Positions 1 to 64,000 of a stretch of 64,000 nucleotides of DNA are shown one piece after another. Each line of letters opens with the position of its first letter. Positions within the stretch are counted from its first letter, which is position 1. This DNA is from Candidatus Cloacimonadales bacterium (GTDB lineage: Bacteria > Cloacimonadota > Cloacimonadia > Cloacimonadales > DAONDQ01): NCBI GenBank assembly GCA_963662275.1, contig OY759316.1, positions 320,001 through 384,000 of the forward strand. The letters run 5' to 3'. The notes below the pieces were generated by a model that was not told the origin of the DNA, ran no database searches, and worked only from the letters and a program-made list of their open reading frames with translations. The position numbers were made by a program, and so were the translations under genes.

Positions 1-190
1 TGCTGACCCTTTTTTCTGTTTCATCAATAACTTCAATTCCTTCAGAATAGATATCCGTAATAATATCGTCGATCTTATCAAGAAAGACCGGGCTGTCCGG
101 TAGAACATCATTGATTTGCTTAAAAGTGATGTAACCCGATTCTTTACCCATAGCGACAAGTTTTTGAATATAATCGTTATAACTGAGCAT
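1..190 (-). CDS. rpoD: RNA polymerase primary sigma factor, N-terminal part (region 1.1); truncated by window edge
   Basis: Manual translation from ATG at 190: MLSYNDYIQKLVAMGKESGYITFKQINDVLPDSPVFLDKIDDIITDIYSEGIEVIDE..., which resembles sigma70 region 1.1. AGGAG RBS; lies directly downstream of dnaG. Confidence 0.88.
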   Translation of the reverse strand, partial: MLSYNDYIQKLVAMGKESGYITFKQINDVLPDSPVFLDKIDDIITDIYSEGIEVIDETEKRVS

Positions 191-199
191 TCACACTCC

Positions 200-1912
200 T
201 TACGTTAGTGTCTTGCCAACAACTTTTTTGCTCAAAAGAGAAATCTTCTTAATTAAGTCAGATTTTTCTTTAGATAATTCTCTATTGTTATGATTTTCAA
301 TGATCATTTGGTCGATTTTCTTTAAATCCTGTTGATATTTACGTAACCTGACATCTGCTAACACATCGTTTAATTTCATGTGAGAAATCTCAGTTAACAT
401 GAATTCGCTAATGATACTGCGCAGACGTTCATTGTCCGTTAAATCAAGGAGACCTGCAGATTGCAGCGATGAATCGACTGTCATATTTTGAATCATAAAC
501 TCATATATTTCTTTGTAAGCTGGGTTTAGAAAATATTCGGAAGTTAGTGTCTCTGAGACATTCATGAAAGCTTCCCGATCTTGAAGAACCATACACAAAA
601 GCATCCTCTCTTCCCAAAAATTATGCAAAAGCTGTTCCTTTTTTGGAGTAGATTTCGATGTAATCATGCTTGCAGGTCTTTTTCGAAGTGCTGAGTCAGA
701 TATTTTAAATATTTCAGCTACTTCTTTCCAAAATAACTCGCGTGAAATATCATCTGTCATTAGTCTGCCTGTTTGAACCAACTGTTCAATTTTTTCACGC
801 TCTGAAATTTGGATAAATTTATCCTCATACAAAAAACTAATCAACCCGTTTGCCATGTCAATTTTTTCTTGCAAGACTGCTGCACTATTCTTCAATAAAA
901 AACTATCAGGGTCTTCATCTTCCGGAAGAATGACCATTTTAGGACTCAAACCTTTTTGCAGAAGAAGCAATCCTGCCCTAAGAGCTGCTTTTCTACCGGC
1001 AAGGTCTCCATCATACAACATATAGACGTTTTTTGTATAACGTGAGAGTAAACCAATCTGTTCATCTGTCAACGAAGTACCCAATGTGGCGACAGTATTT
1101 TGGAACCCTTCACTATATAGTCTAAGGAAATCCATATATCCTTCACAGACCAGAGCCATATCTTTCTTAGTGATCTCATATCGGGTACGATGTAAACCAT
1201 AGAGCTCTTTTCCTTTGGTGTAGATTTCTGTTGTAGGAGAATTGATATACTTTCCACCCGGCTGGTCGGCACTCATAATTCTACCGCCAAAAGCAACTAC
1301 ATCACCATTGATGGAATGGATGGGGAATATCATTCTTTCCCGGAAGAGATCAAACATTCCCTGGTTTCCTGTTCCAAATAGACCGCTATCTTCCATGATT
1401 TGTGTATTGATATTCATTTTAAGAAGATAGCTCTTCAAGCCACCGTAACTATTCAAGGCATAGCCAATTTCCAGTAGATCTATTGCCTCCTTTGTTACCA
1501 GACGCTTAATCAGATAATCCTTTGCCTCCGTATAATTTTGAAGGTTTTCTTTGTAATAATCCTTCGCTAAGTTGTAAACTGTCATTAACAGTTCTCTTTT
1601 CGTACGAGCTATCTTCGCCTGTGGCTTTTCCTCCACAGCAATTCCAACACGAATAGCTAACTTTTTAACAGCTTCCATAAACGATAATTTCTCATAATCC
1701 TGGACAAAGGTAATGACATTACCAGCTTTCCCACAGGCAAAGCATTTGAATATCTGCTTCGGTTCACTTACCATCATGGAAGGATTCGTATCATTATGAA
1801 ACGGGCATACTCCTTTGAAATTAGAACCTGAACGCTTGAGTGGAATATAGCTTCCAATCACTTCCACAATGTTATTGCTATTGCGAATCTGTTCTAAAAG
1901 AGCCTGATCCAT
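200..1912 (-). CDS. dnaG: DNA primase
   Basis: CHC2 zinc finger CPFHND...FKCFAC, KYINSP, Toprim EGYMD and YDGDLAG motifs. Confidence 0.97.
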   Translation of the reverse strand: MDQALLEQIRNSNNIVEVIGSYIPLKRSGSNFKGVCPFHNDTNPSMMVSEPKQIFKCFACGKAGNVITFVQDYEKLSFMEAVKKLAIRVGIAVEEKPQAKIARTKRELLMTVYNLAKDYYKENLQNYTEAKDYLIKRLVTKEAIDLLEIGYALNSYGGLKSYLLKMNINTQIMEDSGLFGTGNQGMFDLFRERMIFPIHSINGDVVAFGGRIMSADQPGGKYINSPTTEIYTKGKELYGLHRTRYEITKKDMALVCEGYMDFLRLYSEGFQNTVATLGTSLTDEQIGLLSRYTKNVYMLYDGDLAGRKAALRAGLLLLQKGLSPKMVILPEDEDPDSFLLKNSAAVLQEKIDMANGLISFLYEDKFIQISEREKIEQLVQTGRLMTDDISRELFWKEVAEIFKISDSALRKRPASMITSKSTPKKEQLLHNFWEERMLLCMVLQDREAFMNVSETLTSEYFLNPAYKEIYEFMIQNMTVDSSLQSAGLLDLTDNERLRSIISEFMLTEISHMKLNDVLADVRLRKYQQDLKKIDQMIIENHNNRELSKEKSDLIKKISLLSKKVVGKTLT

Positions 1913-1914
1913 AC

Positions 1915-4269
1915 TTACCCGATGGTCACCACTGTGACACCGTCTCCACCTGCTTCAGATGGGGGCGTATTGATGTCCATAACATGTTTATGCCTCTTCA
2001 GGTAGGAACGTACTTTCGTTCGTAGAGCACCCGTTCCCTTTCCATGAACGATGCGCAGTTTATGTAGCCCTGCATTAAGTGCAGAATCAATAAACTCATC
2101 TATCTTTGGCAGTGCTTCATCAAAAGTATTACCCAGTATTTTCAATTCAAATGTTGCTGATTTTGTTTCCACCCGCATTGGTTTTGAAGTCATGCGTATC
2201 AGTGTTTCAGGCTTATCCTGCTTCGTATCTGATTTATACAATCTATCCTTTTTAGTTTTGAAGCGGATACCATTCATGTCAACGATGACATCATCCTTGT
2301 CGATTTTAATGACGGTTACGATCGCATCGAAATCTTCCAGTAAAACTCTCTGCCCTTCAATAAGTTGCTTTATCTTTACTTTTCGGTCAGGGGTCAGTTC
2401 ATTCTGTTCTTTGGTGATTTCTTTCATAGAATCCAAGTTCCTGTGAATGAGTTCATCTGTCTTTTGTTTACGTTCATCTTTTTCCAGGCTGCGCATTTCA
2501 TCCATCTCACGGTTTAAATCTCTTTGAAGAGATAGAATGTAATCCTTGGCTTCTGAAAGGGAACGTTTCCGTATTTCTTTCTGTTCCTGGTCGATACCTG
2601 ACAGTTTTTTCTCATATTCAGAGACTTTTCCCTCTAAAAGCTTCATCTGCAGTTGATGTTTATATTCAATTCGGGATAATTCCTTTTTCTGCTCCACCAT
2701 TTTCTTTAGTAATTCTGTAAATTCCACATTCTGAGAACCCGCAAGATGTTTGGCTCTTTCTATCAACTTCTCATCAAGTCCTAATGAAGATGCAACCTCA
2801 ATGGCAAAGCTGTCTCCCGGCAGACCAAGTTGGAAATGATAGGTCGGCACATGACGGTTCGGATCAAACTGCATGGCAGCATTCGTACAATCTGTATGCT
2901 GCTCAGCAAAGACCTTGAGTGCTGTATAATGGGTGGTAATGACGCCAATGATCTTCCGATCCAGTAAATTCTCCAAAATTGCCTGACCTAAAGCAGAACC
3001 CTGTTCAGGATCAGTTGCAGCACCTATTTCATCTATCAGAACCAATGACTGTGCATCTGCATTTTCTAGCATATCCTTAATTTTCATGACATGTGAAGAA
3101 AAAGTGGAAAGAGCATTTTCCAATGACTGATCATCTCCAATATCTGCAAAGATATGGTGAAAAATACCAATTTCAGAATCTTCCTGGGCAGGGATAGGTA
3201 AGCCTGCTAAAGCCATCATTGTCAGCAAACCAACACTTTTCAGAGTAACTGTTTTACCGCCGGTGTTTGGTCCAGAAAGAACAAGTACTTTGAAATCCTT
3301 TCCGAGTTCCATTTCAAAGGGAATTACGGCATTCATATTCTTCAGTCTGGCAATCAGCAAGGGGTGCCTTGCTTCACGTAGATGGATTCGAGGTTCATTA
3401 ATAATATGTGGTTGCCTGGCTTTCATTTGGTTGGAAAATCGACCACAGGCAAAGTAAAAATCCACTTTTTGCAAGACTTGAGTGTTTTGGATAAGATCAC
3501 TTTGGAAAGGTAAAATATCTGCTGTGAATTCCTTCATAATGCGGAATATTTCACGCTTTTCTTCATCCTGCAGCAGGTTGAGCTGGTTATTCATACCCAC
3601 TACTTCCTGGGGTTCCATATAGACGGAGGAACGGCTGGATGAACGCCCTTGCACAACACCAGGAATAAAAGCGACATTACTTTCCTTCACGGGAATGACG
3701 TATCTGTTATCTCGCTGGGTGATAATCTTTTCTTGGATGAATTTCTCGAAGGAACTATCTTGGATCTTACGATTTAGAGTCTTGATGATATCCTCACGCA
3801 TCGAACGCTGCTGTTTCCTGATTTGTTTTAAAGCCGGTGATGCGGAGTCGAGGACTTCACCTTCTGAATCGAATATTTGTACAAATTTAGTAAGGATAAA
3901 AGGAAAAGATCTTAATTTACAAACCAATTCATAGAACTTCTTTCGTGAGGAGAATTCTTCCTTTCTTTCAAAAAGTCCATTTGCAATAATCGTTGTTTCA
4001 TAGATCATCCTGAATTCTTCGAAATCAAAGGTTTGTCCTCTAAATTCTGCGAATAGTTCCTGTAAAGGCTGTAAGTCATTTAAAGAAGGATTAATACCCT
4101 CTAACAGCAATTCCTGAAGCTCAGAAATGATCCCTTGCTTATAGAGAATATCCTTTATTTCTGTCATAGGCTGAAGTTCCAGAACCAATAACTTTCCTAG
4201 ATCAGAATGGCACTCTCCTGAAATCAAATCACATATTTTGGTGAACTCTAGTGCTTGAAATGAATACAT
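1915..4269 (-). CDS. mutS2: MutS2 endonuclease/ATPase with C-terminal Smr domain
   Basis: SGPNTGGKT Walker A, DIGDDQS...STFSSH, DEIGAATDP, TTHY; Smr IVHGKGTGALR...GGDGVT. Confidence 0.96.
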   Translation of the reverse strand: MYSFQALEFTKICDLISGECHSDLGKLLVLELQPMTEIKDILYKQGIISELQELLLEGINPSLNDLQPLQELFAEFRGQTFDFEEFRMIYETTIIANGLFERKEEFSSRKKFYELVCKLRSFPFILTKFVQIFDSEGEVLDSASPALKQIRKQQRSMREDIIKTLNRKIQDSSFEKFIQEKIITQRDNRYVIPVKESNVAFIPGVVQGRSSSRSSVYMEPQEVVGMNNQLNLLQDEEKREIFRIMKEFTADILPFQSDLIQNTQVLQKVDFYFACGRFSNQMKARQPHIINEPRIHLREARHPLLIARLKNMNAVIPFEMELGKDFKVLVLSGPNTGGKTVTLKSVGLLTMMALAGLPIPAQEDSEIGIFHHIFADIGDDQSLENALSTFSSHVMKIKDMLENADAQSLVLIDEIGAATDPEQGSALGQAILENLLDRKIIGVITTHYTALKVFAEQHTDCTNAAMQFDPNRHVPTYHFQLGLPGDSFAIEVASSLGLDEKLIERAKHLAGSQNVEFTELLKKMVEQKKELSRIEYKHQLQMKLLEGKVSEYEKKLSGIDQEQKEIRKRSLSEAKDYILSLQRDLNREMDEMRSLEKDERKQKTDELIHRNLDSMKEITKEQNELTPDRKVKIKQLIEGQRVLLEDFDAIVTVIKIDKDDVIVDMNGIRFKTKKDRLYKSDTKQDKPETLIRMTSKPMRVETKSATFELKILGNTFDEALPKIDEFIDSALNAGLHKLRIVHGKGTGALRTKVRSYLKRHKHVMDINTPPSEAGGDGVTVVTIG

Positions 4270-4278
4270 CGAATTTCT

Positions 4279-4791
4279 TTATTTATGGTTTGGGGCTGTG
4301 TTTTGTGGTATCATTTTCTGATGCTTCATCGCTCCCAGCAGTTCGCCTTTCATGATCCTGGATGTTTTTACCACTTTTGAATCTATGGTAGCATGATCGA
4401 ATTGTCGAGCTATAGGTAGTAGGTCGATCAGGATCAAGATGAGGGCAAAAAAGAAAAGACCGCTGAGAAGTCCGAAAACTGCACCGAGAGTACGATTCAG
4501 GAAAGTCATGCTTAGCGCTTTCACGAAATACTCCATTGCCATTCGAACAAGTTGAATTATAATGGCAATAAGGATGAAGATTAACAAATAGGAACAAAGA
4601 GTGGCTAAGAAAGGTCCCAACTGCCATTTCATAATCAGTCCTTCTTTCACTAAAGGGGCATATTTCCCAATTAGAAGAAAGGAGACGATGAGACCGGCAA
4701 GTTGCAGCAATTCTGCAATCAATCCCTTTCGGTAACCAAAGATGATGAAAACGATGAGGATTAAGATTAAGATCAGATCAAGTATTTGCAT
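4279..4791 (-). CDS. CvpA (colicin V production) family membrane protein
   Basis: ILD..I....GYRKGLIAEL N-terminus, four TM segments, LNRTLGAVFG motif. Confidence 0.88.
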   Translation of the reverse strand: MQILDLILILILIVFIIFGYRKGLIAELLQLAGLIVSFLLIGKYAPLVKEGLIMKWQLGPFLATLCSYLLIFILIAIIIQLVRMAMEYFVKALSMTFLNRTLGAVFGLLSGLFFFALILILIDLLPIARQFDHATIDSKVVKTSRIMKGELLGAMKHQKMIPQNTAPNHK

Positions 4792-4822
4792 TCCATAACC
4801 TCCATGATTGCTAGAGGAATAG

Positions 4823-4850
4823 AAAAAAGGGGAGATGTTTCACTCCCCTT
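4823..4850 (-). terminator. Rho-independent terminator between rpsU and cvpA
   Basis: Minus strand AAGGGGAG-TGAAACAT-CTCCCCTT followed by a T-tract. Confidence 0.7.
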
Positions 4851-4955
4851 CATGTCTAATAACAGCTTAGTTTTGAAATTTTATAACTAGCCAAGACTGT
4901 CGTGAAAAACCGGGATATCCAATATTGGAAAAGGAAACCAAAACCATGGTTCTGA

Positions 4956-5171
4956 TTATTTCAAAAACCTTTCCATCTTGCGTTGAGCCTTCAACATCTT
5001 TCTTCGGGCTGCATTTTCTTCACGTTTACGTTGCTCACTTGGTTTTTCGTAAGCTTGGTGCTTTTTGATTTCTGATAAAATAGCAGCTTTCTCACATTTC
5101 TTTTTGAAACGTTTTAGGAGAATATCAAAGGGTTCGTTTTCTTTCGATGTAACTGACGGCAAATTACTCAC
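4956..5171 (-). CDS. rpsU: 30S ribosomal protein S21 (start may be TTG at 5162, giving MPSV...)
   Basis: NEPFDILLKRFKKKCEKAAILSEIKKHQAYEKPSE matches the bS21 signature. Confidence 0.95.
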   Translation of the reverse strand: MSNLPSVTSKENEPFDILLKRFKKKCEKAAILSEIKKHQAYEKPSEQRKREENAARRKMLKAQRKMERFLK

Positions 5172-5240
5172 CCCCTTTTTTTATAAATTTAATGTAGAAT
5201 TTAAAAGATGGGATTTTGCGTCAAGGAAAACTTTACATGC

Positions 5241-6287
5241 TCAAGAAGTTAAGAATGATATTAATGGTAGTGATTCTGCTTCAGGAATAAACTCTATTTC
5301 CACTATCAGTATCGGTAATCGAAGGTGTATCTGCCTTAATTTAATAAAATCTTTTTCTGTAGTGATTAGATAGTCATACTTTTGGATTTGGAATCCTCTC
5401 TTCAGGTGTCTGCGAAATAGCTTGCTTGTGTAATCATAATGATCTGGAACGCGATAATGATGTAAGAAACTTAGCCCCATCTTATGAACTGTATCCTCAA
5501 ATCCTTGAGGGTAACCGATACCTGAAAGAAGAGCTAATTTTTTATCTTTGAGTTTTTCCAGGGGGATGATATTCTGATGAATATCTTTGATTTCCCGGCT
5601 TTCTGTGCTTCCTTTCAGAATTGGTAGAGGGTAGGTTAGAAGTTGATTTACAATTGGTTGTGTTCCATTCCAAACAATAAAATCAGCATCTTTCAGAGCA
5701 CTCAAAGGTTCTCGTAAAATACCTGCTGGGAGCACAAACCCGTTACCAATACCTGCTCTTGCCTTGAATAAGATAAAATCATAGTCATGATGTACTTTTA
5801 GATGCTGGAATGAATCGTCTAGTATGATATAATCCAAATCCGGATAGGTCTCAGCTAATAAAATAAGTGATCTTTTTCGGGACTTTCCAGCTATCACAGG
5901 TATTCCTAACAGTTTCTCTGCTAAGAGAGCTGCTTCATCACCCGCTTCCATTACTTGGGGTAGGAGTCCTTCACGATTTGAAAGAAATTCATTATCGTTT
6001 TCATAATTTCCTTTATAATCCCGATGGGAAACAGCAACTCGTTTACCGGCGTTTGTTAGATATTTTACCAGGAATACGGTAAATGGCGTTTTCCCACTTC
6101 CTCCACTCACAATATTACCAATACTGATCACGGGTATAGGGCTATGATAGATAGATTTTGGGAAAATCCTGTAATAGAAGCGATGTATGATTTGAAGTAA
6201 GGAATATACGCAAGATAAGGGATATAGAAGATAGGATAAAATTGTGCGTTTTAGGAGATTGGATTGAATGAAATTCTGTGTATCCAT
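5241..6287 (-). CDS. lpxK: Tetraacyldisaccharide 4'-kinase
   Basis: PVISIGNIVSGGSGKTP, GDEA, ILDDSFQH, LPAGILREP, PDHY, TTEKD motifs. Confidence 0.95.
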   Translation of the reverse strand: MDTQNFIQSNLLKRTILSYLLYPLSCVYSLLQIIHRFYYRIFPKSIYHSPIPVISIGNIVSGGSGKTPFTVFLVKYLTNAGKRVAVSHRDYKGNYENDNEFLSNREGLLPQVMEAGDEAALLAEKLLGIPVIAGKSRKRSLILLAETYPDLDYIILDDSFQHLKVHHDYDFILFKARAGIGNGFVLPAGILREPLSALKDADFIVWNGTQPIVNQLLTYPLPILKGSTESREIKDIHQNIIPLEKLKDKKLALLSGIGYPQGFEDTVHKMGLSFLHHYRVPDHYDYTSKLFRRHLKRGFQIQKYDYLITTEKDFIKLRQIHLRLPILIVEIEFIPEAESLPLISFLTS

Positions 6288-6291
6288 AAAT

Positions 6292-6322
6292 AAAATGGGG
6301 GTATTTCAACCCCCATAAAAAA
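6292..6322 (-). terminator. Hairpin terminator after lemA
   Basis: ATGGGGG / CCCCCAT stem flanked by A/T tracts. Confidence 0.55.
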
Positions 6323-6326
6323 TAGA

Positions 6327-6929
6327 TTACTTACCGAAATTCACTTTCGGAGCTGTATCAGCACCGGCAGTAGCCTGAAAGAATTGGACTTCTTTCAGAT
6401 TGAACATACCTGCTAAAATATTGTTGGGGAAAGTGACGATCATCTGGTTGAAAAGCTTAGCTGACTCATTGTAATCCATACGGGCAACTGCAATCCGGTT
6501 TTCAGTTCCTTCAAGCTGACTTTGCAGAGCCAGGAAGTTCTGATTTGCTTTCAAATCAGGATACTTTTCTACAACAACCATTAAACGCTGCAAGGCACCT
6601 TGTAAACCTGCCTGTGCCTGTTGGAATTTCGCAAATGCCTGGGGATCATTGATCATATCCTTAGAAATCTGGGTGACTCCACCCACTTTAGCACGAGCTT
6701 CTGTTACTGCGATCAGCGTTGCACTTTCATGAGAGGCATAGCCTTTTACTGTTTCGACCAAGTTGGGTATCAAGTCAAACCGACGTTGATACTGGTTATC
6801 AACATCAGCCCATTTGTTCTTTACTTCCTGCTTCATTTTAACCATTGTATTATAACGTCCGATGATACCACCGATAAGGATGATTATCACCAATAGAATA
6901 ATGAGCAGAACCATAGTTCCTTTTTTCAT
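6327..6929 (-). CDS. lemA: LemA family protein
   Basis: N-terminal TM, QRRFDLIPNLVETVKGY, YPDLKANQNFLALQSQLEGTENRIAVAR. Confidence 0.95.
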   Translation of the reverse strand: MKKGTMVLLIILLVIIILIGGIIGRYNTMVKMKQEVKNKWADVDNQYQRRFDLIPNLVETVKGYASHESATLIAVTEARAKVGGVTQISKDMINDPQAFAKFQQAQAGLQGALQRLMVVVEKYPDLKANQNFLALQSQLEGTENRIAVARMDYNESAKLFNQMIVTFPNNILAGMFNLKEVQFFQATAGADTAPKVNFGK

Positions 6930-7157
6930 GCTGTTCCTCCATTAGGATTCAAACAAAATTTAATAAAATACAAGACAAAAGAGTCGATAGGTTTTGTAAA
7001 TATTTATTTTTTGAAGAAGGTTACATCTGATAGCTTAGAGAATCCAGTTCTCTATTTTAAAGATTAAGTTTCTGCGGTTAATAATCTAAAAATTTAATAG
7101 ACACAACTTTATTGGTATTATAAATAGACGATATACTTTCTACCTAAGGAGTGCCTT

Positions 7158-7991
7158 ATGCCAAACATCATCGTAAACGAAACATTATGTACGAAATGCA
7201 ATACCTGCTGCACTGTCTGCATCATGCACATTATCGATCAGGCAGACAAAGACAATTACCCGAAAATGCAGAGAGCCAAAGAGCCCTATTGTATGAATTG
7301 CGGACACTGTGAAGCATTCTGTCCAACACAAGCACTTGTCCTGGATTTTCACAAAACGCAAAAGATAGAATGCACACCTGATGAAAGCAATATCGAACCG
7401 CAACGTCTTGCCCTGTATCTGAAGAAACGACGCTCCATACGACACTTCAAGAAAGAGTCAGTAAACCGTGAGCTACTATTAGAAGTGCTGGATGTAGCCC
7501 ATTATGCTCCCACTGGTGGAAATTCACAGACCGTAGGCTGGCTGGTAATCGAAGACCCTTCTGAAGTGAAGAATATTGCCAGGTTGACCATTGACTATAT
7601 GCGTACGATCGTCAATACTGACCATCCCTTTGGTGCGTATGTGGCACCTATTATTAAAATGTGGGATAGTGGCATAGACTTCATCTGTCACAATGCACCC
7701 CATCTGCTGTTTGTTCACATTCCTGATGATGAAAGGATCAAAGACCCTATCGATGCCATCATTGCCATGTCCTACTTTGATGTGGCAGCCCCGGCATTCG
7801 GTATCGGTACTTGCTGGACAGGCTTTGTCTCTATGGCAATGAATGTTTACAAACCTTTGACGGATGCCATCGGACTCCCTGAAGGACGTAGAGCTGCTTA
7901 CGCCATGCTAATCGGTTATCCAGTCTATCAGCCAATCAATATTCCGAGAAGAAATTTGATAGATGTCACTTGGAAGGAAAAGGGAAATTGA
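7158..7991 (+). CDS. 4Fe-4S ferredoxin-domain nitroreductase family protein
   Basis: CxxCxxCxxxC twice, then RRSIRHF, APTGGNSQ and GIGTCW nitroreductase motifs. Confidence 0.92.
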   Translation: MPNIIVNETLCTKCNTCCTVCIMHIIDQADKDNYPKMQRAKEPYCMNCGHCEAFCPTQALVLDFHKTQKIECTPDESNIEPQRLALYLKKRRSIRHFKKESVNRELLLEVLDVAHYAPTGGNSQTVGWLVIEDPSEVKNIARLTIDYMRTIVNTDHPFGAYVAPIIKMWDSGIDFICHNAPHLLFVHIPDDERIKDPIDAIIAMSYFDVAAPAFGIGTCWTGFVSMAMNVYKPLTDAIGLPEGRRAAYAMLIGYPVYQPINIPRRNLIDVTWKEKGN

Positions 7992-8190
7992 AGATTGGCA
8001 GAGTAGCTCCGGGTTCAACCGGTTGCTGTAGCTTCGACTTTAGGTGGTATTGTAAATGTACCTGTAGAAATGGAAGATGAAAAATGGACAAAAAGACGGT
8101 TCATTGAGTGATTTCGACGAAGGAGAAATTATATCGAAATGTACCGAAGTGAAGAGTAGGGATTTACGGAAGGAAATCCTTCTGCTCTGC

Positions 8191-8273
8191 AACATCGAAG
8201 ATGTGAAATATCATAGCCTGTGGTGGAGCGTAGCGGAACCACAGGAAAGAATACAACGTAACACCTCTCAGAA
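8191..8273. repeat. 83-bp hairpin-containing intergenic module A, copy 1 (resembles IS200/IS605-type end hairpins)
   Basis: Matches 9538-9620 with 2 mismatches; contains CCTGTGGT-GGAGCGTAGCGGA-ACCACAGG hairpin. Confidence 0.85.
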
Positions 8274-8295
8274 TCTCGGAGAGATGGCACATGAT

Positions 8296-8382
8296 CGTAG
8301 TACGGACAGTCTTGTCCGTTTCGTGAGAGTGTCGTCTCGACCTCGATCTGCATAAGGTGCTATGGGTTAGGAACTAGGTGCT
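8296..8382. repeat. Intergenic module B, copy 1 (GTAG-headed REP-like hairpin plus heptamer tail)
   Basis: Colinear diverged copy at 10470-10556. Confidence 0.8.
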
Positions 8383-8432
8383 AGTAGAGCAGAACCTCCT
8401 GAAGTCTGCGGTACAGAATAAAAGGTGAATAT

Positions 8433-9395
8433 ATGAAAATAAAAACAGACCATCGCATTGAACTCATGTCTGTTGTAGCTTATCTATCCGATATTGAGGT
8501 AGACCGCTTTCTTGATAAAAGCAAGAATCTCTATTCAGAAGCAATTGATACTTATTTCCAGGATTTCAGGACTCATCCGGTTATCCGGCGATACGCAATC
8601 ATGTGGGAAAAGGATTTATGCTGGCAATCCGTGGTGACTTTATCATTATATCTCAACGATGATATCACATTACCAGGGTATATGACAATAGGCTTCCATG
8701 AAGAGTTCGATTATCTCATTGGAGATGATAGCAGTCCATTTCAAGAGTTGATTACGTACGTTGAGCTTCTGCATGACTTCTTCATACAAACTAACTTCAT
8801 GAATTTCTACCAGGAAGAAGTCATCAAAAATGATAGCTACATTTCATACTTGGATAAGAAATTAACCAATTATGAAGTAGTTCCCATCTTAGAAAAATAC
8901 ATCGGTGCTACACTCCTGGAAGGTCATGTATTTCTTTCGCAGTTGTTGAAATCCGCTTATGGATTAGAGATTGAAACCCCTCATGGCAAAGTGGTTTATT
9001 GTGTTTTGAGCAGTTTCCGTTTGAAAGAAGCAGAAACACGGAAAGATGTAGATGAGGTCTTGGTATCCACGGTATGGCATGAATTCCTGCATCCTGTGAT
9101 CAATCCTCTGTCAGAAAAGCACTTCCCAAAAGAAATGACGGATGAGCAATGTGAATCCTTCTGCCAGCTGAATGAGAGTATTTTATTGGCTGTCACCTTT
9201 CGTTTATGCCTCCAGGAGGAAATAGCGGGAACACCAAGCTACGATTGGTATTTTGCTATGGCAAAACGCAACCGAGCTCCGATGGCGGAAGAGATGTACC
9301 TTTTGCTGCCTGACTATGAAACGGGCGACTACAAGAGCATCGTGGAATTCCATCCGGCATTTGCAGAAGCATATAGCAAAGAAACTAAAAACTAA
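8433..9395 (+). CDS. DUF4932-like protein, putative HExxH metallopeptidase
   Basis: DHRIELMSVV N-terminus, HEFLH and downstream NES(I) gluzincin-like third ligand. Confidence 0.65.
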   Translation: MKIKTDHRIELMSVVAYLSDIEVDRFLDKSKNLYSEAIDTYFQDFRTHPVIRRYAIMWEKDLCWQSVVTLSLYLNDDITLPGYMTIGFHEEFDYLIGDDSSPFQELITYVELLHDFFIQTNFMNFYQEEVIKNDSYISYLDKKLTNYEVVPILEKYIGATLLEGHVFLSQLLKSAYGLEIETPHGKVVYCVLSSFRLKEAETRKDVDEVLVSTVWHEFLHPVINPLSEKHFPKEMTDEQCESFCQLNESILLAVTFRLCLQEEIAGTPSYDWYFAMAKRNRAPMAEEMYLLLPDYETGDYKSIVEFHPAFAEAYSKETKN

Positions 9396-9537
9396 TAACT
9401 AAAAACTAAAAGTTGCAGAGAAGACTATTCCCCTCCCATTTGTAAAGGGAGGGGTTAGGGGAGAGCTAGTTCTGTTCTGCATTGGTACTTATCACAGGTT
9501 GTTAACCCTGGATTGTTTGCAGAATGGAAGAAAGTGA

Positions 9538-9620
9538 AACATCGAAGATGTGAAATATCATAGCCTGTGGTGGAGCGTAGCGGAACCACAGGAAAGAATA
9601 CGACGTAACACCTCGCAGAA
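9538..9620. repeat. Intergenic module A, copy 2
   Basis: Direct repeat of 8191-8273; the two copies bracket the 8433-9395 gene. Confidence 0.85.
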
Positions 9621-9658
9621 GGGAATAGCAAATAGGGAGTAGGGAATAGTAGCAGATC

Positions 9659-9696
9659 AGATTTGACCCCCCTACCCCCCTTGTCAAGGGGGGATT
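9659..9696. repeat. C/G-run REP-like element (GACCCCCCTACCCCCCTTnTCAAGGGGGGAT), module D
   Basis: Further copies at ~10366-10403, ~17637-17666 (inverted), 42558-42588 and 42975-43005 (inverted). Confidence 0.8.
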
Positions 9697-9729
9697 TGTA
9701 ATTGTTAATCAGTTAATTAGGAGTTTTTT

Positions 9730-10356
9730 ATGCACACCATCTACGAAGACTTATACAAGAATGAAGAATATTACTGGAGTTATATTCCATCCTATACATG
9801 CCTGAAGGTATTGGAGTTCATGCCGTCTGTGAAGAAATTGAAGCTTCTCGATATCGGCTGTGGGGAAGGACGGGATTCCGTATTCTTTGCCCGCAATGGT
9901 TATGATGTTACTGCTTTCGACCTGGCAATCTCTGGTGTGGAAAAGACTCAGCGATTGGCAGAGAAACTCGGCGTGAAGGTAAATGTCTTCCAGGCTGATC
10001 TGAATGAATACAGGCTGACAGAGAAGTTCGATATCCTCTTTTCCAATGGGGTGCTGCATTATGTGAAGCCAGAAGTTAGGAAGGAGATGTTCGATAACTA
10101 CAAAGCATTCACGGAGGATAACGGCATTCATATGCTTTCGGTCTTTGTGGATAAGCCCTTCATTGCCCCTCCCCCTGAATATGAGGAAACAGCACAGAGA
10201 TGGATATCAGGAGAATTGCTGGGCTATTACCATGACTGGAAGTTTGAATTCGAAGTAGAAGAGATATTTGACTGCAATTCCAGCGGTGTAGCACATCAGC
10301 ACGCAATGACGAGGATGCTGGCGAGGAAGATGAAAGGAATAGTGAATAGGGAATAG
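9730..10356 (+). CDS. Class I SAM-dependent methyltransferase (TehB-like)
   Basis: LLDIGCGEGRDSVFFARNGYDVTAFD motif I; GVLHY. Confidence 0.88.
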   Translation: MHTIYEDLYKNEEYYWSYIPSYTCLKVLEFMPSVKKLKLLDIGCGEGRDSVFFARNGYDVTAFDLAISGVEKTQRLAEKLGVKVNVFQADLNEYRLTEKFDILFSNGVLHYVKPEVRKEMFDNYKAFTEDNGIHMLSVFVDKPFIAPPPEYEETAQRWISGELLGYYHDWKFEFEVEEIFDCNSSGVAHQHAMTRMLARKMKGIVNRE

Positions 10357-10469
10357 CTTCAGACAAGATTTGACCCCCCTACCCCCCTTCTCAAGGGGGG
10401 ATTGATCTTCTTTTGTATCACGGTTTGTTAAGCCGTTAAGGGAAGGGTTGTTAACCCTGGATCGTCTTT

Positions 10470-10623
10470 CGTAGCACAGACAATCTTGTCCGTTTTGTGA
10501 GAGTGTCGTCCCGACCTCGATCGGCAGAAGGTGATAGGTGTTAGGTACTAGGTGCTTGAAGGAATTCAGCAGGAACGGAATCCTACTCTACGGAAATTCA
10601 GTAGGATCGGAATCCTACTCCAC
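10470..10623. repeat. Module B copy 2 followed by two tandem module E REPs (AGTAGGATCGGAATCCTACTCCAC)
   Basis: Direct sequence comparison with 8296-8382, 32466-32490 and 41921-41945. Confidence 0.8.
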
Positions 10624-10643
10624 TATTAGATAAGAGGAATAGA

Positions 10644-11309
10644 ATGAAATTGATAACAGAGATACAGGAAGATAAGGTATATTTCAGGATACAGGAATAT
10701 GATTCCAAGTATAAACCTGTCCTGGAGATGTGTTTTTACCAGGAAGATGAGAAGGGTTATTATAAATCATATCCTTCAAATTATCCACACCTGGAAACTA
10801 TTAGAAGCAATTTCGAAATGCTGGGTGAATTGATGTTCAACCAGCTTGGTTATTTTGTATCGGTACCCTGGGAAAAAGGTCTTTTAGCATTTTTGGAAAA
10901 AATCCAAGGCTCCGGTATCAACTGGTGGCTGACAGGCAGTTGTGCCGTATGTGCGAGAGGAATCTCCCTGAATCCGCATGATGTTGATATCATGGTCGAT
11001 TCAAAGGATATCCCGCAAATCATAGAGCTTTTCTCAGATGTTATATTTGAACCGATTGTAGATACCCAGGGGTGGGTAACTAAGGACTTCGGTGTCTTGT
11101 TTATGGATTGCCGCATCGATATAGCCTCTGATCCGGCAGCCTTCATTGATGAACCGGAGCCTGCTGATTGCGGTCCCTATGCTAAAGAGCACCTGGAAAC
11201 GATCGAATGGCATGGTTATTCGATTCAAGTACCGCCGTTATCGCTTTCTATTGCCGTCAATCGCAGAAGAGGTCGATGGGAACGTGTGAAGATCATGGAA
11301 GAAGCCTAG
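10644..11309 (+). CDS. Nucleotidyltransferase (Pol-beta superfamily, aminoglycoside adenylyltransferase-like)
   Basis: WWLTGSCA...PHDVDIMV (GS plus DxD) motif. Confidence 0.75.
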   Translation: MKLITEIQEDKVYFRIQEYDSKYKPVLEMCFYQEDEKGYYKSYPSNYPHLETIRSNFEMLGELMFNQLGYFVSVPWEKGLLAFLEKIQGSGINWWLTGSCAVCARGISLNPHDVDIMVDSKDIPQIIELFSDVIFEPIVDTQGWVTKDFGVLFMDCRIDIASDPAAFIDEPEPADCGPYAKEHLETIEWHGYSIQVPPLSLSIAVNRRRGRWERVKIMEEA

Positions 11310-11400
11310 AGTATGCGCTACAGATAAAAAGCTTGACTGTAATATCTCTTTTTTGAAGTAGTGTTCCTAAAATGGAATACTAAAATAGAAAGAGGCTATA

Positions 11401-12252
11401 ATGAAAAGTCAAGCTTCGCACTATCTAACTGAAAAGCTCGGATTTACTGCCATTGAAGCAACTGTATATCTTTGTTTATTAGCTGAACATCCTCAAACTG
11501 GATACAAGATATCCACGACAATCAGTAAGTCTCGCTCAAGTACCTACCAATCATTAAAATCACTGGAAAACAAGCATGCTATCATCCGCTTGGAAGGTAC
11601 GGAATTTGGTGAATACATACCTGTTCCTATTGAAGAATATATGAATCGGAAAGAGAAAGAATTCCAAATGCAAAAGGAAGAGATCATAGAGGCTTTCAAG
11701 GATATTGTTCCGGAAGAGCAGCAGGAGTATATCTATCAGATTACCCGCACAGAACAATTATACAGCAGGATTCAAACAATGATTCATGAAGCGAAAGCGA
11801 TGATTCTTGTCGATACAGATGATGCACCCTTACAAATCATTCATGATTGGCTCGAGGTAAAAGCAAAAGAGAATGTGAATGTCATGATTGAAACCTTGGG
11901 AAAAAAGCAGGATGATCATTGCTTTCATATTAATTTACAGAAAATAACACCCAAGGATATGGAATGGAATGCTGACTGGTTGTGTTTAAGCGTTGACGGT
12001 GAGCAGTTTCTTATCTCTTTGTTAAACAAGGAAACGGGGGAATTGATACATGCGCTCTGGTGTGGCAATCCCTATATTTCACCGTGGGTTTATAACGGTA
12101 TGCTGCATGAGTTCTCTTTTCGGGTTCTTCTCCAAATGATTGAAGAGGAAGATGATAGAGAGAAGCTGTTAAAAAGTATTACCGCGTTTACTAATCGCTT
12201 CTTCCAACCTGTAAAAGGGTTTCAGCGCTTACAGGAAAAGCTCTTAATTTGA
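11401..12252 (+). CDS. TrmB family transcriptional regulator
   Basis: LGFTAIEATVYLCLL...TGYKIS...SRSSTYQSLKSL winged HTH followed by an effector domain. Confidence 0.88.
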   Translation: MKSQASHYLTEKLGFTAIEATVYLCLLAEHPQTGYKISTTISKSRSSTYQSLKSLENKHAIIRLEGTEFGEYIPVPIEEYMNRKEKEFQMQKEEIIEAFKDIVPEEQQEYIYQITRTEQLYSRIQTMIHEAKAMILVDTDDAPLQIIHDWLEVKAKENVNVMIETLGKKQDDHCFHINLQKITPKDMEWNADWLCLSVDGEQFLISLLNKETGELIHALWCGNPYISPWVYNGMLHEFSFRVLLQMIEEEDDREKLLKSITAFTNRFFQPVKGFQRLQEKLLI

Positions 12253-12260
12253 GGTTATTC

Positions 12261-13196
12261 ATGAATCATTTTATAGAAAAACTGAGTAATACAAAAGCAT
12301 CAGATGAATTCAATCAATCTCTAAAACAGACCAAGTTTCAGAAATTCAGTTCTTATTTGATTGTCAGGATGGTGCTCATAGGGTTAGCGGTTCTCATCCC
12401 TGTTGCTTTCACTAACGTCTTGTCTATTTACGTCATAGACCGCTTTACCGGAGTTACTGAGACTATCCTGGATGGCTTACGGCATTTGTTATCAATTATT
12501 CTCATATTCATGGCATATCGGTTTTATTGTCGTAAGATCGAAAACCGTGAAGCAAAGGAATTTTCACTACCGCGTTCTTTCCTGGAATTGTTCTCCGGGT
12601 CATTTGTCGGTGGTTTCCTGGTTGCACTCATTGTTGCCGTTTTAGCTTTGAATGGTATGTATCAGATTATTTCTTTGAAGCCGGCAAGTGTTTTGGTAAA
12701 AGGTTTTTACATCTTTTATACTGGAGCTCTCTTCCAAGAAATCTTCTTCAGGTTGGTGTTGTTCAAAATTATTGAGGAAAAACTGGGTACCTGGCTAGCG
12801 ATTACAGCCGTCGCTTTGATCTTTGCATTGGCACATGTAACCAATCCGAATACTACGCTTATGACTTCTATCTACATGTTTCTCTCAGATTTCCTGTTCG
12901 GTGCCGGGTTTGTCCTGACACGCAGAATATGGTTTGTCTGGGGTATGCATGGTGCTTGGAACTTTATCCAGGATGGCGTTTTCGGGATGTCAAATTCGGG
13001 CATTGATCAGTTTCCCAGTTGGATCATTCCTAAGGTGCAAGGTCCGGTCTGGCTGACAGGTGGAGCGTATGGAATTGAAGCATCTGTTACAAGTCTTGTT
13101 TTAAGCATAATGGGTGGAATTATCTTATTAAAATATGCTGTACAGTCAAAGCAAATGGTATTGCCGGTATGGAAGAAATACGATGCACAGAGCTAA
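12261..13196 (+). CDS. CPBP (Abi/CAAX) family intramembrane metalloprotease
   Basis: Multiple TM segments, QEIFFR, FALAH, MHGAWN. ATG at 12261 follows GAGG; the ORF track starts at TTG 12249. Confidence 0.85.
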   Translation: MNHFIEKLSNTKASDEFNQSLKQTKFQKFSSYLIVRMVLIGLAVLIPVAFTNVLSIYVIDRFTGVTETILDGLRHLLSIILIFMAYRFYCRKIENREAKEFSLPRSFLELFSGSFVGGFLVALIVAVLALNGMYQIISLKPASVLVKGFYIFYTGALFQEIFFRLVLFKIIEEKLGTWLAITAVALIFALAHVTNPNTTLMTSIYMFLSDFLFGAGFVLTRRIWFVWGMHGAWNFIQDGVFGMSNSGIDQFPSWIIPKVQGPVWLTGGAYGIEASVTSLVLSIMGGIILLKYAVQSKQMVLPVWKKYDAQS

Positions 13197-13501
13197 AGCT
13201 GACAGCTAATAGGGAAGTGAAGAGCAGAGTCAACCACACCTGCGACTTCGTGTTATCGTACGGCTATTGAAAGTGAGTAATAGAGGGAACAGGAACGGCG
13301 TCCTGCTTTACTCAGAATTCATTCAGATCGGAATCTTACTCCACATAATCAGCTTGAAGTATGCGCTACATTCAGCAGGAATGTTGTCCTGCCTGAGAGA
13401 GGTGTACGTAATTCTCTAGTTGACCACAGGTTCATCTTATCATTCTTTGCTTTTCTGGTGATTAGTGATTAAACTATATCAAATACTAACATAGGAATGA
13501 T

Positions 13502-14395
13502 ATGATACGCAATCGTCAACTCAGCCTTTTCTTAGGAATACTTGCATCGCTGTTCTGGGGATTAAGCTTTATATGGTATAAAACAGCTTATCTTGGCTTT
13601 GGACCTTTATCCGTTGTTATGCTCAGACTGGTCATTACCACTATTGTCCTGGCGTTAGCTGCTGTCATCAGCAGGCAGCATATAATGATTCCCAAAAAAG
13701 ACTGGAAATACTTTTTCTTGTTAGCTATCTTCGAACCATTCCTCTATTTCCTGGGAGAAAGCTTCGGAATGAAATTCGTTTCATCCACACTCGGTGCATT
13801 GATCATCGCTACCATTCCATTATTTACACCTATTCCAGCTTACTTGCTCTATCGGGAGAAGATGCAGGTAACCGGATTCATAGGATTGACATTATCATTT
13901 GGTGGTGTCGGTCTTGTAGTATGGCAGGGTGGATTTGATGTCGTGAATTATTGGGGTATCCCGCTGATGTTTATTGCCGTTCTTTCAGCAGTCTGTTATG
14001 GCTTAGTATTGAAGAAACTAACCCGCGATTATAGCAGTATTACTATTGTGAGAGTGCAAAGCCTATTGGGTGTGCTCATGTTCTTGCCTGTGTTCCTTAA
14101 TTTTGAAGCAAAGAATTTCAATTATCATGCTCCAGCTAATGCCTGGCTGGCAGTGTTTGCATTAGCTATCTTCGCATCCTGCCTGGCGTATATGTGTATT
14201 ACTGTTTGTATTAGGAATCTCGGGGTGAATAAAACAAACCTCCTGGCAAACCTCATTCCTGTTTTCACAGCAGTCACAGCTTATCTTTTTCTACATGAAG
14301 CATTTGGCATATCCAAGATTGTTGGTGGTGTCATGGTATTATCCGGAGTGCTGCTGTTTGAATTTGGATGGTTCAAGAGGAGAATTAAAAATTAA
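13502..14395 (+). CDS. EamA/DMT family transporter
   Basis: FWGLSF start, about 10 TM segments, two EamA repeats. Confidence 0.9.
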   Translation: MIRNRQLSLFLGILASLFWGLSFIWYKTAYLGFGPLSVVMLRLVITTIVLALAAVISRQHIMIPKKDWKYFFLLAIFEPFLYFLGESFGMKFVSSTLGALIIATIPLFTPIPAYLLYREKMQVTGFIGLTLSFGGVGLVVWQGGFDVVNYWGIPLMFIAVLSAVCYGLVLKKLTRDYSSITIVRVQSLLGVLMFLPVFLNFEAKNFNYHAPANAWLAVFALAIFASCLAYMCITVCIRNLGVNKTNLLANLIPVFTAVTAYLFLHEAFGISKIVGGVMVLSGVLLFEFGWFKRRIKN

Positions 14396-14715
14396 AAAAT
14401 AAAAATTAAGAATTGCAGAGTTCGGATGGTTTGGAAAGAAGCATGTTCAAAAAATTGACCGTTTTAGTAGGTAGAAAACTTAAGAACTAACCAGAAAATA
14501 TTAATTAGGGGATATAACTGTGTTGAATTCTGTTTACCATTAGCTCTAAGCTACTGCCTACTTAACTCATACCATTTTTTACAATTGTCTTATCATCAGT
14601 TTGAATTTTCAGAAAACAAATGCTAGAAACTTCTCAACAAATCTTAAACAAAATTTATCCACATTTCTCCACATTACCTTACCCTGATGTCTCATATGTT
14701 TTTCATAAATGAACT

Positions 14716-14802
14716 AGGATACGATTACTATATCATTACGGTACAAATACGGTTTTTTACCGTAATGCTACCGTATTGCTACCGTAATGATACCGTAATG
14801 CT
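14716..14802. repeat. 11-bp tandem repeat (TACCGTAATGC x4) preceded by inverted degenerate copies
   Basis: 14758-14802 taccgtaatgc/taccgtattgc/taccgtaatga/taccgtaatgc; cattacggta at 14734 is the reverse complement. Confidence 0.8.
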
Positions 14803-14817
14803 CTTATGTGGATTTGA

Positions 14818-16296
14818 TTATTTTACAAGCACCATTTTCTTCGTAATTGTCTTATCCTTGGTGCTGATTCTTAAGAAATAAGCACCGCTTGCATTATCTG
14901 CTTCAGATTCAGAAGCATTCCACACATAATTCTGCGTTCCCTTATCCAGCATCCCTTCATGAATGTGTTTGATAATCTGACCTTTAATATTAAAGAGACT
15001 AATATCCACATTACCCTTTTCCGGATTATCAATTTGGATATTTACATCTTTCGCAAAGGGATTAGGATATACTGTACAGTTCAGGGATGTTATTGGAACA
15101 ATAGGATCATCATTAGAAACATTTGAATGAATGTATTCCACATAATCATTATAAGTGTACCAGAATTTGAGGGATGCAGTTTGCCAATAAATACGTGGGA
15201 AATAAGTAATGCTAACAAAATCAACTGGGAAATCGAAATTATAGTCCTCATAAAATAAAATGTCGCTTTCACCTGTATCAAATTCAATAGTAGCGGATAA
15301 AGGAAAATCAGAATCGACATCCGAATAAGTAATATGTGAGTGAAATTCATTAGGATATTCAAGCCCATTCCATAAATAGTTATAAGTAAAATAATTTAGA
15401 ACAGGCGGATGATTCTCGACAAATTGATACTGTTCGTTGGTAGGATAAATAATGGTATTCCTTGCCTGGTCAACAGTGACAAAGCCTTCCTGCTGTGTTA
15501 CGGTTTGAGTCGTAGGAGTGATCTTAAAATACCCAAAGCTGTTGAACCAGATACTGAACAGATTGTCAGCCATCAGGTCAGCCCAATTGCATGAGAGGTA
15601 TAATATACTTGTTCCTTCAGGATGGGAATATGTGATATCGCCAATCCGGGTGATATCTGCTAAACCTGTACCGTTTATTTTATACAGACCAGGGTTAATG
15701 ACGCCTGCCTGGTCAATCGTATAGATTAAGGCAAAGGTAAGGGGTGTGGGAGAAGTATCCGCAGGAAATGTGATAATACCCATGTAGCAGTAGTTTGTAT
15801 ATCCTGAATTGACAGGATATGATTGGCTGCTATTTGACATTGCGATAAAGAGTTTGTCATCATTAAAAGAAACATTCCAATCCACTAAATCAAGACAGGC
15901 TGGAGTTGCATCACCAGTAAAATCCCAATTTCCTGCAGACATTTCATCCCAAGTAGGCTGGGTTCCTGCATACTTTACAGGAGCTACGTTATTTTGTTGG
16001 CGAAAGCCGATTTGAAATAGATCAGGGCTGTTCATATTTAAAGTGGCTTTACAACTTAGGGGACCTCCAAATGCACCAAATTCATGAAAATCTAGCATGT
16101 CTATGGTCTGGACTTCGTTATTTATACGATATTCAAGTGTTACACCAGTTGGTTCGCTACATCTGAGTTGAACTATGTACTGATTCGGTTCAGTTGCCAG
16201 ATTTGAACTATGCCTGAAATTAGACCAGAATTTCGCAGCGTGGAGTGAAAAACATAAACAGGTTACAAATATAGCGAATAGAATACGTGTTTTCAT
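14818..16296 (-). CDS. Secreted protein with C-terminal T9SS type A/FlgD-like sorting domain
   Basis: Signal peptide MKTRILFAIFVTCLCFSLHA after AAGGGG RBS; C-terminus VYPNPF...FNIKGQ...ASGAYFLRI...KKMVLVK. Confidence 0.85.
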   Translation of the reverse strand: MKTRILFAIFVTCLCFSLHAAKFWSNFRHSSNLATEPNQYIVQLRCSEPTGVTLEYRINNEVQTIDMLDFHEFGAFGGPLSCKATLNMNSPDLFQIGFRQQNNVAPVKYAGTQPTWDEMSAGNWDFTGDATPACLDLVDWNVSFNDDKLFIAMSNSSQSYPVNSGYTNYCYMGIITFPADTSPTPLTFALIYTIDQAGVINPGLYKINGTGLADITRIGDITYSHPEGTSILYLSCNWADLMADNLFSIWFNSFGYFKITPTTQTVTQQEGFVTVDQARNTIIYPTNEQYQFVENHPPVLNYFTYNYLWNGLEYPNEFHSHITYSDVDSDFPLSATIEFDTGESDILFYEDYNFDFPVDFVSITYFPRIYWQTASLKFWYTYNDYVEYIHSNVSNDDPIVPITSLNCTVYPNPFAKDVNIQIDNPEKGNVDISLFNIKGQIIKHIHEGMLDKGTQNYVWNASESEADNASGAYFLRISTKDKTITKKMVLVK

Positions 16297-16327
16297 AATA
16301 CCCCTTCGTGTTAATACTCTGTAATTT

Positions 16328-17485
16328 TTAAATCTTAATTTTCCTGCCTTCATGTATTTTGATTTCAATATATCGGCACTCAATATCACCATTATAGACT
16401 ATTACCTTCCTGCTTGGAGTCAAGCCAACGGATTTAACCAAATCCTTTTCCAGCAATATCCAGGCAGTTGAACCCCGGCATTTCTGCTTGAGGAAATCAC
16501 CAAAAACGCCTAAGAGTCTTTTAACATTCTCCACTTCCGCTAACCTCACACCATAAGGAGGATTGCAGATGATCATTGCATTTTCAATGGGTTTCATTCT
16601 AAAGGCACCCTGGTTGAGAGTCACATTCCTGCCGAAAGGCAAGGCTGTCATATTAGCTTCAGATGCTTCAATAGCTTGAGGATCAATATCACTTCCAAAA
16701 ATGAGATTATCAGGCAGAGGTCTGATTTGCTGCTGCAGTTCTTCCTGCAGCTTAACCCAGTCCTGAGAGTTATAATCAGGTAATAGTTGGAATCCCCACT
16801 TATGCTGCTTGACTGTAGGGGGGAGATGACATAGCATCATACCTGCTTCTGCTAAAATTGTCCCTGAACCGCAGAAAGGATCATAGAGAAGGACAGTTCC
16901 ATCCCAGCCACTGATACGAACTAGCGCAGCAGCTAATGTTTCCTGTAAGGGAGCTTCCACACTTCGCAGGCGATATCCTCTTTTATGCAAAGGACCATGA
17001 CCAACATCGAAGCTGATGCTGGCATCATTTTTAAATATCCAGAGGCTAATATCCACATCCGGATTCTCTCTATCCACGCTTGGACGTTTTCCAAACTTAT
17101 CACGATAGTAGTCTGCAATCGCATCTTTCAGTTTCAAGGCTGCATATTGGGAATGGGTGATATTGCTATGAGCGACATTGGCAAAGATGGAGAATGTATG
17201 ATCAATACCGAACAGTGTTTCCCACTTGATATTTTTATATGCATATTGATACAAGGCATCATCACCGAGGCATCGAAATTTAGCCAGGGGTGCTAATATC
17301 TTGCTGCACAGACGCGTCATCATAGTAATTTTCATCAAGGTTTTGGGATCTGCCGTAAAACTGAGAGCCCTATAGCTTTCGATTACTTGTCTAGCCCCTA
17401 ATTCTGCAAGCTCCTTTGCACCTTCTGATTCTAATCCATGAGCAATTGTGGCTGTATATTGGTTATTTTTTTGATATTCAAACAT
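16328..17485 (-). CDS. THUMP-domain class I SAM-dependent RNA methyltransferase (RlmL/YpsC-like)
   Basis: GLE N-terminus, LHKRGYR, APLQETLAAA, DPFCGSGT, NPPYG. Confidence 0.92.
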   Translation of the reverse strand: MFEYQKNNQYTATIAHGLESEGAKELAELGARQVIESYRALSFTADPKTLMKITMMTRLCSKILAPLAKFRCLGDDALYQYAYKNIKWETLFGIDHTFSIFANVAHSNITHSQYAALKLKDAIADYYRDKFGKRPSVDRENPDVDISLWIFKNDASISFDVGHGPLHKRGYRLRSVEAPLQETLAAALVRISGWDGTVLLYDPFCGSGTILAEAGMMLCHLPPTVKQHKWGFQLLPDYNSQDWVKLQEELQQQIRPLPDNLIFGSDIDPQAIEASEANMTALPFGRNVTLNQGAFRMKPIENAMIICNPPYGVRLAEVENVKRLLGVFGDFLKQKCRGSTAWILLEKDLVKSVGLTPSRKVIVYNGDIECRYIEIKIHEGRKIKI

Positions 17486-17699
17486 AAGAATCTCCTGATT
17501 CCTATATGTGATAACTGTAGTAGTTTGTCAAATGGAATGAGGAATCTTACAGTTGACAGGCTAACAGCTAACAGGGGGAAGAAGCTTATAGCTTATAGCT
17601 AACAGCGAGGAAATCCCCCCTTGGGAAGGGTAATGAATCCCCCCTTGGGAAGGGGGGTAGGGGGGTCTATTTCTATTTCGGTCTCATTGAAAACAATAT

Positions 17700-17826
17700 G
17701 CGATTTTCAACCAATCTGAAAACGGATTTTCGCTGCTGTGGATGAAATGTCGGTTTGAAGTCCATTTGCCCTTTTAGTCAGGTATTCATTGATAATCAAT
17801 TAAGGGCAATTGAACTCCAAATCCTC
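17700..17826 (-). repeat. Module F structured hairpin element (TTGGAGTTCA...GGACTTCAA) with its downstream sub-repeat
   Basis: Close copy at 37794-37862; same stem ends at 20141, 20331, 44932 and 46989. Confidence 0.8.
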
Positions 17827-17886
17827 AGCTTTCATATAAAGTCCAACCTCACTAACACCTAGCACCTAACCCCTAACCCCTTCTGC

Positions 17887-20046
17887 CTACTTCACCAGCA
17901 CCATCTTCTTACTGATGTTCCTGCCATTGCTGCTGATCCTGGCAAAATAAACACCTGAAGCGATTGATTTTCCGTCCGTGTCCGTTCCGTTCCAGGATAT
18001 ATTGTGCAAGCCTGCTGAATAATTATCGTTTACCAGGCTTTTCACTTTCTGACCGCGGATATTATAGATATCCAGGGTCACGAGTCCGGCTTTCTGTAAT
18101 TCAAAACTGATGGTCGTGTTCGGATTGAAGGGATTGGGATAATTGGACAAGGTCAGTATTGAAGCGGGAGTAATTACTTGGTCATTAACAGGAACGATGG
18201 CATTTAAATCCAGAATGTTTAATCCGTTGACATTACTGGCAGCATAAAGTATGTTATTGTCCACCCAAAAGCCCTTACTCAGGCAATTCCATGAATACCT
18301 GCCTTGGAGCACCGGATTCGCATTATCTGCAACGTTGTAGATATCGATCTCATTCCAACTTTCATCAGAGAGAAAGAGCCTGTTACCCTCGAGATAAGAA
18401 GCTCTGATGATACTGGTCTCATGCGGTTTAACTGTTTGAATAAGTGTTGGATTTGCAGGATTCGTCACATCGATGACCTGCAAGCCTGATCTTGTATCCG
18501 TCACGTAGGCAGTATTGCCTCTGATATGAACTGTCCTGGCATAATCCGGCGTATCATAGGAACCCAGAAGACTGGGGCTTTGAGGATTAGAAACATCCAG
18601 GATCAGTAAACCGCTGCTGCCGTCAGCCACATAAGCAATACCATTAATGACTTGAATATCCCAGGCATTGCCTGTTGTGTTGTAAGAACCCAGCAGTACT
18701 GGGTTATAGGAGTCTGAAACATCCACAATTATAATACCTGCTTCACTTTTTGCGAGGTATGCGATGTTATTTTCAATAAATATTGAAAGGGTTTTATATC
18801 CCTGGGTAGTTGAACTCAATAATTGAGGGCTTGCGGGATTGCTCACATCTATGATTTGCATACCATAGTTATCTGAAGCTAAGTATAGTGTGCTTCCAAT
18901 AACACATGAAGTCCAGTTGCTGTTATAGTACTGGTTGATTTCACTATCCGGATTCAGTAGTTGAGGAATGTTTGGATTGGAAACATCGACTATATCCAGA
19001 CCGGCACCCCAAGTTGACAGATAGGCGATACTATTGGATACAGTCACTGAAAAGGAAGACATATTACTTGAATACTGCCCGAGCAGATATGGATTCTGAA
19101 TCTGCGAAAAATCGATGATCTGTACACCATTGAACAAATCGCAGAGATAGGCAGTATTTCCTTGAATTGCCAGGGATATTGCAAAATCAGGTGGTGCAAA
19201 TGAACCGAGCTGCTGTGGGCTCTGAGGATTAGAGATATCTATAATCTGCAATCCTCCAGCCATGCTGGCAAGATAAACAACCGTATCATTTACTTCGAAA
19301 GCATCTGCATATTGACCATATTGAATTCCAAGCAGGTTCAGATTCTGATTATCAGTGACATCGATGATTAAAAGCCCCTGGTTGGAATCAATAATGTAAG
19401 CTTTCCCATAGATAACTTTGATTGCATGGTAAGCAATGAATTCAGGATCTTCGTCATTCACAAATGAACTAACAGATTGAGGATTCGATGGATTGGAAAT
19501 GTTCCATATCAGTAGTCCGGCATCTCCATCTGCAACATAGGCAAGGTCATTTATAACGGCTATCCCGTATGCATTGCCGGCAGTGGCGAATGAACCCAAA
19601 TATTGAAGGCTAAGGGGATTGGAGACATCTATGATGACGACGCCGGATTCATCATCAGCAACATAGGCAATTCCTTCTGCAATCGTAACAGAATGAGCAG
19701 TCCCAGGCGTATCATAGGAACTCAAGAACTGCGGCTCCCGGGGATTTGATACATCAAGGAGCAGCAGACCGGATTCATTATCTGCTATATAGGCAATATT
19801 GTTGACCACAGTTGTTGAACTAATCCGATCTGGTGTAAGGTAGGAACTAAGTAGTTGCGTGTTTTCAGGATTGGAAACATCATAAATCATCAGACCCGAT
19901 GAATCTGTTGCCACAAAAGCTATGTTGTTTTCCAGTGTAATAGACCATATCGTATCGGAAACATGAACATCTCCAACCTTATGAATCGTGGCAAACAGAG
20001 GTAACACACACAAGATAGACAGGATAGATAACATGATTACTCTCAT
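17887..20046 (-). CDS. Secreted LVIVD-repeat beta-propeller protein with T9SS type A/FlgD-like C-terminal domain
   Basis: Signal peptide; many AYVAD..SGLxIxDVSNP repeats; C-terminus NYPNPFNPNTTISF...ASGVYF...KKMVLVK. Confidence 0.9.
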   Translation of the reverse strand: MRVIMLSILSILCVLPLFATIHKVGDVHVSDTIWSITLENNIAFVATDSSGLMIYDVSNPENTQLLSSYLTPDRISSTTVVNNIAYIADNESGLLLLDVSNPREPQFLSSYDTPGTAHSVTIAEGIAYVADDESGVVIIDVSNPLSLQYLGSFATAGNAYGIAVINDLAYVADGDAGLLIWNISNPSNPQSVSSFVNDEDPEFIAYHAIKVIYGKAYIIDSNQGLLIIDVTDNQNLNLLGIQYGQYADAFEVNDTVVYLASMAGGLQIIDISNPQSPQQLGSFAPPDFAISLAIQGNTAYLCDLFNGVQIIDFSQIQNPYLLGQYSSNMSSFSVTVSNSIAYLSTWGAGLDIVDVSNPNIPQLLNPDSEINQYYNSNWTSCVIGSTLYLASDNYGMQIIDVSNPASPQLLSSTTQGYKTLSIFIENNIAYLAKSEAGIIIVDVSDSYNPVLLGSYNTTGNAWDIQVINGIAYVADGSSGLLILDVSNPQSPSLLGSYDTPDYARTVHIRGNTAYVTDTRSGLQVIDVTNPANPTLIQTVKPHETSIIRASYLEGNRLFLSDESWNEIDIYNVADNANPVLQGRYSWNCLSKGFWVDNNILYAASNVNGLNILDLNAIVPVNDQVITPASILTLSNYPNPFNPNTTISFELQKAGLVTLDIYNIRGQKVKSLVNDNYSAGLHNISWNGTDTDGKSIASGVYFARISSNGRNISKKMVLVK

Positions 20047-20138
20047 AACTCCTCCTGGATATTTTATATTGTTCTTGCTTATGATCTGAATTAATTAACT
20101 TAAAATCTAAGAGTTTGGTGTTCAAATGAAAGATAAGA

Positions 20139-20400
20139 TTTTGGAGTTCAAATTTCCATCGAATCTACTACGATTTCTCAAGTAATAGGAAATTCGGACT
20201 TCAAAATCGCCCTTTCATTCTCGGTAGCGAAAATCCTTTTCAGGGAAGTTCAAAACCGCCCTTATATCCTCGGCAGCGAAAACTCGTTTTATTATCTTAA
20301 AGCATAAACAATCACAACGCCTAAATCGGGGGTTGAAGTCCACATCGCCTTTTACACGATAATCGAAAGGGAGTATTCGAAGGCGATTTGAACTCCAACG
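20139..20400. repeat. Inverted pair of module F hairpin elements
   Basis: 20141-20204 (+) and 20331-20399 (-). 20141-20260 is nearly repeated at 44932-45052. Confidence 0.8.
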
Positions 20401-20508
20401 ATTGCTACCTTTCAGAGTGTAACCCATTTTCAGTTAGGTTCATACTTAAATGCAAACAATATTCCAAATATTCGGATATCGTATAAAGAATATCTGTTCT
20501 GCCAATAT

Positions 20509-22638
20509 TTATTTGATACCCAGTTGGTCGATAATAAACGCATACTGGTAGGCAATTTCTCTTGTAAAACCATACCTGCCAGAAGCACCGAGATGTCCTT
20601 CCATACTCATATGCAGAAGTTGAGTGTTGTTATCCGTTTTCAAGGCTCGAAGTTTAGCTGTCCATTTGAGACATTCCCAATAGTTGACCCGTGGATCATT
20701 CAAACCTTCGGCAATGAATAAAATAGGATATTTCTGACGTTTGACATTCTGGTAAGGGCAATAAGATAAAATGTAATCAGCATATGTCGGAACATTGGGA
20801 TTTCCCCATTCCTCATATTCAGGAACAACCCCATATAAGTTTGGGTCGAACATAGTATTTAAAACATCAACAAAGGGAACTTCTGCCACAGCGATTTTGA
20901 AGAGTTCAGATTTCATATTGATTACTGCTCCGATGAGAAGACCACCAGCGCTGCCACCATCAATGACCATCTTATTCCTATTTGTGTATAATCGGTCTTC
21001 CAGATATTTAGCACAAGTATTGAAATCTGTGAATGTATTCTTCTTGTTTAGCATACGTCCGGCATCATGCCATTTCTGTCCGAACTCTCCACCACCCCGC
21101 ACATGGGCATATGCATAAACAAATCCTCTATTTAATAAGGATAAGCGGTAAGATGAGAAATATGGGTCACTCGTATCACCATAAGAGCCATAAGCTTCCA
21201 GGTAACATGGGTTGTTGCCATTATTCGTAAATAAGTCTTTGCGATAAAGGATCGAGATTGGAATCTTACAACCATCTCTTGCTCTTGCATAGACTACAGT
21301 TGAAACATACTTTGCAGGCAGATAATCCTTACCTGCCTTGTCTTGTTTCAGCAAAGTGAATTCATGTGTTTTCATATGATAATCATAAACTGTGGAAGGA
21401 GTTGTAAAGGAAGAATAATAAAGACGCAGTATTTCGGTACTGAAGGTTGGTGCGTAACCAATCGAAATGGAATAGTTCTGCTCAGGGAAGGAAATATAAT
21501 GGTCTGAATGATCATCCAGGGATCGAATCAAAATGCGTTGCACACCATTTACTCTCTCATCAGCCACGAGATAATTCTGAAAAGTCTGTACACCTGAAAT
21601 CACGATAGAATCGGATGGTGTAAGTTCCACTACCAATGAATCCTGTTCCTGATGATTCCATTTCTTACTCAGAAGTTTATAGTTAATTGCGTTATTCTCA
21701 TTAGTTAAGACATAAACATCATCATTATGAAAATATAAGTAATATTGTGTATCTGCCATTCTTTTTTTGAAGAGGGTGAAGCTTTCTTCCGGATGATCAG
21801 CGGAGAGATAATAACATTCACTAGTCGTGTGGCTTGAGGTGACTAAAACCACCTGCTTATCATCTTCACTCCTGCTAATGCCAATATTGAAGGCTTTATC
21901 CGGTTCTGTGTAAAGCAATGGGTCTTGTGCTGTATCTCCTAACGAATGACGATAAACTTTATCAGTACTTTCATTTTCAATATTCAGGAGAGTATAAAAG
22001 AAAGTTCTATTGTCATTTGCCCAGGCAAGTCCATCAATGGGATAGATTGAATCAGCTAAATATCGCCCTGTTTCCAGATCTTTAATGAATAATTTGTAGG
22101 TTTCATTTCCCTTTAAATCTACAGAAAAGGCAAGATAACGTCTATTCGGACTATATTCGAAAGTTCCTATCTGGTAGAATTCATGTCCCAACGCAAGCTT
22201 ATTTACGTCGAGTATGATTTCCTCATGTGCATTCATACTGCCTTTTTTTCTACAGTAAAGAGGATATTGTTTCCCTTTTCTATCTCGAGAATAATAATAA
22301 TAACCGTCCTTGAGATAAGGAACAGTCCTGTCTTCCTGGACAATTCGCTTGTTCATTTCCCTGAATAATGTCTTCTGAAGAGGTTTAGTATGTTGCATAT
22401 AGGCATCTGTATAAGCATTTTCCTGTTCGATATAAGCAAGTACCTGCGGATTCTTTATATCCGGGTCCTTCATCCAATGATAATTATCGATGATTGTCTT
22501 ACCATTGATGATAGTTTTTTCGGGAATAATAGGAGCTACAGGTGGTTTGAGTGACTTCACCGGAACAGGTTTAGCAGTGAGATTGATGGTTAGTAATGAC
22601 AGCACCACGCTGATCATCATGAGCTTATATAATTGCAT
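20509..22638 (-). CDS. ptrB: Oligopeptidase B (S9A family) with signal peptide
   Basis: DNYHWM, YGSYG, HVRGGGE, GGSAGG nucleophile, EYEEWGNP, DPRV, GH. Confidence 0.9.
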   Translation of the reverse strand: MQLYKLMMISVVLSLLTINLTAKPVPVKSLKPPVAPIIPEKTIINGKTIIDNYHWMKDPDIKNPQVLAYIEQENAYTDAYMQHTKPLQKTLFREMNKRIVQEDRTVPYLKDGYYYYSRDRKGKQYPLYCRKKGSMNAHEEIILDVNKLALGHEFYQIGTFEYSPNRRYLAFSVDLKGNETYKLFIKDLETGRYLADSIYPIDGLAWANDNRTFFYTLLNIENESTDKVYRHSLGDTAQDPLLYTEPDKAFNIGISRSEDDKQVVLVTSSHTTSECYYLSADHPEESFTLFKKRMADTQYYLYFHNDDVYVLTNENNAINYKLLSKKWNHQEQDSLVVELTPSDSIVISGVQTFQNYLVADERVNGVQRILIRSLDDHSDHYISFPEQNYSISIGYAPTFSTEILRLYYSSFTTPSTVYDYHMKTHEFTLLKQDKAGKDYLPAKYVSTVVYARARDGCKIPISILYRKDLFTNNGNNPCYLEAYGSYGDTSDPYFSSYRLSLLNRGFVYAYAHVRGGGEFGQKWHDAGRMLNKKNTFTDFNTCAKYLEDRLYTNRNKMVIDGGSAGGLLIGAVINMKSELFKIAVAEVPFVDVLNTMFDPNLYGVVPEYEEWGNPNVPTYADYILSYCPYQNVKRQKYPILFIAEGLNDPRVNYWECLKWTAKLRALKTDNNTQLLHMSMEGHLGASGRYGFTREIAYQYAFIIDQLGIK

Positions 22639-22650
22639 TTGGTTTTCTTC

Positions 22651-25600
22651 CTAATAGGTGAATAAGTCTTTTAATTGGTTTGTATCCATAGTTTTCAGTA
22701 GAGTTTGGCTTTCTTCAATAATCGCTTCAAAAAGCTCTCTCTTATTTTGTTGTAAAATCTGTATCTTCTCTTCCACGGAACCACGTGTAATGAGTTTGTA
22801 TACTTGGACTTTTTTAGATTGTCCTATGCGGTGTGCACGGTCTATTGCCTGGTTCTCGGTTTGTGGATTCCACCAAGGGTCAACAAGAATAACAGTATCT
22901 GCTGCCGTTAGATTTAAACCGAATCCACCTGCTTTGAGGCTTATCAGGAAAACTCTGACATTGTTGTTATTATTGAAATTCTCCACGTGATGTTGTCTAT
23001 TCTTTGTATCGCCGTCAAGATATTCAAAATTGATCTTACTCTTCACGAACAGCTCACGAATAATCTTCAACATCGTTACAAACTGGCTGAAGATCAGGAT
23101 TTTTTTACCGCTTCCAAGCGCATCTTCCACTAATTCCATGAGAAGTTCTGTCTTTCCCGATAACTCAGAATCATGCTTGAGATTTGGTTCAACCAGGGCA
23201 GGATGATCGGTAATTTGGCGTAATCGTGTCAAAGCAGTCAGGATATGGATGTAATTCAATGGTGGAGAAGGTATTTCTGTGGTTACAGAAGGTACTGTGA
23301 AAAGACTGCGCCGCACTTCATCCAGTATTTGCAGATACATCTTTTCCTGGAGAATAGACATCTTTGCATAAACGATCTGTTCTTGTTTATCGGGTAATTC
23401 TAATAAAACTTCTTTTTTCTTTCTTCTGAGAATAAATGGAGAGACCATCATGCTGAGTTGTTCCCGAGCCTTGGCTTTATTGACGACCGGATCAGCATAT
23501 TCTGTTTTGAATTTCTTGAGTGAGGGCAAGTATCCAGGCATTAGGAAGTCGAATATTGACCAGAGTTCTGTTAGATCATTTTCCATAGGCGTACCTGAAA
23601 GAGCGAGCTTATGATCTGCTTTCAATTTTTTTATGGCACGTGTACGCAAAGTGGAAACATTCTTTATATGCTGTACTTCATCGAGGATGATATAACCGAA
23701 TTGTATCTTTTCCAGATCCTTCAGATCATTCTGGATAATGGAATAGGAAGCTATCAGGACATCCACATTCTGGTTTTTAAGAAGTTCCTCCCGCTCGGAC
23801 TTACTACCTTCATAGATGAGGTAATGAATACTGCGATTGAATTTCTCAATTTCCAAAGCCCAATTGAAAAGTAAAGTTTTCGGGCAGATGACCAGGGATA
23901 TCTTCTTTCCCTGTAAACCTGAAAGGATTGATATTGCCTGGATCGTTTTTCCAAGACCCATTTCATCTGCCAGGATTCCTCCTAAACGATAGTGCTCGAG
24001 CATTTTCATCCATAGGAAGCCTGCTTTCTGATAACTGCGCATAATGGGCTGAAGGAACAATGGCACTCGATCCGGTTGTTCAGTTTTACGGTTTAAAATC
24101 GAGTTATACATCTCATCGAAATATGTATCGCCTAATACTTTAATAGCAGGATTGGATTCATTTAGATGATATAGGAAAGGAACATAATAACTATGCAGAC
24201 GATATACTTTTTCCTTAGCTAGTTCACTGCGGGAAAGGATGTTTTCCAATTGGTCGAAATTCTCTCTATTTGAGAAATAAACGATTCTTCCATCTTTTAG
24301 CTTAAGGAATTTCTGTTTGCTTTTAAAGAATTTTTTCAATTCTTCATGCGTAAAGCTGAAATCCTTATATTCATAGGTCACATCGTACGTGAACCAATCT
24401 ATATCTTCTTCCTGCTGTGCCTTGATCTTTGCCTGCAATGGCACTCTGTAGATGAATTCACGACGTAGGTCTTCCGATATTTCAATATCCCAGTTCTCTT
24501 CTGTCAGTTCAAAGATGGCTTTTTTTAAAGCTTCAATATTCTGTTCACCACTGAAAACCAATGCAGATTCCGTTTCTAATCTATGGTACTGTGCTTCAGG
24601 TAGTTGATCCAGGAAGCGTTTCACTTCAAATGGAACTTCCGGTGGAATATAAAACCAGGCATAACGTTCACCAATCTCATAACGGACTAGTTCAGATCCA
24701 TATCGTATGACTGATAATGGAATAGCAGTACTCTCGGGATAAGATAGATCACCATCCATCAGGATATCTTCACCTTCCTTGCGAAGCCTGAAACAGATGC
24801 GTGGTGGTTCATCATAGATTTCAGGAAGGTCGATCTGTTCATCAAAATCCAGGTAACAATGCTGTAAGGCAAGTTGCCTGGAGACAATGGCATAGTAATA
24901 GACAAGGTCTTTTCGCTTGAGTGGATAACCTTGAAGGAATATCTGTTCTGTAACTTCTACTTCAAAAGGCAGATCGACAGAAAATACTTCATTACGAATG
25001 AGCAAATAGGTTGCCTGATGAACGTAATAAGCGGATATTTCTTTATCAATGACCGGCTTTAACAGATAATTATAAGGATCGATCTGCTCAATGCGGAAAT
25101 TAAGGTTTAGGTTTTCTTCACTAAATAAGAGCTTATCCCCTGTTTCCTTGATATAAATCTTAGGTTGCAGACTTGCTAAATGAGGGAAGAATTTTACAAA
25201 ATCATGTTTATAGATCGTGAAGAACTGTCCTTTTCGACTGAAAGAGCATTTGTATTCAAAGAGCAATTTTAGCAGAGCCAGTTCATGATCACTGAAAGCC
25301 AGCATTTGTTCCCGTGCTTGACCAAGCTGGTTGCGATCCTCATCCTTCAATTCCTTATCCGCTATAATGATTGAAATCAGACGAATATCAATTCGGTTAT
25401 ATCCTTCGAAGAAAAAGCGTATTTTATTGGATTCCTGATCATAGATATCAGCAATAAGTATTCTGCTGCTTAGTAGAATCCGCTGCCAGAATTCATTATA
25501 TTTCAGGATTCTTCCCCGATATACCTGTACTGTCTTTTCCTCGAATATTTCCGTTCCGAGATGATTATAAGCAAAATCGATGATAGTTAAATAATGGGCA

Positions 25601-25854
25601 CATGCATCTTCATGAGGATGCAGGGAACAGGAGTGCTCAAGAATGTTTTCATGATTTGGATCATAGAGTATCTTAATTTGAGCTTGATTAAACAGCTTTT
25701 CTGTTGGTGTAACTTGAAAATTGAAAAGATAATTTCCATTTTCATCAAGACTCTTGCGAAATTCAATAAGTGATAGATCTAAAGGAATTACAGTTTTCTT
25801 AAAATACCATGTATTCGAATGTTCATGATATTCTTTTCTGAATAGTCTAGCCAT
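22651..25854 (-). CDS. SWIM-type SNF2/DEXH-box helicase
   Basis: LADEMGLGKT, DEVQ, SGTPMEN, LRRKK, FSQF, GGFGLNL, QAIDRAHRIGQ; N-terminal C..H..CAH. Confidence 0.92.
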   Translation of the reverse strand: MARLFRKEYHEHSNTWYFKKTVIPLDLSLIEFRKSLDENGNYLFNFQVTPTEKLFNQAQIKILYDPNHENILEHSCSLHPHEDACAHYLTIIDFAYNHLGTEIFEEKTVQVYRGRILKYNEFWQRILLSSRILIADIYDQESNKIRFFFEGYNRIDIRLISIIIADKELKDEDRNQLGQAREQMLAFSDHELALLKLLFEYKCSFSRKGQFFTIYKHDFVKFFPHLASLQPKIYIKETGDKLLFSEENLNLNFRIEQIDPYNYLLKPVIDKEISAYYVHQATYLLIRNEVFSVDLPFEVEVTEQIFLQGYPLKRKDLVYYYAIVSRQLALQHCYLDFDEQIDLPEIYDEPPRICFRLRKEGEDILMDGDLSYPESTAIPLSVIRYGSELVRYEIGERYAWFYIPPEVPFEVKRFLDQLPEAQYHRLETESALVFSGEQNIEALKKAIFELTEENWDIEISEDLRREFIYRVPLQAKIKAQQEEDIDWFTYDVTYEYKDFSFTHEELKKFFKSKQKFLKLKDGRIVYFSNRENFDQLENILSRSELAKEKVYRLHSYYVPFLYHLNESNPAIKVLGDTYFDEMYNSILNRKTEQPDRVPLFLQPIMRSYQKAGFLWMKMLEHYRLGGILADEMGLGKTIQAISILSGLQGKKISLVICPKTLLFNWALEIEKFNRSIHYLIYEGSKSEREELLKNQNVDVLIASYSIIQNDLKDLEKIQFGYIILDEVQHIKNVSTLRTRAIKKLKADHKLALSGTPMENDLTELWSIFDFLMPGYLPSLKKFKTEYADPVVNKAKAREQLSMMVSPFILRRKKKEVLLELPDKQEQIVYAKMSILQEKMYLQILDEVRRSLFTVPSVTTEIPSPPLNYIHILTALTRLRQITDHPALVEPNLKHDSELSGKTELLMELVEDALGSGKKILIFSQFVTMLKIIRELFVKSKINFEYLDGDTKNRQHHVENFNNNNNVRVFLISLKAGGFGLNLTAADTVILVDPWWNPQTENQAIDRAHRIGQSKKVQVYKLITRGSVEEKIQILQQNKRELFEAIIEESQTLLKTMDTNQLKDLFTY

Positions 25855-25948
25855 ATCCGTCCTTAGATAATTACATTAAAAAGAAATAAATCGGTTAAGA
25901 TATGTGAGAGTTTGTTATTTTGTAAATCTTTTTATTAAATATTATTTC

Positions 25949-25990
25949 CAGGAAGGAGCTGAGAGCTGGCAGCTAACAGCTCCCTTCCAG
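25949..25990 (-). terminator. Hairpin downstream of the giant secreted protein, with heptamer repeats in its loop
   Basis: GGAAGGAGCTG...CAGCTCCCTTCC stem. Confidence 0.45.
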
Positions 25991-25993
25991 AGT

Positions 25994-28900
25994 TCAATGC
26001 TGTTTTCTTGCAGATATATCATGCTTGATTTGTAATGGATTTTGTGCTTTCAGAGCATGAGCGTTGTTCCTGCCTGATTTGGTATTATTGACGGCAATGA
26101 TCTTATAGAAGTTCTTAAAAATACTTGAAGTATCCAAGTATGAATTCGTCGATACCGTTGTTACATAAGTCCAGAGACTATCAGATGCATACGGATCCGC
26201 TGATTTATAGACATTGTATCCTGTGGCATCGGAAGCTGGATTCCAATCCAGTTGAACACCTGTTGGAACCACGGTCAGGAAAATACTGTCAGGTACGGAG
26301 GGAATGATCGGTGGTGCTAATCCAGGCAGACCTACATCATCCAAAGATAAAAAGTATGCATCCACTGATGAGCAATGGAACGCGAAAGATGCAGTCTGAC
26401 CAGTGTATGGTGATAAATCTACTGAATAACCGGTATAGAGAACCGAATCAATGGTGAGATTTAACAACGGAGTCGCAGTGAAATCGACAGGTGTCTGACC
26501 TGTGGTTGACATGATAACTTGCATGGCTTCAGGATAATCGGCATCCATGCATTTTGCGTAGAATGACAAGATGTCACCATCTTGGATGTCATACCTTGGA
26601 GAAATCAACCAATCATTACAACCTGCAGAGTTCCAATACACACCTGCTGAATTGGTTCCAGAATGCGCTTCACCTGTGTAAATATCCCACGTAAAATCAT
26701 CTGTATCCAAATTATATACAGACCAGCCGGCAGGAACTGCTTCCCAGGTTACAGCATTGATACCTGCATTAGAAACAACCTCTATAGTAAAATCTCCTCC
26801 ATTAGAGGTGACTGATACTAATCCTGTAAATAGACCTTGCTCAATAGGTGTGTATGTAATCTCAATATCAATACTCCCGTTAGCACCTAGTGTTGTGAAA
26901 GTGGCTGGTCCTGAGAGCCCTTCAGAATAAGTAATCGTTCCAGTAGTATATGCTAAATCTGGAATATCTTGGATATTAAAGAAACCTGAAGAGCTGCCTC
27001 CAAGGGGTGTCACAGGCAGTATCATTTGGAATTTTGCAGGTTGAGGTACTCCATTAATCTGAATATCATCAAGACCTACACCAAAGGCACTATAGGATGC
27101 ATCAGTAACGTAGCGCCAACGGATTTGAATGATTCCACTATAAGATTCCAAACCCACAAACTCCTGATGATAAGCAGTTTCAACTGAAGCTGCTGACAGA
27201 GAAGTTAATACTGTCCATGTAGTCCCACCATCTGTTGTGATTTCAACATAAGTAGTATCATGCGCTACAATCTTGCCAGTAGCCATATCATTGTTCTTCC
27301 ACCACCAGCTCATATAGTTTAAATCTCCATTAATTTGAGGTGTTGTCAGAGTCTTAGTACCGGCAGGTGTATACGTAGCTCTTGCACCGTAAGTGCCTTC
27401 ATGTGAACCTGTAGTTCTTGACCATTGATCTGCAACCCAGCCTGCTGGGGGGAATATGGAATCTTCAAATCCCTCAAAATATGGGAAGTCAGTGATTGTA
27501 GGATCATCCATTGTCGTGAACTGCCAAACTGAACAACTATCTGCATTACCGCCAGGATTGTAAGGAATAATCTGCCAGTAGTAATGAGTACTATACGCAA
27601 GGTCACCTATTTCAGGCGTATATGTTGTGACATTGCCCAGGTTTTGTTCAAACAGTAGGTTGGTTGGTGGATTGTTTGTACCCAAGGATATCTTATATCC
27701 TGATGGGGGACCATAGATAAGGTTAGGATGCCAGGCACAAGTAGGCATAAGACTAACATTTGTTGCTAGATCAAGCGGTGAATCAACGAATGCGGAGGGT
27801 GGTGGTGGTGGTGGTGGTGCCTCAACAACGTTGATCGTGTAATCTTCCGTTTCTCCCCAGCTATAAGTTCCGACTGGTAATGTGTTTAGTTCCGTACCAC
27901 TTTCTTTCAGCACAACACGCAGACGTGTATCACCCAAAAGAACATCCCACGGAATTGAGATAAAACCGTTTACTTGCATATGTGTTGAAGAGGTTTGACC
28001 GGATAAAACCTGTTCATCAGGTAGATCGAAGGTTCCATTCTGGTTGAAGTCGATAAAGACTTTTCCCCAGCATGGGTAAAAATTATCTTCACTAATCTGA
28101 TGAATTTGGGTAGGATAACTATGACCCTGCTGTACATGGATTGTAATCGCTGTGTAATCCGTGTATGTATTTTCGGATGCAGCATTAGGTATAGAATCAG
28201 GATGTACTGCCGGATTGGTGACATCAGCCATAAGGAACTGCCCGATATCATCATCGTATATACTCGTCGCATAGGATTCACTATAAACCCAGCCCGTGCC
28301 TGTGGTAAATCTCCAAGTTGAACTGCCTACGGCATCACCATAGGTATTCTTTGCCACAACTTTCCAGAGATACATCGTATTAGCAGTCATCGTTGGAGGT
28401 GTCCAGGTCAGAGGAGTGGTCACGTTGGCATTGGCTGTGCCCGGTAAGGTTTGACCGAAGTACACATCATAAGAGGTTGCTGTCGCAACAGCACCCCAGG
28501 TTACCGAGGCATTTCTGCCAACATTGGCTGCACTATCTGCTGGTGTATGTACAGTAACAACACCGGGAACACCAACTGTGTAGAAACTCCAGACAGGGCA
28601 ACCGGTAGCATGACCGACCAAGTTGTAAGGAACAACTTTCCAGTAGTAATGTCCGTTCAGTGCAAGTCCTGCGGGCATATATTTGTTCACAAGACCGACA
28701 TCAACACTATCCACCATATTTGTAGGAGGATTATTGGTTCCTAAATAGATCAGGTAACCGGTTGGATCAGGACCCGAAGAATCTTTGATCCAGCTAAGGC
28801 TATCTGTAAGAGCAATCGAAGTTGCCCCATTCGTAGGATGAGTTACATAAGCAGGCAGTGGAGCTGTAGGAATCTTTTCGACTCTCACATCATCCACGTA

Positions 28901-31747
28901 TATATTGTTACCAAATTGACTCTTGACTTTCAGCATGACATATTTGCCATTACCGCCAGAACTGGTACCGAAAGGTACTACATACTGATGCCAGCCAGTG
29001 GTCGCTGTCGGTGCAAAAACACCGTCTCTCGGAACAAAAGTCAGTTTGGTTGCTGATGTTGTATCGGTAGGAGATGTTCCGTACCATACTGCGACGCCTT
29101 CATCTGAGAATTTAACAGTATTATAACTGCCGCTCAGATCGCGGTACATCCAGAAGGTAACACGATAATCATCACCAGGAACATTCATCGGTGGAGTTGA
29201 CATCACTGCATGGTTTCCACCGGTAATACTATACGCATTATAGCGAGTCATTCCAACACCGCTATGAGGTGTACAGGCAGGATTAGTTGATGATGTTGTC
29301 TGATAATCCCAGGCTACTGTTGAAGGTGTAGCAATCACCGGGATTTGAGGATCAAGCGCAGAGATGGACTGATTTGTCCAGCCATAAGGTCCGGAATAGG
29401 CTCTGTTAACATCAAAGCTTTCCACTAATGGGAAAGTTGTGACTAACGGATTCGGACCGACCGTAAATGTCCATACACTTGGTGTTCCGCCTGTTACGCC
29501 AAAATCGTTCTTCGGAACGATCTTCCAGGTGTAGGCTTGACCGTAGGTCATGGTTGGAGGTGTCCAGCTCAAAGGAGTGGTCACCGTTGCATTGGCTGTA
29601 CCTGGCATCGTGGTTCCGAAATACACATCATAGGCTGTGGCGTTCGTCACGGAAGACCAGGTAAGTGTTGCATTGTTCATCACCGGGTTGGCAGCATCAG
29701 CAGGATAAGGAGTCGTAGCAACTCCGGTTACTAATGAAGCTGTCGTGAATGACCAGGTTGCAGGGGTACTGCAATCACCAACAGCATTTTTAGGAACGAT
29801 TTTCCAATAATAGGGAGTTCCTGCTGTTAGTGGTGAACCATAAGTATAGGTAGAATCTGCTCCATTGTTATAATTACTTACAAGTTCATTGGCAGCAGCA
29901 GATGTGCCGAGATTGAACCAGTAACCTGTCGGAGCTGCGCCTAAAGGACCTCTGTGCCAGGTAAAGGTTGGAGAAGGTCCGACCAGGGTTGCAGTAATAG
30001 CCGGGTATGGCGTCGATGCTGCATCCGGAGTCTGCGGGATCTTCTCAATAATTATATCATCAATATACTGGGATGAACCATATAAGCTCAAACCTTTGAA
30101 GAATATGTATCTGCCAGAACCGGCTCCAACTGGAAGCGCTTGAGTAATTTGCTCCCAGCCCGTGGTTGCATTATAGCAGACTGCTGTTGTAAGCAGAGTG
30201 GCACCAGACAGGGTTGGACTGCTGTTGATATAAACTTCAGTTTTTTCATTAAGGTAAGTAGGATAACCATTATAATGACGATACTGGAATTTAACTCTGC
30301 AGGCATCAGCCGGCAAAGTCAAACGCGGAGAAATTAAAACACCCTGTGTTCCTGTGGAAAATCCGCCTGAACCAAAATAGGCTGAGCGTGTACCACTAAC
30401 ATAATAAGATGTTGAAGGAGCCCATATACCGGTAGATGCTGTTGTAATATCGGTTTTATAGGTTGTCCAGCCAACAGGCATCGTGGCGGCGGCATCAAAG
30501 TTCTGGTTCACAGAAGCTGAACCGAGGTTCACTGTCTGGTCTGCCCAGGTTGTAAACGTAGGTGTCGATGGTATTCCAGTCGAAGGACCTAATGCGTTTC
30601 TTCCAACGACTTTCCAGGTATAAGCCTGGCTATATGACAATTCACCAGGATCCCAGTAAACATAACTGGCTCCGGCATTGGGAACTACGTTCGCATTCGG
30701 TGTACCGGGCATGGTTATACCGAAGTACACATCATAGGATGTTGCACCGGAAAGTACTGACCATTGCAGGATACCGATATTGCTGACATTGCTTGCGCCA
30801 GTCGCAGGTAAAAAACCTGTGACAACACCTGTCAGCACTGAAGCAATCGTAAATTTCCAGATCGGTGTATAGGGGGCAGTACCTGATCCATCATAAGGAA
30901 CAGCAGCCCACCAATAAGCTGTCGAAGCAGCGAGGTTTGAGCCGGGAGTATAGGTATAAACAAGTCCAATATCAACGCCATTGGCATAGGTTGTCGGAAG
31001 CGTTGTACCCGAACCGTCAGTTCCTAAATATATCCTGTAGCCAGTGGGCGCATTGCCGTTACCGGCATTCCAAGTAAATGTAGGTCTGTAGCCAAGCCCT
31101 GTTGCCTGATGCATGGGAGCTGTAAATTCAGCTTGTGTGGGAGTGGCTAAGGAAGCTGTAAAAGATGTGAAATTAAGTCTGATATTCGGACGGGTGGACG
31201 TAGCCGTACCCGTTCCTGTGGGTATAGTATCAGCGCGTATGTACCAAGCTGAATTTGTTCCTGTAGTAACAGAGGCATAATATTGCGGATACGGGCTGTT
31301 GCCGCTGCCACCATAGTTACATTCCACCAGGACTTCCAAGTTGTTGGCATTATAATTGAAGTCTGCTGGCAAAGTCACATTTGCCCATGTTTGTAGAGTC
31401 AAACTGGCAATTGTACCAGTGTAAACAGCAGTCAAGCCGGTAGTCTTGGTTGCCCAAGTTTCTGCGACTTCTGCCGTAGCTGTGGTTGTTCTCATATAAA
31501 CGACCACGGGAATATTGGCAGTTGCCTTCGTAAGGTTTGGCAGGAAGCCCACGGAGCTAATCATGCCATAGCCTCCAATTTCTGTTGCCGTATAAATTTG
31601 GGCGGAACGCATGTAGCCATAATAACTGCCCCAACCATCGTAGCTTGTGGCTGATCCACCGCCGATTAAGGTAACTGCAGCAAACGCCGTTGTTACGCCG
31701 AGTATCAGAACAATCAATAAAATCGTTCTCTTTTGTAGATTTCTCAT
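25994..31747 (-). CDS. Giant secreted multidomain adhesin-like protein (FN3/Ig-like repeats, MAM/cleaved-adhesin-like modules, GEVED domain)
   Basis: Signal peptide; repeated P..W....TGY.IYLGT / W..V..ATSYDVYFG modules; WGETEDYTINV (GEVED); NDWLISP; poly-Pro linker. Start at ATG 31747 is spaced from GAGGAG. Confidence 0.85.
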   Translation of the reverse strand: MRNLQKRTILLIVLILGVTTAFAAVTLIGGGSATSYDGWGSYYGYMRSAQIYTATEIGGYGMISSVGFLPNLTKATANIPVVVYMRTTTATAEVAETWATKTTGLTAVYTGTIASLTLQTWANVTLPADFNYNANNLEVLVECNYGGSGNSPYPQYYASVTTGTNSAWYIRADTIPTGTGTATSTRPNIRLNFTSFTASLATPTQAEFTAPMHQATGLGYRPTFTWNAGNGNAPTGYRIYLGTDGSGTTLPTTYANGVDIGLVYTYTPGSNLAASTAYWWAAVPYDGSGTAPYTPIWKFTIASVLTGVVTGFLPATGASNVSNIGILQWSVLSGATSYDVYFGITMPGTPNANVVPNAGASYVYWDPGELSYSQAYTWKVVGRNALGPSTGIPSTPTFTTWADQTVNLGSASVNQNFDAAATMPVGWTTYKTDITTASTGIWAPSTSYYVSGTRSAYFGSGGFSTGTQGVLISPRLTLPADACRVKFQYRHYNGYPTYLNEKTEVYINSSPTLSGATLLTTAVCYNATTGWEQITQALPVGAGSGRYIFFKGLSLYGSSQYIDDIIIEKIPQTPDAASTPYPAITATLVGPSPTFTWHRGPLGAAPTGYWFNLGTSAAANELVSNYNNGADSTYTYGSPLTAGTPYYWKIVPKNAVGDCSTPATWSFTTASLVTGVATTPYPADAANPVMNNATLTWSSVTNATAYDVYFGTTMPGTANATVTTPLSWTPPTMTYGQAYTWKIVPKNDFGVTGGTPSVWTFTVGPNPLVTTFPLVESFDVNRAYSGPYGWTNQSISALDPQIPVIATPSTVAWDYQTTSSTNPACTPHSGVGMTRYNAYSITGGNHAVMSTPPMNVPGDDYRVTFWMYRDLSGSYNTVKFSDEGVAVWYGTSPTDTTSATKLTFVPRDGVFAPTATTGWHQYVVPFGTSSGGNGKYVMLKVKSQFGNNIYVDDVRVEKIPTAPLPAYVTHPTNGATSIALTDSLSWIKDSSGPDPTGYLIYLGTNNPPTNMVDSVDVGLVNKYMPAGLALNGHYYWKVVPYNLVGHATGCPVWSFYTVGVPGVVTVHTPADSAANVGRNASVTWGAVATATSYDVYFGQTLPGTANANVTTPLTWTPPTMTANTMYLWKVVAKNTYGDAVGSSTWRFTTGTGWVYSESYATSIYDDDIGQFLMADVTNPAVHPDSIPNAASENTYTDYTAITIHVQQGHSYPTQIHQISEDNFYPCWGKVFIDFNQNGTFDLPDEQVLSGQTSSTHMQVNGFISIPWDVLLGDTRLRVVLKESGTELNTLPVGTYSWGETEDYTINVVEAPPPPPPPSAFVDSPLDLATNVSLMPTCAWHPNLIYGPPSGYKISLGTNNPPTNLLFEQNLGNVTTYTPEIGDLAYSTHYYWQIIPYNPGGNADSCSVWQFTTMDDPTITDFPYFEGFEDSIFPPAGWVADQWSRTTGSHEGTYGARATYTPAGTKTLTTPQINGDLNYMSWWWKNNDMATGKIVAHDTTYVEITTDGGTTWTVLTSLSAASVETAYHQEFVGLESYSGIIQIRWRYVTDASYSAFGVGLDDIQINGVPQPAKFQMILPVTPLGGSSSGFFNIQDIPDLAYTTGTITYSEGLSGPATFTTLGANGSIDIEITYTPIEQGLFTGLVSVTSNGGDFTIEVVSNAGINAVTWEAVPAGWSVYNLDTDDFTWDIYTGEAHSGTNSAGVYWNSAGCNDWLISPRYDIQDGDILSFYAKCMDADYPEAMQVIMSTTGQTPVDFTATPLLNLTIDSVLYTGYSVDLSPYTGQTASFAFHCSSVDAYFLSLDDVGLPGLAPPIIPSVPDSIFLTVVPTGVQLDWNPASDATGYNVYKSADPYASDSLWTYVTTVSTNSYLDTSSIFKNFYKIIAVNNTKSGRNNAHALKAQNPLQIKHDISARKQH

Positions 31748-32234
31748 ATCCATCTCCTCATTTCTTGCTCTCATGAGAATTATCGAAAACTCTCAAACAG
31801 AACAAAGTTTTATGAACTCTTCAAATTCTTCAAAACAATCAGAAAATGTATTTAATATTACTAAACATATAAATGTCAGCGTAAAGTTATCTGTCAAACT
31901 ATTTTTTACAATTAATTTTAGATTTCTCAACAAATCTTCCTCTTTCGTAGAGATGCCTGAATTGGGCTACCAATGGCTATCGTTTACGAAAGGAAATGGA
32001 GTAGTTAAATGCATCATAGTGATCCTTTCTTCATTCATACAGCGTTTCTAAAAACTACATTTGCTGCACTGGAGAATCGATATTAAAAGATACTCAACAA
32101 TCTCTTACACGGCACTGAACCATCTCTCATATCCTGAGAGAATTTTATGTGTATCCTGAGGGAGTCTTTCATGTAGCTTGTAGGAGAAGAACAGTGAATC
32201 AAACTCTCCCCTACAAGATGCAATTTTATGTCGC

Positions 32235-32280
32235 AGTCCACAGGACGTTACTCTGTTAGCCCAGGAAGTCCTTCCTGGGT
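32235..32280 (+). repeat. IS200/IS605-end-like hairpin module (AGTCC..AGGACG..ACTCTG.TAGCCCAGGAAGTCCTTCCTGGGT)
   Basis: Second copy at 32621-32666; inverted copy at 41863-41909. Confidence 0.75.
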
Positions 32281-32354
32281 TTGAGAGGATTCACTACGGT
32301 TTGAGTCCGTCAGGACGGCACTGACTTATACCGGAGCAATCAACTGATTCATAA

Positions 32355-32490
32355 CGTGGAGTAGGATTCCGATCCTACTAAACGCGAGACTATAGATAAT
32401 AAACAGTTCAATGCACAATGTTTTTCATAACCATCCACATTAATTTTAACAAAAGCTACGAGTTCAGTAGGATCGGAATCCTACTCCACG
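32355..32490. mobile_element. REPIN-like doublet of module E REPs in inverted orientation
   Basis: Perfect 25-bp inverted repeats CGTGGAGTAGGATTCCGATCCTACT (32355-32379) and AGTAGGATCGGAATCCTACTCCACG (32466-32490). Confidence 0.7.
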
Positions 32491-32783
32491 GTTCAATATG
32501 AATTTCACAATTGTACCATAACTTTGTAAGCTGTTATGTTATTGGGATTGCATCCCAATGACTCTGCAGACTCCTGATGTTACATACTTCAGGAGAAAAC
32601 AAGATACAATCTTATGCAATAGTCCGAAGGACGTTACTCTGCTAGCCCAGGAAGTCCTTCCTGGGTAATGGGTATACAGTTGGGAATGTAGGGGGCCGCG
32701 TCAGCAGACCCGCTTTGGTTCTGAGTCCGGTCGGAAGGCACAAATGAGAACAATAAACCGAGTATCATAGTTTGGGCACTGTT

Positions 32784-32960
32784 TTAATTAAGTATCTTTA
32801 CTAATTATGGGATGAGTACAACCAATAAAATATGTACACCCAAGTGGATAAGTAACTTCTACTTTTTATTCATATGCCTTTTCAAGCATTTTTCTAACAA
32901 CCGAATTGTTGGTGGGGAGATTATCTAACCTCCAATTAATGTTAAAATGAATTTCATCAT
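32784..32960 (-). pseudogene. Degenerate small membrane-protein gene with in-frame stops
   Basis: AAAAGGAG RBS, then MMKFILTLIGG*IISPPTIRLLEKCLKRHMNKK*KLLIHLGVHILLVVLIP*LVKILN*. Confidence 0.35.
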
Positions 32961-33203
32961 AACTCCTTTTGTGTTTGAAGATGCCCTCACTATGATCTAT
33001 TGTAAATATCTATTGAACTAACCCTACATACATTATCGAAGGGTTCAAATTATAACAGGATTCTAAATTCAAATGAACATAAGTATTTTCTTTACAATAT
33101 CCTAACTGCATATTAAAAACGTATTTATACTCATTATAACTGAGCTCACAACCACAAAAGAATAGGCATTGATAGATACAGTAGAAAAAAAACTGCATAT
33201 TGC

Positions 33204-33235
33204 TTGACACGTTTTCATCTTTCATTTATTAGTCT
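33204..33235 (+). promoter_or_regulatory. Sigma70-like promoter of the R-M locus
   Basis: TTGACA at 33204, then TATTAG (17-nt spacing) or TAGTCT just before ATG 33242. Confidence 0.5.
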
Positions 33236-33241
33236 CCCTAT

Positions 33242-33835
33242 ATGAATAAGAATCAAACTACTCAAACAACAACACTCAGCGAGATCGCTGAAATCCGAAT
33301 CGGATACCAGTCAAGGTCTGCCATTGAATCAGATCAGGCTGGTTCATATTACCTGGTGCAAGGGAAAGATATCCAATCCAACCTGATCATTGACTGGGAT
33401 AGCGTGGGCAGGTTCAGTCCGGGTGACAATCCATTAAAGGCTCTTATTGAAAAGGATGATATTCTGTTTTTAGCAAGGGGTAATTACAATATTGCCGTTC
33501 ACGTCAAAGATCATATACCAAAAGCTGTGGCTGGTGGTTCTTTATTTATCTTACGTTTGAAGAGTGACAGCGTACTACCAGGCTTTGTTGCCTGGTGGCT
33601 GAATTCTGATAAGATAAAAGTCCTCATGATCAATCAGCGTTCCGGTACGAGTATTCCGTTTATCAGCAAAGCCATGTTGACAGATTTGGTTATAGCGATA
33701 CCTGATTTGGCTACACAGCAAAGAATAGTCACAATTGATGCCTTGCTGAAGAAAGAAATCGAGTTGAATGCAAAGCTCATCGAAGAAAAACAGAAATTGA
33801 TCAATAACATATGTAACCAGGTTTTAAACAGTTAG
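33242..33835 (+). CDS. Half-size type I restriction specificity subunit (single TRD, HsdS-like)
   Basis: TLSEIAEIRIG, DDILF..RG, GTSIPFISK..L..L.IAIPDLATQQRIV followed by a coiled coil. Confidence 0.8.
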   Translation: MNKNQTTQTTTLSEIAEIRIGYQSRSAIESDQAGSYYLVQGKDIQSNLIIDWDSVGRFSPGDNPLKALIEKDDILFLARGNYNIAVHVKDHIPKAVAGGSLFILRLKSDSVLPGFVAWWLNSDKIKVLMINQRSGTSIPFISKAMLTDLVIAIPDLATQQRIVTIDALLKKEIELNAKLIEEKQKLINNICNQVLNS

Positions 33836-33843
33836 GAGTTTTT

Positions 33844-35376
33844 ATGCCAATACAAGTAACACCAGAAGAAATTAAAAAGACAGTTTGGGATGCCTGTGGA
33901 ACTTTCAGAGGTTCTGTCGATCCATCCAATTACAAGAATTATATTCTGACCATGCTGTTCATCAAATACATGAGTGACCTTTGGAAAGACAGACGAGCAG
34001 AATACGCAGATCGCTATGAAGGTGATATTGAACGTATTGAACGTGCCCTGAAGCGTGAAAGGTTTATCGTTCCTGCTGAAACCGAGTTTGACTATCTCTA
34101 TTCCAAACGAAATGAATCCAATATCGGTGAGATTATTAACACAGCTCTTCATAGCCTGGAAGATGAAAATAAGTCCAAACTGGAAAATGTCTTTGGGAAT
34201 GTGGATTTTAATAGTGAATCAGCTTTGGGTGAACCTAAAGAGAAGAACCGCAGACTTAAAAATTTGCTGGAAGATTTTTATAATCCCAAATTGGATTTCC
34301 GCATTTCGCATATCGGTAATCGTGATGTAATTGGTGATGTCTATGAATTCCTGATTGGTAAATTCGCTGCAGATGCTGGTCAGAAAGCAGGTGAGTTCTA
34401 CACTCCCCCCGAAGTTTCGGAACTGCTGGCAAGACTGGTCAATGCAAGAAAAGGTGATAAGATATGTGACCCGGCATGTGGTTCCGGTTCTTTATTGATC
34501 AAGGTAGCTCAAAGAATCGAAGGCAATAATTTCTTCCTCGCTGGACAGGAATCGAATGGCTCCACCTGGTCATTATGCCGCATGAATATGTTCCTGCATG
34601 AAATGGACAATGCCCGGATTGAATGGTGTGATACGATCAATAACCCGAAATTATTGGAAAATGATGAACTGATGAGATTTGATATCGTAGTTGCCAATCC
34701 GCCTTTCTCTTTGGAAAAGTGGGGACATGAGGAAGCTGCTCATGACAGATTCAATCGCTTCTATCGGGGTATCCCACCGAAAAGCAGGGGTGATTATGCC
34801 TTCATTTCTCACATGGTGTCTATTGCCATGGAAGGAAAAGGCAAGGTTGGTGTCATTGTTCCACACGGTGTCTTATTTCGGGGTGGAACAGAAGGCATTA
34901 TTCGCAAGAGATTCATAGAGGAAAATATACTGGAAGCAGTTATCGGTTTGCCTGAAAAGTTGTTTTATGGTACCGGCATACCTGCTGCTATCCTGCTGTT
35001 CAACAAGGGAAGAAAGCCTTGGGATAAGTCAGATTCACCTAAAGATGATCATATTCTATTTATCGATGCAAGCCGTGATTTTGATGGAACTAAGAAGCAA
35101 AACAAACTCCGAGAAGAAGATATTGAGAAGATAATCCGTACTTTCATTTCATTTGAAAAAATACCCAAATACTCACATTTGGCAACTCTCGACGAAATCA
35201 AGGAAGCAGATTATAATCTGAATATCCCTCTCTATGTGGATACCTATGAGGAAGAGGAAGAGATCGATATCAGGGAAGTACAAACCGAAATTAAGCGTAT
35301 TGAAAATGAACTGGAAACCACTAGGGAAAAAATCAACAAATATTTGAAAGAATTGGGGCTGGATAATGAACAATAA
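33844..35376 (+). CDS. hsdM: Type I restriction-modification methyltransferase subunit M
   Basis: GEFYTP, DPACGSGSLL, NPPF, PHGVLFRG, YNLNIP. Confidence 0.97.
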   Translation: MPIQVTPEEIKKTVWDACGTFRGSVDPSNYKNYILTMLFIKYMSDLWKDRRAEYADRYEGDIERIERALKRERFIVPAETEFDYLYSKRNESNIGEIINTALHSLEDENKSKLENVFGNVDFNSESALGEPKEKNRRLKNLLEDFYNPKLDFRISHIGNRDVIGDVYEFLIGKFAADAGQKAGEFYTPPEVSELLARLVNARKGDKICDPACGSGSLLIKVAQRIEGNNFFLAGQESNGSTWSLCRMNMFLHEMDNARIEWCDTINNPKLLENDELMRFDIVVANPPFSLEKWGHEEAAHDRFNRFYRGIPPKSRGDYAFISHMVSIAMEGKGKVGVIVPHGVLFRGGTEGIIRKRFIEENILEAVIGLPEKLFYGTGIPAAILLFNKGRKPWDKSDSPKDDHILFIDASRDFDGTKKQNKLREEDIEKIIRTFISFEKIPKYSHLATLDEIKEADYNLNIPLYVDTYEEEEEIDIREVQTEIKRIENELETTREKINKYLKELGLDNEQ

Positions 35377-36376
35377 TACTGTTGTCCCTAATTCCAATCT
35401 GCTGTTATTTCAAACAGAAGATGGCGCCACCAGGATTGAAGTGAAGTTCGAAGATGAGAATGTTTGGCTAAACCAAAAAGGATTGGCGGAGTTGTTTCAA
35501 ACCACACCGCAAAACATAACTCTCCACATCAGAAACATTTATACTGATAGAGAATTGCCCATTGAGGCAACTTGTAAGGAATACTTACAAGTTCAAAATG
35601 AGGGTGGCAGAAATGTAAGTCGTTCCATGTCCTATTATAATCTGGAAATGATACTGGCGATTGGCTATAGGGTTCGTTCACTGCGTGGTACACAATTCAG
35701 AAGATGGGCAACGGAACATTTGCGTGAATTCCTCGTTAAGGGTTTTGTGATGGATGATAAGCGTCTCAAGGAAGAAAGGAATCTTGGATCTGATTATTTT
35801 GAAGAGTTATTGGAACGTATCCGGGATATCAGGGCATCCGAGAAGAGATTCTATCGTAAAATTACTGATATTTACAGTCTCTCTATTGACTATGATCCCA
35901 ATTCAGAGACGGCAAAAGAGTTTTTCCAGACAGTTCAGAATAAACTGCATTGGGCTATCACAGGTCATACTGCTGCGGAACTGATAGCGGAAAGGTCGAA
36001 TGCTGAACAGCCTAATATGGGACTCACTGCTTGGAAAGAGAGTAAAATCAGGAAGAACGACGTGACTGTGGCTAAAAACTACCTGACTGAAGAAGAATTG
36101 AAAAGCCTGAATCGAATTGTCACCATGTACCTTGATTATGCAGAAGACCAGGCAGAACGGCAATCCCCTATGTATATGAAGGATTGGAAAGAAAAACTGG
36201 ATGCCTTCCTCCGTTTCAATGGTCGTGAAGTGCTGGATAATGCGGGAAAAGTCTCTGCTGAGATAGCCCATTCTCTTGCTCTTCATGAACTTGATAAATA
36301 CAAAGCCAATCGGATTCAGGAAGATAATGCCAAACCTGATCCTCAATTTGACCAAGCTGTGAAGGATCTGAAGTGA
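35366..36376 (+). CDS. RhuM/virulence-family DNA-binding protein
   Basis: WLNQKGLAELF, YNLEMILAIGYRVRS.RGTQFRRWAT, VQNKLHWA, AKNYL. Confidence 0.9.
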   Translation: MNNNTVVPNSNLLLFQTEDGATRIEVKFEDENVWLNQKGLAELFQTTPQNITLHIRNIYTDRELPIEATCKEYLQVQNEGGRNVSRSMSYYNLEMILAIGYRVRSLRGTQFRRWATEHLREFLVKGFVMDDKRLKEERNLGSDYFEELLERIRDIRASEKRFYRKITDIYSLSIDYDPNSETAKEFFQTVQNKLHWAITGHTAAELIAERSNAEQPNMGLTAWKESKIRKNDVTVAKNYLTEEELKSLNRIVTMYLDYAEDQAERQSPMYMKDWKEKLDAFLRFNGREVLDNAGKVSAEIAHSLALHELDKYKANRIQEDNAKPDPQFDQAVKDLK

Positions 36377-37605
36377 GCAAGGTGAATATAAATAGACCCA
36401 GTTACAAGCATACTAAAATTGGATGGATACCAGAAGAGTGGTATGTTGAAGATTTGGGACAATTTATTAAATTGTCGAGTGGTGAAACGAGACCAGCATA
36501 CTACAATGAGTATGACTTAGGTGAAGATCATTTCCCAATATATGGGGGTAATGGGATTATTGGATATACGCATTTATATAATTCTGATTCTGAAACAATA
36601 ATCATTGGAAGAGTTGGTGAAAAGTGCGGATGCGTTTATAGAGTTTCAGGTAAAGTATTTATTACGGATAATGCCCTATATATTAAACAATGGCTAAAAG
36701 AAATCAATCCTGATTTTGTAGCATTGTTTTTATTAGATTTTAATGTCTCTAGGCTTAGAAGTAAAGGTGGTCAGCCACTAGTATCACAACAACCTATTTA
36801 CAAAATTAAACTCGTTATTCCTCCATTACCAGAACAACAGAACATTGCTGCCATTATTTCGGCTTGGGATAGGGCAATAGAACAAACCACAAGATTAATT
36901 GAAGCAAAGAAAAAACAGAAAAAAGGATTGATGCAGCAGTTACTGACTGGGAAGATGAGATTTCGGCAGTTTGGGAAGCCTGTTGGTCATATTGGTGAAG
37001 TGCCGGAAGGATGGAGAAGATACCATATCATTGATATAGCGAACGAAGTAATGACCAGAAATAAAACTTCTGAGATTCTTCCCTTTTTATCATGCTCCAA
37101 ATACAAAGGATTTGTCAATTCAGATGATTATTTTAGTAAACAGACATACAGTAAAAATTCTTCAAATTATAAGGTAATTAAGAAAGGACAGTTCGGTTTC
37201 CCCACAAATCACGTTGAAGAAGGTTCAATTGGTTATTTAGAACATCAGGAAAAAGGACTTCTAAGTCCTATTTATGTAGTTTTCAAAGTTGACCATGATA
37301 AGGTCGATGGGAAGTATCTCTATTGTCTGCTGAAATCTGATCTGTTTAAACATATCTTTGGTAAAATGACAAATGCCTCTGTTAATAGGAGAGGTAGCTT
37401 AAGATGGAACGGTTTCTCCAGAATAGCAGTTTCTTTACCCAACTTACAAGAACAACAGATGATCTCAAAACTAAATAACTTACTGGATTCAGAAATTGAA
37501 ATATTGATTCATAACCTGAATCAGATGAAGAATCAGAAACAATATCTGCTAGATAAGTTGCTAACAGGTGAAATTAGAGTAAACTTCTTTGAATATAGGT
37601 TGTAG
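36373..37605 (+). CDS. hsdS: Type I restriction specificity subunit S (two TRDs)
   Basis: IPEEW / VPEGW, PPLPEQQNIA...KKGLMQQLLTG and LPNLQEQ...LLTGEIRV conserved regions. Confidence 0.95.
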   Translation: MSKVNINRPSYKHTKIGWIPEEWYVEDLGQFIKLSSGETRPAYYNEYDLGEDHFPIYGGNGIIGYTHLYNSDSETIIIGRVGEKCGCVYRVSGKVFITDNALYIKQWLKEINPDFVALFLLDFNVSRLRSKGGQPLVSQQPIYKIKLVIPPLPEQQNIAAIISAWDRAIEQTTRLIEAKKKQKKGLMQQLLTGKMRFRQFGKPVGHIGEVPEGWRRYHIIDIANEVMTRNKTSEILPFLSCSKYKGFVNSDDYFSKQTYSKNSSNYKVIKKGQFGFPTNHVEEGSIGYLEHQEKGLLSPIYVVFKVDHDKVDGKYLYCLLKSDLFKHIFGKMTNASVNRRGSLRWNGFSRIAVSLPNLQEQQMISKLNNLLDSEIEILIHNLNQMKNQKQYLLDKLLTGEIRVNFFEYRL

Positions 37606-37793
37606 CTACTAAAGATGAAAATATGGATTTTAAGTCAACAGTAGCAGAATCAAACTCTCCCTTAATCCCTCCCTTTATCCAAAGGGAGGGAAACCAGACA
37701 GGATGCGCTTTACCCATTCCTCTCTTTGGATAAAGAGAGGTGGCACTTTAGTGTTGGAGAGTTTGAAAAGCTGAATATGAACATTATATCGGT

Positions 37794-37862
37794 TTTGAAG
37801 TCCATTTGCCCTTGTAGTCTAATATTCAATGATAGTCAGTTTGGGCAATTGAACTCCAAAAT
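37794..37862 (-). repeat. Module F hairpin element between hsdS and hsdR
   Basis: TTTTGAAGTCCATTTGCCC...GGGCAATTGAACTCCAAAA, similar to 17751-17826. Confidence 0.8.
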
Positions 37863-37887
37863 CCTTAACTTTGATTAAGGAGCATGA

Positions 37888-40800
37888 ATGCCAAGATTAG
37901 ATGAAGATTCTGTTTCCACCGTTCCAGCTTTGTTATTACTGCAAAATATTGGTTATGAGCTATTAACAGAAGATGAGGCATTCAAGCTACGAGGTAATCG
38001 GCTGAACAATGTCATCCTGGATGGCATCCTTATCCCATGGTTGAGGGAACATAATCATATTGAGTATAAAGGTCAGAAGATTCCTTTTACGGAAGGGAAT
38101 ATTGTGAATGCAGCCAATGCCCTGAAAGAACTTCCTTTTGATGGTTTGATCCGGACGAATGAACGCATCTATGACCTTCTCTGCCTTGGGAAAAGCATGC
38201 AGCAGACAGTTAATAATGATCTGAACAGTTTTGACATCAAATACATCGATTGGGAAAATCCTGCTAACAATGTATATCACGTTACTACTCAATATGAAGT
38301 TGAACGGACTGCTTCCAATGCTACGAGAATACCGGATATCGTTCTCTTTGTGAATGGCATTCCCTTTGTCATCATCGAATGTAAATCACCCCATATAAAA
38401 GATCCGATAAAAGAGGCAATCTCACAGCATATTCGCAATCAAAAAGAGGAAGAAATACCTAAGTTATTCCTCTATTCCCAGCTTCTATTGTCACTTTCCA
38501 AGAATGAAGCGAAGTATGCTACAACAGGCACTTCGATGAAGTATTGGGCAGTTTGGAAAGAAGAGACACCGGGTTTTGAGCAGGAAGTTGCGGCAAAAAC
38601 TAATGTATCTCTTTCCGGTGCGCAATTAGATGATTTCTTTAGAAAATGCGATGTCGTGTCAGACAACCATGAAGCTTATATCAATAGGAAAACTACAGGG
38701 CAGGACAGGATTCTTTATGCTTTATGCAGACCCGAAAGATTGATGGAACTCGTCTATCGTAACATCCTGTTTGATGCAGGAGAAAAGAAGATAGCCCGTT
38801 ACCAGCAGTACTTCTGTATACAGAAAATCATGTCCCGGATTCATACGAATAACGCAGAAGGTCATCGCCAGGGTGGGGTTGTCTGGCATACCCAGGGAAG
38901 CGGTAAATCCCTCACGATGGTGATGCTGGCAAAAGCTATCGCCTTAGATAAGGAAATCGCGGAAAGCAGGATCGTGCTGGTAACTGATCGTATAGATCTG
39001 GACGACCAGATTTGGGGAACTTTTAAGGATTGCGGGAAAGAAGTTGTGAAAGCAGAAAGCGGCACCCATCTCTCCAAATTATTAACAACAAAAAAAGATA
39101 GTATCATTACTACCGTAATCAATAAATTCGACGCTGCCTTAGGGAGACATGCCGTCAGGAATGAAGACCCGAATATCTTCGTACTGGTGGATGAAGGACA
39201 TAGAAGCCAATATGGGACGATCAATGTCAGTATGAGAAGGGTCTTGCCCAATGCCTGCTATATCGGTTTTACCGGAACACCGATCATGAAAAAGGAAATG
39301 AACACTATCCAGAAGTTTGGTGGATTGATCGATACTTATACCATAGACAAAGCGGTGCAGGATAAAGCTGTTGTACCCTTGCTGTATGAAGGCAGGCATG
39401 TTTCGCAAACCCTCAATGAAGAGCCAATCGATAGCTGGTTTGAACGTATTACAACCGGATTAAGTGATTCACAGAAGACAGATTTAAAACGTAAGTTCGC
39501 AACCACAGATCAACTCAACAAAGCAGAGCAGAAAGTCATGCGGATTGCCTGGGATATTAGCGAGCATTTCAAAAAGAATTGGCAGGGAACAGGCTTTAAA
39601 GCGCAATTAGTAGCACAGGATAAAGCGACAGCACTGCTTTATAAGAGATATCTCGATGAATTTGGGATGGTCAATTCTGAAGTACTGATTTCCGGTCCTG
39701 ATGATCGTGAAGGTGAAGATGATATCTATAAGGAAAACAAAGAAGAAGTGATTCGTTTCTGGAAAGTCATGATGCAGAAGTATGGCAATGAAAAAAACTA
39801 CAATAAAATACTCATCAGTGCTTTTAAATCTTCTGATAATCCTGAAATCATCATCGTTGTCGATAAGCTACTCACAGGCTTTGATGCCCCGAGGAATACC
39901 GTTCTGTACTTAACAAGGAAACTCAAGGATCACACACTATTACAGGCGATCGCCCGTGTGAACAGGTTATTCGATGGGAAGGATTTTGGATTCATACTCG
40001 ATTATCGGGGTGTGTTGGAAAACCTGAACCAAGCATTAGACCTGTATTCTGAACTATCAGATTTTGATCAGGCTGATTTGGAGAATACCTGGATTGATAT
40101 TGAAAAGGAAATAGCGACCATCGGACAAAAGCATTCTGAGTTGTTGTCGATATTCAATGAAGTTCAGAATAAGTCTGATGAAGAGCAATATGAGCTATTG
40201 CTTGCAGATAAGCAGGTTCGAGATAATTTCTATGAAAAACTCTCTGCTTTTGCGAAAGTATTTTCCATTGCCATTGCCAGCGTCCAGTTCATGGAACATA
40301 CAGATACGAAATTAATAGATCGGTACAAATCAGATTTACTCTTCTTTATGAAACTGCGACGCTCTGTGAGCCAGAGATATGCTGATACCGTTGATTTCGG
40401 TGAGTACGAAACGAAAATCCAGAAGCTGATCAATATGTATGTAGGAACAGGAGGGTTGGTTCAAATAACCGAACAAGTGAATATCTTTGATAAAGATGCC
40501 TTTAAATTGGAAGTGGACAGTCTTCATAATGTGGGAGCCAAAGCTGACGCCATTGCGCACAGGACGGCGAAGACGATATCTGAACATTATGAAGAAGATC
40601 CTGTTTATTATAGGAAATTCTCTGAAATGCTGAAACAGGCTATTGATGAGTATCATCATCAGCGCATCCAGGACTCTGAATATCTGCAGAGAGTTCAGGG
40701 AATCATGGATAAGATCATCACCAGGAGCGGGGATAATATTCCTATCCGTCTGCAGTCAGAGGATACTGCCAAAGCATATTATGGCGTGTTGAAGGATGTA

Positions 40801-41043
40801 TTGGATAAAAATGAAAGCTCAGAAGAAAAACTAGCGGAGTTGGCAATCACGATAGATGGGATAATCAAATCTGAAAAAATCGTGAATTGGTCGCACAACA
40901 ATGACGTTCAGAATAAAATGAAAAACCGCTTGGAAGACGAGATATTCAAGTTCAGGAAGCAAAATGATTTGGTAATTACTTTCGATGAGATAGATGAAAT
41001 TATGGAACAATGTATCAAAATAGCTAAAGTAAGGATTCCATAG
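37888..41043 (+). CDS. hsdR: Type I restriction endonuclease subunit R
   Basis: PDIVLFVNGIPFVIIECK nuclease, HTQGSGKS, DEGHRSQ, FTGTP, LLTGFDAP, QAIARVNR. Confidence 0.97.
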   Translation: MPRLDEDSVSTVPALLLLQNIGYELLTEDEAFKLRGNRLNNVILDGILIPWLREHNHIEYKGQKIPFTEGNIVNAANALKELPFDGLIRTNERIYDLLCLGKSMQQTVNNDLNSFDIKYIDWENPANNVYHVTTQYEVERTASNATRIPDIVLFVNGIPFVIIECKSPHIKDPIKEAISQHIRNQKEEEIPKLFLYSQLLLSLSKNEAKYATTGTSMKYWAVWKEETPGFEQEVAAKTNVSLSGAQLDDFFRKCDVVSDNHEAYINRKTTGQDRILYALCRPERLMELVYRNILFDAGEKKIARYQQYFCIQKIMSRIHTNNAEGHRQGGVVWHTQGSGKSLTMVMLAKAIALDKEIAESRIVLVTDRIDLDDQIWGTFKDCGKEVVKAESGTHLSKLLTTKKDSIITTVINKFDAALGRHAVRNEDPNIFVLVDEGHRSQYGTINVSMRRVLPNACYIGFTGTPIMKKEMNTIQKFGGLIDTYTIDKAVQDKAVVPLLYEGRHVSQTLNEEPIDSWFERITTGLSDSQKTDLKRKFATTDQLNKAEQKVMRIAWDISEHFKKNWQGTGFKAQLVAQDKATALLYKRYLDEFGMVNSEVLISGPDDREGEDDIYKENKEEVIRFWKVMMQKYGNEKNYNKILISAFKSSDNPEIIIVVDKLLTGFDAPRNTVLYLTRKLKDHTLLQAIARVNRLFDGKDFGFILDYRGVLENLNQALDLYSELSDFDQADLENTWIDIEKEIATIGQKHSELLSIFNEVQNKSDEEQYELLLADKQVRDNFYEKLSAFAKVFSIAIASVQFMEHTDTKLIDRYKSDLLFFMKLRRSVSQRYADTVDFGEYETKIQKLINMYVGTGGLVQITEQVNIFDKDAFKLEVDSLHNVGAKADAIAHRTAKTISEHYEEDPVYYRKFSEMLKQAIDEYHHQRIQDSEYLQRVQGIMDKIITRSGDNIPIRLQSEDTAKAYYGVLKDVLDKNESSEEKLAELAITIDGIIKSEKIVNWSHNNDVQNKMKNRLEDEIFKFRKQNDLVITFDEIDEIMEQCIKIAKVRIP

Positions 41044-41781
41044 ATGTCGGAAGATAGCAAAGTAATTGATGATTATCATTTGAATCTATTTTATAACGGA
41101 CAAAAGTATGATATATTCTTTTTTCTCGAGGACAACCGAAAGCGAATAACGTATAAAGTTACTCCTTCTAAACAAATTCATATTACCTGTCCAATTGGTA
41201 TTAAACAAGAAAGATTTGGTTCACTGATTGAAAAAAAGAAAAAGTGGATTGTTAAACAATTAGATTTTTTCGAAGAAATGATCATGCAACCAGTGACCAG
41301 GCAATATATTAGTGGTGAAACCTATTTATATTTAGGAAGGCAATATCGTTTAAAGGTTATCGAGGGTGAGAAATCAAGCATCAAATTGATTGGTCAATTC
41401 CTTGTGATTGAGATGAGGAATGTGCATGATCTAGAATTAGCTGAAAAGTTGATGAATAGATGGTATAAAGACCATGCAATAGAATACATTCAACGAAGAA
41501 TTGAGATACATAGTAAGTATTTTGAAGAACGTTATCCATGTAAAATTGAATATAGGTACAGGTATTTACGCAAATCATGGGGTAAATGCTCGCAAAAGGG
41601 TGTTATCGTATTTAATGTGGATCTGATTAAAGCACCGGTACATTGCATCGATTATATCATTGTACATGAATTATGCCATCTCATTTGTTGGAATCATGAT
41701 CGTAAGTTTTGGGGCTTGGTATCCAGGATATTGCCCGATTGGGAAGCACGGAAGAAGAGATTGGAGAAGGTGCAGATATAG
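41044..41781 (+). CDS. DUF45/YgjP (SprT-like, M48) metallohydrolase
   Basis: YISGETYLYLGRQYRL, WGKCS, IDYIIVHELCH...NH. Confidence 0.9.
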   Translation: MSEDSKVIDDYHLNLFYNGQKYDIFFFLEDNRKRITYKVTPSKQIHITCPIGIKQERFGSLIEKKKKWIVKQLDFFEEMIMQPVTRQYISGETYLYLGRQYRLKVIEGEKSSIKLIGQFLVIEMRNVHDLELAEKLMNRWYKDHAIEYIQRRIEIHSKYFEERYPCKIEYRYRYLRKSWGKCSQKGVIVFNVDLIKAPVHCIDYIIVHELCHLICWNHDRKFWGLVSRILPDWEARKKRLEKVQI

Positions 41782-42343
41782 TGGCGTCCTACGGACTCAC
41801 GAGAAGTTCGAAGTGCGAAGTTCGATGTACGAAGTAGCGGAGAATAGCGAGAGCAGAACATTCACCCAGAAATGAATTTCTGGGCTAGCAGAGTTTCGTC
41901 CTTCGGACTGGATAGAAGATAGTAAGATCGGAATCTTACTCCACGAAGAGAAGATAGCAGGAAAGGTATCTTGCGCAACATGAATAGCTCCCGATGCTGC
42001 TAGATCAGAGAAAAATCAATTATTACAAACTGATACTCTAAACTGCAAGAAGTGATAGATAAATATATTACTTAATTGATATATTCGATATGAAGATAGG
42101 CATGAATTGCAAAAGATTTAAACAACCACCGATTATTAATGTTGGAAAACTTATAATTCTACATCTGCAATTTGTCCAGCGTTGTTTTTGTGGTATTATC
42201 TGCAGAAATCTTGTCACAATTTGTAGTTTGGTTTGTCACATGATAGTTCTTCTCTGAATTCGTACGTTGCAATTTTCTTCTTGACAGGTTTTACTATTTC
42301 AGAATTTATCGAATCAAATAAATAAAAAGGACGGTAAAACTTC

Positions 42344-42433
42344 ATGAAGAATATGATACTTGCTCTTCAGACCCTTACCCGTGAAGGTTTTATCCACGGA
42401 AATAGGGAAAATCCGTCCATGGACAGCGTTTGA
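42344..42433 (+). CDS. Putative 29-aa leader peptide (attenuator)
   Basis: AAAGGACGG RBS; MKNMILALQTLTREGFIHGNRENPSMDSV*; followed by terminators; TTGACA at 42281 upstream. Confidence 0.55.
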   Translation: MKNMILALQTLTREGFIHGNRENPSMDSV

Positions 42434-42453
42434 TTTAAAAAAGATAGAATTTC

Positions 42454-42530
42454 AAAGCCACGGACGGAAAAAATACAGGTTCGTGGCTTTTTTTATTGAG
42501 CCGCGGATCGATGGGATACGCGGTTTTTTT
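42454..42530 (+). terminator. Two tandem intrinsic terminators in the ABC-exporter leader
   Basis: AAAGCCACGGAC...GTTCGTGGCTTT-TTTT and AGCCGCG...CGCGGTT-TTTTT. Confidence 0.75.
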
Positions 42531-42557
42531 GTGGAAAAATGAAATTGGAACGAAAGA

Positions 42558-43005
42558 GACCCCCCTACCCCCCTTCTCAAGGGGGGATAAGTCAAAGCCT
42601 TCTCAAGGGGGGATAAGTCAAAGCCTTCTCAAAGGGGGATAAGTCAAAGCCTTCTCAAAGGGGGATAAGTCAAAGCCTTCTCAAAGGGGGATAAGTCAAA
42701 GCCTTCTCAAGGGGGGATAAGTCAAAGCCTTCTCAAGGGGGGATAAGTCAAAGCCTTCTCAAGGGGGGATAAGTCAAAGCCTTCTCAAGGGGGGATAAGT
42801 CAAAGCCTTCTCAAGGGGGGATAAGTCAAAGCCTTCTCAAAGGGGGATAAGTCAAAGCCTTCTCAAAGGGGGATAAGTCAAAGCCTTCTCAAAGGGGGAT
42901 AAGTCAGAAGCCTTCTCAAGGGAGGATAAGTCAAAGCCTTCTCAAGGGGTAGGGGCAATAGCTACGCTTCCTAAATCCCCCCTTGAGAAGGGGGGTAGGG
43001 GGGTC
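42558..43005. repeat. 26-bp tandem array (14 full units plus 1 partial, 42572-42949) within a perfect 31-bp inverted repeat
   Basis: Unit CCTTCTCAA(G/A)GGGGGATAAGTCAAAG; IR GACCCCCCTACCCCCCTTCTCAAGGGGGGAT at 42558-42588 and 42975-43005. Confidence 0.95.
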
Positions 43006-43039
43006 GAAACGGGATTAGAAAAAATAGGAGATTATTAAA

Positions 43040-44902
43040 ATGCAACGCTTGAAATTGTTATGGGATTTGTTAAAAGGAAGCAGGACATTATACGTGCTTG
43101 CCATTGTATCGGTTGGAATGGCAACATTATTTTCATTTATGTCACCGCTTGTTTTGCGGACGACGATAGATTCAGTATTAGGGAAAAAGGCGATTGATCT
43201 GCCTTTGTGGTTTGTCCATTTGATTCATGGAGAGGCTGGAATCAACTATGTTGCGCATAATCTGTGGGTTGCAGGTGTGCTGTTATTCATGATAGCAGGT
43301 TTCGCCAGCATATTCCAGTATTTAAAAGGCAGATGGTCTGCCCAGGCTTCAGAAAGATTTGCCAGGATATTACGAGATAGATTGTATGATCATCTTCAGC
43401 GCTTACCATTCTCCTATCATGCCAAGGCTGAAACCGGAGATTTGGTTCAACGCTGTACTTCTGATGTAGACACAATCCGCAGATTTCTCTCTATTCAATT
43501 GGTGGAAGTTGGACGTGCTATCATCATGCTAATCCTGGTAATTCCCATCATGCTGTATCTGAATGTGAAGATGACGATTATGTCTATGGCAATTATACCT
43601 GTGATATTTGCTTATGCTGTCATCTTTTTCATCAAGGTGAAAGCAGCCTTTAAAATAGCCGATGAAGCAGAAGGTGCGCTTACAACAGTATTACAGGAAG
43701 CTCTAAGTGGTATTCGTGTCGTAAGAGCATTTGCCCGCCAGAAATATGAGTTAGCCAAGTTTGAGCAGAAGAATGAAGATATGCGTAATAAGATATACTG
43801 GCTGATTCGTCTTCTTGCCTGGTACTGGTCAGTATCCGATTTCCTCTGTATGCTCCAGATAGGTATTGTATTGTTGATCGGTTCATATTATGCCATGGGC
43901 GGTGAGATTACACTGGGTACTTTAATTGTATTCATGACATATGAAGGTTCCATGCTATGGCCTATCAGGCAGATGGGACGTGTTTTGACCGATATGGGAA
44001 AAGCACTTGTATCACTGACACGTGTGAATGAGATCTTAAGTGAACCGATTGAAATTGTGGAAGGCACAACAGAGCTATCAGATGATTATCAGTTTAAGGG
44101 TGAAATTGAATTCAGAAAACTTAGTTTTGGATACTCTGATGAACATCTGATTTTGAAGGATGTGGATTTTCACGCAGAACCGGGACAGACAATTGCCATT
44201 CTCGGTGCAACGGGTTCAGGAAAATCAACGCTGGTGAATTTGATCCCGAGACTGTATGATTACCATTATGGTTCAATATTGTTGGATGGACATGAACTGA
44301 ACACTATAGACCGGAAGTTGCTGAGAAAGCAAGTCGGAATTGTATTGCAAGAACCATATCTGTATTCGAAGACATTGAAGCAGAATATCAGCCTGGCTAA
44401 TCATTTAGCAGCGGATGAGGATATATTTGAAGCAGCACGTGTGGCATCGGTTCATGATGTGATTCTTGCCTTTGAACAAGGCTATGAAACGGCAGTTGGT
44501 GAGAAAGGCGTGACGTTATCAGGTGGACAGAAGCAGCGAGTCGCCATAGCACGTGCAATTCTGCAGGATGTTTCCATCCTGATATTTGATGATTCATTAA
44601 GTGCTGTGGATACGGAAACAGATCGTCATATCCAGAATGCTCTGAAAACAAGAAAAGGGAAAGCGACTACATTCATCATCTCCCATCGATTGACGACATT
44701 ATCCCAAGCGGATAAGATTCTTGTGCTGGAAAAGGGGACAATCGTTGAATCTGGAACGCATGAGGAATTGATTGAACATGCCGGCGTATATCAAAGAATC
44801 TGGAATTTGCAGAATAATCTGGATGAAGAAATTGAATTGGGTATCCAATTAACAGAAAAGAAAGTCACTGCAGTTGCTGCTGCTGCTGATTTCGCAGTAT
44901 AA
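43040..44902 (+). CDS. ABC exporter, fused TMD-ATPase, subunit 1
   Basis: Six-TM domain; GATGSGKST, LSGGQKQR, degenerate Walker B IFDDSLSAVD. Confidence 0.93.
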   Translation: MQRLKLLWDLLKGSRTLYVLAIVSVGMATLFSFMSPLVLRTTIDSVLGKKAIDLPLWFVHLIHGEAGINYVAHNLWVAGVLLFMIAGFASIFQYLKGRWSAQASERFARILRDRLYDHLQRLPFSYHAKAETGDLVQRCTSDVDTIRRFLSIQLVEVGRAIIMLILVIPIMLYLNVKMTIMSMAIIPVIFAYAVIFFIKVKAAFKIADEAEGALTTVLQEALSGIRVVRAFARQKYELAKFEQKNEDMRNKIYWLIRLLAWYWSVSDFLCMLQIGIVLLIGSYYAMGGEITLGTLIVFMTYEGSMLWPIRQMGRVLTDMGKALVSLTRVNEILSEPIEIVEGTTELSDDYQFKGEIEFRKLSFGYSDEHLILKDVDFHAEPGQTIAILGATGSGKSTLVNLIPRLYDYHYGSILLDGHELNTIDRKLLRKQVGIVLQEPYLYSKTLKQNISLANHLAADEDIFEAARVASVHDVILAFEQGYETAVGEKGVTLSGGQKQRVAIARAILQDVSILIFDDSLSAVDTETDRHIQNALKTRKGKATTFIISHRLTTLSQADKILVLEKGTIVESGTHEELIEHAGVYQRIWNLQNNLDEEIELGIQLTEKKVTAVAAAADFAV

Positions 44903-45162
44903 GGTTTTGGAGTTTACATGAAAGCTAAGAGTTTGGAGTTCAGATTTCCTTCGAATCTACTACGACTTCTCAAGTAATAGGAAATTCGGACTTCAAAATC
45001 GACCTTTCATCATCGGTAGCGAAAACCCGTTTTCAATTAAGTTCAAAACCGACATTTCATGTCAAGTAGTGAAAACCTACTTTCATGAGAAATTGAGATT
45101 AAACGTTGTAGGATTCAGCAGGAACAGCGTCCTGCTCTACATAGATACTAAAGGAGAAATCC

Positions 45163-46974
45163 ATGTCTACCACTGTTTTTAAAGAAAAAGAATATTCAAA
45201 GCGCTTTGATTTATCTTTATGGGTGAAAGTACTCAAACAAACAAAGCCATACAGAAAGGAAATGATCTTTCTTTCACTCGTCATGGGAATGGTAGCAGCC
45301 GTAGATGCTCTTTTTCCACAAATGACCAAGATAGCGATCGATCATTTCGTAACGCCCAGGCACTTTAGAGGATTGTTGACCTATACCTTGCAATACTTGG
45401 GGCTTATACTAGTCCAGGTAGTGAACATCTGGCTGTTGATCGCTGTGGCGGGAAAAGTCGAGACCAGTATTAATTATACTTTAAGGAAGAAAGGATATGA
45501 GCGCTTGCAGGCACTGTCTTTCTCCTACTATGATGTAACACCAGTTGGGTGGTTGATCAGCAGGATGACATCTGATATAGGACGATTAGGTGACTTGATT
45601 GCCTGGGGTATTGTTGATTTTGCCTGGGGTGTTTTCATGATGATATTCGTGATGGGTTTCATGTTTTCGATGAACTGGAAACTGGCGCTGCTTGTCATCA
45701 GTATGATTCCTCTACTAGTTTGGGTCAGCAGCAAATTCCAAATATCCATATTAAAAAGCTATAGGGAAGTGAGAAAGACGAATTCACAGATCACCGGTTC
45801 CTTTAATGAAGGAATTATGGGAGCTAAGACAACGAAGACCTTGGTTCGTGAAGATGAGAATCTGCATGAATTTAAAAGTCTAACATCGACGATGTACCAT
45901 TCTTCGGTTAGAGCCGCAGTCCTTTCTTCCCTATACTTCCCAATTGTGCTATTGATCGGCACCCTGGGAGGCGCATTAGTCCTCTGGGTTGGCGGGTACC
46001 AGGTCGGGGCTCAAATCATCACTTATGGTACTTTGGTTGCCTTTATGGCTTATGCTAGCCAGTTCTTTGAACCGATATCCAATATGGCGAGGATATTCGC
46101 AGAAATGCAAAATGCCCAGGCAGCGGCAGAGCGTATATTTTCCATGATGGAAACCGAGCCGGATATTATGGATGGAGATGATATTATTACAGATGAATCC
46201 ATACTATCCAAACCCATGAAAGGAGAAATTGAATTCAAGAATGTCAGTTTCCAATATAAGGAAGGGGAGAAAGTACTTGAGAATTTCAATCTGCATCTGA
46301 AACCAGGTCAGAAGATTGCCTTGGTTGGTGAGACCGGCTCAGGCAAGAGCACGATTGTTAACCTGATCTGTCGTTTTTATCAACCTACTGAAGGTCAGAT
46401 ATTGATTGATGGCATAGATTATACTAAGTTACCGCTTCATTGGCTTCAATCGAAGCTGGGGTATGTATTACAGAATCCTCATCTGTTCAGTGGTAGCATT
46501 CGGGACAATATCCGTTATGGCAGGTTGGATGCTACGGATGTGGAGATCGAGCATGTATGCAGATTAGTGAATGCTCATGAGTTCATCATAGAATTTGAGA
46601 AAGGTTATGAGCATGAAGTGGGTGAAGGAGGAAACTTATTATCCACAGGGCAAAAACAGCTAATCTCATTTGCACGGGCATTATTGGCAAACCCGGCGTT
46701 ATTTATCCTTGATGAAGCCACTTCTTCTGTAGACACAGAGACGGAAGTTTTGATTCAGAAAGCCATTGATAAAGTCCTGGAAGGAAGAACGAGTTTCATT
46801 ATTGCTCATCGGTTATCGACAATACGTTCTGCAGACAGGATATTGGTAATTCAGGATGGTAAAATAATAGAAGATGGTAGTCACCAAACCTTGATACACC
46901 AGCGAGGGCATTACTATCGACTGTACACGAATCAATTCCTGGAAGAGAAGGAATTGGAAATATTGGCTTCGTAA
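45163..46974 (+). CDS. ABC exporter, fused TMD-ATPase, subunit 2
   Basis: GETGSGKST, degenerate signature LSTGQKQL, canonical ILDEATSSVD; heterodimer pattern with 43040-44902. Confidence 0.93.
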   Translation: MSTTVFKEKEYSKRFDLSLWVKVLKQTKPYRKEMIFLSLVMGMVAAVDALFPQMTKIAIDHFVTPRHFRGLLTYTLQYLGLILVQVVNIWLLIAVAGKVETSINYTLRKKGYERLQALSFSYYDVTPVGWLISRMTSDIGRLGDLIAWGIVDFAWGVFMMIFVMGFMFSMNWKLALLVISMIPLLVWVSSKFQISILKSYREVRKTNSQITGSFNEGIMGAKTTKTLVREDENLHEFKSLTSTMYHSSVRAAVLSSLYFPIVLLIGTLGGALVLWVGGYQVGAQIITYGTLVAFMAYASQFFEPISNMARIFAEMQNAQAAAERIFSMMETEPDIMDGDDIITDESILSKPMKGEIEFKNVSFQYKEGEKVLENFNLHLKPGQKIALVGETGSGKSTIVNLICRFYQPTEGQILIDGIDYTKLPLHWLQSKLGYVLQNPHLFSGSIRDNIRYGRLDATDVEIEHVCRLVNAHEFIIEFEKGYEHEVGEGGNLLSTGQKQLISFARALLANPALFILDEATSSVDTETEVLIQKAIDKVLEGRTSFIIAHRLSTIRSADRILVIQDGKIIEDGSHQTLIHQRGHYYRLYTNQFLEEKELEILAS

Positions 46975-47161
46975 AGTAAACTAAAAACTTGGAGTTCAAA
47001 TCGCCTTCGCTTGCTTATGTTTGTATCGAATGTAAAGGCGATTCGGACTTTCAAGTTTTTATATCTACACTGTGAATGTCGGGCGGTAGCTCCGCTTTTA
47101 CGCGGTTATAGCATAGGACTCCGATGGCTTCGAAATACATACATACGAAAGTATGTGCTAC

Positions 47162-47191
47162 AAAAAAAAGGGCGAGTTTGCACTCGCCCTT
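47162..47191 (-). terminator. Intrinsic terminator of the barrel-barrel-nucleotidase operon
   Basis: Minus strand AAGGGCGAGT-GCAA-ACTCGCCCTT followed by a T-tract. Confidence 0.8.
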
Positions 47192-47212
47192 CATATATAT
47201 AGCTTGGAATTC

Positions 47213-48889
47213 TTACTTAGGTAAGGACTCCAAGGCTTTTTTCAAATCAGGAGTAATTGAAGAACGATCATCTCTTTTCCATCTATCATCAATCTTAGTA
47301 CGGATTGGTGAATTCTTTTTAATGTAATTCACAATACCATCACGCAAGTTTGTCTGATAATTCGTGATTTGATCTTCAGGTACAGAAGTTAAAAAAGTAA
47401 GTCCAGCATTTCCCTGCATCAGGAAATCGGTTGTTGCAACTTTATACATTTTGTTTGGATCCCAAGGCTTACCATTGATGAGCAGTTTTGTGACACGATC
47501 CATATCCGGACGCTGTTTATTATAAACAACATTAGCACCGGAAACAAGCAGACCATGACGTCCTCCAGCAACACGTAATTCGATGATCTTTTTCAGGAAA
47601 GCACCGTTACACATGAAGGAAACGATTTGATTATCGAAAGGCATCACATCGAAAACCTGGCGATAAGTGACTGGTCCAACAGGAATCTGACCACGTACAC
47701 CACCAAGATTGAGGAATGCAAAATCAGCACCAACTTCTTCTCTGGTTGCATCTGTACACATATTACCGATTAGACTCTGAGCATCCACGTTTTCCTTGGA
47801 AAGGAAAACAGAGGCTTCTCCAACAACTTCATCCATTCCCTTTTCTGCTATTGCCTGCTCAGCTTTGATGTTTTTGGAAATTTCCTCATCCGGAAGAAAT
47901 TCATCATCAAACAAAGTTACAAGCACTCCTTCACGAACAGCAGGTAATTCATAACCTTCAATCTTTTTTGTCTTTGGATCGATATTCAGTGTGATGATAC
48001 CGAGGTTGCTGCCATAGGCATAACCTGTCATAACAAGTGTATGAGTGATGGGGTCTGACCAAGGTTTGGCAAAACCCTTATGCATATGTCCACCGAAGAA
48101 GATATCGATACCGGGTACTTCATGAGCTATTTCCTGTGCATCATAACCCCAGTAGCGTTCTAAGTTCTTACTCGAACCATCAGCATTATAACGGCTTTGA
48201 TAGGCAGGTTCGGGATCATAAGGAAGCCCCATATGACCAACGACAATGATCAAATCAGCACCTTCAGCTTTTACGATGGGAATATACTTATTCAAAGCTT
48301 CTTTTTCATCAGTAAATTCCAAACCTCTGATATTATCAGGAAAACTCATTTTCGCAATATCAGTTGTACACAAACCAATAACACCTATCTTTAAACCTAT
48401 TTTTTGAATAATGACATAAGGGCGTATGTATGGTGGTATTTCTTGTGTAGCTGGATTAATCAGGTTGGAACAAAGAATAGGAAATTTAGCCGTCGAGATA
48501 GCATCAATTAGTGCTTGCTCACCAGTATCATAATCATGGTTACCAAGTGCTAAAGCATCATATCCGATAGCATTGTAATAATTGATAATCGCTTTACCCT
48601 TGGTCACTGTACCGATTGGATGTCCCTGGAAGAAGTCCCCTGCATCAAGCAGCAAAGTTGCTTCTTTTGGACCTGACAAGGCACGATAATCTTTGATTAC
48701 CGTTGCGGCAGTACCGCCGCCACCCAACATAGGCGGGAAATCGGGATTGATGAATGTTGCAGGTGTACGATCAATACCACCATGTACATCATTCGTAAAA
48801 AGTATGTCCAGCTTCAGACTTTCAGCGCATAGCAATGATGATGATAGGCTGATCAGCAGAACAAGTGGCAGGAAATTTATCCATTTCAT
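47213..48889 (-). CDS. Secreted bifunctional metallophosphatase / 5'-nucleotidase (UshA/CpdB family)
   Basis: Signal peptide; FTNDVHG, LDAGDFFQG, LGNHD, GGHMH; C-terminal NLGGVRG, PFDN, VATTDF. Confidence 0.93.
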   Translation of the reverse strand: MKWINFLPLVLLISLSSSLLCAESLKLDILFTNDVHGGIDRTPATFINPDFPPMLGGGGTAATVIKDYRALSGPKEATLLLDAGDFFQGHPIGTVTKGKAIINYYNAIGYDALALGNHDYDTGEQALIDAISTAKFPILCSNLINPATQEIPPYIRPYVIIQKIGLKIGVIGLCTTDIAKMSFPDNIRGLEFTDEKEALNKYIPIVKAEGADLIIVVGHMGLPYDPEPAYQSRYNADGSSKNLERYWGYDAQEIAHEVPGIDIFFGGHMHKGFAKPWSDPITHTLVMTGYAYGSNLGIITLNIDPKTKKIEGYELPAVREGVLVTLFDDEFLPDEEISKNIKAEQAIAEKGMDEVVGEASVFLSKENVDAQSLIGNMCTDATREEVGADFAFLNLGGVRGQIPVGPVTYRQVFDVMPFDNQIVSFMCNGAFLKKIIELRVAGGRHGLLVSGANVVYNKQRPDMDRVTKLLINGKPWDPNKMYKVATTDFLMQGNAGLTFLTSVPEDQITNYQTNLRDGIVNYIKKNSPIRTKIDDRWKRDDRSSITPDLKKALESLPK

Positions 48890-48935
48890 AATGTATCCTT
48901 ATTATTCAGTGCTTTTCTCATGGAAAGCTCTAACA

Positions 48936-50390
48936 TTACCAAGTGTATGTAATAGAAGCTAGAACCTTAACGAAAGTTTCACGTATAGCATCCGGATTTT
49001 CCCAACCACGATCAGCCAAGGTAATTGGATGCGATGAATTCATCCAAACCAGATAAGCTGCTGATCCCGGATTATATAGTTTATCATTGTAATAAGTATC
49101 CTGGAAAAGATCTAATGCTTCATAAGTGCGGAATGAATATGAGACGGCAAAGTCAAAATATACTTTGTTACTGATCGAATATCCTGTACCTGCACTGAAA
49201 GAAGGTGTGATGATCTTATTCGCATACACCGTGTAGTCATCTGAGATAGTCTGGAAAGTAGTTTCCGTACTAAAACCAGCACGGAGTGGGAATCTACCGG
49301 TAATACCATGTTCGATACCTACGGAATAATTGAGCACATTATGATCAAAATGTTCATCAGTTTCATACCAGTTCACTATTTCTACTTCTGCATTGAAATT
49401 CGTTCTCAGGATATTTCGAGGGGTATAACTAAGTCCCATTCTAAAGGAAGAAGGCATAGTATAGCCTTGTAAAGCTAAACTATCTTCATAAGTTTTGGCT
49501 ACTTGCACTGGAATATCGTTTTCACCATAAATATCCTTGAAACTATCAAATTTGCTCGTTACAGAAAGTTCGGATTTACTTGTGTATCTGAAACCTAAGG
49601 TGAAACGTTCTGTCCATTGACCCAACCAGCCAAACTGTAACTGACTACCATTAAAGTTCCTAGAGATACTCTTTGTATAATCCGGTAACAGATTATGACC
49701 TGGATTAGCGATGTTGGAGGTACTCGCAATAACTGTTCGGATAGCCCAATCCGACCAGCGGATCTTTGTTTCCTGTTCATTATTACCAGTCAAAGAAGCA
49801 TACTTGAAGCCAAATGACATCTTACTCATATCAGATTCAATCATATAAGCAAAATTGATACCTGTGGAATTCATCTTTCCCTTGTTCGTGATGAAGTTTT
49901 TAGCAATGATTTCCGGGTAAGTGTCATTATCGCTGTTACGATTATTACGAACTTCTTCGCGGTATTTAGAGCTAAAATCGACAATCGGCATGACTTCCAA
50001 ACCAAGTGCACAAGTACCACTTCCAAAATGCGTCGTCGTCATAACGGTACCTGCATAATCGTCAAATCCATGTGTGTTGGAAGCATATACAGCATCAGCA
50101 ATATAGTTATCAAATGAATTATAGAAAGGTAAACTGCGGGTTTCTTCCAACTGTGTTGAACCTAGAGATAATTCAGCCGCAAATTTGGCATTCAGCATCG
50201 CAGCAACAGCAGGATTGAGATTTGCATTCATGGGTCTTGCTCCAATCGTCATACCCGTATTTCCCATTGCCATGGAACGCGCATCAAAGGATAAGATTCG
50301 GTTACCGAAGGCACTGTCGGTGAGTGAATAAGAAAAAAGAGAAAAGGCTGCTAAGAGCAGGCTCAGACAGAATAAATATCTTTTATTCAT
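48936..50390 (-). CDS. Outer-membrane beta-barrel, FadL/TodX/PorV-like
   Basis: Signal peptide; DARSMAMG...NPA N-terminal plug motif; amphipathic strands; C-terminal ITYTW. ATG 50390 follows GGAGG. Confidence 0.75.
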   Translation of the reverse strand: MNKRYLFCLSLLLAAFSLFSYSLTDSAFGNRILSFDARSMAMGNTGMTIGARPMNANLNPAVAAMLNAKFAAELSLGSTQLEETRSLPFYNSFDNYIADAVYASNTHGFDDYAGTVMTTTHFGSGTCALGLEVMPIVDFSSKYREEVRNNRNSDNDTYPEIIAKNFITNKGKMNSTGINFAYMIESDMSKMSFGFKYASLTGNNEQETKIRWSDWAIRTVIASTSNIANPGHNLLPDYTKSISRNFNGSQLQFGWLGQWTERFTLGFRYTSKSELSVTSKFDSFKDIYGENDIPVQVAKTYEDSLALQGYTMPSSFRMGLSYTPRNILRTNFNAEVEIVNWYETDEHFDHNVLNYSVGIEHGITGRFPLRAGFSTETTFQTISDDYTVYANKIITPSFSAGTGYSISNKVYFDFAVSYSFRTYEALDLFQDTYYNDKLYNPGSAAYLVWMNSSHPITLADRGWENPDAIRETFVKVLASITYTW

Positions 50391-50407
50391 GGGTCCTCCC
50401 AAATGTA

Positions 50408-53113
50408 TTAGAATTTCCAGTCAATTTGAAGTCTAATTGAGTTTTCAACACGTTCCACACGTTGGAAGTAATTATTCTGGTTGTCAGGGTAGGCTATATT
50501 ATACTGTCTGACAAACTCTTCCAGTGTTTGGTATTCTTTGTATTTATATTTAAAGCTGATAAACACGTTATGAGCTAATTGATCTTGGATCGTAAACCAG
50601 TATTTCATCCCTTTTTGACCCATGAAATCGATTTCGATATCTTCCCAGTCCCAGTGTGATATGCCATGACCGTTCCAATATAAAACGGAACCGTCAACCG
50701 ATAAATTATCGTTGAAATTGTGGGAGTAATTCACAGCCACAAAATCACCTGTCATTTGGGTTGAACCATTTGCCTGATTGTTGGCAACAGGTACAGCGGG
50801 GTATGTGATCGATAGATAGGGTGGTCCCCATACGGTGTTATAACGATATTCAAATGACATATAGTCACGTGAAGTCAAGAAAGTTGCTACGCTGGCAGTA
50901 TATTCGTCTGTTTTGGAAACAGCACGGTCTGCACTTTCATCATAGCGATTGATTTGTTTCTTATATTTTGCTCGGAAACTGATCTGATAGACTGGGCGAT
51001 AATCAAGGTCACCTTGGAAGCGAACGCTTTTGCGATGATCTGAAAGACGTTCCCAAATATCTACATAGGTCTTTCCTAGAGTGAAATAACTGTTGAAACG
51101 ATAACGCGTTTCAAAGTACAAACCTCTTTCCGCCTGGGCTTGAGCATTGTTATAAACCATATCACCAATGAGAGGATTCGTCATGGTATAATTGTATTTT
51201 TCCACAACAGTATCCGTTAATTTTTGATGTTCCGAAAAAGCTCTGCTGTAGGGATTATCGAAATTCAAATCATAATTACGATACAAGCTTAAAAGATACA
51301 AATTATCGAATTGAGTGTATGAACTCAGAACAACAGCTTTTGGATCATCTCCCAGTATGGTATCTTTTCCATTCACTGATAATTCAGCATATTCACCCTG
51401 GAAAGAAGTGTTCTTGATAACGCTCATCCAGTCAAAACCTACTACACGACGATAATCCCGATCGTAATTGCCATTCTTAGTACTATATAAATTACTGAGT
51501 TCCGAATCAGGAGTCTTCCAGTATTTATAGTTATAAGAATCACGAATCAGGAGTTGCTTCAAATCAGCATCTTTCGGGATTACAAAATCAGTGTTATCAT
51601 ATACGGAAGTATAAGTGGTAAAACCGAAATTCGTTCCAACAAAAGGACTGAGAGTAAGATGTCCACCAGTGACAGTTTCGGTCAGGAAATTTTCACGTGG
51701 TGCAAGATTGATATATGGAACAGCCCAAGGATATACATTCGGATAGGTAGTATGATCAATGACAGAAAGCTCATGATCAAAATAATTCTCAGCTTCGGTT
51801 AATTCATCATTATCAAAACCGTGTGTTGAAGTGACATAGCTTAAAACCTGGTAAGTTCCATCATCATTTTTCAAAGGATGCGAGTGATGAGTTCCATCAG
51901 CCCACACTGAATCAGCCATATAAACGATAGCATCTTTTTTATCACGTGAGTAGAAGAAAGATGCATCCATCCAAGTTTTCCGTAATTCCAAGGCGAGTCC
52001 CTTCATCGAATATTCCTGGGTACGTGATAAATCAGGGGTGATACCAAGAATACGTTTCGTAAATCCATAACCGGTATTACGTGATGTATAATAGTCTGTA
52101 TTATCTAAAATCAGACCTTCTCCATAAGTAACACGGTAATTACCGAAATATTGTTTGATCCCAGTGGCTCCAAAAAAATCAACTGTGTTCTCATAACCAG
52201 CATAGAATTTTCCATTATCCAGTAATTCCTGTCCACCTGTTTTGAAGATGTCTTCATTCCCTGATGGTGAGTCATAGAGGATACCTGCTTTGATATTGTT
52301 GCCATAACGAATTCTGACCTTATTCAAAACAGATGGAGCATAACTATCCATGTGTAAAAATCCCCAATAGCTGTTATTCTTATGGTTAATAGCAGCGACA
52401 ACAGCATCCGGTAGGGGAGTGCTAGAAGCGACCATACCATATGTTGGACGTAAAATCGCCTGTTTGTACATAGCCATAGGGTCATCTTCCAATGGAGTGC
52501 TCTGGTATTTGAGTTGATAATCCACGAAAATTCTGTCTTTGATGGGTGGTTCTTTGTAATACACATAGTTTTTCATATTCGAATACCCATAAAATGAAAG
52601 ACCCGGAGAATTCTTTAAATCTCTTTGATCAATCAGAGTATCACCCTGTGCGCGACGCTTCATAACGGCATACGCATCAACAGGAGAGACATTGGGCAAA
52701 CTCAGGTAGTCGTTAAAGAACATACCATTTGCATTTTGAGGGGTCATTAAAAAATCTTCCCAAACATCAGACATACCTTCTTGCGATCCTTCGTTTGCAT
52801 CCATCCGCTGTAAGAGATAACCGATTTGTGCTCTGCGTATTACAGAATCATCAGTTTCCACATAATGTGTTAGGATGATCAAAGGGCGAAGTTTTTCTAA
52901 TGTAGGTTGATCAACAGAAGATACCTTACGTAAATCGTAGATGTCTTCGAAATAGGCAACGTATTGCCTGTAATCATAAATATCCTTGGCTTGTTGTTCT
53001 GTTATTGGTAGAGTTCTTAACTCTGCAAAAGTCGCTGAATTCAAATCAACTTTTACTGCAAATAACGGAATCGCTAACATGCACAAGAAAAGGAATAGGA
53101 ATTTTTTCATCAT
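50408..53113 (-). CDS. ComEA-like helix-hairpin-helix domain protein fused to an outer-membrane beta-barrel
   Basis: Signal peptide; VDLNSAT..EL..LP...QAKDI.DYR...F..I.DL..V (ComEA HhH); a second degenerate HhH; GNYRVTYGEGL; C-terminal beta signal LQIDWKF. Confidence 0.8.
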   Translation of the reverse strand: MMKKFLFLFLCMLAIPLFAVKVDLNSATFAELRTLPITEQQAKDIYDYRQYVAYFEDIYDLRKVSSVDQPTLEKLRPLIILTHYVETDDSVIRRAQIGYLLQRMDANEGSQEGMSDVWEDFLMTPQNANGMFFNDYLSLPNVSPVDAYAVMKRRAQGDTLIDQRDLKNSPGLSFYGYSNMKNYVYYKEPPIKDRIFVDYQLKYQSTPLEDDPMAMYKQAILRPTYGMVASSTPLPDAVVAAINHKNNSYWGFLHMDSYAPSVLNKVRIRYGNNIKAGILYDSPSGNEDIFKTGGQELLDNGKFYAGYENTVDFFGATGIKQYFGNYRVTYGEGLILDNTDYYTSRNTGYGFTKRILGITPDLSRTQEYSMKGLALELRKTWMDASFFYSRDKKDAIVYMADSVWADGTHHSHPLKNDDGTYQVLSYVTSTHGFDNDELTEAENYFDHELSVIDHTTYPNVYPWAVPYINLAPRENFLTETVTGGHLTLSPFVGTNFGFTTYTSVYDNTDFVIPKDADLKQLLIRDSYNYKYWKTPDSELSNLYSTKNGNYDRDYRRVVGFDWMSVIKNTSFQGEYAELSVNGKDTILGDDPKAVVLSSYTQFDNLYLLSLYRNYDLNFDNPYSRAFSEHQKLTDTVVEKYNYTMTNPLIGDMVYNNAQAQAERGLYFETRYRFNSYFTLGKTYVDIWERLSDHRKSVRFQGDLDYRPVYQISFRAKYKKQINRYDESADRAVSKTDEYTASVATFLTSRDYMSFEYRYNTVWGPPYLSITYPAVPVANNQANGSTQMTGDFVAVNYSHNFNDNLSVDGSVLYWNGHGISHWDWEDIEIDFMGQKGMKYWFTIQDQLAHNVFISFKYKYKEYQTLEEFVRQYNIAYPDNQNNYFQRVERVENSIRLQIDWKF

Positions 53114-53277
53114 CGTGATTCCTTTTTTTAGTAGTTCTCTCAAGTTGCACAAACAAACTTGCCCTTCTTTTATTGTAAAGCTTTTTATCTCTAAACTTCA
53201 TCAAATTATTTACTTGCCAAGAAACGGATGAATTTTGCATACATATTAGTACTTCAAATAAGCATAGAGAGGAAATT

Positions 53278-54924
53278 ATGATTAATGAGAACTTTGTCCC
53301 TTATTTGGAAAATGCATTTAAAGAATTCTGGGATTTACCGGCATTTACGGATTATGGTAAAGAGACATACACTTATGCTGAAGCTGCCCGTAAAGTGAGT
53401 TGGCTTCACAAAGCTTATGCCCAAGCAGGTTTGCAGAAAGGAGACAAAATTACTTTGTCAGGGAAAAACAGTCGGAATTGGGCAATCGTATATTTGGCAA
53501 CTGTTACTTATGGTGCTGTAGTTGTACCAATCCTGGCAAATTTCAGCCCGGAAGATATCCAGCATATTATGAATCATTCTGAATCAAAATTCGCTTTTTT
53601 AGCGAAAGAAATTTATGATAGTATTGATGAAACAACACTACTCCACATGGATTGTATAGTAAATCTGAACGATATGACGATACTTTATAATACGAAGAGT
53701 AGTATATCCTCAGAAAAATTGTACAAATTACACCAGGAATCTCAACAGTCAATTCGAAGTAGAGAAGACTTTCGCTTGATTTGTAAGACAGACAATAGCG
53801 ATTTAGCTGCTATTATCTATACCTCCGGAACGACAGGCTTTTCAAAAGGAGTCATGCTACCACATAATTCACTCATGGCAAATGTGATTGTTGCACGAGA
53901 AAATCTCCTTTTCGAAGTCAATGCAAAAGTGATCTCTTTTCTACCATTAGCTCATGCTTATGCTTGTTCATTCGATCTTCTCTATCCGTTTACTCGGGGT
54001 AACCATATCCATTTCATGGACAAAACACCATCCCCTAAGGTTCTATTGCAAGCGATGCAGGAAATTCAACCTTATGTAGTATTAGCTGTTCCTTTAATTT
54101 TAGAAAAAATATACAAAAAGACCATTCTTCCAGTATTGGAAAAAGGAACTATCAAATTTGCTCGAAACATACCAGTTTTGAAGGATGTGCTGAGGAAAAA
54201 ATTCCATGATAAGCTGATCACTGCCTTTGGTGGAAAACTAAGGGAATTTGTAGTTGGTGGCGCTGCACTAAATCCGGAAGTAGAAAATTTCCTCAAGGAT
54301 ATCAAGTTTCCTTTTACAATTGGGTATGGAATGACCGAATGCGGTCCCCTTATTTCTTATGAGAGATGGCATTTACATCGTTTATATTCATCGGGGAAAG
54401 TAGTTGAATTTTTGAAAGTAACGATTGATTCACCTGATCCAGTCAATATTCCTGGTGAAATTCTGATTGCCGGTGAGCAAGTTATGTATGGATATTTTAA
54501 GAATTCTGAGGCAACTAAGGAAGTCCTGGATGATAATAAACGCCTTCATACTGGTGATATTGGTACACTTGATACCGATAATTTTGTCTATATTAAGGGA
54601 AGATCTAAAAATATGATTCTTGGTCCTTCTGGGGAAAACATCTATCCAGAAGAAATTGAACAGAAGATGAATAATCTTCCTTATATTGCTGAAACATTAG
54701 TTGTTCATCGATCAGGGAAACTGGTGGCTTTAGTCTATCCTGATTATGAACTGCTTGATCAAGATAAAATGCACGAAGCTGAGATTGTGAAATTGATGGA
54801 AGAAAACCGGAAGAAAGTGAATTTTTCTGTTTCTGATTTCGCCAAAATCAACCAAATCAACATAGTCTCTGAACCGTTTCAAAAAACACCTACCCAGAAA
54901 ATTAAAAGATATCTCTATCACTAA
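53278..54924 (+). CDS. Long-chain fatty acid-CoA ligase (AMP-binding)
   Basis: IIYTSGTTGFSKGVML, GYGMTE, LHTGD, GENIYPEEIE, KTPTQKIKR. Confidence 0.92.
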   Translation: MINENFVPYLENAFKEFWDLPAFTDYGKETYTYAEAARKVSWLHKAYAQAGLQKGDKITLSGKNSRNWAIVYLATVTYGAVVVPILANFSPEDIQHIMNHSESKFAFLAKEIYDSIDETTLLHMDCIVNLNDMTILYNTKSSISSEKLYKLHQESQQSIRSREDFRLICKTDNSDLAAIIYTSGTTGFSKGVMLPHNSLMANVIVARENLLFEVNAKVISFLPLAHAYACSFDLLYPFTRGNHIHFMDKTPSPKVLLQAMQEIQPYVVLAVPLILEKIYKKTILPVLEKGTIKFARNIPVLKDVLRKKFHDKLITAFGGKLREFVVGGAALNPEVENFLKDIKFPFTIGYGMTECGPLISYERWHLHRLYSSGKVVEFLKVTIDSPDPVNIPGEILIAGEQVMYGYFKNSEATKEVLDDNKRLHTGDIGTLDTDNFVYIKGRSKNMILGPSGENIYPEEIEQKMNNLPYIAETLVVHRSGKLVALVYPDYELLDQDKMHEAEIVKLMEENRKKVNFSVSDFAKINQINIVSEPFQKTPTQKIKRYLYH

Positions 54925-54945
54925 GATATTCTTTACGGAGGATTT

Positions 54946-55488
54946 ATGTTCATGAAAAAGGTATTAACTTTTTGCGCTCTTGTAATTACCATCTCTTTAT
55001 GTGCAACCGAACCAATAAAAGGTTCAGTTGGTCTTGGATTAGGTATTCCTTATGGATTTATGGGTATGAATATGGATTATTATCTGAATCAATATGCTGC
55101 TCTCACTGCAGGTGTTGGATCGACTAATATTGCCGGAATTGGATTCAGTGTCGGTACTAAATATTATTTTGTAGATGATACAAAGAGTTTTCGTCCAAGA
55201 CTGACAGCCATGGCTGGAATTAATGGTGCATTGAAAAAAGAGATATTTGATAATGAAGTCACTGGTTCAAGCGAAGATTTAATCAAAGAAACTTTTCCAG
55301 GAGTATCGTTAGGTTTGGGAGCTTTAATAACTTGGGGTGAAAATAAACAGCAAGGGCTTGATTTTGATGTTTTTTATATCTGTTCAAGTGGTATCTATGA
55401 TAGAATATCAAATCTTAGAGACCATGGTTATGATATAAAAAAACCTGGGAGAATTAGCATTTCCTTTGGATATAGATATCAGTTTTAA
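54946..55488 (+). CDS. Small outer-membrane beta-barrel protein
   Basis: Signal peptide, Gly/aromatic alternating strands, C-terminal ISFGYRYQF. Confidence 0.65.
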   Translation: MFMKKVLTFCALVITISLCATEPIKGSVGLGLGIPYGFMGMNMDYYLNQYAALTAGVGSTNIAGIGFSVGTKYYFVDDTKSFRPRLTAMAGINGALKKEIFDNEVTGSSEDLIKETFPGVSLGLGALITWGENKQQGLDFDVFYICSSGIYDRISNLRDHGYDIKKPGRISISFGYRYQF

Positions 55489-56564
55489 GGACTGGATTTT
55501 TTCCTTAAATCTTCTCTATCCAGATAATTTGGATCACTAAGAATAATCGATAGGGAACGGGTTGATCGAAATTCCTTGAGAATAATATTCAAAGCTGAAG
55601 TTATGGGTACGGCAATGATCATACCTATAGGACCCCAAATCCAAGCCCAAAATACCAGGGAAATGATGATAATGATTGGTGATAGATTGAGGCTATCACC
55701 AAGTATCTTTGGTTCAGCTAAGCTACCAATTAAAGTATGGCCAATGGTCAGGGCACTCGCTATAGCTAGGACATGCCAATTCATTCCATACTGGAGCAGA
55801 GCGATTAGTGTTGGTAATATAATTGCAATGCCAGGTCCAACTGTCGGAATAAATACTAATACGATAGTTAGAAAACCCATTACTAGTGGAAAATCAATTC
55901 CTAAAAGCAACATTAAAAATGTTTCCAGAAGACCTGCTGCGAGGCAGATCAATGTTTTATTTACAATGTAGCGAATGACCTGATTTTCGATTTTAAACAA
56001 CATTCTATGTGTCGTTTCACTATCTTGACGACTTACCATTTGGTATATTCTTTCTGCAAATCGATTATGATCTGCAACAATGAAGATGACAAAAAAGAGC
56101 ATGAGTGTGATATACATGATTAGGTTAAAGGCATTTTTCATGAAAGCCCTGAATAGATCATTCACTGATCCTTGGGTTAACCACTTCAGGTAACTGAGTT
56201 GCGGATGCATATAGTTGCGGATCTCAGCGCTCGATATTCCTAATGTATTACCCAGGCTGATAGCCATATCCATGATTCTGGTTTCATAATTTGGGATTTG
56301 CTGCACTAGATTATTAAATCCCTCATAGATCATAAAAATTACGAGACTTATCATAGTTAAAAGTATTATAGTTACAATCAAGGTTATTAGGGCATTTGGC
56401 ACTCTTTTATCACGTAGGAAACGTGCCAAAGGTGCAATTAAAAAAGTAAATAGCACAGCAAAGAATAAAGGAATAAATATCTCTTTGAGTGTTTTTAAAC
56501 AGATTACCAACACTGCAAGGGAAATGAACATGAGACAATTCCTGATCCAATGTGAGTCTTTCAT
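55485..56564 (-). CDS. AI-2E (PerM) family transporter
   Basis: FIPTVGP, EPKILGDSLNLSP, WIWGPIGMIIAVP. Confidence 0.92.
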   Translation of the reverse strand: MKDSHWIRNCLMFISLAVLVICLKTLKEIFIPLFFAVLFTFLIAPLARFLRDKRVPNALITLIVTIILLTMISLVIFMIYEGFNNLVQQIPNYETRIMDMAISLGNTLGISSAEIRNYMHPQLSYLKWLTQGSVNDLFRAFMKNAFNLIMYITLMLFFVIFIVADHNRFAERIYQMVSRQDSETTHRMLFKIENQVIRYIVNKTLICLAAGLLETFLMLLLGIDFPLVMGFLTIVLVFIPTVGPGIAIILPTLIALLQYGMNWHVLAIASALTIGHTLIGSLAEPKILGDSLNLSPIIIIISLVFWAWIWGPIGMIIAVPITSALNIILKEFRSTRSLSIILSDPNYLDREDLRKKSSP

Positions 56565-56609
56565 CGTAAATCCTCTTTTTCTGAATTCCTTGCCTGTTTA
56601 AAATTCCCC

Positions 56610-58133
56610 TTAAAACACAAGATGATCTATATCAAATAAATGATCAATGATGTCTGTTGGCAAGATAGCGGGTGTACCTTTATATTTTGCCAGGTTTTCT
56701 GCTGTTTTGCCCAATATCCATGCGGCTGCCGGAGCTGCCTTGTGTATCGGTAGATGTTGACTGATAAAGGAAGTTACAATACCTGCCAGAACATCACCAC
56801 TTCCACCGGTAGCAAGACCATCATTACCGGTGATCATGAAATCCATATGCTCCATATCAGCATAGATAGTTGTTGAAGATTTTAGCAGAACATGCGTACC
56901 CCAAGTATTAACAAATTTTGCCAGATGACCAATCACATCACGTTCGAGTTCTTCGATAGAAAGACCTACTAAACGGGAAAATTCACCTATGTGCGGAGTT
57001 AGAAGTATCGGTCTTCCCTTGAGCTTGAACAACAAGGAGGAATCAGAAGCTAAGGCATTTAATCCATCGGCATCTATAATCATGGGTTTCGACCAGTATT
57101 TCAGTAAATACTCAGCGAGTTCCTGGATATTTTGCCCTTTACCAATACCTGGTCCAACAAGTAAAACATCAAAAGGTTCGAGTTTTTCTAAGAGTTGATC
57201 ATGTTCATATTTACCCTCTTCGTCTTGTGGTATTGTCTGGGACATAAGTTCCATGACTTTTCCGGCAAAGATATTTTCCATTCCTTGTGGATAAAACAGC
57301 GTTACTAAACCAGCTCCAGCCCTTAAACAAGCTTTTGATGACATCAAGGCAGCACCTGAAAATCCTGGAGAACCGGCGATCACAGCAATTCTACCGTAAG
57401 AACCTTTATGATTTAATCGGTTACGAATTGGAAAAGAGACTGTATCTTCTGTAACTAGATTCGCTGATTTCACGTTTTTGTAAAACTTTTCAGGGATACC
57501 AATATCAATGACTTTTGTGGTTCCGCATCGCATCATCCCTGCATTAAGTAAATGCCCGTATTTCAAAGCTGCAAGAGTTAACGTGTAATGAGCTTGAATA
57601 CATAATCGGGAATTTCCGGTAAAACCATTCAGACCGGTTGGCATATCTATGGAAACAACTAATTTAGCTTCAGAATTAATGTCTTTTACTACTTGCGAAA
57701 TGAAGGCGTCTAATTCACCTTTAAATCCAGTTCCAAAAATGGCATCAATGACCAGGGCGTAGCGTTCAAGATTGACTTTATTTTCTTTCCAACTTTCAAG
57801 GTCAGAAGATTCGGATATAGGAATCTCCAGTTTTCTACAAAGAGCATAATTATTTTGCGTTTCTTCAGACATCTGTCCAGGGTTACCTATCATGATGATT
57901 TGAACAGGATAATTCCAATGAGCAAGCCATCTTGCGATCACCAATCCATCACCGCCGTTATTACCGGAACCACAGATACACAAAACATTAGCAGGTTCAG
58001 GAAGGATTTCTCTTCTTAAGAATTCTGCGCAGCCTAAACCGGCATTTTCCATCAGGATACGTGATGGGATACCTAATTCCTCAATTGTACGTTGATCTAA
58101 TTGTTTCATTGTTTCGGGAGCGACGATTTTCAC
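56610..58133 (-). CDS. nnr: Bifunctional NAD(P)H-hydrate epimerase/dehydratase
   Basis: LMENAG, GNNGGDG, DAIFGTG, HKGSYG, GPGIG, DADGL, TPHIGEF, LATGGSGDVLAG. Confidence 0.95.
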   Translation of the reverse strand: MKIVAPETMKQLDQRTIEELGIPSRILMENAGLGCAEFLRREILPEPANVLCICGSGNNGGDGLVIARWLAHWNYPVQIIMIGNPGQMSEETQNNYALCRKLEIPISESSDLESWKENKVNLERYALVIDAIFGTGFKGELDAFISQVVKDINSEAKLVVSIDMPTGLNGFTGNSRLCIQAHYTLTLAALKYGHLLNAGMMRCGTTKVIDIGIPEKFYKNVKSANLVTEDTVSFPIRNRLNHKGSYGRIAVIAGSPGFSGAALMSSKACLRAGAGLVTLFYPQGMENIFAGKVMELMSQTIPQDEEGKYEHDQLLEKLEPFDVLLVGPGIGKGQNIQELAEYLLKYWSKPMIIDADGLNALASDSSLLFKLKGRPILLTPHIGEFSRLVGLSIEELERDVIGHLAKFVNTWGTHVLLKSSTTIYADMEHMDFMITGNDGLATGGSGDVLAGIVTSFISQHLPIHKAAPAAAWILGKTAENLAKYKGTPAILPTDIIDHLFDIDHLVF

Positions 58134-59620
58134 GGTTCCTCCTTCAAAGTAAATTCAAATGTCGTACCTTCACCTATTGTACTTTCAACAACACGAATCT
58201 TTCCGTGGTGATAATCTTCAATAATTCTTTTTGCTAAACTTAAGCCCAAACCCCAACCGCGACTCTTGGTAGTCACTCCGGGTTCAAATATCTTATGGAA
58301 CATTGATTTTGGCATTCCCTTACCTTCATCCTTGATCTGCACAGTGATAATCTGATTCCTGTAAGTTGCCGTGATAATAATATTTCCGCCTTTCTGAGTC
58401 ATGGCATCGATGCAATTTTTGATGATATTCTCCAAAGTCCATTTGATTAGATCCGGCTCGATTTTAACAATATTTTCCTGGATCTTGGAGATGTAATGAA
58501 TTTGAATCTTGGAACCTAAATGAGGTAAACGCTCGTCAAAATAGGATACTGTTTCCTCGATTAACAAGTTGAGGTTGTAAGGTACGAGTTGAATCGAAGA
58601 CCCAACTTTTCCAAAACGAAAAGCTATGTTCTTGAGATGATCAACATCCGCTGACATATGATCCAGTAATGTACTGGTCTCAGGGAAATTATTCGTACCA
58701 GAAAGCTTCATCTTCAGGAAATCAATCCAGCCAACCAGCGAAGTGATGGGTGTACCGAACTGATGAGCTGTTTCTTTTGCCAAGCTCACCCATAAGGCAT
58801 CTTTTTCGGTTTTCTTCAAAAGCAATAGACCATATACACCAAAAGTGATAAAAGCAATCACCAGGAGAAGTTCAATAATTGTCATATACCTGATTTGCTG
58901 TAATGACTTGGAGGCTGTAAAATACACAAAACCGAGGTTATCTTCCTGGCTCTGTAAAGGGATTTCATACATCCCCATTTCCTTGATATTCAGCAATTGT
59001 CTTTGAAGTTTTGATAGTTGAGAATAAGTGAGATTTTCTTCAATTCCAATATTTCGCCAGTATAATGGGATTCGGTTCATATCTGTAACAATGATGGGAT
59101 AATCGATCTGCTTAATAAAATCCTGGAATGTAACAGGCTGTTGATAATACACATAATTGATAATTTTACCTTTGTATTTCACAGGTATCTCACTCATCAT
59201 ATGAATAAAATGGAATAACTTCCGCTGTTGCTGAAAATTCAAATCATCAAAACGGATATTCTCGTCGATATTTACATTTTTCCAATAAGTTGGTTTCCGT
59301 TTATTGTCAGTTAGGATGACAGGATACGTGATCTTCTGAATAAATTCATCCCGGATATATCCGGCGATTTTAATTTCATAATTATCTTCAGGGACAAAAG
59401 TAAGGTAAGTAGCAAAAAGTTCAGGGACCAGAGTTGAATTAATTTCAGCATTTTTCAAATAGCTGTCAGTATAGGCAATATATTTTGCAAAGATTTTCGG
59501 AACTAATTGAGCATCATTTTTGGCATTCTGAATCAGAACATTTGTATAAATAATGAATACTCCCATGAGCATAAGAGAACCTAAAATAAAATACAAACGA
59601 ATCAGATCATTTCGATTCAT
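58130..59620 (-). CDS. Membrane sensor histidine kinase
   Basis: Two TM segments; ETAHQFGTP H-box; ENIIKN, DEGKGM, TTKSRGWGLGL. Confidence 0.92.
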   Translation of the reverse strand: MNRNDLIRLYFILGSLMLMGVFIIYTNVLIQNAKNDAQLVPKIFAKYIAYTDSYLKNAEINSTLVPELFATYLTFVPEDNYEIKIAGYIRDEFIQKITYPVILTDNKRKPTYWKNVNIDENIRFDDLNFQQQRKLFHFIHMMSEIPVKYKGKIINYVYYQQPVTFQDFIKQIDYPIIVTDMNRIPLYWRNIGIEENLTYSQLSKLQRQLLNIKEMGMYEIPLQSQEDNLGFVYFTASKSLQQIRYMTIIELLLVIAFITFGVYGLLLLKKTEKDALWVSLAKETAHQFGTPITSLVGWIDFLKMKLSGTNNFPETSTLLDHMSADVDHLKNIAFRFGKVGSSIQLVPYNLNLLIEETVSYFDERLPHLGSKIQIHYISKIQENIVKIEPDLIKWTLENIIKNCIDAMTQKGGNIIITATYRNQIITVQIKDEGKGMPKSMFHKIFEPGVTTKSRGWGLGLSLAKRIIEDYHHGKIRVVESTIGEGTTFEFTLKEEP

Positions 59621-60386
59621 ACTTTTTTACCTGGTTCCAAATCTCATCCATTTGATCAAGAGTGGAATCATAGATATTTTCCCCTTGCTTTGAATAATGC
59701 TCTTCTATACTCTTAAATCTGCGTTCAAATTTCCTGGTGGTTTGGTTGATAGCACTTTCTGCATCGATATGAAGCTTTCGTGACAAATTAACAAGAGTGA
59801 AGAGCATATCACCAATTTCCTCACTAATATGTTCCTGGTTATTTTCATCTAATGCTTCTAATAATTCATTTCTTTCTTCATCTAATTTCTCCAGGACAGG
59901 GTGAATATCCTGCCAGTCAAAGCCTGTCGAAGCAGCCTTTTCCTGGGTTCGCTGAGCTTTGATCAATCCTGGCATGGATTGAGGAATTCCATCCAAAACG
60001 GATGTACGATGATGTCTCTTCTCATGATGTTTAATCTTTTCCCAGTTTTGTTTTACAGTGTCTGCATCTGAAATACTCTCATTTCCAAAAATATGGGGAT
60101 GCCTGCGGACTAGTTTTTGATTAATTCCCTGGAGAACTTCATCCATAGAAAAAGCATTATTTTCCTGTGCCAGACGAACCTGCATAACAATATGAAGCAA
60201 CAAATCTCCCAATTCTTCACATAGGGAGTGATAATCATCTGTTTCAATGACTTCTACAGCTTCATAAAGTTCTTCGATCATGTTCGGGATCAAAGAACGG
60301 GAAGTCTGCTTCAAATCCCAGGGACAACCATTTTCCGGATCCCTGAGAATGGCTACGATTTCTATTAATCGATCAAATTCGTTCAT
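59607..60386 (-). CDS. mazG: Nucleoside triphosphate pyrophosphohydrolase
   Basis: LRDPENGCPWD, EELGDLL, KLVRRHPHIF, EEIGDMLF. Confidence 0.96.
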   Translation of the reverse strand: MNEFDRLIEIVAILRDPENGCPWDLKQTSRSLIPNMIEELYEAVEVIETDDYHSLCEELGDLLLHIVMQVRLAQENNAFSMDEVLQGINQKLVRRHPHIFGNESISDADTVKQNWEKIKHHEKRHHRTSVLDGIPQSMPGLIKAQRTQEKAASTGFDWQDIHPVLEKLDEERNELLEALDENNQEHISEEIGDMLFTLVNLSRKLHIDAESAINQTTRKFERRFKSIEEHYSKQGENIYDSTLDQMDEIWNQVKKYESK

Positions 60387-60604
60387 AAATTATTCCTTTC
60401 TCTATCCTATAAAACATACATGAAAATTAAAAAAAAACAGGCAAGGGAAATTTAGAGCATTGATTTAGAAATTTACAGACCTGTGGGAATATCCCAATTA
60501 TTTTGTTTGAAAAGAGGGTAGATGAACATTGCTGGATAAATTCTTGGGTCTATCTCAAAATATATCTTAAATAACCGTGCAAGGAAGGTGCAAATAAAAT
60601 CATG

Positions 60605-60651
60605 TAGGGATCATCTAGGGATCATCTAGGGATCATCTAGGGATCATCTAG
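60605..60651. repeat. 11-bp perfect tandem repeat (TAGGGATCATC x4)
   Basis: Directly visible in the sequence. Confidence 0.9.
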
Positions 60652-60872
60652 ACTTTGATAGTTTATCCTTGATTTATGATTGCTTTTTGTATATTTTCTC
60701 TTTTCTTGGTTTTATAGGAAGGAAGAAAGACAGGGAAATCTCTATCAGTATAGTAGGTATTTACCTTAGATTTATCTAAGCTTATAACAGAGATTTAAGT
60801 GTTTCTTAAAGCATGATAAATATGAGCATACTAAAAAATATCATAAATGATTCACATATGCAAGGAAAATCA

Positions 60873-60902
60873 TTGACATAATAAAAACAGGAATTGTATT
60901 AT
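60873..60902 (+). promoter_or_regulatory. Sigma70-like promoter (TTGACA-18-TATTAT) of the C10 protease gene
   Basis: Near-consensus -35 and -10 elements about 250 nt upstream of ATG 61154. Confidence 0.55.
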
Positions 60903-61153
60903 GACTCTTACCTTTTTGGCAATTAGGGGAAACGATAGAGAGGCAATTAGATTGTAAAATCTGATTTCCTAAACAAGGAATCGTAAGTTATTTTTTTAGT
61001 TCACTTAGGTGGAAGGAGTGATTAGCTCAGATGATTCGTATTGATTTCAGATGCGTTTCTTTCCAAATAAAGGATAAACAGATATCTGGAAAGAGTGATA
61101 GATTAACCAAAAACAAAGTAACCTATTTAAAAACCATTTAACAAGGAGACAGG

Positions 61154-64000
61154 ATGAAAAAAAGTGTATTATTCGTATTCGTTATGTTGCTTCTTACTTG
61201 TTTAACCTGGGCAAAACCAATTTCTTTAAACCAGGCAAAACAGGTTGCAAACAACATCATGATGGAACGGGGGAGTTTCATCAAATCAACAATTACAGAT
61301 AACATTGTAGAAAGAGACAACACGGGACAACCTCTGATTTATATTTTCAACTTCAAGCCAGCAAGCTTTGTCATGGTTTCTGCTGAAGATAATGTTGTTC
61401 CATTACTAGGTTTTTGTTTGGACCAAACCTATAGTAATAGCAATCATCCAATTCAATTTGATGATATGATGGCTAGTTTTCGTGGTCAGATCCAATACGC
61501 TCGTTTACACAGACTTAACTCAACTACCGAGATTAATAATGATTGGGCGCGGTTGAGTGTATCCACGAATAATTTTATACCGAACCATAATCGTGACCGT
61601 GATGTAACTCCTATCCTTCAATCGACTTGGGGACAGGAAAGTTATTATAATGCCTATACACCTTCTGGGACTCCTGTTGGTTGTGTGGCTGTTGCTATGG
61701 GTCAGATTATGAAACGCTGGAGTTTCCCAACAACCGGTACTGGTTCTAACAGCTATTCATGTCCACCTTATGGAACCCTATCAGCAGATTTTAGTACCTC
61801 AACTTATGCCTGGTCAACCATGCCCAATGCGCTTAGTTCTGCTAATCCAGACGTTGCAGGTCTTCTTTCTGATCTGGGAATTTCTGTAAATATGGATTAT
61901 GCTCCCGGTGCATCAGGTGCAACAGATGCAGCTGCTGCAAGTGCACTAGTTGATCATTTCAGTTATAAGAGTACTTTATCTGTAGTTAATAAGAATGGTT
62001 ATCCGGGTGGTGATGTAGCTTGGACAAATCTGATGCGTGCCGAAATTGATGCAGGTCGCCCCATGTATTATGCAGGTTATGGTATCAACAATGGTGAGTA
62101 TGAAGGTCATGCTTTCAATCTAGATGGCTACACAATCTCTGGTAATCTCTTTCATTTCAACTGGGGCTGGTATGGATATTATAACGGATATTTCACGTTG
62201 ACAAGTTTAAACCCCGGTGGTTCAGTATTTAATGATGACTGTTCTGCTATTATTGGGATTCAGCCAACTGCTGCTGCCGGCGGAACCCTATCCGAAGCGT
62301 TTAACGGTGTCACAGCACCCGCCATGCCAACCGGATGGATTGTTACTCCTGCATCAACATGGGTAACTGCTACGGCTGGGACTCTTGAAGGAACGAACTC
62401 GGCTTATTATACAGCGGTAGGAACTGCTTTTTCAGGAAAAAGACTAGTCACTCCCAAACTAACAGTAGTTGCCGGCAACACGATTAGTTTTTATGCAAAA
62501 CGAGGCTCTACAACAGGGGTTACTATCAAAGTAAAATGGTCTTCAGACGCAATCAGCTATAGTGATTTTTCCACACCTATATCACAAAGCTTGACAGGTA
62601 CTGCGACCACATATTCATTCCCGATTGGTACTTATAAGACAGGTGATTACTATGTTGCATTTGAAACCTACACCACTAATTCTACAGGAACCAGGCAAAT
62701 CTACCTGGATAGTGTTGTAGGTCCGGCACTTTGGATCAATTCATCTCCTGTTATCACCCTGAATACATCCACCTGGAATGCAGGGAATGTTGCCTCGGGT
62801 TCAGTTGGGTCATCAGGAGATATTTTTACTATTACCAATACAGGTTTAGCTAGTTTGACAATTACTTCTGCTGTTATCTCAGGTCCCAGCGCAGTAAAGT
62901 TCAACACTAACTTTAATACAGGCACCGTCCTCCAGTATAATCAATCGTATTCTTTCGGTTTTAATTATGAACCAACGATATATACGTCTGATACAGACAC
63001 TCTAACAATTGTGACAAATGGGGGAACGAAGAAAATCGTTTTAACCGGTACTTGCCAGTACAACATCATTAGTGATGGGTTCGAGTCTTATACAGACTTT
63101 GCCTTATCATTTCCACCTTGGACTTGTACTGATGTGGATTTGAAGACTACATATGGTATGAATGGTGTCAGTTGGGCAAATGCATATGCTGCCCAAGCAT
63201 TCATTATTTTTAATCCTTCGACAACCGTTCCACCTTTAGCAGGAGAAGTTAATGCCCCGCATGGTGGTGCAAAAATGGCTTGTAGCTTTGCCTCAGTACC
63301 TGGAAGTCCGGCGACTGCAAATAATGATTACTTGATTACTCAATTATTATCATTATCTGGATCAGGCTCAGCAACAGTGAATTTTTGGGCAAAATCTTAT
63401 GATCCTGACTATCTGGAAACATTCAAAGTTAAGTATTCGACAAGCTCTAATGCAGTTGGCAGTTTTTCAAATACACTGGCAACTGTGACATCTGTACCTA
63501 ATGCCTGGACTTTCTATACCTATACATTAACAGCAGTACAAGCAGCAGCATGTAAATATATTGCCATTAACAATATCGGATTGGACAAATACATTCTGAT
63601 GATTGATGACTTCTACATTCATGATGCTACTACACCTCCTGCACCACCGAGTTTCGGCAATGTAGAAGGATTTGTTTATGCCTACGGGACAACAACTCCG
63701 ATTCCAAATGCCTTGGTCACAGTTGGTGTGAAGACTGCTACGACCAATGCAAGCGGTTATTACAAAGTCAATAATTTGATTGTGGGTACCTATACAATGA
63801 CCTGCTCTGCACCAGGGACATTCTATTTTAGTACAACTCAAGCTTCTGTTGCGATCACGAGTGGTGCAACAACAGAACAAGCATTTGGACTGAAATGGTC
63901 AACCATCGCAGCAAATCCTACTACACTGACACAGACATTGAATCCGTTTGCGACTGCTGATCAGACTCTGACAATTACAAATCCTACAGGTACGGATAGT
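61154..64000 (+). CDS. Secreted C10 (streptopain/SpeB-like) cysteine protease with propeptide and adhesin/Ig domains; truncated by window edge, absent from ORF track
   Basis: Manual translation, spot-checked in frame to the end: signal MKKSVLFVFVMLLLTCLTWA; prodomain FVMVSAED..VPLLGF; catalytic WGQ...VGCVAVAMGQIM; GHAFNLDGY; FHFNWGW; later NNDYLITQ and GNVEGFV..PIPNALVTV. Confidence 0.9.
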   Translation, partial: MKKSVLFVFVMLLLTCLTWAKPISLNQAKQVANNIMMERGSFIKSTITDNIVERDNTGQPLIYIFNFKPASFVMVSAEDNVVPLLGFCLDQTYSNSNHPIQFDDMMASFRGQIQYARLHRLNSTTEINNDWARLSVSTNNFIPNHNRDRDVTPILQSTWGQESYYNAYTPSGTPVGCVAVAMGQIMKRWSFPTTGTGSNSYSCPPYGTLSADFSTSTYAWSTMPNALSSANPDVAGLLSDLGISVNMDYAPGASGATDAAAASALVDHFSYKSTLSVVNKNGYPGGDVAWTNLMRAEIDAGRPMYYAGYGINNGEYEGHAFNLDGYTISGNLFHFNWGWYGYYNGYFTLTSLNPGGSVFNDDCSAIIGIQPTAAAGGTLSEAFNGVTAPAMPTGWIVTPASTWVTATAGTLEGTNSAYYTAVGTAFSGKRLVTPKLTVVAGNTISFYAKRGSTTGVTIKVKWSSDAISYSDFSTPISQSLTGTATTYSFPIGTYKTGDYYVAFETYTTNSTGTRQIYLDSVVGPALWINSSPVITLNTSTWNAGNVASGSVGSSGDIFTITNTGLASLTITSAVISGPSAVKFNTNFNTGTVLQYNQSYSFGFNYEPTIYTSDTDTLTIVTNGGTKKIVLTGTCQYNIISDGFESYTDFALSFPPWTCTDVDLKTTYGMNGVSWANAYAAQAFIIFNPSTTVPPLAGEVNAPHGGAKMACSFASVPGSPATANNDYLITQLLSLSGSGSATVNFWAKSYDPDYLETFKVKYSTSSNAVGSFSNTLATVTSVPNAWTFYTYTLTAVQAAACKYIAINNIGLDKYILMIDDFYIHDATTPPAPPSFGNVEGFVYAYGTTTPIPNALVTVGVKTATTNASGYYKVNNLIVGTYTMTCSAPGTFYFSTTQASVAITSGATTEQAFGLKWSTIAANPTTLTQTLNPFATADQTLTITNPTGTDS

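Follow-up and report, generated by a model that had tools for sequence, protein, structure and literature searches.

Three adjacent minus-strand genes in a 64-kb stretch of the genome of a Candidatus Cloacimonadales bacterium (the window) encode an outer-membrane protein bearing HhH modules (P1), a FadL-superfamily barrel (P2) and a secreted 5'-nucleotidase-family enzyme (P3). The trio is one conserved unit, and its gene organization, domains, folds, conservation and genomic company were all observed. We put at roughly one half the probability that these genes form the conserved centre of a module in the outer membrane that acquires extracellular nucleic-acid products.

Organization of the three-gene locus

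The ORFs as listed span 50408-53152 (P1), 48936-50402 (P2) and 47213-48889 (P3), all on the minus strand. The start of P1 was set at the ATG at 53113, where its homologues begin with the same MKK, giving a gene for 901 aa at 50408..53113 with its stop codon at 50408-50410. With its start at the ATG at 50390, P2 (48936..50390) encodes 484 aa, and P3 (47213..48889) encodes 558 aa. P1 and P2 are separated by 17 nt (50391-50407), P2 and P3 by 46 nt (48890-48935). Directly past P3 lies a single strong terminator-like hairpin (minus strand, 47192-47167; 11 pairs, 6 of them GC, loop of 4) followed by a T run with the tail TTTTTGTAGC, the whole element (47157..47192) closing the operon. Co-orientation and tight spacing are as the initial annotation had described them, and the one terminator, which it had placed at 47162-47191, was found again. 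All three proteins have putative N-terminal signal peptides, as also claimed there, read by eye from the translations. P1 and P2 end in aromatic residues (...DWKF and ...TYTW), as is usual for outer-membrane barrels. Neither a nuclease, an inner-membrane nucleoside transporter or a regulator linked to the trio nor an LTD/OB-type binder was found within the window.

P1 joins two ComEA-type HhH modules to a large barrel

P1 consists of a signal peptide (residues 1-19, MMKKFLFLFLCMLAIPLFA; 53057..53113, minus strand, from reading of the translation), two HHH_3 modules of the ComEA type and a β-barrel with some 24 strands. Module 1 (residues 19-79; 52877..53059, minus strand) scores 45.4 bits against Pfam HHH_3 (PF12836; cut-off 27, E 9.1e-12), and its fold resembles that of ComEA 8dss_B (Z 12.9, rmsd 1.1 Å, 64 residues aligned, 36% identity). 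Module 2 (residues 118-192; 52538..52762, minus strand) is highly conserved (NVSPVDA ... GLSxYGY). Taken alone, it has no Pfam HHH_3 match in the P1 of the window; the same region alone matches HHH_3 in 19 of 26 family members, and through the family profile (A5) it matches ComEA 8dfk_A at 1.1e-4 and EEPD1 at 5e-9. Against the curated comEA models (NCBIfam TIGR01259/TIGR00426), P1 stays under the cut-offs, scoring 31.3 versus 152.35 and 22.9 versus 53.1.

Gly-x-Gly hairpins with flanking Lys, which we take to be the signature of ComEA HhH motifs, are replaced in module 1, whose hairpins read LP-ITEQQA and SSVDQ versus LPGIGEKKA and KGIGPK in the ComEA of the same genome; module 2 retains only part of the motif (NVSPVDA and GLSFYGY). 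Since module 1 lacks this signature and has a net charge of -5 to 0, DNA binding by the P1 modules would not be safe to assume from their sequence; the initial annotation had pointed to the non-specific dsDNA binding of ComEA HhH domains. Both modules lie N-terminal of barrel strand 1 and the short turns are on the side of the N- and C-termini, so, with the topology usual for barrels, the modules probably face the periplasm in the model, as ComEA does, rather than the cell exterior. Capture of extracellular DNA by these domains at the outer membrane, as first proposed, does not fit such a placement.

The barrel comprises residues about 195-901 (50411..52531, minus strand); its topology and the count of 24 strands are our own reading of the DSSP string of an AF2 model of middling confidence (pLDDT 62, pTM 0.58). 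The search for relatives of P1 gave 316, and the barrel has no match by sequence to solved barrels. Its best fold matches are the usher barrels of FimD and PapC (Z 15.0 and 14.2) and MtrB (Z 13.1), the FimD-type likeness being that of a generic barrel only (rmsd 6 Å), with a Foldseek TM of only ~0.3. P1 was rejected as a chaperone-usher usher, with no usher match in Pfam and neither chaperone nor pilin genes in the neighbourhood scanned. It was also rejected as a DdbC/SusC-type TonB-dependent transporter, as neither Plug nor TonB_dep_Rec is matched in Pfam or NCBIfam at E ≤ 0.1; 24 strands were counted versus 22, and the fold scores against such transporters (Z 10-12) are under those of ushers, which carries little weight alone. 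These transporter alignments begin, by their ranges, at P1 model residues ~95-136, a hint that the AF2 model may put part of the N-terminal region inside the barrel in the manner of a plug. Neither a TonB box nor any other energy source was identified for the trio.

P2 is a FadL-like barrel and P3 a 5'-nucleotidase-family enzyme

The modelled fold of P2 (AF2, pLDDT 77) is clearly FadL-like, with 14 strands and an N-terminal hatch (ARSMAMG...NPA) preceded by a conserved N-terminal stretch. An N-terminal hatch with NPA is presumably a feature of the 14-strand FadL barrel; P2 carries NLNPA with N59 invariant, and PDB titles among its fold matches name NPA, N33A and P34A mutants. Against Toluene_X/FadL (PF03349), P2 scores 17.4 bits, below the cut-off of 29.7, and its family profile matches TbuX (1.3e-7) and CymD (4.8e-6) in the PDB. 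Foldseek aligned it to FadL, TodX and BamG chains at E ~1e-14, with TMq of 0.60 to chain F of the P. gingivalis BAM, 0.55 to chain B of the F. johnsoniae BAM and 0.53-0.56 to FadL (by chain, 9hjm_F 0.60, 9hiv_F 0.57 and 9n2d_B 0.55). The 14-stranded FadL-type barrel of the initial annotation is thereby borne out. That annotation had also considered that P2 might cluster with true T9SS PorV shuttles; P2 was rejected as a PorV (NF033710 / NF033709), with 33.8 bits versus a cut-off of 90 for PorV_fam, no match to the PorV equivalog model and a TMq of 0.37 to PorV 8gl6_F versus 0.55-0.60 to BamG/FadL.

P3 contains Metallophos (118.2 bits) and 5_nucleotid_C (53.9 bits) domains, both over the Pfam cut-offs, and it matches PDB 3ivd_A, titled 'Nucleotidase' (E 7.6e-58). 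The metal site, judged by what we assume to be the dimetal motif set, is formed by D34, H36, D82, D85, N117, H118, H219, H268 and H270, all invariant in 21 sequences. P3 matches the UshA, NadN, CpdB and SoxB models, each under its cut-off, and with 182.7 bits versus 600 for the UshA equivalog it was not accepted as a UshA orthologue. From its sequence, P3 has an SPI-type signal peptide and is predicted not to be a lipoprotein: its homologues do not keep the Cys found in this peptide, and signal peptides of the SPI type that lack a conserved Cys fit a periplasmic enzyme. No T9SS C-terminal domain was found in P3 homologues.

Conservation, spread and joint loss of the trio

Counted over loci with sufficient downstream DNA, the order P1-P2 was found in 78/78 and P2-P3 in 69/69 Cloacimonadota loci; among distant metagenome loci the counts are 70/72 for P1-P2 and 61/61 for P2-P3. 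Each set is made up of related loci, so that its counts do not represent independent events. P1 in the distant loci is only ~30% identical and the flanking genes differ; the flanks of the trio in the window are shared only with its closest relative, locus L002. As the order recurs in 69/69 and 61/61 loci, the adjacency is far above chance, and the three-gene linkage on which the initial annotation had relied is kept both in Cloacimonadota and in distant loci.

P1 was detected in 186 of 201 sampled Cloacimonadota genomes (140 of the 151 high-quality ones), and relatives of it are labelled Gemmatimonadota, WOR-3 and Fidelibacterota. It was not found in six closed genomes of 1.5-1.6 Mb belonging to one family (f13), and P2 was found in none of the five genomes of this family that were searched, all closed and lacking P1, which argues against P2 being a universal housekeeping subunit. 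The same five genomes either have no 5'-nucleotidase, retain a mere 30-bit match to it or carry it broken by stop codons (one TAA in G005; two pieces with a TAG in G008), a joint loss of the trio members in these genomes.

Genomic company in other phyla and in the same genome

In distant loci, the trio sits within a longer operon. A PorV/PorQ-like barrel lies directly upstream of it in 52 of 59 loci, an LTD+OB surface protein (ExeM/NucH-like) two genes upstream in 42 of 45, and a lipoprotein EEP nuclease downstream of P3 in 18 of 39. The gene after that encodes an Endonuclease I in locus L139 (Pfam run), and L145 has the same 944-aa ORF at that position, the assignment there being made by that ORF alone. 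Moreover, 15 of 44 full-length genes in the P3 position have 5_nucleotid_C replaced by an EEP nuclease domain (Metallophos-EEP fusion). These neighbours, companion genes in other phyla, back the nucleic-acid theme of the initial annotation, and the salvage reading is thus supported by context. The LTD/OB protein matches DUF5689 weakly (E 8.1e-5), as does its homologue in the genome of the window (9.7e-4), both below the cut-off. This homologue forms a pair with a PorQ-like barrel on the same strand as a thymidine kinase and a nucleoside phosphorylase, and the same genome holds six Endonuclease_1 ORFs (several also with LTD) and one Endonuclease_NS.

The initial annotation took the absence of pilus, secretin and comEC genes nearby as a pointer to scavenging. 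ComEC, a canonical ComEA with tandem HhH and two secretins are, however, encoded elsewhere in the genome, so their absence near the trio says little.

Comparison with described systems

No described system of this composition had been recognized in the initial annotation, yet a functionally analogous one exists. The closest is the ddbABCDEF DNA-utilisation locus of Bacteroides thetaiotaomicron, related to transformation genes of Riemerella anatipestifer, although its transporter, DdbC, is unrelated, being TonB-dependent with a DUF5689 lid (Sharan et al. 2025, PMC12478041). As far as the available text of that source describes it, the likeness lies in secreted or surface nucleases, a surface DNA binder, a transporter in the outer membrane and a periplasmic hydrolase of the SPI type, and extends to the sub-threshold similarity of the LTD/OB companion and its homologue to DUF5689, the DdbD family. 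The trio differs in pairing an HhH-bearing barrel of ~24 strands with a FadL-like barrel, in having a 5'-nucleotidase where ddb has a periplasmic nuclease, and in lacking a nuclease gene in the window.

P1 is like ComEA in its HHH_3 fold, its two modules, as in the ComEA of the same genome, and their probable periplasmic place; it differs in the fusion of the modules to an outer-membrane barrel, in its scores far below the curated cut-offs and in the lost hairpins of module 1. P2 resembles BamG and PorV, FadL homologues reported to be bound to other barrels (PMC12578637, available text), in its fold, its best matches and its place beside the gene for a larger barrel, and the conserved stretch ahead of its hatch recalls the conserved N-terminal extension described there for BamG. 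Its neighbour, however, is P1, neither BamA nor SprA, and it is set apart by its PorV model scores and its absence from the five closed genomes. P3 is the same two-domain enzyme as UshA, with an intact metal site and a signal peptide, but its gene is held in one operon with those of two barrels, and it has its C-terminal domain swapped for an EEP nuclease in some lineages; periplasmic 5'-nucleotidases such as UshA are described as an accepted step in eDNA use, for instance in Shewanella and Vibrio (PMC8289736, PMC4714964, in the parts available). The blocks of ExeM/NucH (LTD + OB + EEP) recur in the longer operons of other phyla, spread over separate genes, whereas the window has no such part and its genome combines LTD with Endonuclease I at other loci.

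Proposed function and alternatives

Several observations speak against nucleic-acid salvage. A 5'-nucleotidase acts on mononucleotides, and these should not require a 24-strand pore; module 1 is degenerate and net negative, module 2 of the window falls below Pfam HHH_3 alone, and each barrel is closest in fold to a protein-handling machine (ushers and BamG of BAM), which fits export too. The middling confidence of the P1 model, the relatedness of the counted loci, and the failure to find an energy source or, within the window, a linked nuclease, nucleoside transporter or regulator weigh against it as well. P1 and P2 might be a pair that handles proteins, as SprA-PorV, BamA-BamG or an usher does, and that exports or displays the nucleotidase, with the HhH modules as periplasmic cargo docks rather than DNA binders. 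We consider this unlikely. The closeness of P2 to the FadL-like subunits of Bacteroidota BAM, the binding of BamG and PorV to other barrels (PMC12578637, available text), the rank of FimD/PapC ushers among the matches of P1, the degenerate hairpins, and the T9SS cargo and PorV/PorQ-like barrels adjoining the trio in relatives favour it, and in other phyla the cargo would include the nuclease fusion in the P3 position. However, the fold matches are generic, as the low Foldseek TM of P1 illustrates, and P3 homologues have plain SPI signal peptides lacking a conserved lipobox Cys and are devoid of a T9SS C-terminal domain. At ~60 kDa, a folded protein with two domains is also large for a 24-strand lumen, which counts against export.

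It is quite improbable that the trio scavenges phosphate or organophosphates, with P1 and P2 admitting small phosphoesters (mononucleotides, NAD, UDP-sugars), the HhH modules acting as a plug or gate and P3 freeing phosphate. UshA-family enzymes are broad phosphoesterases, and the spread of sub-cut-off matches of P3, the acidic, degenerate hairpins and the hint of a plug-like N-terminal part agree with this, but the DNA-specific companions elsewhere (LTD/OB ExeM-NucH-like protein, EEP, Endonuclease I, nuclease fusion) do not, and two ComEA-type modules kept across phyla are hard to explain as a plug. Natural transformation, with P1 as an outer-membrane DNA entry port whose tethered ComEA-like ratchet feeds ComEC, appears very improbable. 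Such a role would draw on the ComEA-type modules, on the ComEC of the genome and on the precedent of a non-secretin outer-membrane transporter that, in the available text of PMC12478041, serves Riemerella for transformation and Bacteroides for DNA catabolism; yet a degradative nucleotidase invariably accompanies the trio, joined in relatives by nucleases, the genome is already equipped with a canonical ComEA and two secretins, and in the loci examined, where some flanking genes were scanned, the trio never adjoined comEC or dprA.

For nucleic-acid salvage, we infer the topology of P1 and its HhH modules, a contact between P1 and P2, what is transported and in which direction. Nucleases expected to cut DNA outside the cell, as well as an LTD/OB-type binder with its PorQ-like barrel, are encoded elsewhere in this genome and in the same operon in other phyla. 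P1 would be a large (~24-strand) outer-membrane channel whose HhH modules, placed at its periplasmic opening or in part inside the lumen, may hold or gate an incoming oligo- or polynucleotide, and P2, a FadL/BamG-like barrel, would dock on it much as the FadL homologues of related phyla dock on BamA and SprA. P3, soluble in the periplasm, would strip phosphate from imported nucleotides, and nucleosides and phosphate would then cross the inner membrane. The trio probably imports products released when environmental DNA or RNA is broken down, and dephosphorylates them.

Organization of the predicted trio operon in the window

The trio comprises genes for a predicted outer-membrane barrel protein bearing helix-hairpin-helix (HhH) modules (P1; 50408-53113, minus strand; 901 aa counted from the ATG common to homologues), a FadL-like barrel (P2; 48936-50390, minus strand; 484 aa) and a 5'-nucleotidase (P3; 47213-48889, minus strand; 558 aa). 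The initial annotation had described three tightly spaced, co-oriented genes with signal peptides and one terminator, and the ORFs, the gaps of 17 and 46 nt and the hairpin all proved to be as claimed. One strong terminator-like hairpin, with a T run, lies 3' of P3 (47192-47167, minus strand), and signal peptides were read from the translations at the N-termini of all three proteins. The C-terminal residues of P1 and P2, likewise read from the translations, are aromatic, as is usual in outer-membrane barrels. The neighbours of the trio are unrelated and lie on the opposite strand, with two ABC exporter genes downstream and a gene for an AMP-binding enzyme upstream. The window (G000:C1:320001-384000) belongs to a closed 4.38-Mb genome, and its relatives carry the Cloacimonadota label on all but one short contig.

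Elsewhere in the window, a 180-aa ORF (54946-55488, plus strand) with a signal peptide, Gly-rich repeats and the C-terminal residues GYRYQF looks from its sequence like a small outer-membrane barrel and has no match in Pfam. A type I restriction-modification region (33844-41781, plus strand) contains HsdM (33844-35376) and HsdR (37888-41043), followed by a YgjP-like metallopeptidase. Large secreted proteins are encoded at 14818-16392, 17887-20046 and 25994-31774 (minus strand) and at 61154-64000 (plus strand). Two of the window's large secreted proteins carry T9SS C-terminal sorting domains, one of these two also having 10 LVIVD repeats, and a third is a 1926-aa GEVED-domain protein; a protein with Peptidase_C10 and Spi inhibitor domains continues past the window end.

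P1 carries two ComEA-type modules and a large predicted barrel

Module 1, the first HhH unit in the N-terminal part of P1 (residues 19-79), matches Pfam HHH_3 with 45.4 bits, and in the AF2 model it aligns with Geobacillus ComEA at a Z of 12.9 and an rmsd of 1.1 Å. Module 2 (residues 118-192) is more conserved than module 1, and the window's own copy, taken alone, has no Pfam match. The module 2 profile from 26 family members matches ComEA (1.1e-4) and the HhH pair of EEPD1 (5e-9), and 19 of these 26 members reach HHH_3 individually. Module 2 is therefore assigned to HHH_3 through its family profile, and these matches, together with the Pfam and fold match of module 1, give P1 two ComEA-type modules, which align weakly with each other (hhalign E 5e-4, probability 31%). 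Module 1 differs from the ComEA encoded elsewhere in the genome in having LP-ITEQQA instead of LPGIGEKKA and SSVDQ instead of KGIGPK. Of 15 module 1 sequences, 11 carry a net negative charge and four are neutral.

Residues ~195-901 form a β-barrel of 24 strands, as counted in the DSSP string of the AF2 model; the turns are short at the barrel end that holds both termini, and the loops at the opposite end are long. Among solved barrels, the FimD/PapC ushers (Z 15.0/14.2) come nearest, followed by MtrB (Z 13.1), and at rmsd values of 5.5-6.2 Å and a Foldseek TM of ~0.3 the modelled likeness to ushers and MtrB is one of size and shape only. Sequence profiles of P1 searched against the PDB matched HhH proteins only and no solved barrel, and Pfam gave no Plug, TonB_dep_Rec or usher domain in P1. 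Usher, TonB-dependent transporter, MtrB and VDAC were each rejected as the family of P1, the fold matches being generic barrel resemblance. Fold alignments to TonB-dependent transporters start at model residues ~95-136, and the model hints that part of the N-terminal region may lie inside the lumen. Relatives of P1, about 900 aa long, are annotated as 'competence protein ComEA' or 'helix-hairpin-helix domain-containing protein'.

P2 is a predicted FadL-superfamily barrel and P3 a nucleotidase

By its profile and its model, P2 is a FadL-superfamily barrel. The profile matches TbuX and CymD, and the AF2 model (pLDDT 77) aligns with the FadL-like BAM subunit of P. gingivalis, B. thetaiotaomicron and F. 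johnsoniae at TMq 0.55-0.60 and with FadL at 0.53-0.56, whereas the value for PorV is much lower (0.37). P2 also fell short of the cut-offs of the PorV sequence models. The possibility, raised initially, that P2 is a true T9SS PorV is thus not borne out, and P2 was rejected as the organism's PorV.

P3 contains Metallophos and 5_nucleotid_C domains, both above the cut-off; among solved structures it is closest to 3ivd, 'Nucleotidase' (7.6e-58), and its metal-binding residues are invariant among 21 homologues. Its homologues carry SPI-type signal peptides, in which the Cys of the window's copy is not conserved; P3 was therefore rejected as a lipoprotein and is taken to be a soluble secreted enzyme, with the periplasm as its location by default. 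A predicted complex of P3 (24-558) with the N-terminal region of P1 (20-192) gave a median score of 0.53 against 0.59 for a control with an unrelated chain 1, and counts neither for nor against an interaction.

The trio is retained and lost as one unit

In a Cloacimonadota set of 80 loci (P1 identity 46-77%), P2 follows P1 in all 78 loci where the DNA extends 600 nt or more downstream, and P3 follows P2 in 69 of 69; the flanks of these loci differ, the closest relative excepted. A P1 profile search of 1.84 billion representatives returned 115 clusters at E<1e-30, of which those with names are labelled Gemmatimonadota, WOR-3 and 'Dependentiae', and a protein atlas adds Fidelibacterota. A distant set of 80 metagenome loci was obtained through an alignment of distant P1 relatives, ~30% identical to the query. 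Here P2 follows P1 in 70 of 72 loci and a gene at the P3 position follows P2 in 61 of 61, so that the proposed three-gene linkage is conserved in both sets, in counts that are not independent because loci and genomes are inter-related. The exceptions are L117, where the P1 match ends at residue 643, and L160 (WOR8_10004885), which has LTD/OB and PorQ-like genes ahead of P1 and recX behind.

The module is nearly universal in Cloacimonadota, with P1 in 186 of 201 sampled genomes (140/151 of high quality; 56/61 genera), and is common to several other phyla. In family f13, six closed genomes of 1.5-1.6 Mb all lack P1, and P2 is missing from the five of these P1-less genomes searched for it. The f13 nucleotidase is absent in genome G022 and reduced to a 30-bit partial match in G002 and G017; a nucleotidase-like gene is interrupted by a stop in G005 (TAA) and in G008 (TAG, two pieces), which could reflect decay after barrel loss or an unrelated paralogue. 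Among five other P1-less genomes, three have no nucleotidase, one has contig-end fragments and one a weak paralogue. The trio is clearly retained and lost as one unit.

Predicted nucleic-acid-degrading enzymes accompany the trio in distant loci

In the distant loci, the trio is embedded in a longer operon with the gene order ~860-aa protein, ~660-aa LTD/OB protein, ~300-aa PorV/PorQ-family barrel, P1, P2, P3 and EEP nuclease. The ~860-aa protein combines LTD, PKD and T9SS C-terminal sorting domains. The ~660-aa protein with LTD and OB fold, which in 42/45 loci is encoded two positions ahead of P1, resembles ExeM/NucH nucleases in their N-terminal portion and has a weak DUF5689 match. The PorV/PorQ-family barrel lies directly upstream of P1 in 52/59, and the lipobox-bearing EEP nuclease follows P3 in 18/39; these neighbour counts cover 75 of the 80 loci, greedy gene calling being wrong at some high-GC loci (e.g. 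L097, L098). In addition, Pfam identified an Endonuclease I protein at locus L139, and L145 has an ORF of equal length (944 aa) in the same place. At the P3 position itself, 15 of 44 full-length genes retain the metallophosphoesterase domain but carry an EEP nuclease domain behind it in place of the nucleotide-binding 5_nucleotid_C. This Metallophos-Exo_endo_phos fusion occurs in a marine lineage (L133-L161, e.g. L134:10764-12680 and L133:5379-7394), and all 72 Cloacimonadota copies lack it. The fusion links the last gene of the trio directly to the cleavage of nucleic acid.

The window's genome has no homologue of the EEP nuclease from the longer operon, and its only Exo_endo_phos gene is a 274-aa ORF away from the trio. 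The genome contains six Endonuclease_1 ORFs, one Endonuclease_NS and 12 LTD matches, and outside the window, at G000:C1:83394-107000, a cluster of giant secreted proteins combining LTD with Endonuclease I (ORFs of 487, 1437, 2407 and 1163 aa) accounts for several of the six. Also outside the window, at G000:C1:3753997-3756434 (L175:8995-11417, minus strand), lies a pair of genes homologous to the two that immediately precede the trio in other phyla. The 520-aa LTD/OB-type member has a weak DUF5689 match, similarity to the N-terminus of ExeM/NucH and a FlgD_ig/T9SS-type C-terminus. The 282-aa member scores 83.4 bits as a PorV/PorQ-family barrel (cut-off 90) and is a strong homologue of the operon's PorQ-like barrel (270 bits). 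Genes for thymidine kinase, DivIVA, a PNP_UDP_1 nucleoside phosphorylase, a DksA-type zinc finger and LspA lie on the same strand as the pair.

A candidate route for nucleic-acid uptake

The trio is thus a real, deeply conserved and uncharacterised outer-membrane module, and genomic context provides strong evidence linking it to nucleic-acid salvage. The best-supported reading is an import-and-dephosphorylate module, of which gene content, folds and linkage have been observed and topology, P1-P2 contact, substrate and transport direction are inferred. Secreted or surface nucleases would cleave nucleic acid outside the cell, P1 with docked P2 would pass the products across the outer membrane, the tethered HhH modules would hold or gate them on the periplasmic side, and P3 would remove phosphate. 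The capture and salvage role proposed in the initial annotation is favoured by the nuclease company and the EEP fusion, but it is weakened by module 1, which is degenerate in its hairpins and net-negative compared with the genome's own ComEA, and by the pore width, as a 5'-nucleotidase acts on mononucleotides, which would not need so wide a pore.

The main rival explanation is that P1 and P2 handle protein and export or anchor P3. Both barrels are most like protein-handling machines, and FadL homologues partner BamA and SprA in related phyla (PMC12578637); however, P3 has a plain SPI signal and no T9SS C-terminal domain, and its size also argues against such export. Uptake for transformation is possible but unlikely, since the trio always stands alongside degradative enzymes and the genome already has its own ComEA, ComEC and secretins. 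Scavenging of small phosphoesters independently of polymers would leave the DNA-specific neighbours of the trio unexplained.

To our knowledge, only two routes for nucleic acid across the outer membrane have been described, the competence pilus/secretin and the TonB-dependent DdbCD type. The closest described system is the ddbABCDEF locus of B. thetaiotaomicron, which comprises three nucleases, the TonB-dependent transporter DdbC and the DUF5689 protein DdbD, modelled as a DNA-binding lid of DdbC, and has relatives serving transformation in Riemerella (PMC12478041). The trio would follow the same logic with a transporter of a different, undescribed type, in which the TonB-dependent transporter features tested were not found. 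Periplasmic nucleotidases have been counted as part of eDNA use, with no outer-membrane partner mentioned in the available part of that source (PMC8289736). The literature search returned no description of the trio, although the supplementary tables of PMC8289736 and PMC11129491 could list its genes under generic names; the initial view that no system of such composition had been described thus stands for the trio itself and is qualified by the analogous ddbABCDEF.

More specifically, P1-P2 may represent a new class of outer-membrane translocon for poly- or oligomeric nucleic acid that operates without pili, secretins or TonB, a proposal to which we give about one chance in four. Strands would cross the 24-strand barrel flanked by its FadL-like partner, two tethered ComEA-type modules would catch them at the periplasmic exit, and they would be handed over directly to a periplasmic phosphoesterase (the nucleotidase, or the Metallophos-EEP nuclease fusion in some lineages). 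If so, this would be a third DNA route across the outer membrane, common to Cloacimonadota, Fidelibacterota and allied phyla.

Consisting of two barrels, one soluble domain pair and one enzyme, the trio is small and amenable to experiment. If the proposed function is true, the widespread ComEA/HhH annotation of ~900-aa proteins would be corrected. Moreover, much P, N and C in sediments, digesters and guts is stored in extracellular DNA and RNA, and a third architecture would help to explain how the anaerobes that carry the trio, which are abundant and largely uncultured, obtain nutrients from nucleic acids.

Follow-up and report, generated by a model that had tools for sequence, protein, structure and literature searches.

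Cloacimonadota, Marinimicrobia, Zixibacteria and related bacteria are abundant but mostly uncultured inhabitants of sediments, digesters and the deep ocean, settings in which extracellular DNA and nucleotides form a major pool of phosphorus and nucleosides. To our knowledge, the passage of nucleic-acid material across the outer membrane of such bacteria is known only through the type IV pilus/secretin route and, since 2021-2025, through the TonB-dependent DdbC-type transporters of Bacteroidota. ComEA is a periplasmic or membrane-tethered receptor of competence DNA, and the canonical HhH motif has a G-h-G hairpin with adjacent lysines. General or Tsx-type porins are said to admit nucleotides in Vibrio and E. 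coli, and the substrates of 5'-nucleotidases are mononucleotides. According to the text available to us of PMC12478041 and PMC8459023, DdbCD of the ddbABCDEF loci in Bacteroidales and RA0C_RS04915/04920 of Riemerella anatipestifer form a pilus-independent outer-membrane route for exogenous DNA. DdbC and RA0C_RS04915 are barrels of the TonB-dependent type that carry a CarboxypepD_reg domain, and DdbD and RA0C_RS04920, which are proposed to bind DNA at the surface in these DNA-utilisation and transformation systems, belong to the DUF5689 family. BamG and PorV are described in the available text of PMC12611786 as FadL-fold barrels that bind larger barrels, with BamG binding the BamA barrel and docking a surface lipoprotein.

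Here, we describe a three-gene unit in a window of 64,000 nucleotides (the whole stretch of DNA that was analysed) from a Candidatus Cloacimonadales bacterium. Its first gene, P0001, is followed by P0002 and P0003. P0001 is probably the large pore of an undescribed import station that is common to Cloacimonadota and many other phyla. That the trio forms an outer-membrane station importing nucleic-acid-derived material and dephosphorylating it at the pore exit is a reading to which we give an even chance. No description of the family was found in the main texts of the literature searched. The features are as follows.

50408..53113, minus strand: coding sequence of the 901-aa HhH-barrel protein P0001, including the stop codon
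53057..53113, minus strand: signal peptide of P0001, aa 1-19 (MMKKFLFLFLCMLAIPLFA), read from the sequence; homologues start alike, and the cleavage site is putative
52865..53056, minus strand: HhH domain 1, aa 20-83, a ComEA-type (HhH)2 fold with non-canonical hairpins (Pfam HHH_3, VIA, hairpin comparison)
52742..52864, minus strand: acidic helical linker, aa 84-124, net charge -6 (family mean -6.7)
52553..52741, minus strand: HhH domain 2, aa 125-187, a diverged HHH_3 (HHH_3 at the homologous place in distant proteins, alignment, helix pattern, weak hhalign and fold matches)
50411..52531, minus strand: predicted beta-barrel of P0001, aa 195-901, about 24 transmembrane strands (AF2 secondary structure, conservation and strand-phase analysis, fold searches)
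48936..50390, minus strand: coding sequence of the 484-aa partner barrel P0002, FadL/PorV/BamG superfamily (domain and profile searches, synteny)
47213..48889, minus strand: coding sequence of the 558-aa P0003, a periplasmic 5'-nucleotidase/UshA-family metallophosphoesterase
47167..47192, minus strand: terminator-like hairpin with an 11-bp stem, 6 G-C pairs and a T run, 21 nt past the P0003 stop, ending the three-gene unit

The open reading frame of P0001 is genuine, and its ATG start (MMKKF) at 53113 agrees with the family consensus start. The protein runs from the signal peptide through a ComEA-type HHH_3 domain and a second, diverged HHH_3 domain to the barrel, which ends in a terminal F. 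Tandem ComEA-type domains fused to a large barrel were what a sequence-only reading of this DNA had proposed, and the Pfam match, the fold match and the AF2 model bear this out. The clear ComEA HhH domain that it had placed behind the signal peptide is recovered by the HHH_3 profile at aa 19-79 (45.4 bits against a cut-off of 27; E 9.1e-12), and in a model of aa 18-200 (pLDDT 82), residues 18-83 superimpose on Geobacillus ComEA 8dss over 65 residues with a Z of 12.7, an rmsd of 1.2 A and 34% identity (VIA). Among solved structures searched by sequence, with P0001 as a single sequence and also with a 42-sequence profile, the HhH part alone found matches. The second copy, rightly called degenerate in the earlier reading, is without a Pfam match in P0001 itself. 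Of the 10 distant homologues scanned, 8 have two HHH_3 matches, the second at the homologous position (the remaining two being P0194, with a single match, and P0265, a low-complexity artefact), and the helix pattern of domain 1 is repeated in the models of domain 2. Aligned with domain 1 by hhalign, domain 2 falls in the correct register (P 8.5e-4) at a probability of only 24%, and its fold matches when taken alone are weak (Z 3.8 to the (HhH)2 fold of ERCC1-XPF and 2.3 to another (HhH)2 fold; VIA). Foldseek with the N-terminal model returned nothing for domain 2 at E up to 0.001, and the VIA list for this model was filled by domain 1 matches. The Atlas also lists an HhH cluster from Bacteroidota, 664 aa in length.

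Neither HhH domain of P0001 has the canonical G-h-G hairpins and their adjacent lysines, in contrast to the genome's own ComEA (LPGIGEKKA, IKGIGPKL, LPGIGPVKA and VKGIGPKT). The hairpins read LPITEQQA and VSSVDQPT in domain 1 and NVSPVDA and PGLSFYGY in domain 2. Across 55 homologues, the net charge of domain 1 averages -2.6 and its conserved charged columns are mostly acidic. The sequence-only reading was to fall if a basic HhH surface was not conserved in homologues, and this result goes in part against it. P0001 also lies far under the NCBIfam ComEA cut-offs (TIGR01259, 31.3 bits versus 152.35; TIGR00426, 22.9 versus 53.1). Given hairpins without G-I-G and the net acidity of domain 1, nucleic-acid binding by the HhH module is putative.

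The roughly 700 strand-rich residues that follow, ending in IDWKF (family consensus LDYRF), are predicted by AF2 to form a closed, large beta-barrel, as had been anticipated (whole-protein model, pLDDT 70.5 and pTM 0.68). The estimate of about 24 strands comes from the way in which short turns alternate with long loops; raw DSSP segments gave about 26. The top structural match is FimD (3ohn_B; Z 14.9, rmsd 5.6 A, 375 residues aligned; Foldseek E 6e-9), with many unrelated barrels close behind at Z 12-14 and no solved family matched specifically. Pfam searches found no Plug, TonB_dep_Rec or CarboxypepD_reg domain in P0001 at E up to 1 and no match to the usher family, and TBDT structures align with the barrel as generic barrels only (Z 10-14). 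Conservation in the barrel is highest in three long loops (aa 327-369, 615-661 and 816-833), and since AF2 models these with low confidence, an open lumen is only putative. A strand-phase proxy for lumen charge, which is crude and does not use model coordinates, is net basic in P0001 (K+R 28 versus D+E 21), with a family mean of +8.8 over 67 sequences. The N-terminal soluble domains of outer-membrane barrels are usually periplasmic; the two-HhH module precedes strand 1 and so would be periplasmic by this topology, with which the even strand count and the short turns at that end of the AF2 barrel where both termini lie agree.

P0001, P0002 and P0003 are separated by gaps of 17 and 46 nt, and the only strong terminator in the trio lies after the third gene; from this layout, the three are taken to be co-transcribed. 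P0002 lies beneath every curated cut-off (Toluene_X, 17.4 bits versus 29.7; PorV_fam, 33.8 versus 90), and its superfamily emerges with a profile of 27 homologues, which matches TbuX (1.1e-16), TodX (3.7e-13), FadL (3.4e-8), PorV (1.3e-5) and BamG (8.8e-3); PorV_fam is matched in 25 of the 27 homologues and BamG in 18. As the BamG or PorV of this cell, P0002 was rejected because the genome has better candidates elsewhere, scoring 141 bits for BamG and 247 bits for PorV. P0003 is above the Pfam cut-off for both Metallophos (53.9 bits) and 5_nucleotid_C (118.2 bits), and its catalytic and metal residues (N33, D34, H36, D82, G84, D85, N117, H118, H219, H268 and H270) do not vary among 32 homologues. 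The 85 homologues read have SPI-type signal peptides and no conserved Cys, and P0003 has no T9SS sorting domain. Judged by these features, P0003 is a soluble 5'-nucleotidase whose signal peptide is of the SPI type and whose catalytic site is intact. Its score of 182.7 bits misses the UshA equivalog cut-off of 600, which makes it a family member and not an UshA orthologue. None of the three proteins had a match in PADLOC.

A P0001-type barrel is present, as a single copy, in 185 of 201 Cloacimonadota genomes (140 of 151 of high quality) and in 54 of 60 genera. Such near-universal single-copy presence is compatible with a housekeeping role in the envelope too. Among 67 Cloacimonadota loci, a P0002-like gene comes next in 59 and a P0003-like gene is present in 54, and all loci lacking one or the other stop at a contig edge. 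The trio also occurs in Eisenbacteria, Zixibacteria, Marinimicrobia, Ignavibacteria and MAGs labelled Gemmatimonadota, carriers placed in or near the FCB group by their record titles. There, 64 of 79 loci have a P0002-like match and 65 a P0003-like match; of the 14 loci without P0003, the contig end truncates 13, and the remaining one, L096, has different genes in its place. One Cloacimonadota family is without the barrel, and in five of its six genomes, the nucleotidase is missing or partially matched (three genomes) or has an in-frame stop (two genomes), a joint loss of barrel and nucleotidase.

In the other phyla, the trio adjoins secreted LTD, OB-fold and DUF5689 proteins and T9SS sorting domains, and the longer cassettes add another small barrel of PorV/PorQ type (cluster 4), present in 52 of 70 anchored non-Cloacimonadota loci. 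In the present genome, the trio stands alone, with LTD/DUF5689 proteins and a small PorV-like barrel 1.6 and 3.4 Mb off. This gene context, made up of the 5'-nucleotidase here and LTD, OB-fold and DUF5689 proteins elsewhere, supports the view that the station deals with nucleic acids. The sample of cassette-neighbour proteins scanned contained no nuclease Pfam domain, and a 5'-nucleotidase acts on mononucleotides, both of which count against the import reading.

Complex prediction with aa 18-200 of P0001 and mature P0003 scored 0.62, 0.62 and 0.48 (median, 0.62), while the best of three controls scored 0.00. This mark is reached by 116 of 157 solved complexes versus 2 of 215 mismatched pairs, a calibration that is rough here, where our own alignments were used. 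The runs have at least 53% of contacts in common, with a partner pLDDT of at least 66, and the interface on the enzyme side falls on segments with subfamily insertions relative to the nearest solved relative, 3ivd. The predicted interface is no better conserved than the rest on either the HhH side (0.51 versus 0.58) or the enzyme side (0.59 versus 0.61), and random position sets equal the observed interface mean in 92% and 59% of draws, respectively. The complex prediction supports HhH domain 1 as the docking site of the 5'-nucleotidase.

For the trio as an import station, we propose that nucleic-acid material from outside the cell, in the form of nucleotides, oligonucleotides or perhaps strands of DNA, would cross the outer membrane via the P0001 barrel. 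In other phyla, it would be captured first by the surface proteins of the same operon (LTD, OB-fold, DUF5689, T9SS sorting domain), which in this genome are encoded elsewhere. The FadL-like P0002 may sit against the P0001 barrel, by analogy with PorV-SprA and BamG-BamA. The N-terminal module would hold the 5'-nucleotidase at the periplasmic exit, with HhH domain 1 and its degenerate hairpins as the predicted docking site, and HhH domain 2 may still hold nucleic acid. P0003 would then remove the 5'-phosphate, and nucleosides and phosphate would pass onward to inner-membrane carriers. In its full form, this means that a ComEA-type HhH domain has given up clamping DNA to become an adaptor on which an enzyme docks, that the barrel holds a 5'-nucleotidase under its exit, and that with a FadL-fold side barrel it makes up a TonB- and pilus-independent import route that is near-core in many mostly uncultured phyla; this we regard as possible but doubtful.

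The sequence-only reading went on to suggest a DNA channel with a built-in periplasmic ratchet, and its competence version would have the barrel conduct transforming DNA and the fused ComEA-like domains hand it to ComEC. The architecture on which the suggestion drew has stood, and the gene context points to nucleic acids. In favour of the channel are a ComEA-type fold at the predicted periplasmic end, a barrel in the size class of the 24-strand ushers, a net basic value from the crude lumen proxy and the presence of ComEC in the genome. According to the available text of PMC8459023, transformation in Riemerella likewise employs a non-pilus outer-membrane barrel and requires an HhH protein. The ratchet, however, would have to work with acidic domain 1 and hairpins that have lost G-I-G, while the genome carries a separate ComEA (L072 1489-2115) with these hairpins intact, along with ComEC and two secretins, so that a competence role for P0001 is not needed. 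Its fixed partner across phyla is moreover a catabolic 5'-nucleotidase and not ComEC, ComF or DprA, and no competence genes were found among the neighbours searched. We therefore consider a competence channel improbable.

Somewhat less improbable, although still unlikely, is a part in the envelope or in secretion outside nucleic-acid import, in which P0001 and its FadL-fold partner would be a complex for surface attachment or export of T9SS cargo, or another housekeeping machine, with the HhH domains purely protein docking and the nucleotidase a client. The degenerate DNA-binding hairpins, the predicted docking of a protein by domain 1, the membership of P0002 in the PorV/PorQ/BamG group, the longer cassettes with T9SS-sorted proteins and a small PorV/PorQ-like barrel and the distribution itself would all fit. 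Yet every cargo-like neighbour is of a type that binds nucleic acid (LTD, OB-fold, DUF5689), the nucleotidase has an SPI signal peptide in place of a T9SS sorting domain, and the stronger BamG and PorV candidates are encoded elsewhere. The HhH fold and the DNA-binding neighbours in other phyla could also suggest that P0001 anchors extracellular DNA in a biofilm matrix and exposes its HhH module outside the cell. Against this stand the usual barrel topology, the even strand count and the short turns beside both termini, which favour a periplasmic N-terminus, and the nucleotidase would have no role in it; we give it hardly any weight.

If the import station is real, the P0001 family is a third architecture for nucleic-acid transfer across the outer membrane, near-universal in at least one phylum. 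Compared with ComEA (Geobacillus 8dss, Thermus 2duy and the genome's own), P0001 shares the (HhH)2 fold and HHH_3, and with the genome's own ComEA also the tandem HhH arrangement; it differs by the fused barrel of about 700 aa, the replaced G-I-G, the acidic domain 1 and the 5'-nucleotidase as a conserved partner, and its DNA binding is putative. With the DdbCD and Riemerella systems, as far as the available text of PMC12478041 and PMC8459023 describes them, it would share independence from pili, and both sets of loci have DUF5689-type surface proteins (in the P0001 family, in its longer cassettes) and degradative enzymes alongside. These enzymes are nucleases in the Ddb loci and a 5'-nucleotidase in the trio, and P0001 has HhH domains instead of the Plug, TonB_dep_Rec and CarboxypepD_reg domains of the DdbC type; the resemblance is one of function and not of pore homology. 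The 24-strand chaperone-usher pores FimD and PapC are the closest structural match of the barrel and similar in strand number, but P0001 lacks sequence similarity to them as well as the usher plug and the usher N- and C-terminal domains, and with many unrelated barrels within 2 Z units of FimD, it is the size class alone that is shared. As with SprA-PorV of the T9SS translocon and BamA-BamG of the Bacteroidota BAM, a distant member of the FadL/PorV/BamG group is encoded beside the large barrel, although P0002, unlike those partners, is below curated cut-offs in a genome with separate, better candidates for both. P0003, finally, is the same two-domain enzyme as the UshA-type periplasmic 5'-nucleotidases that serve in scavenging of nucleotides and eDNA (E. 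coli UshA, 1ush; 3ivd). Its metal and substrate motifs are intact and its signal peptide is of the SPI type, but relative to 3ivd it has small insertions at the predicted docking surface, and it is genetically fixed to a dedicated pore, in contrast to the entry by general or Tsx-type porins in Vibrio and E. coli.

P0001, the HhH-barrel protein, is encoded and begins as follows.

window 50408-53113, minus strand: P0001 open frame, 901 codons, ATG at 53113
aa 1-19: signal peptide
aa 19-79: HHH_3 (Pfam), E 9.1e-12, 45.4 bits against a cut-off of 27

An alternative TTG 39 nt upstream of the ATG adds merely residues ahead of the signal peptide, and the start is supported by homologues sharing the same MKK...hydrophobic N terminus. 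The ComEA HhH domain proposed in the sequence-only reading was confirmed with the HHH_3 profile, and a Pfam scan at E values up to 1 found nothing beyond HHH_3. In an AF2 model of aa 18-200 (55 homologous sequences, pLDDT 82), aa 18-83 matched Geobacillus ComEA 8dss (Z 12.7, rmsd 1.2 Å over 65 residues), the Tex HhH region (Z 11.2) and the Thermus ComEA-related 2duy (Z 10.4). The suspected degenerate second copy, aa 125-187, is a genuine second HhH domain, though diverged. Pfam HHH_3 has no match there in P0001 itself, and direct tests of the domain alone were weak (hhalign P 8.5e-4, probability 24%; VIA fold search Z 3.8 to the ERCC1-XPF (HhH)2 region). The helix pattern of domain 1 recurs about 105 residues downstream in the AF2 models, and two HHH_3 matches were present in 8 of 10 distant homologues scanned, the second domain being the best stretch in three; the remaining two were P0194, with one match, and P0265, a low-complexity artefact. 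Aligned column for column, the second HHH_3 domain of distant homologues reads LQNVSPVDAVAI against LPNVSPVDAYAV in the P0001 copy. One family variant, P0204 (1251 aa), is extended at the N terminus by about 430 residues, TPR repeats among them, before its two HHH_3 domains and barrel.

The large barrel that had been claimed was recovered in the AF2 model of whole P0001 (42 sequences, pLDDT 70.5, pTM 0.68), where it begins at aa 195 and closes with the C-terminal F. Turns of 2-5 residues alternate with long loops between its strand segments, a pattern that in the model fits 24 transmembrane strands with both termini periplasmic. The fold matches are to generic large barrels only: Foldseek gave the FimD translocation domain (E 6e-9, low TM-scores), and the VIA-wide search gave FimD (Z 14.9, rmsd 5.6 Å, 375 residues aligned), followed with no gap between by VDAC, PapC, a SusC-like protein and MtrB at Z 13-14. 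Sequence searches of solved structures, family profile included, returned no relatives of the barrel. Its conservation (mean top-residue frequency 0.58 over the whole barrel) peaks in three long loops.

aa 327-369: conserved loop, mean top-residue frequency 0.74
aa 816-833: conserved loop, 0.69
aa 615-661: conserved loop, 0.64

All three would be extracellular in the 24-strand topology; model confidence is low in them, and they may fold into the lumen. By a crude strand-phase proxy for lumen charge, the more polar strand face carries 28 K+R against 21 D+E in P0001 and has a family mean net charge of +8.8 (n=67), while the entire barrel region has 70 K+R and 89 D+E.

Downstream on that strand lie two further genes, after gaps of 17 and 46 nt, and the three-gene unit contains no terminator-like hairpin similar in strength to the one behind it.

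window 47192-47167: strong terminator-like hairpin, 3' of P0003

P0002 (484 aa) belongs distantly to the FadL-fold barrels. Its own matches to Toluene_X (E 1.6e-3) and PorV_fam (E 2.7e-8) are each below cut-off, and a profile of 27 homologues matched TbuX (1.1e-16), TodX, FadL (3.4e-8), PorV (1.3e-5) and BamG (8.8e-3); among the 27 members, PorV_fam matched 25 and BamG 18. P0002 was rejected as the cell's BamG or PorV because stronger candidates lie elsewhere in the genome (141 and 247 bits, respectively). P0003 (558 aa) is, judged by sequence, a 5'-nucleotidase/UshA-family enzyme: Metallophos and 5_nucleotid_C both exceed cut-off, the closest solved structure is 3ivd (E 7.6e-58), and the metallophosphoesterase motifs do not vary in 32 homologues. 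The homologue N termini inspected (n=85) have SPI-type signal peptides, Cys21 of the window's protein is not conserved and Pfam finds no T9SS sorting domain in it, so P0003 should be a soluble periplasmic protein. Elsewhere in the window, a 180-aa protein (54946-55488, plus strand) has a signal peptide, ends in YRYQF and resembles a small outer-membrane beta-barrel, and the ORF list contains a very long ORF (1926 aa; 25994-31774, minus strand).

A word-based search with P0001 found 268 relatives, every named one from Cloacimonadota, and an exhaustive search with a limit of E 1e-3 yielded 514 cluster representatives, 87 of which pass 1e-30; full-length proteins with 30-35% identity are among them. 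Two scans of species genomes confirmed 280 and 460 relatives, from which 67 and 79 loci were retained. By record label the carriers are Cloacimonadota, Eisenbacteria, Zixibacteria, Gemmatimonadota, Ignavibacteria, Calditrichota and Marinimicrobia, with WOR-3 (cluster names) and Fidelibacterota (Atlas) in addition. Within Cloacimonadota the family profile matched 185 of 201 genomes (140 of 151 high-quality ones) and 54 of 60 genera, mostly in single copy. Among the families with several genomes sampled, just one lacks the HhH barrel; it comprises six closed genomes of 1.5-1.6 Mb (G002, G005, G008, G017, G022 and G064). In five of these the P0002 profile gave weak matches only, and the cassette nucleotidase gave two full-length matches, two weak partial ones and one blank; the full-length matches, in G005 and G008, have one in-frame stop each, which looks like partner decay after loss of the pore. 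The absence probably reflects a single loss event, and the joint absence therefore counts once.

The trio itself is syntenic. A P0002-like gene follows the barrel in 59 of the 67 Cloacimonadota loci and a P0003-like gene in 54, and all loci lacking either stop at a contig edge. Among the 79 loci of other phyla, tblastn matched P0002-like genes in 64 and P0003-like genes in 65; 13 of the 14 loci without P0003 are cut by a contig end, the exception being the Calditrichota locus L096, with unrelated genes at that position. The operon is longer outside Cloacimonadota than within: 52 of 70 anchored loci of other phyla, and none of 65 Cloacimonadota loci, encode immediately before the HhH barrel a further barrel of about 300 aa that matches Toluene_X and TraF_2 weakly, and the non-Cloacimonadota trios are flanked on both sides by large proteins with LTD, OB-fold nucleic-acid-binding, DUF5689 and FlgD_ig/T9SS sorting domains. 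Parts of this longer cassette are present in the window's genome, unlinked to the trio.

L181 4113-11177 (C1:~2009112-2016176), minus strand: two T9SS-sorted proteins that share their domain types with the cassette neighbours of other phyla
L182 7995-10417 (C1:~3753994-3756416), minus strand: split-off cassette part, small PorV/PorQ-like barrel and 520-aa protein

The L181 proteins are one of 1710 aa (three LTD, four DUF5689 and a sorting domain) and a 598-aa relative (LTD, DUF5689); immediately downstream come Cas6b and a TM1802-type cas gene. The small barrel of L182 (282-301 aa) matches, at E 2e-47, the barrel that precedes the HhH barrel outside Cloacimonadota, and the 520-aa protein beside it has weak DUF5689 and FlgD_ig matches. 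Genes for signal peptidase II and a PNP_UDP_1 nucleoside phosphorylase adjoin this pair.

The architecture of P0001 invites a competence reading, proposed from the sequence alone, in which the barrel is a DNA channel and the fused ComEA-like domains a ratchet. Several findings weaken it. The genome has a separate ComEC, two secretins and a canonical ComEA of its own.

L072 1489-2115 (C1:~32377-33003, outside the window), minus strand: ComEA, 208 aa, two HHH_3

This ComEA has an N-terminal membrane anchor and keeps intact G-I-G hairpins (LPGIGEKKA, IKGIGPKL, LPGIGPVKA, VKGIGPKT), whereas P0001 lacks G-I-G both in domain 1 (LPITEQQA, VSSVDQPT) and in domain 2 (NVSPVDA, PGLSFYGY), substitutions that are kept across phyla. 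The expectation of a conserved basic HhH surface is partly contradicted over 55 homologues: net charge is -2 in domain 1 of P0001 (family mean -2.6), -6 in the linker (-6.7) and +2 in domain 2 (+2.3), and of the 19 columns with charged residues in at least 70% of sequences, 14 are acidic. Net charge alone is not decisive, since by a count from sequence one domain of the canonical ComEA is likewise acidic. The conserved partner of P0001 is, moreover, a catabolic enzyme. What had been observed in the sequence is confirmed, and its interpretation is partly supported: the architecture stands in favor of a channel with a ratchet, and the hairpins, the acidic domain 1, the separate competence genes and the catabolic partner stand against it.

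Because the three genes stay together over deep divergences, and because domain 1 seems unfit for binding DNA, we asked whether the module binds the nucleotidase instead. Complex prediction with P0001 aa 18-200 (55-row alignment) and mature P0003 (32 rows) gave 0.62, 0.62 and 0.48 (median 0.62), against at most 0.00 in three controls; at least 53% of contacts recur between the runs, with partner pLDDT of at least 66. In the benchmark, 116 of 157 solved complexes reach this mark, as do 2 of 215 mismatched pairs, counts that apply only roughly because custom alignments were used. The prediction supports binding of P0003 by the module. The predicted interface involves domain 1 (aa 56-59, 62, 69-73, 76 and 80-85), including its degenerate second hairpin, and aa 227-238, 275-285 and 304-313 of P0003, all three being segments in which the subfamily carries insertions relative to 3ivd. 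The interface residues are no better conserved than background.

The most likely function, to which we give about an even chance, is that the barrel would import nucleic-acid-derived material, which the nucleotidase, held at its periplasmic end, would dephosphorylate. The trio is then an uncharacterised variant of outer-membrane nutrient-uptake systems. Our literature search found no paper on the family, and the accessible part of PMC11129491 does not mention it. In combining a large barrel with a FadL-fold one, the trio resembles BamA-BamG and SprA-PorV, as far as these are covered in the accessible part of PMC12611786. The functionally closest systems, by analogy, are the Bacteroidales ddbABCDEF loci and their homologues among the transformation genes of Riemerella. 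According to the accessible parts of PMC12478041 and PMC8459023, a TonB-dependent-type barrel (DdbC, RA0C_RS04915) works there with a DUF5689 surface protein (DdbD, RA0C_RS04920) and nucleases, and a separate HhH protein is essential for Riemerella transformation (PMC8459023). The DUF5689 and HhH themes shared with these systems link the P0001 family to DNA, but the pore differs, as P0001 has no Plug, TonB_dep_Rec or CarboxypepD_reg match in Pfam at E up to 1.
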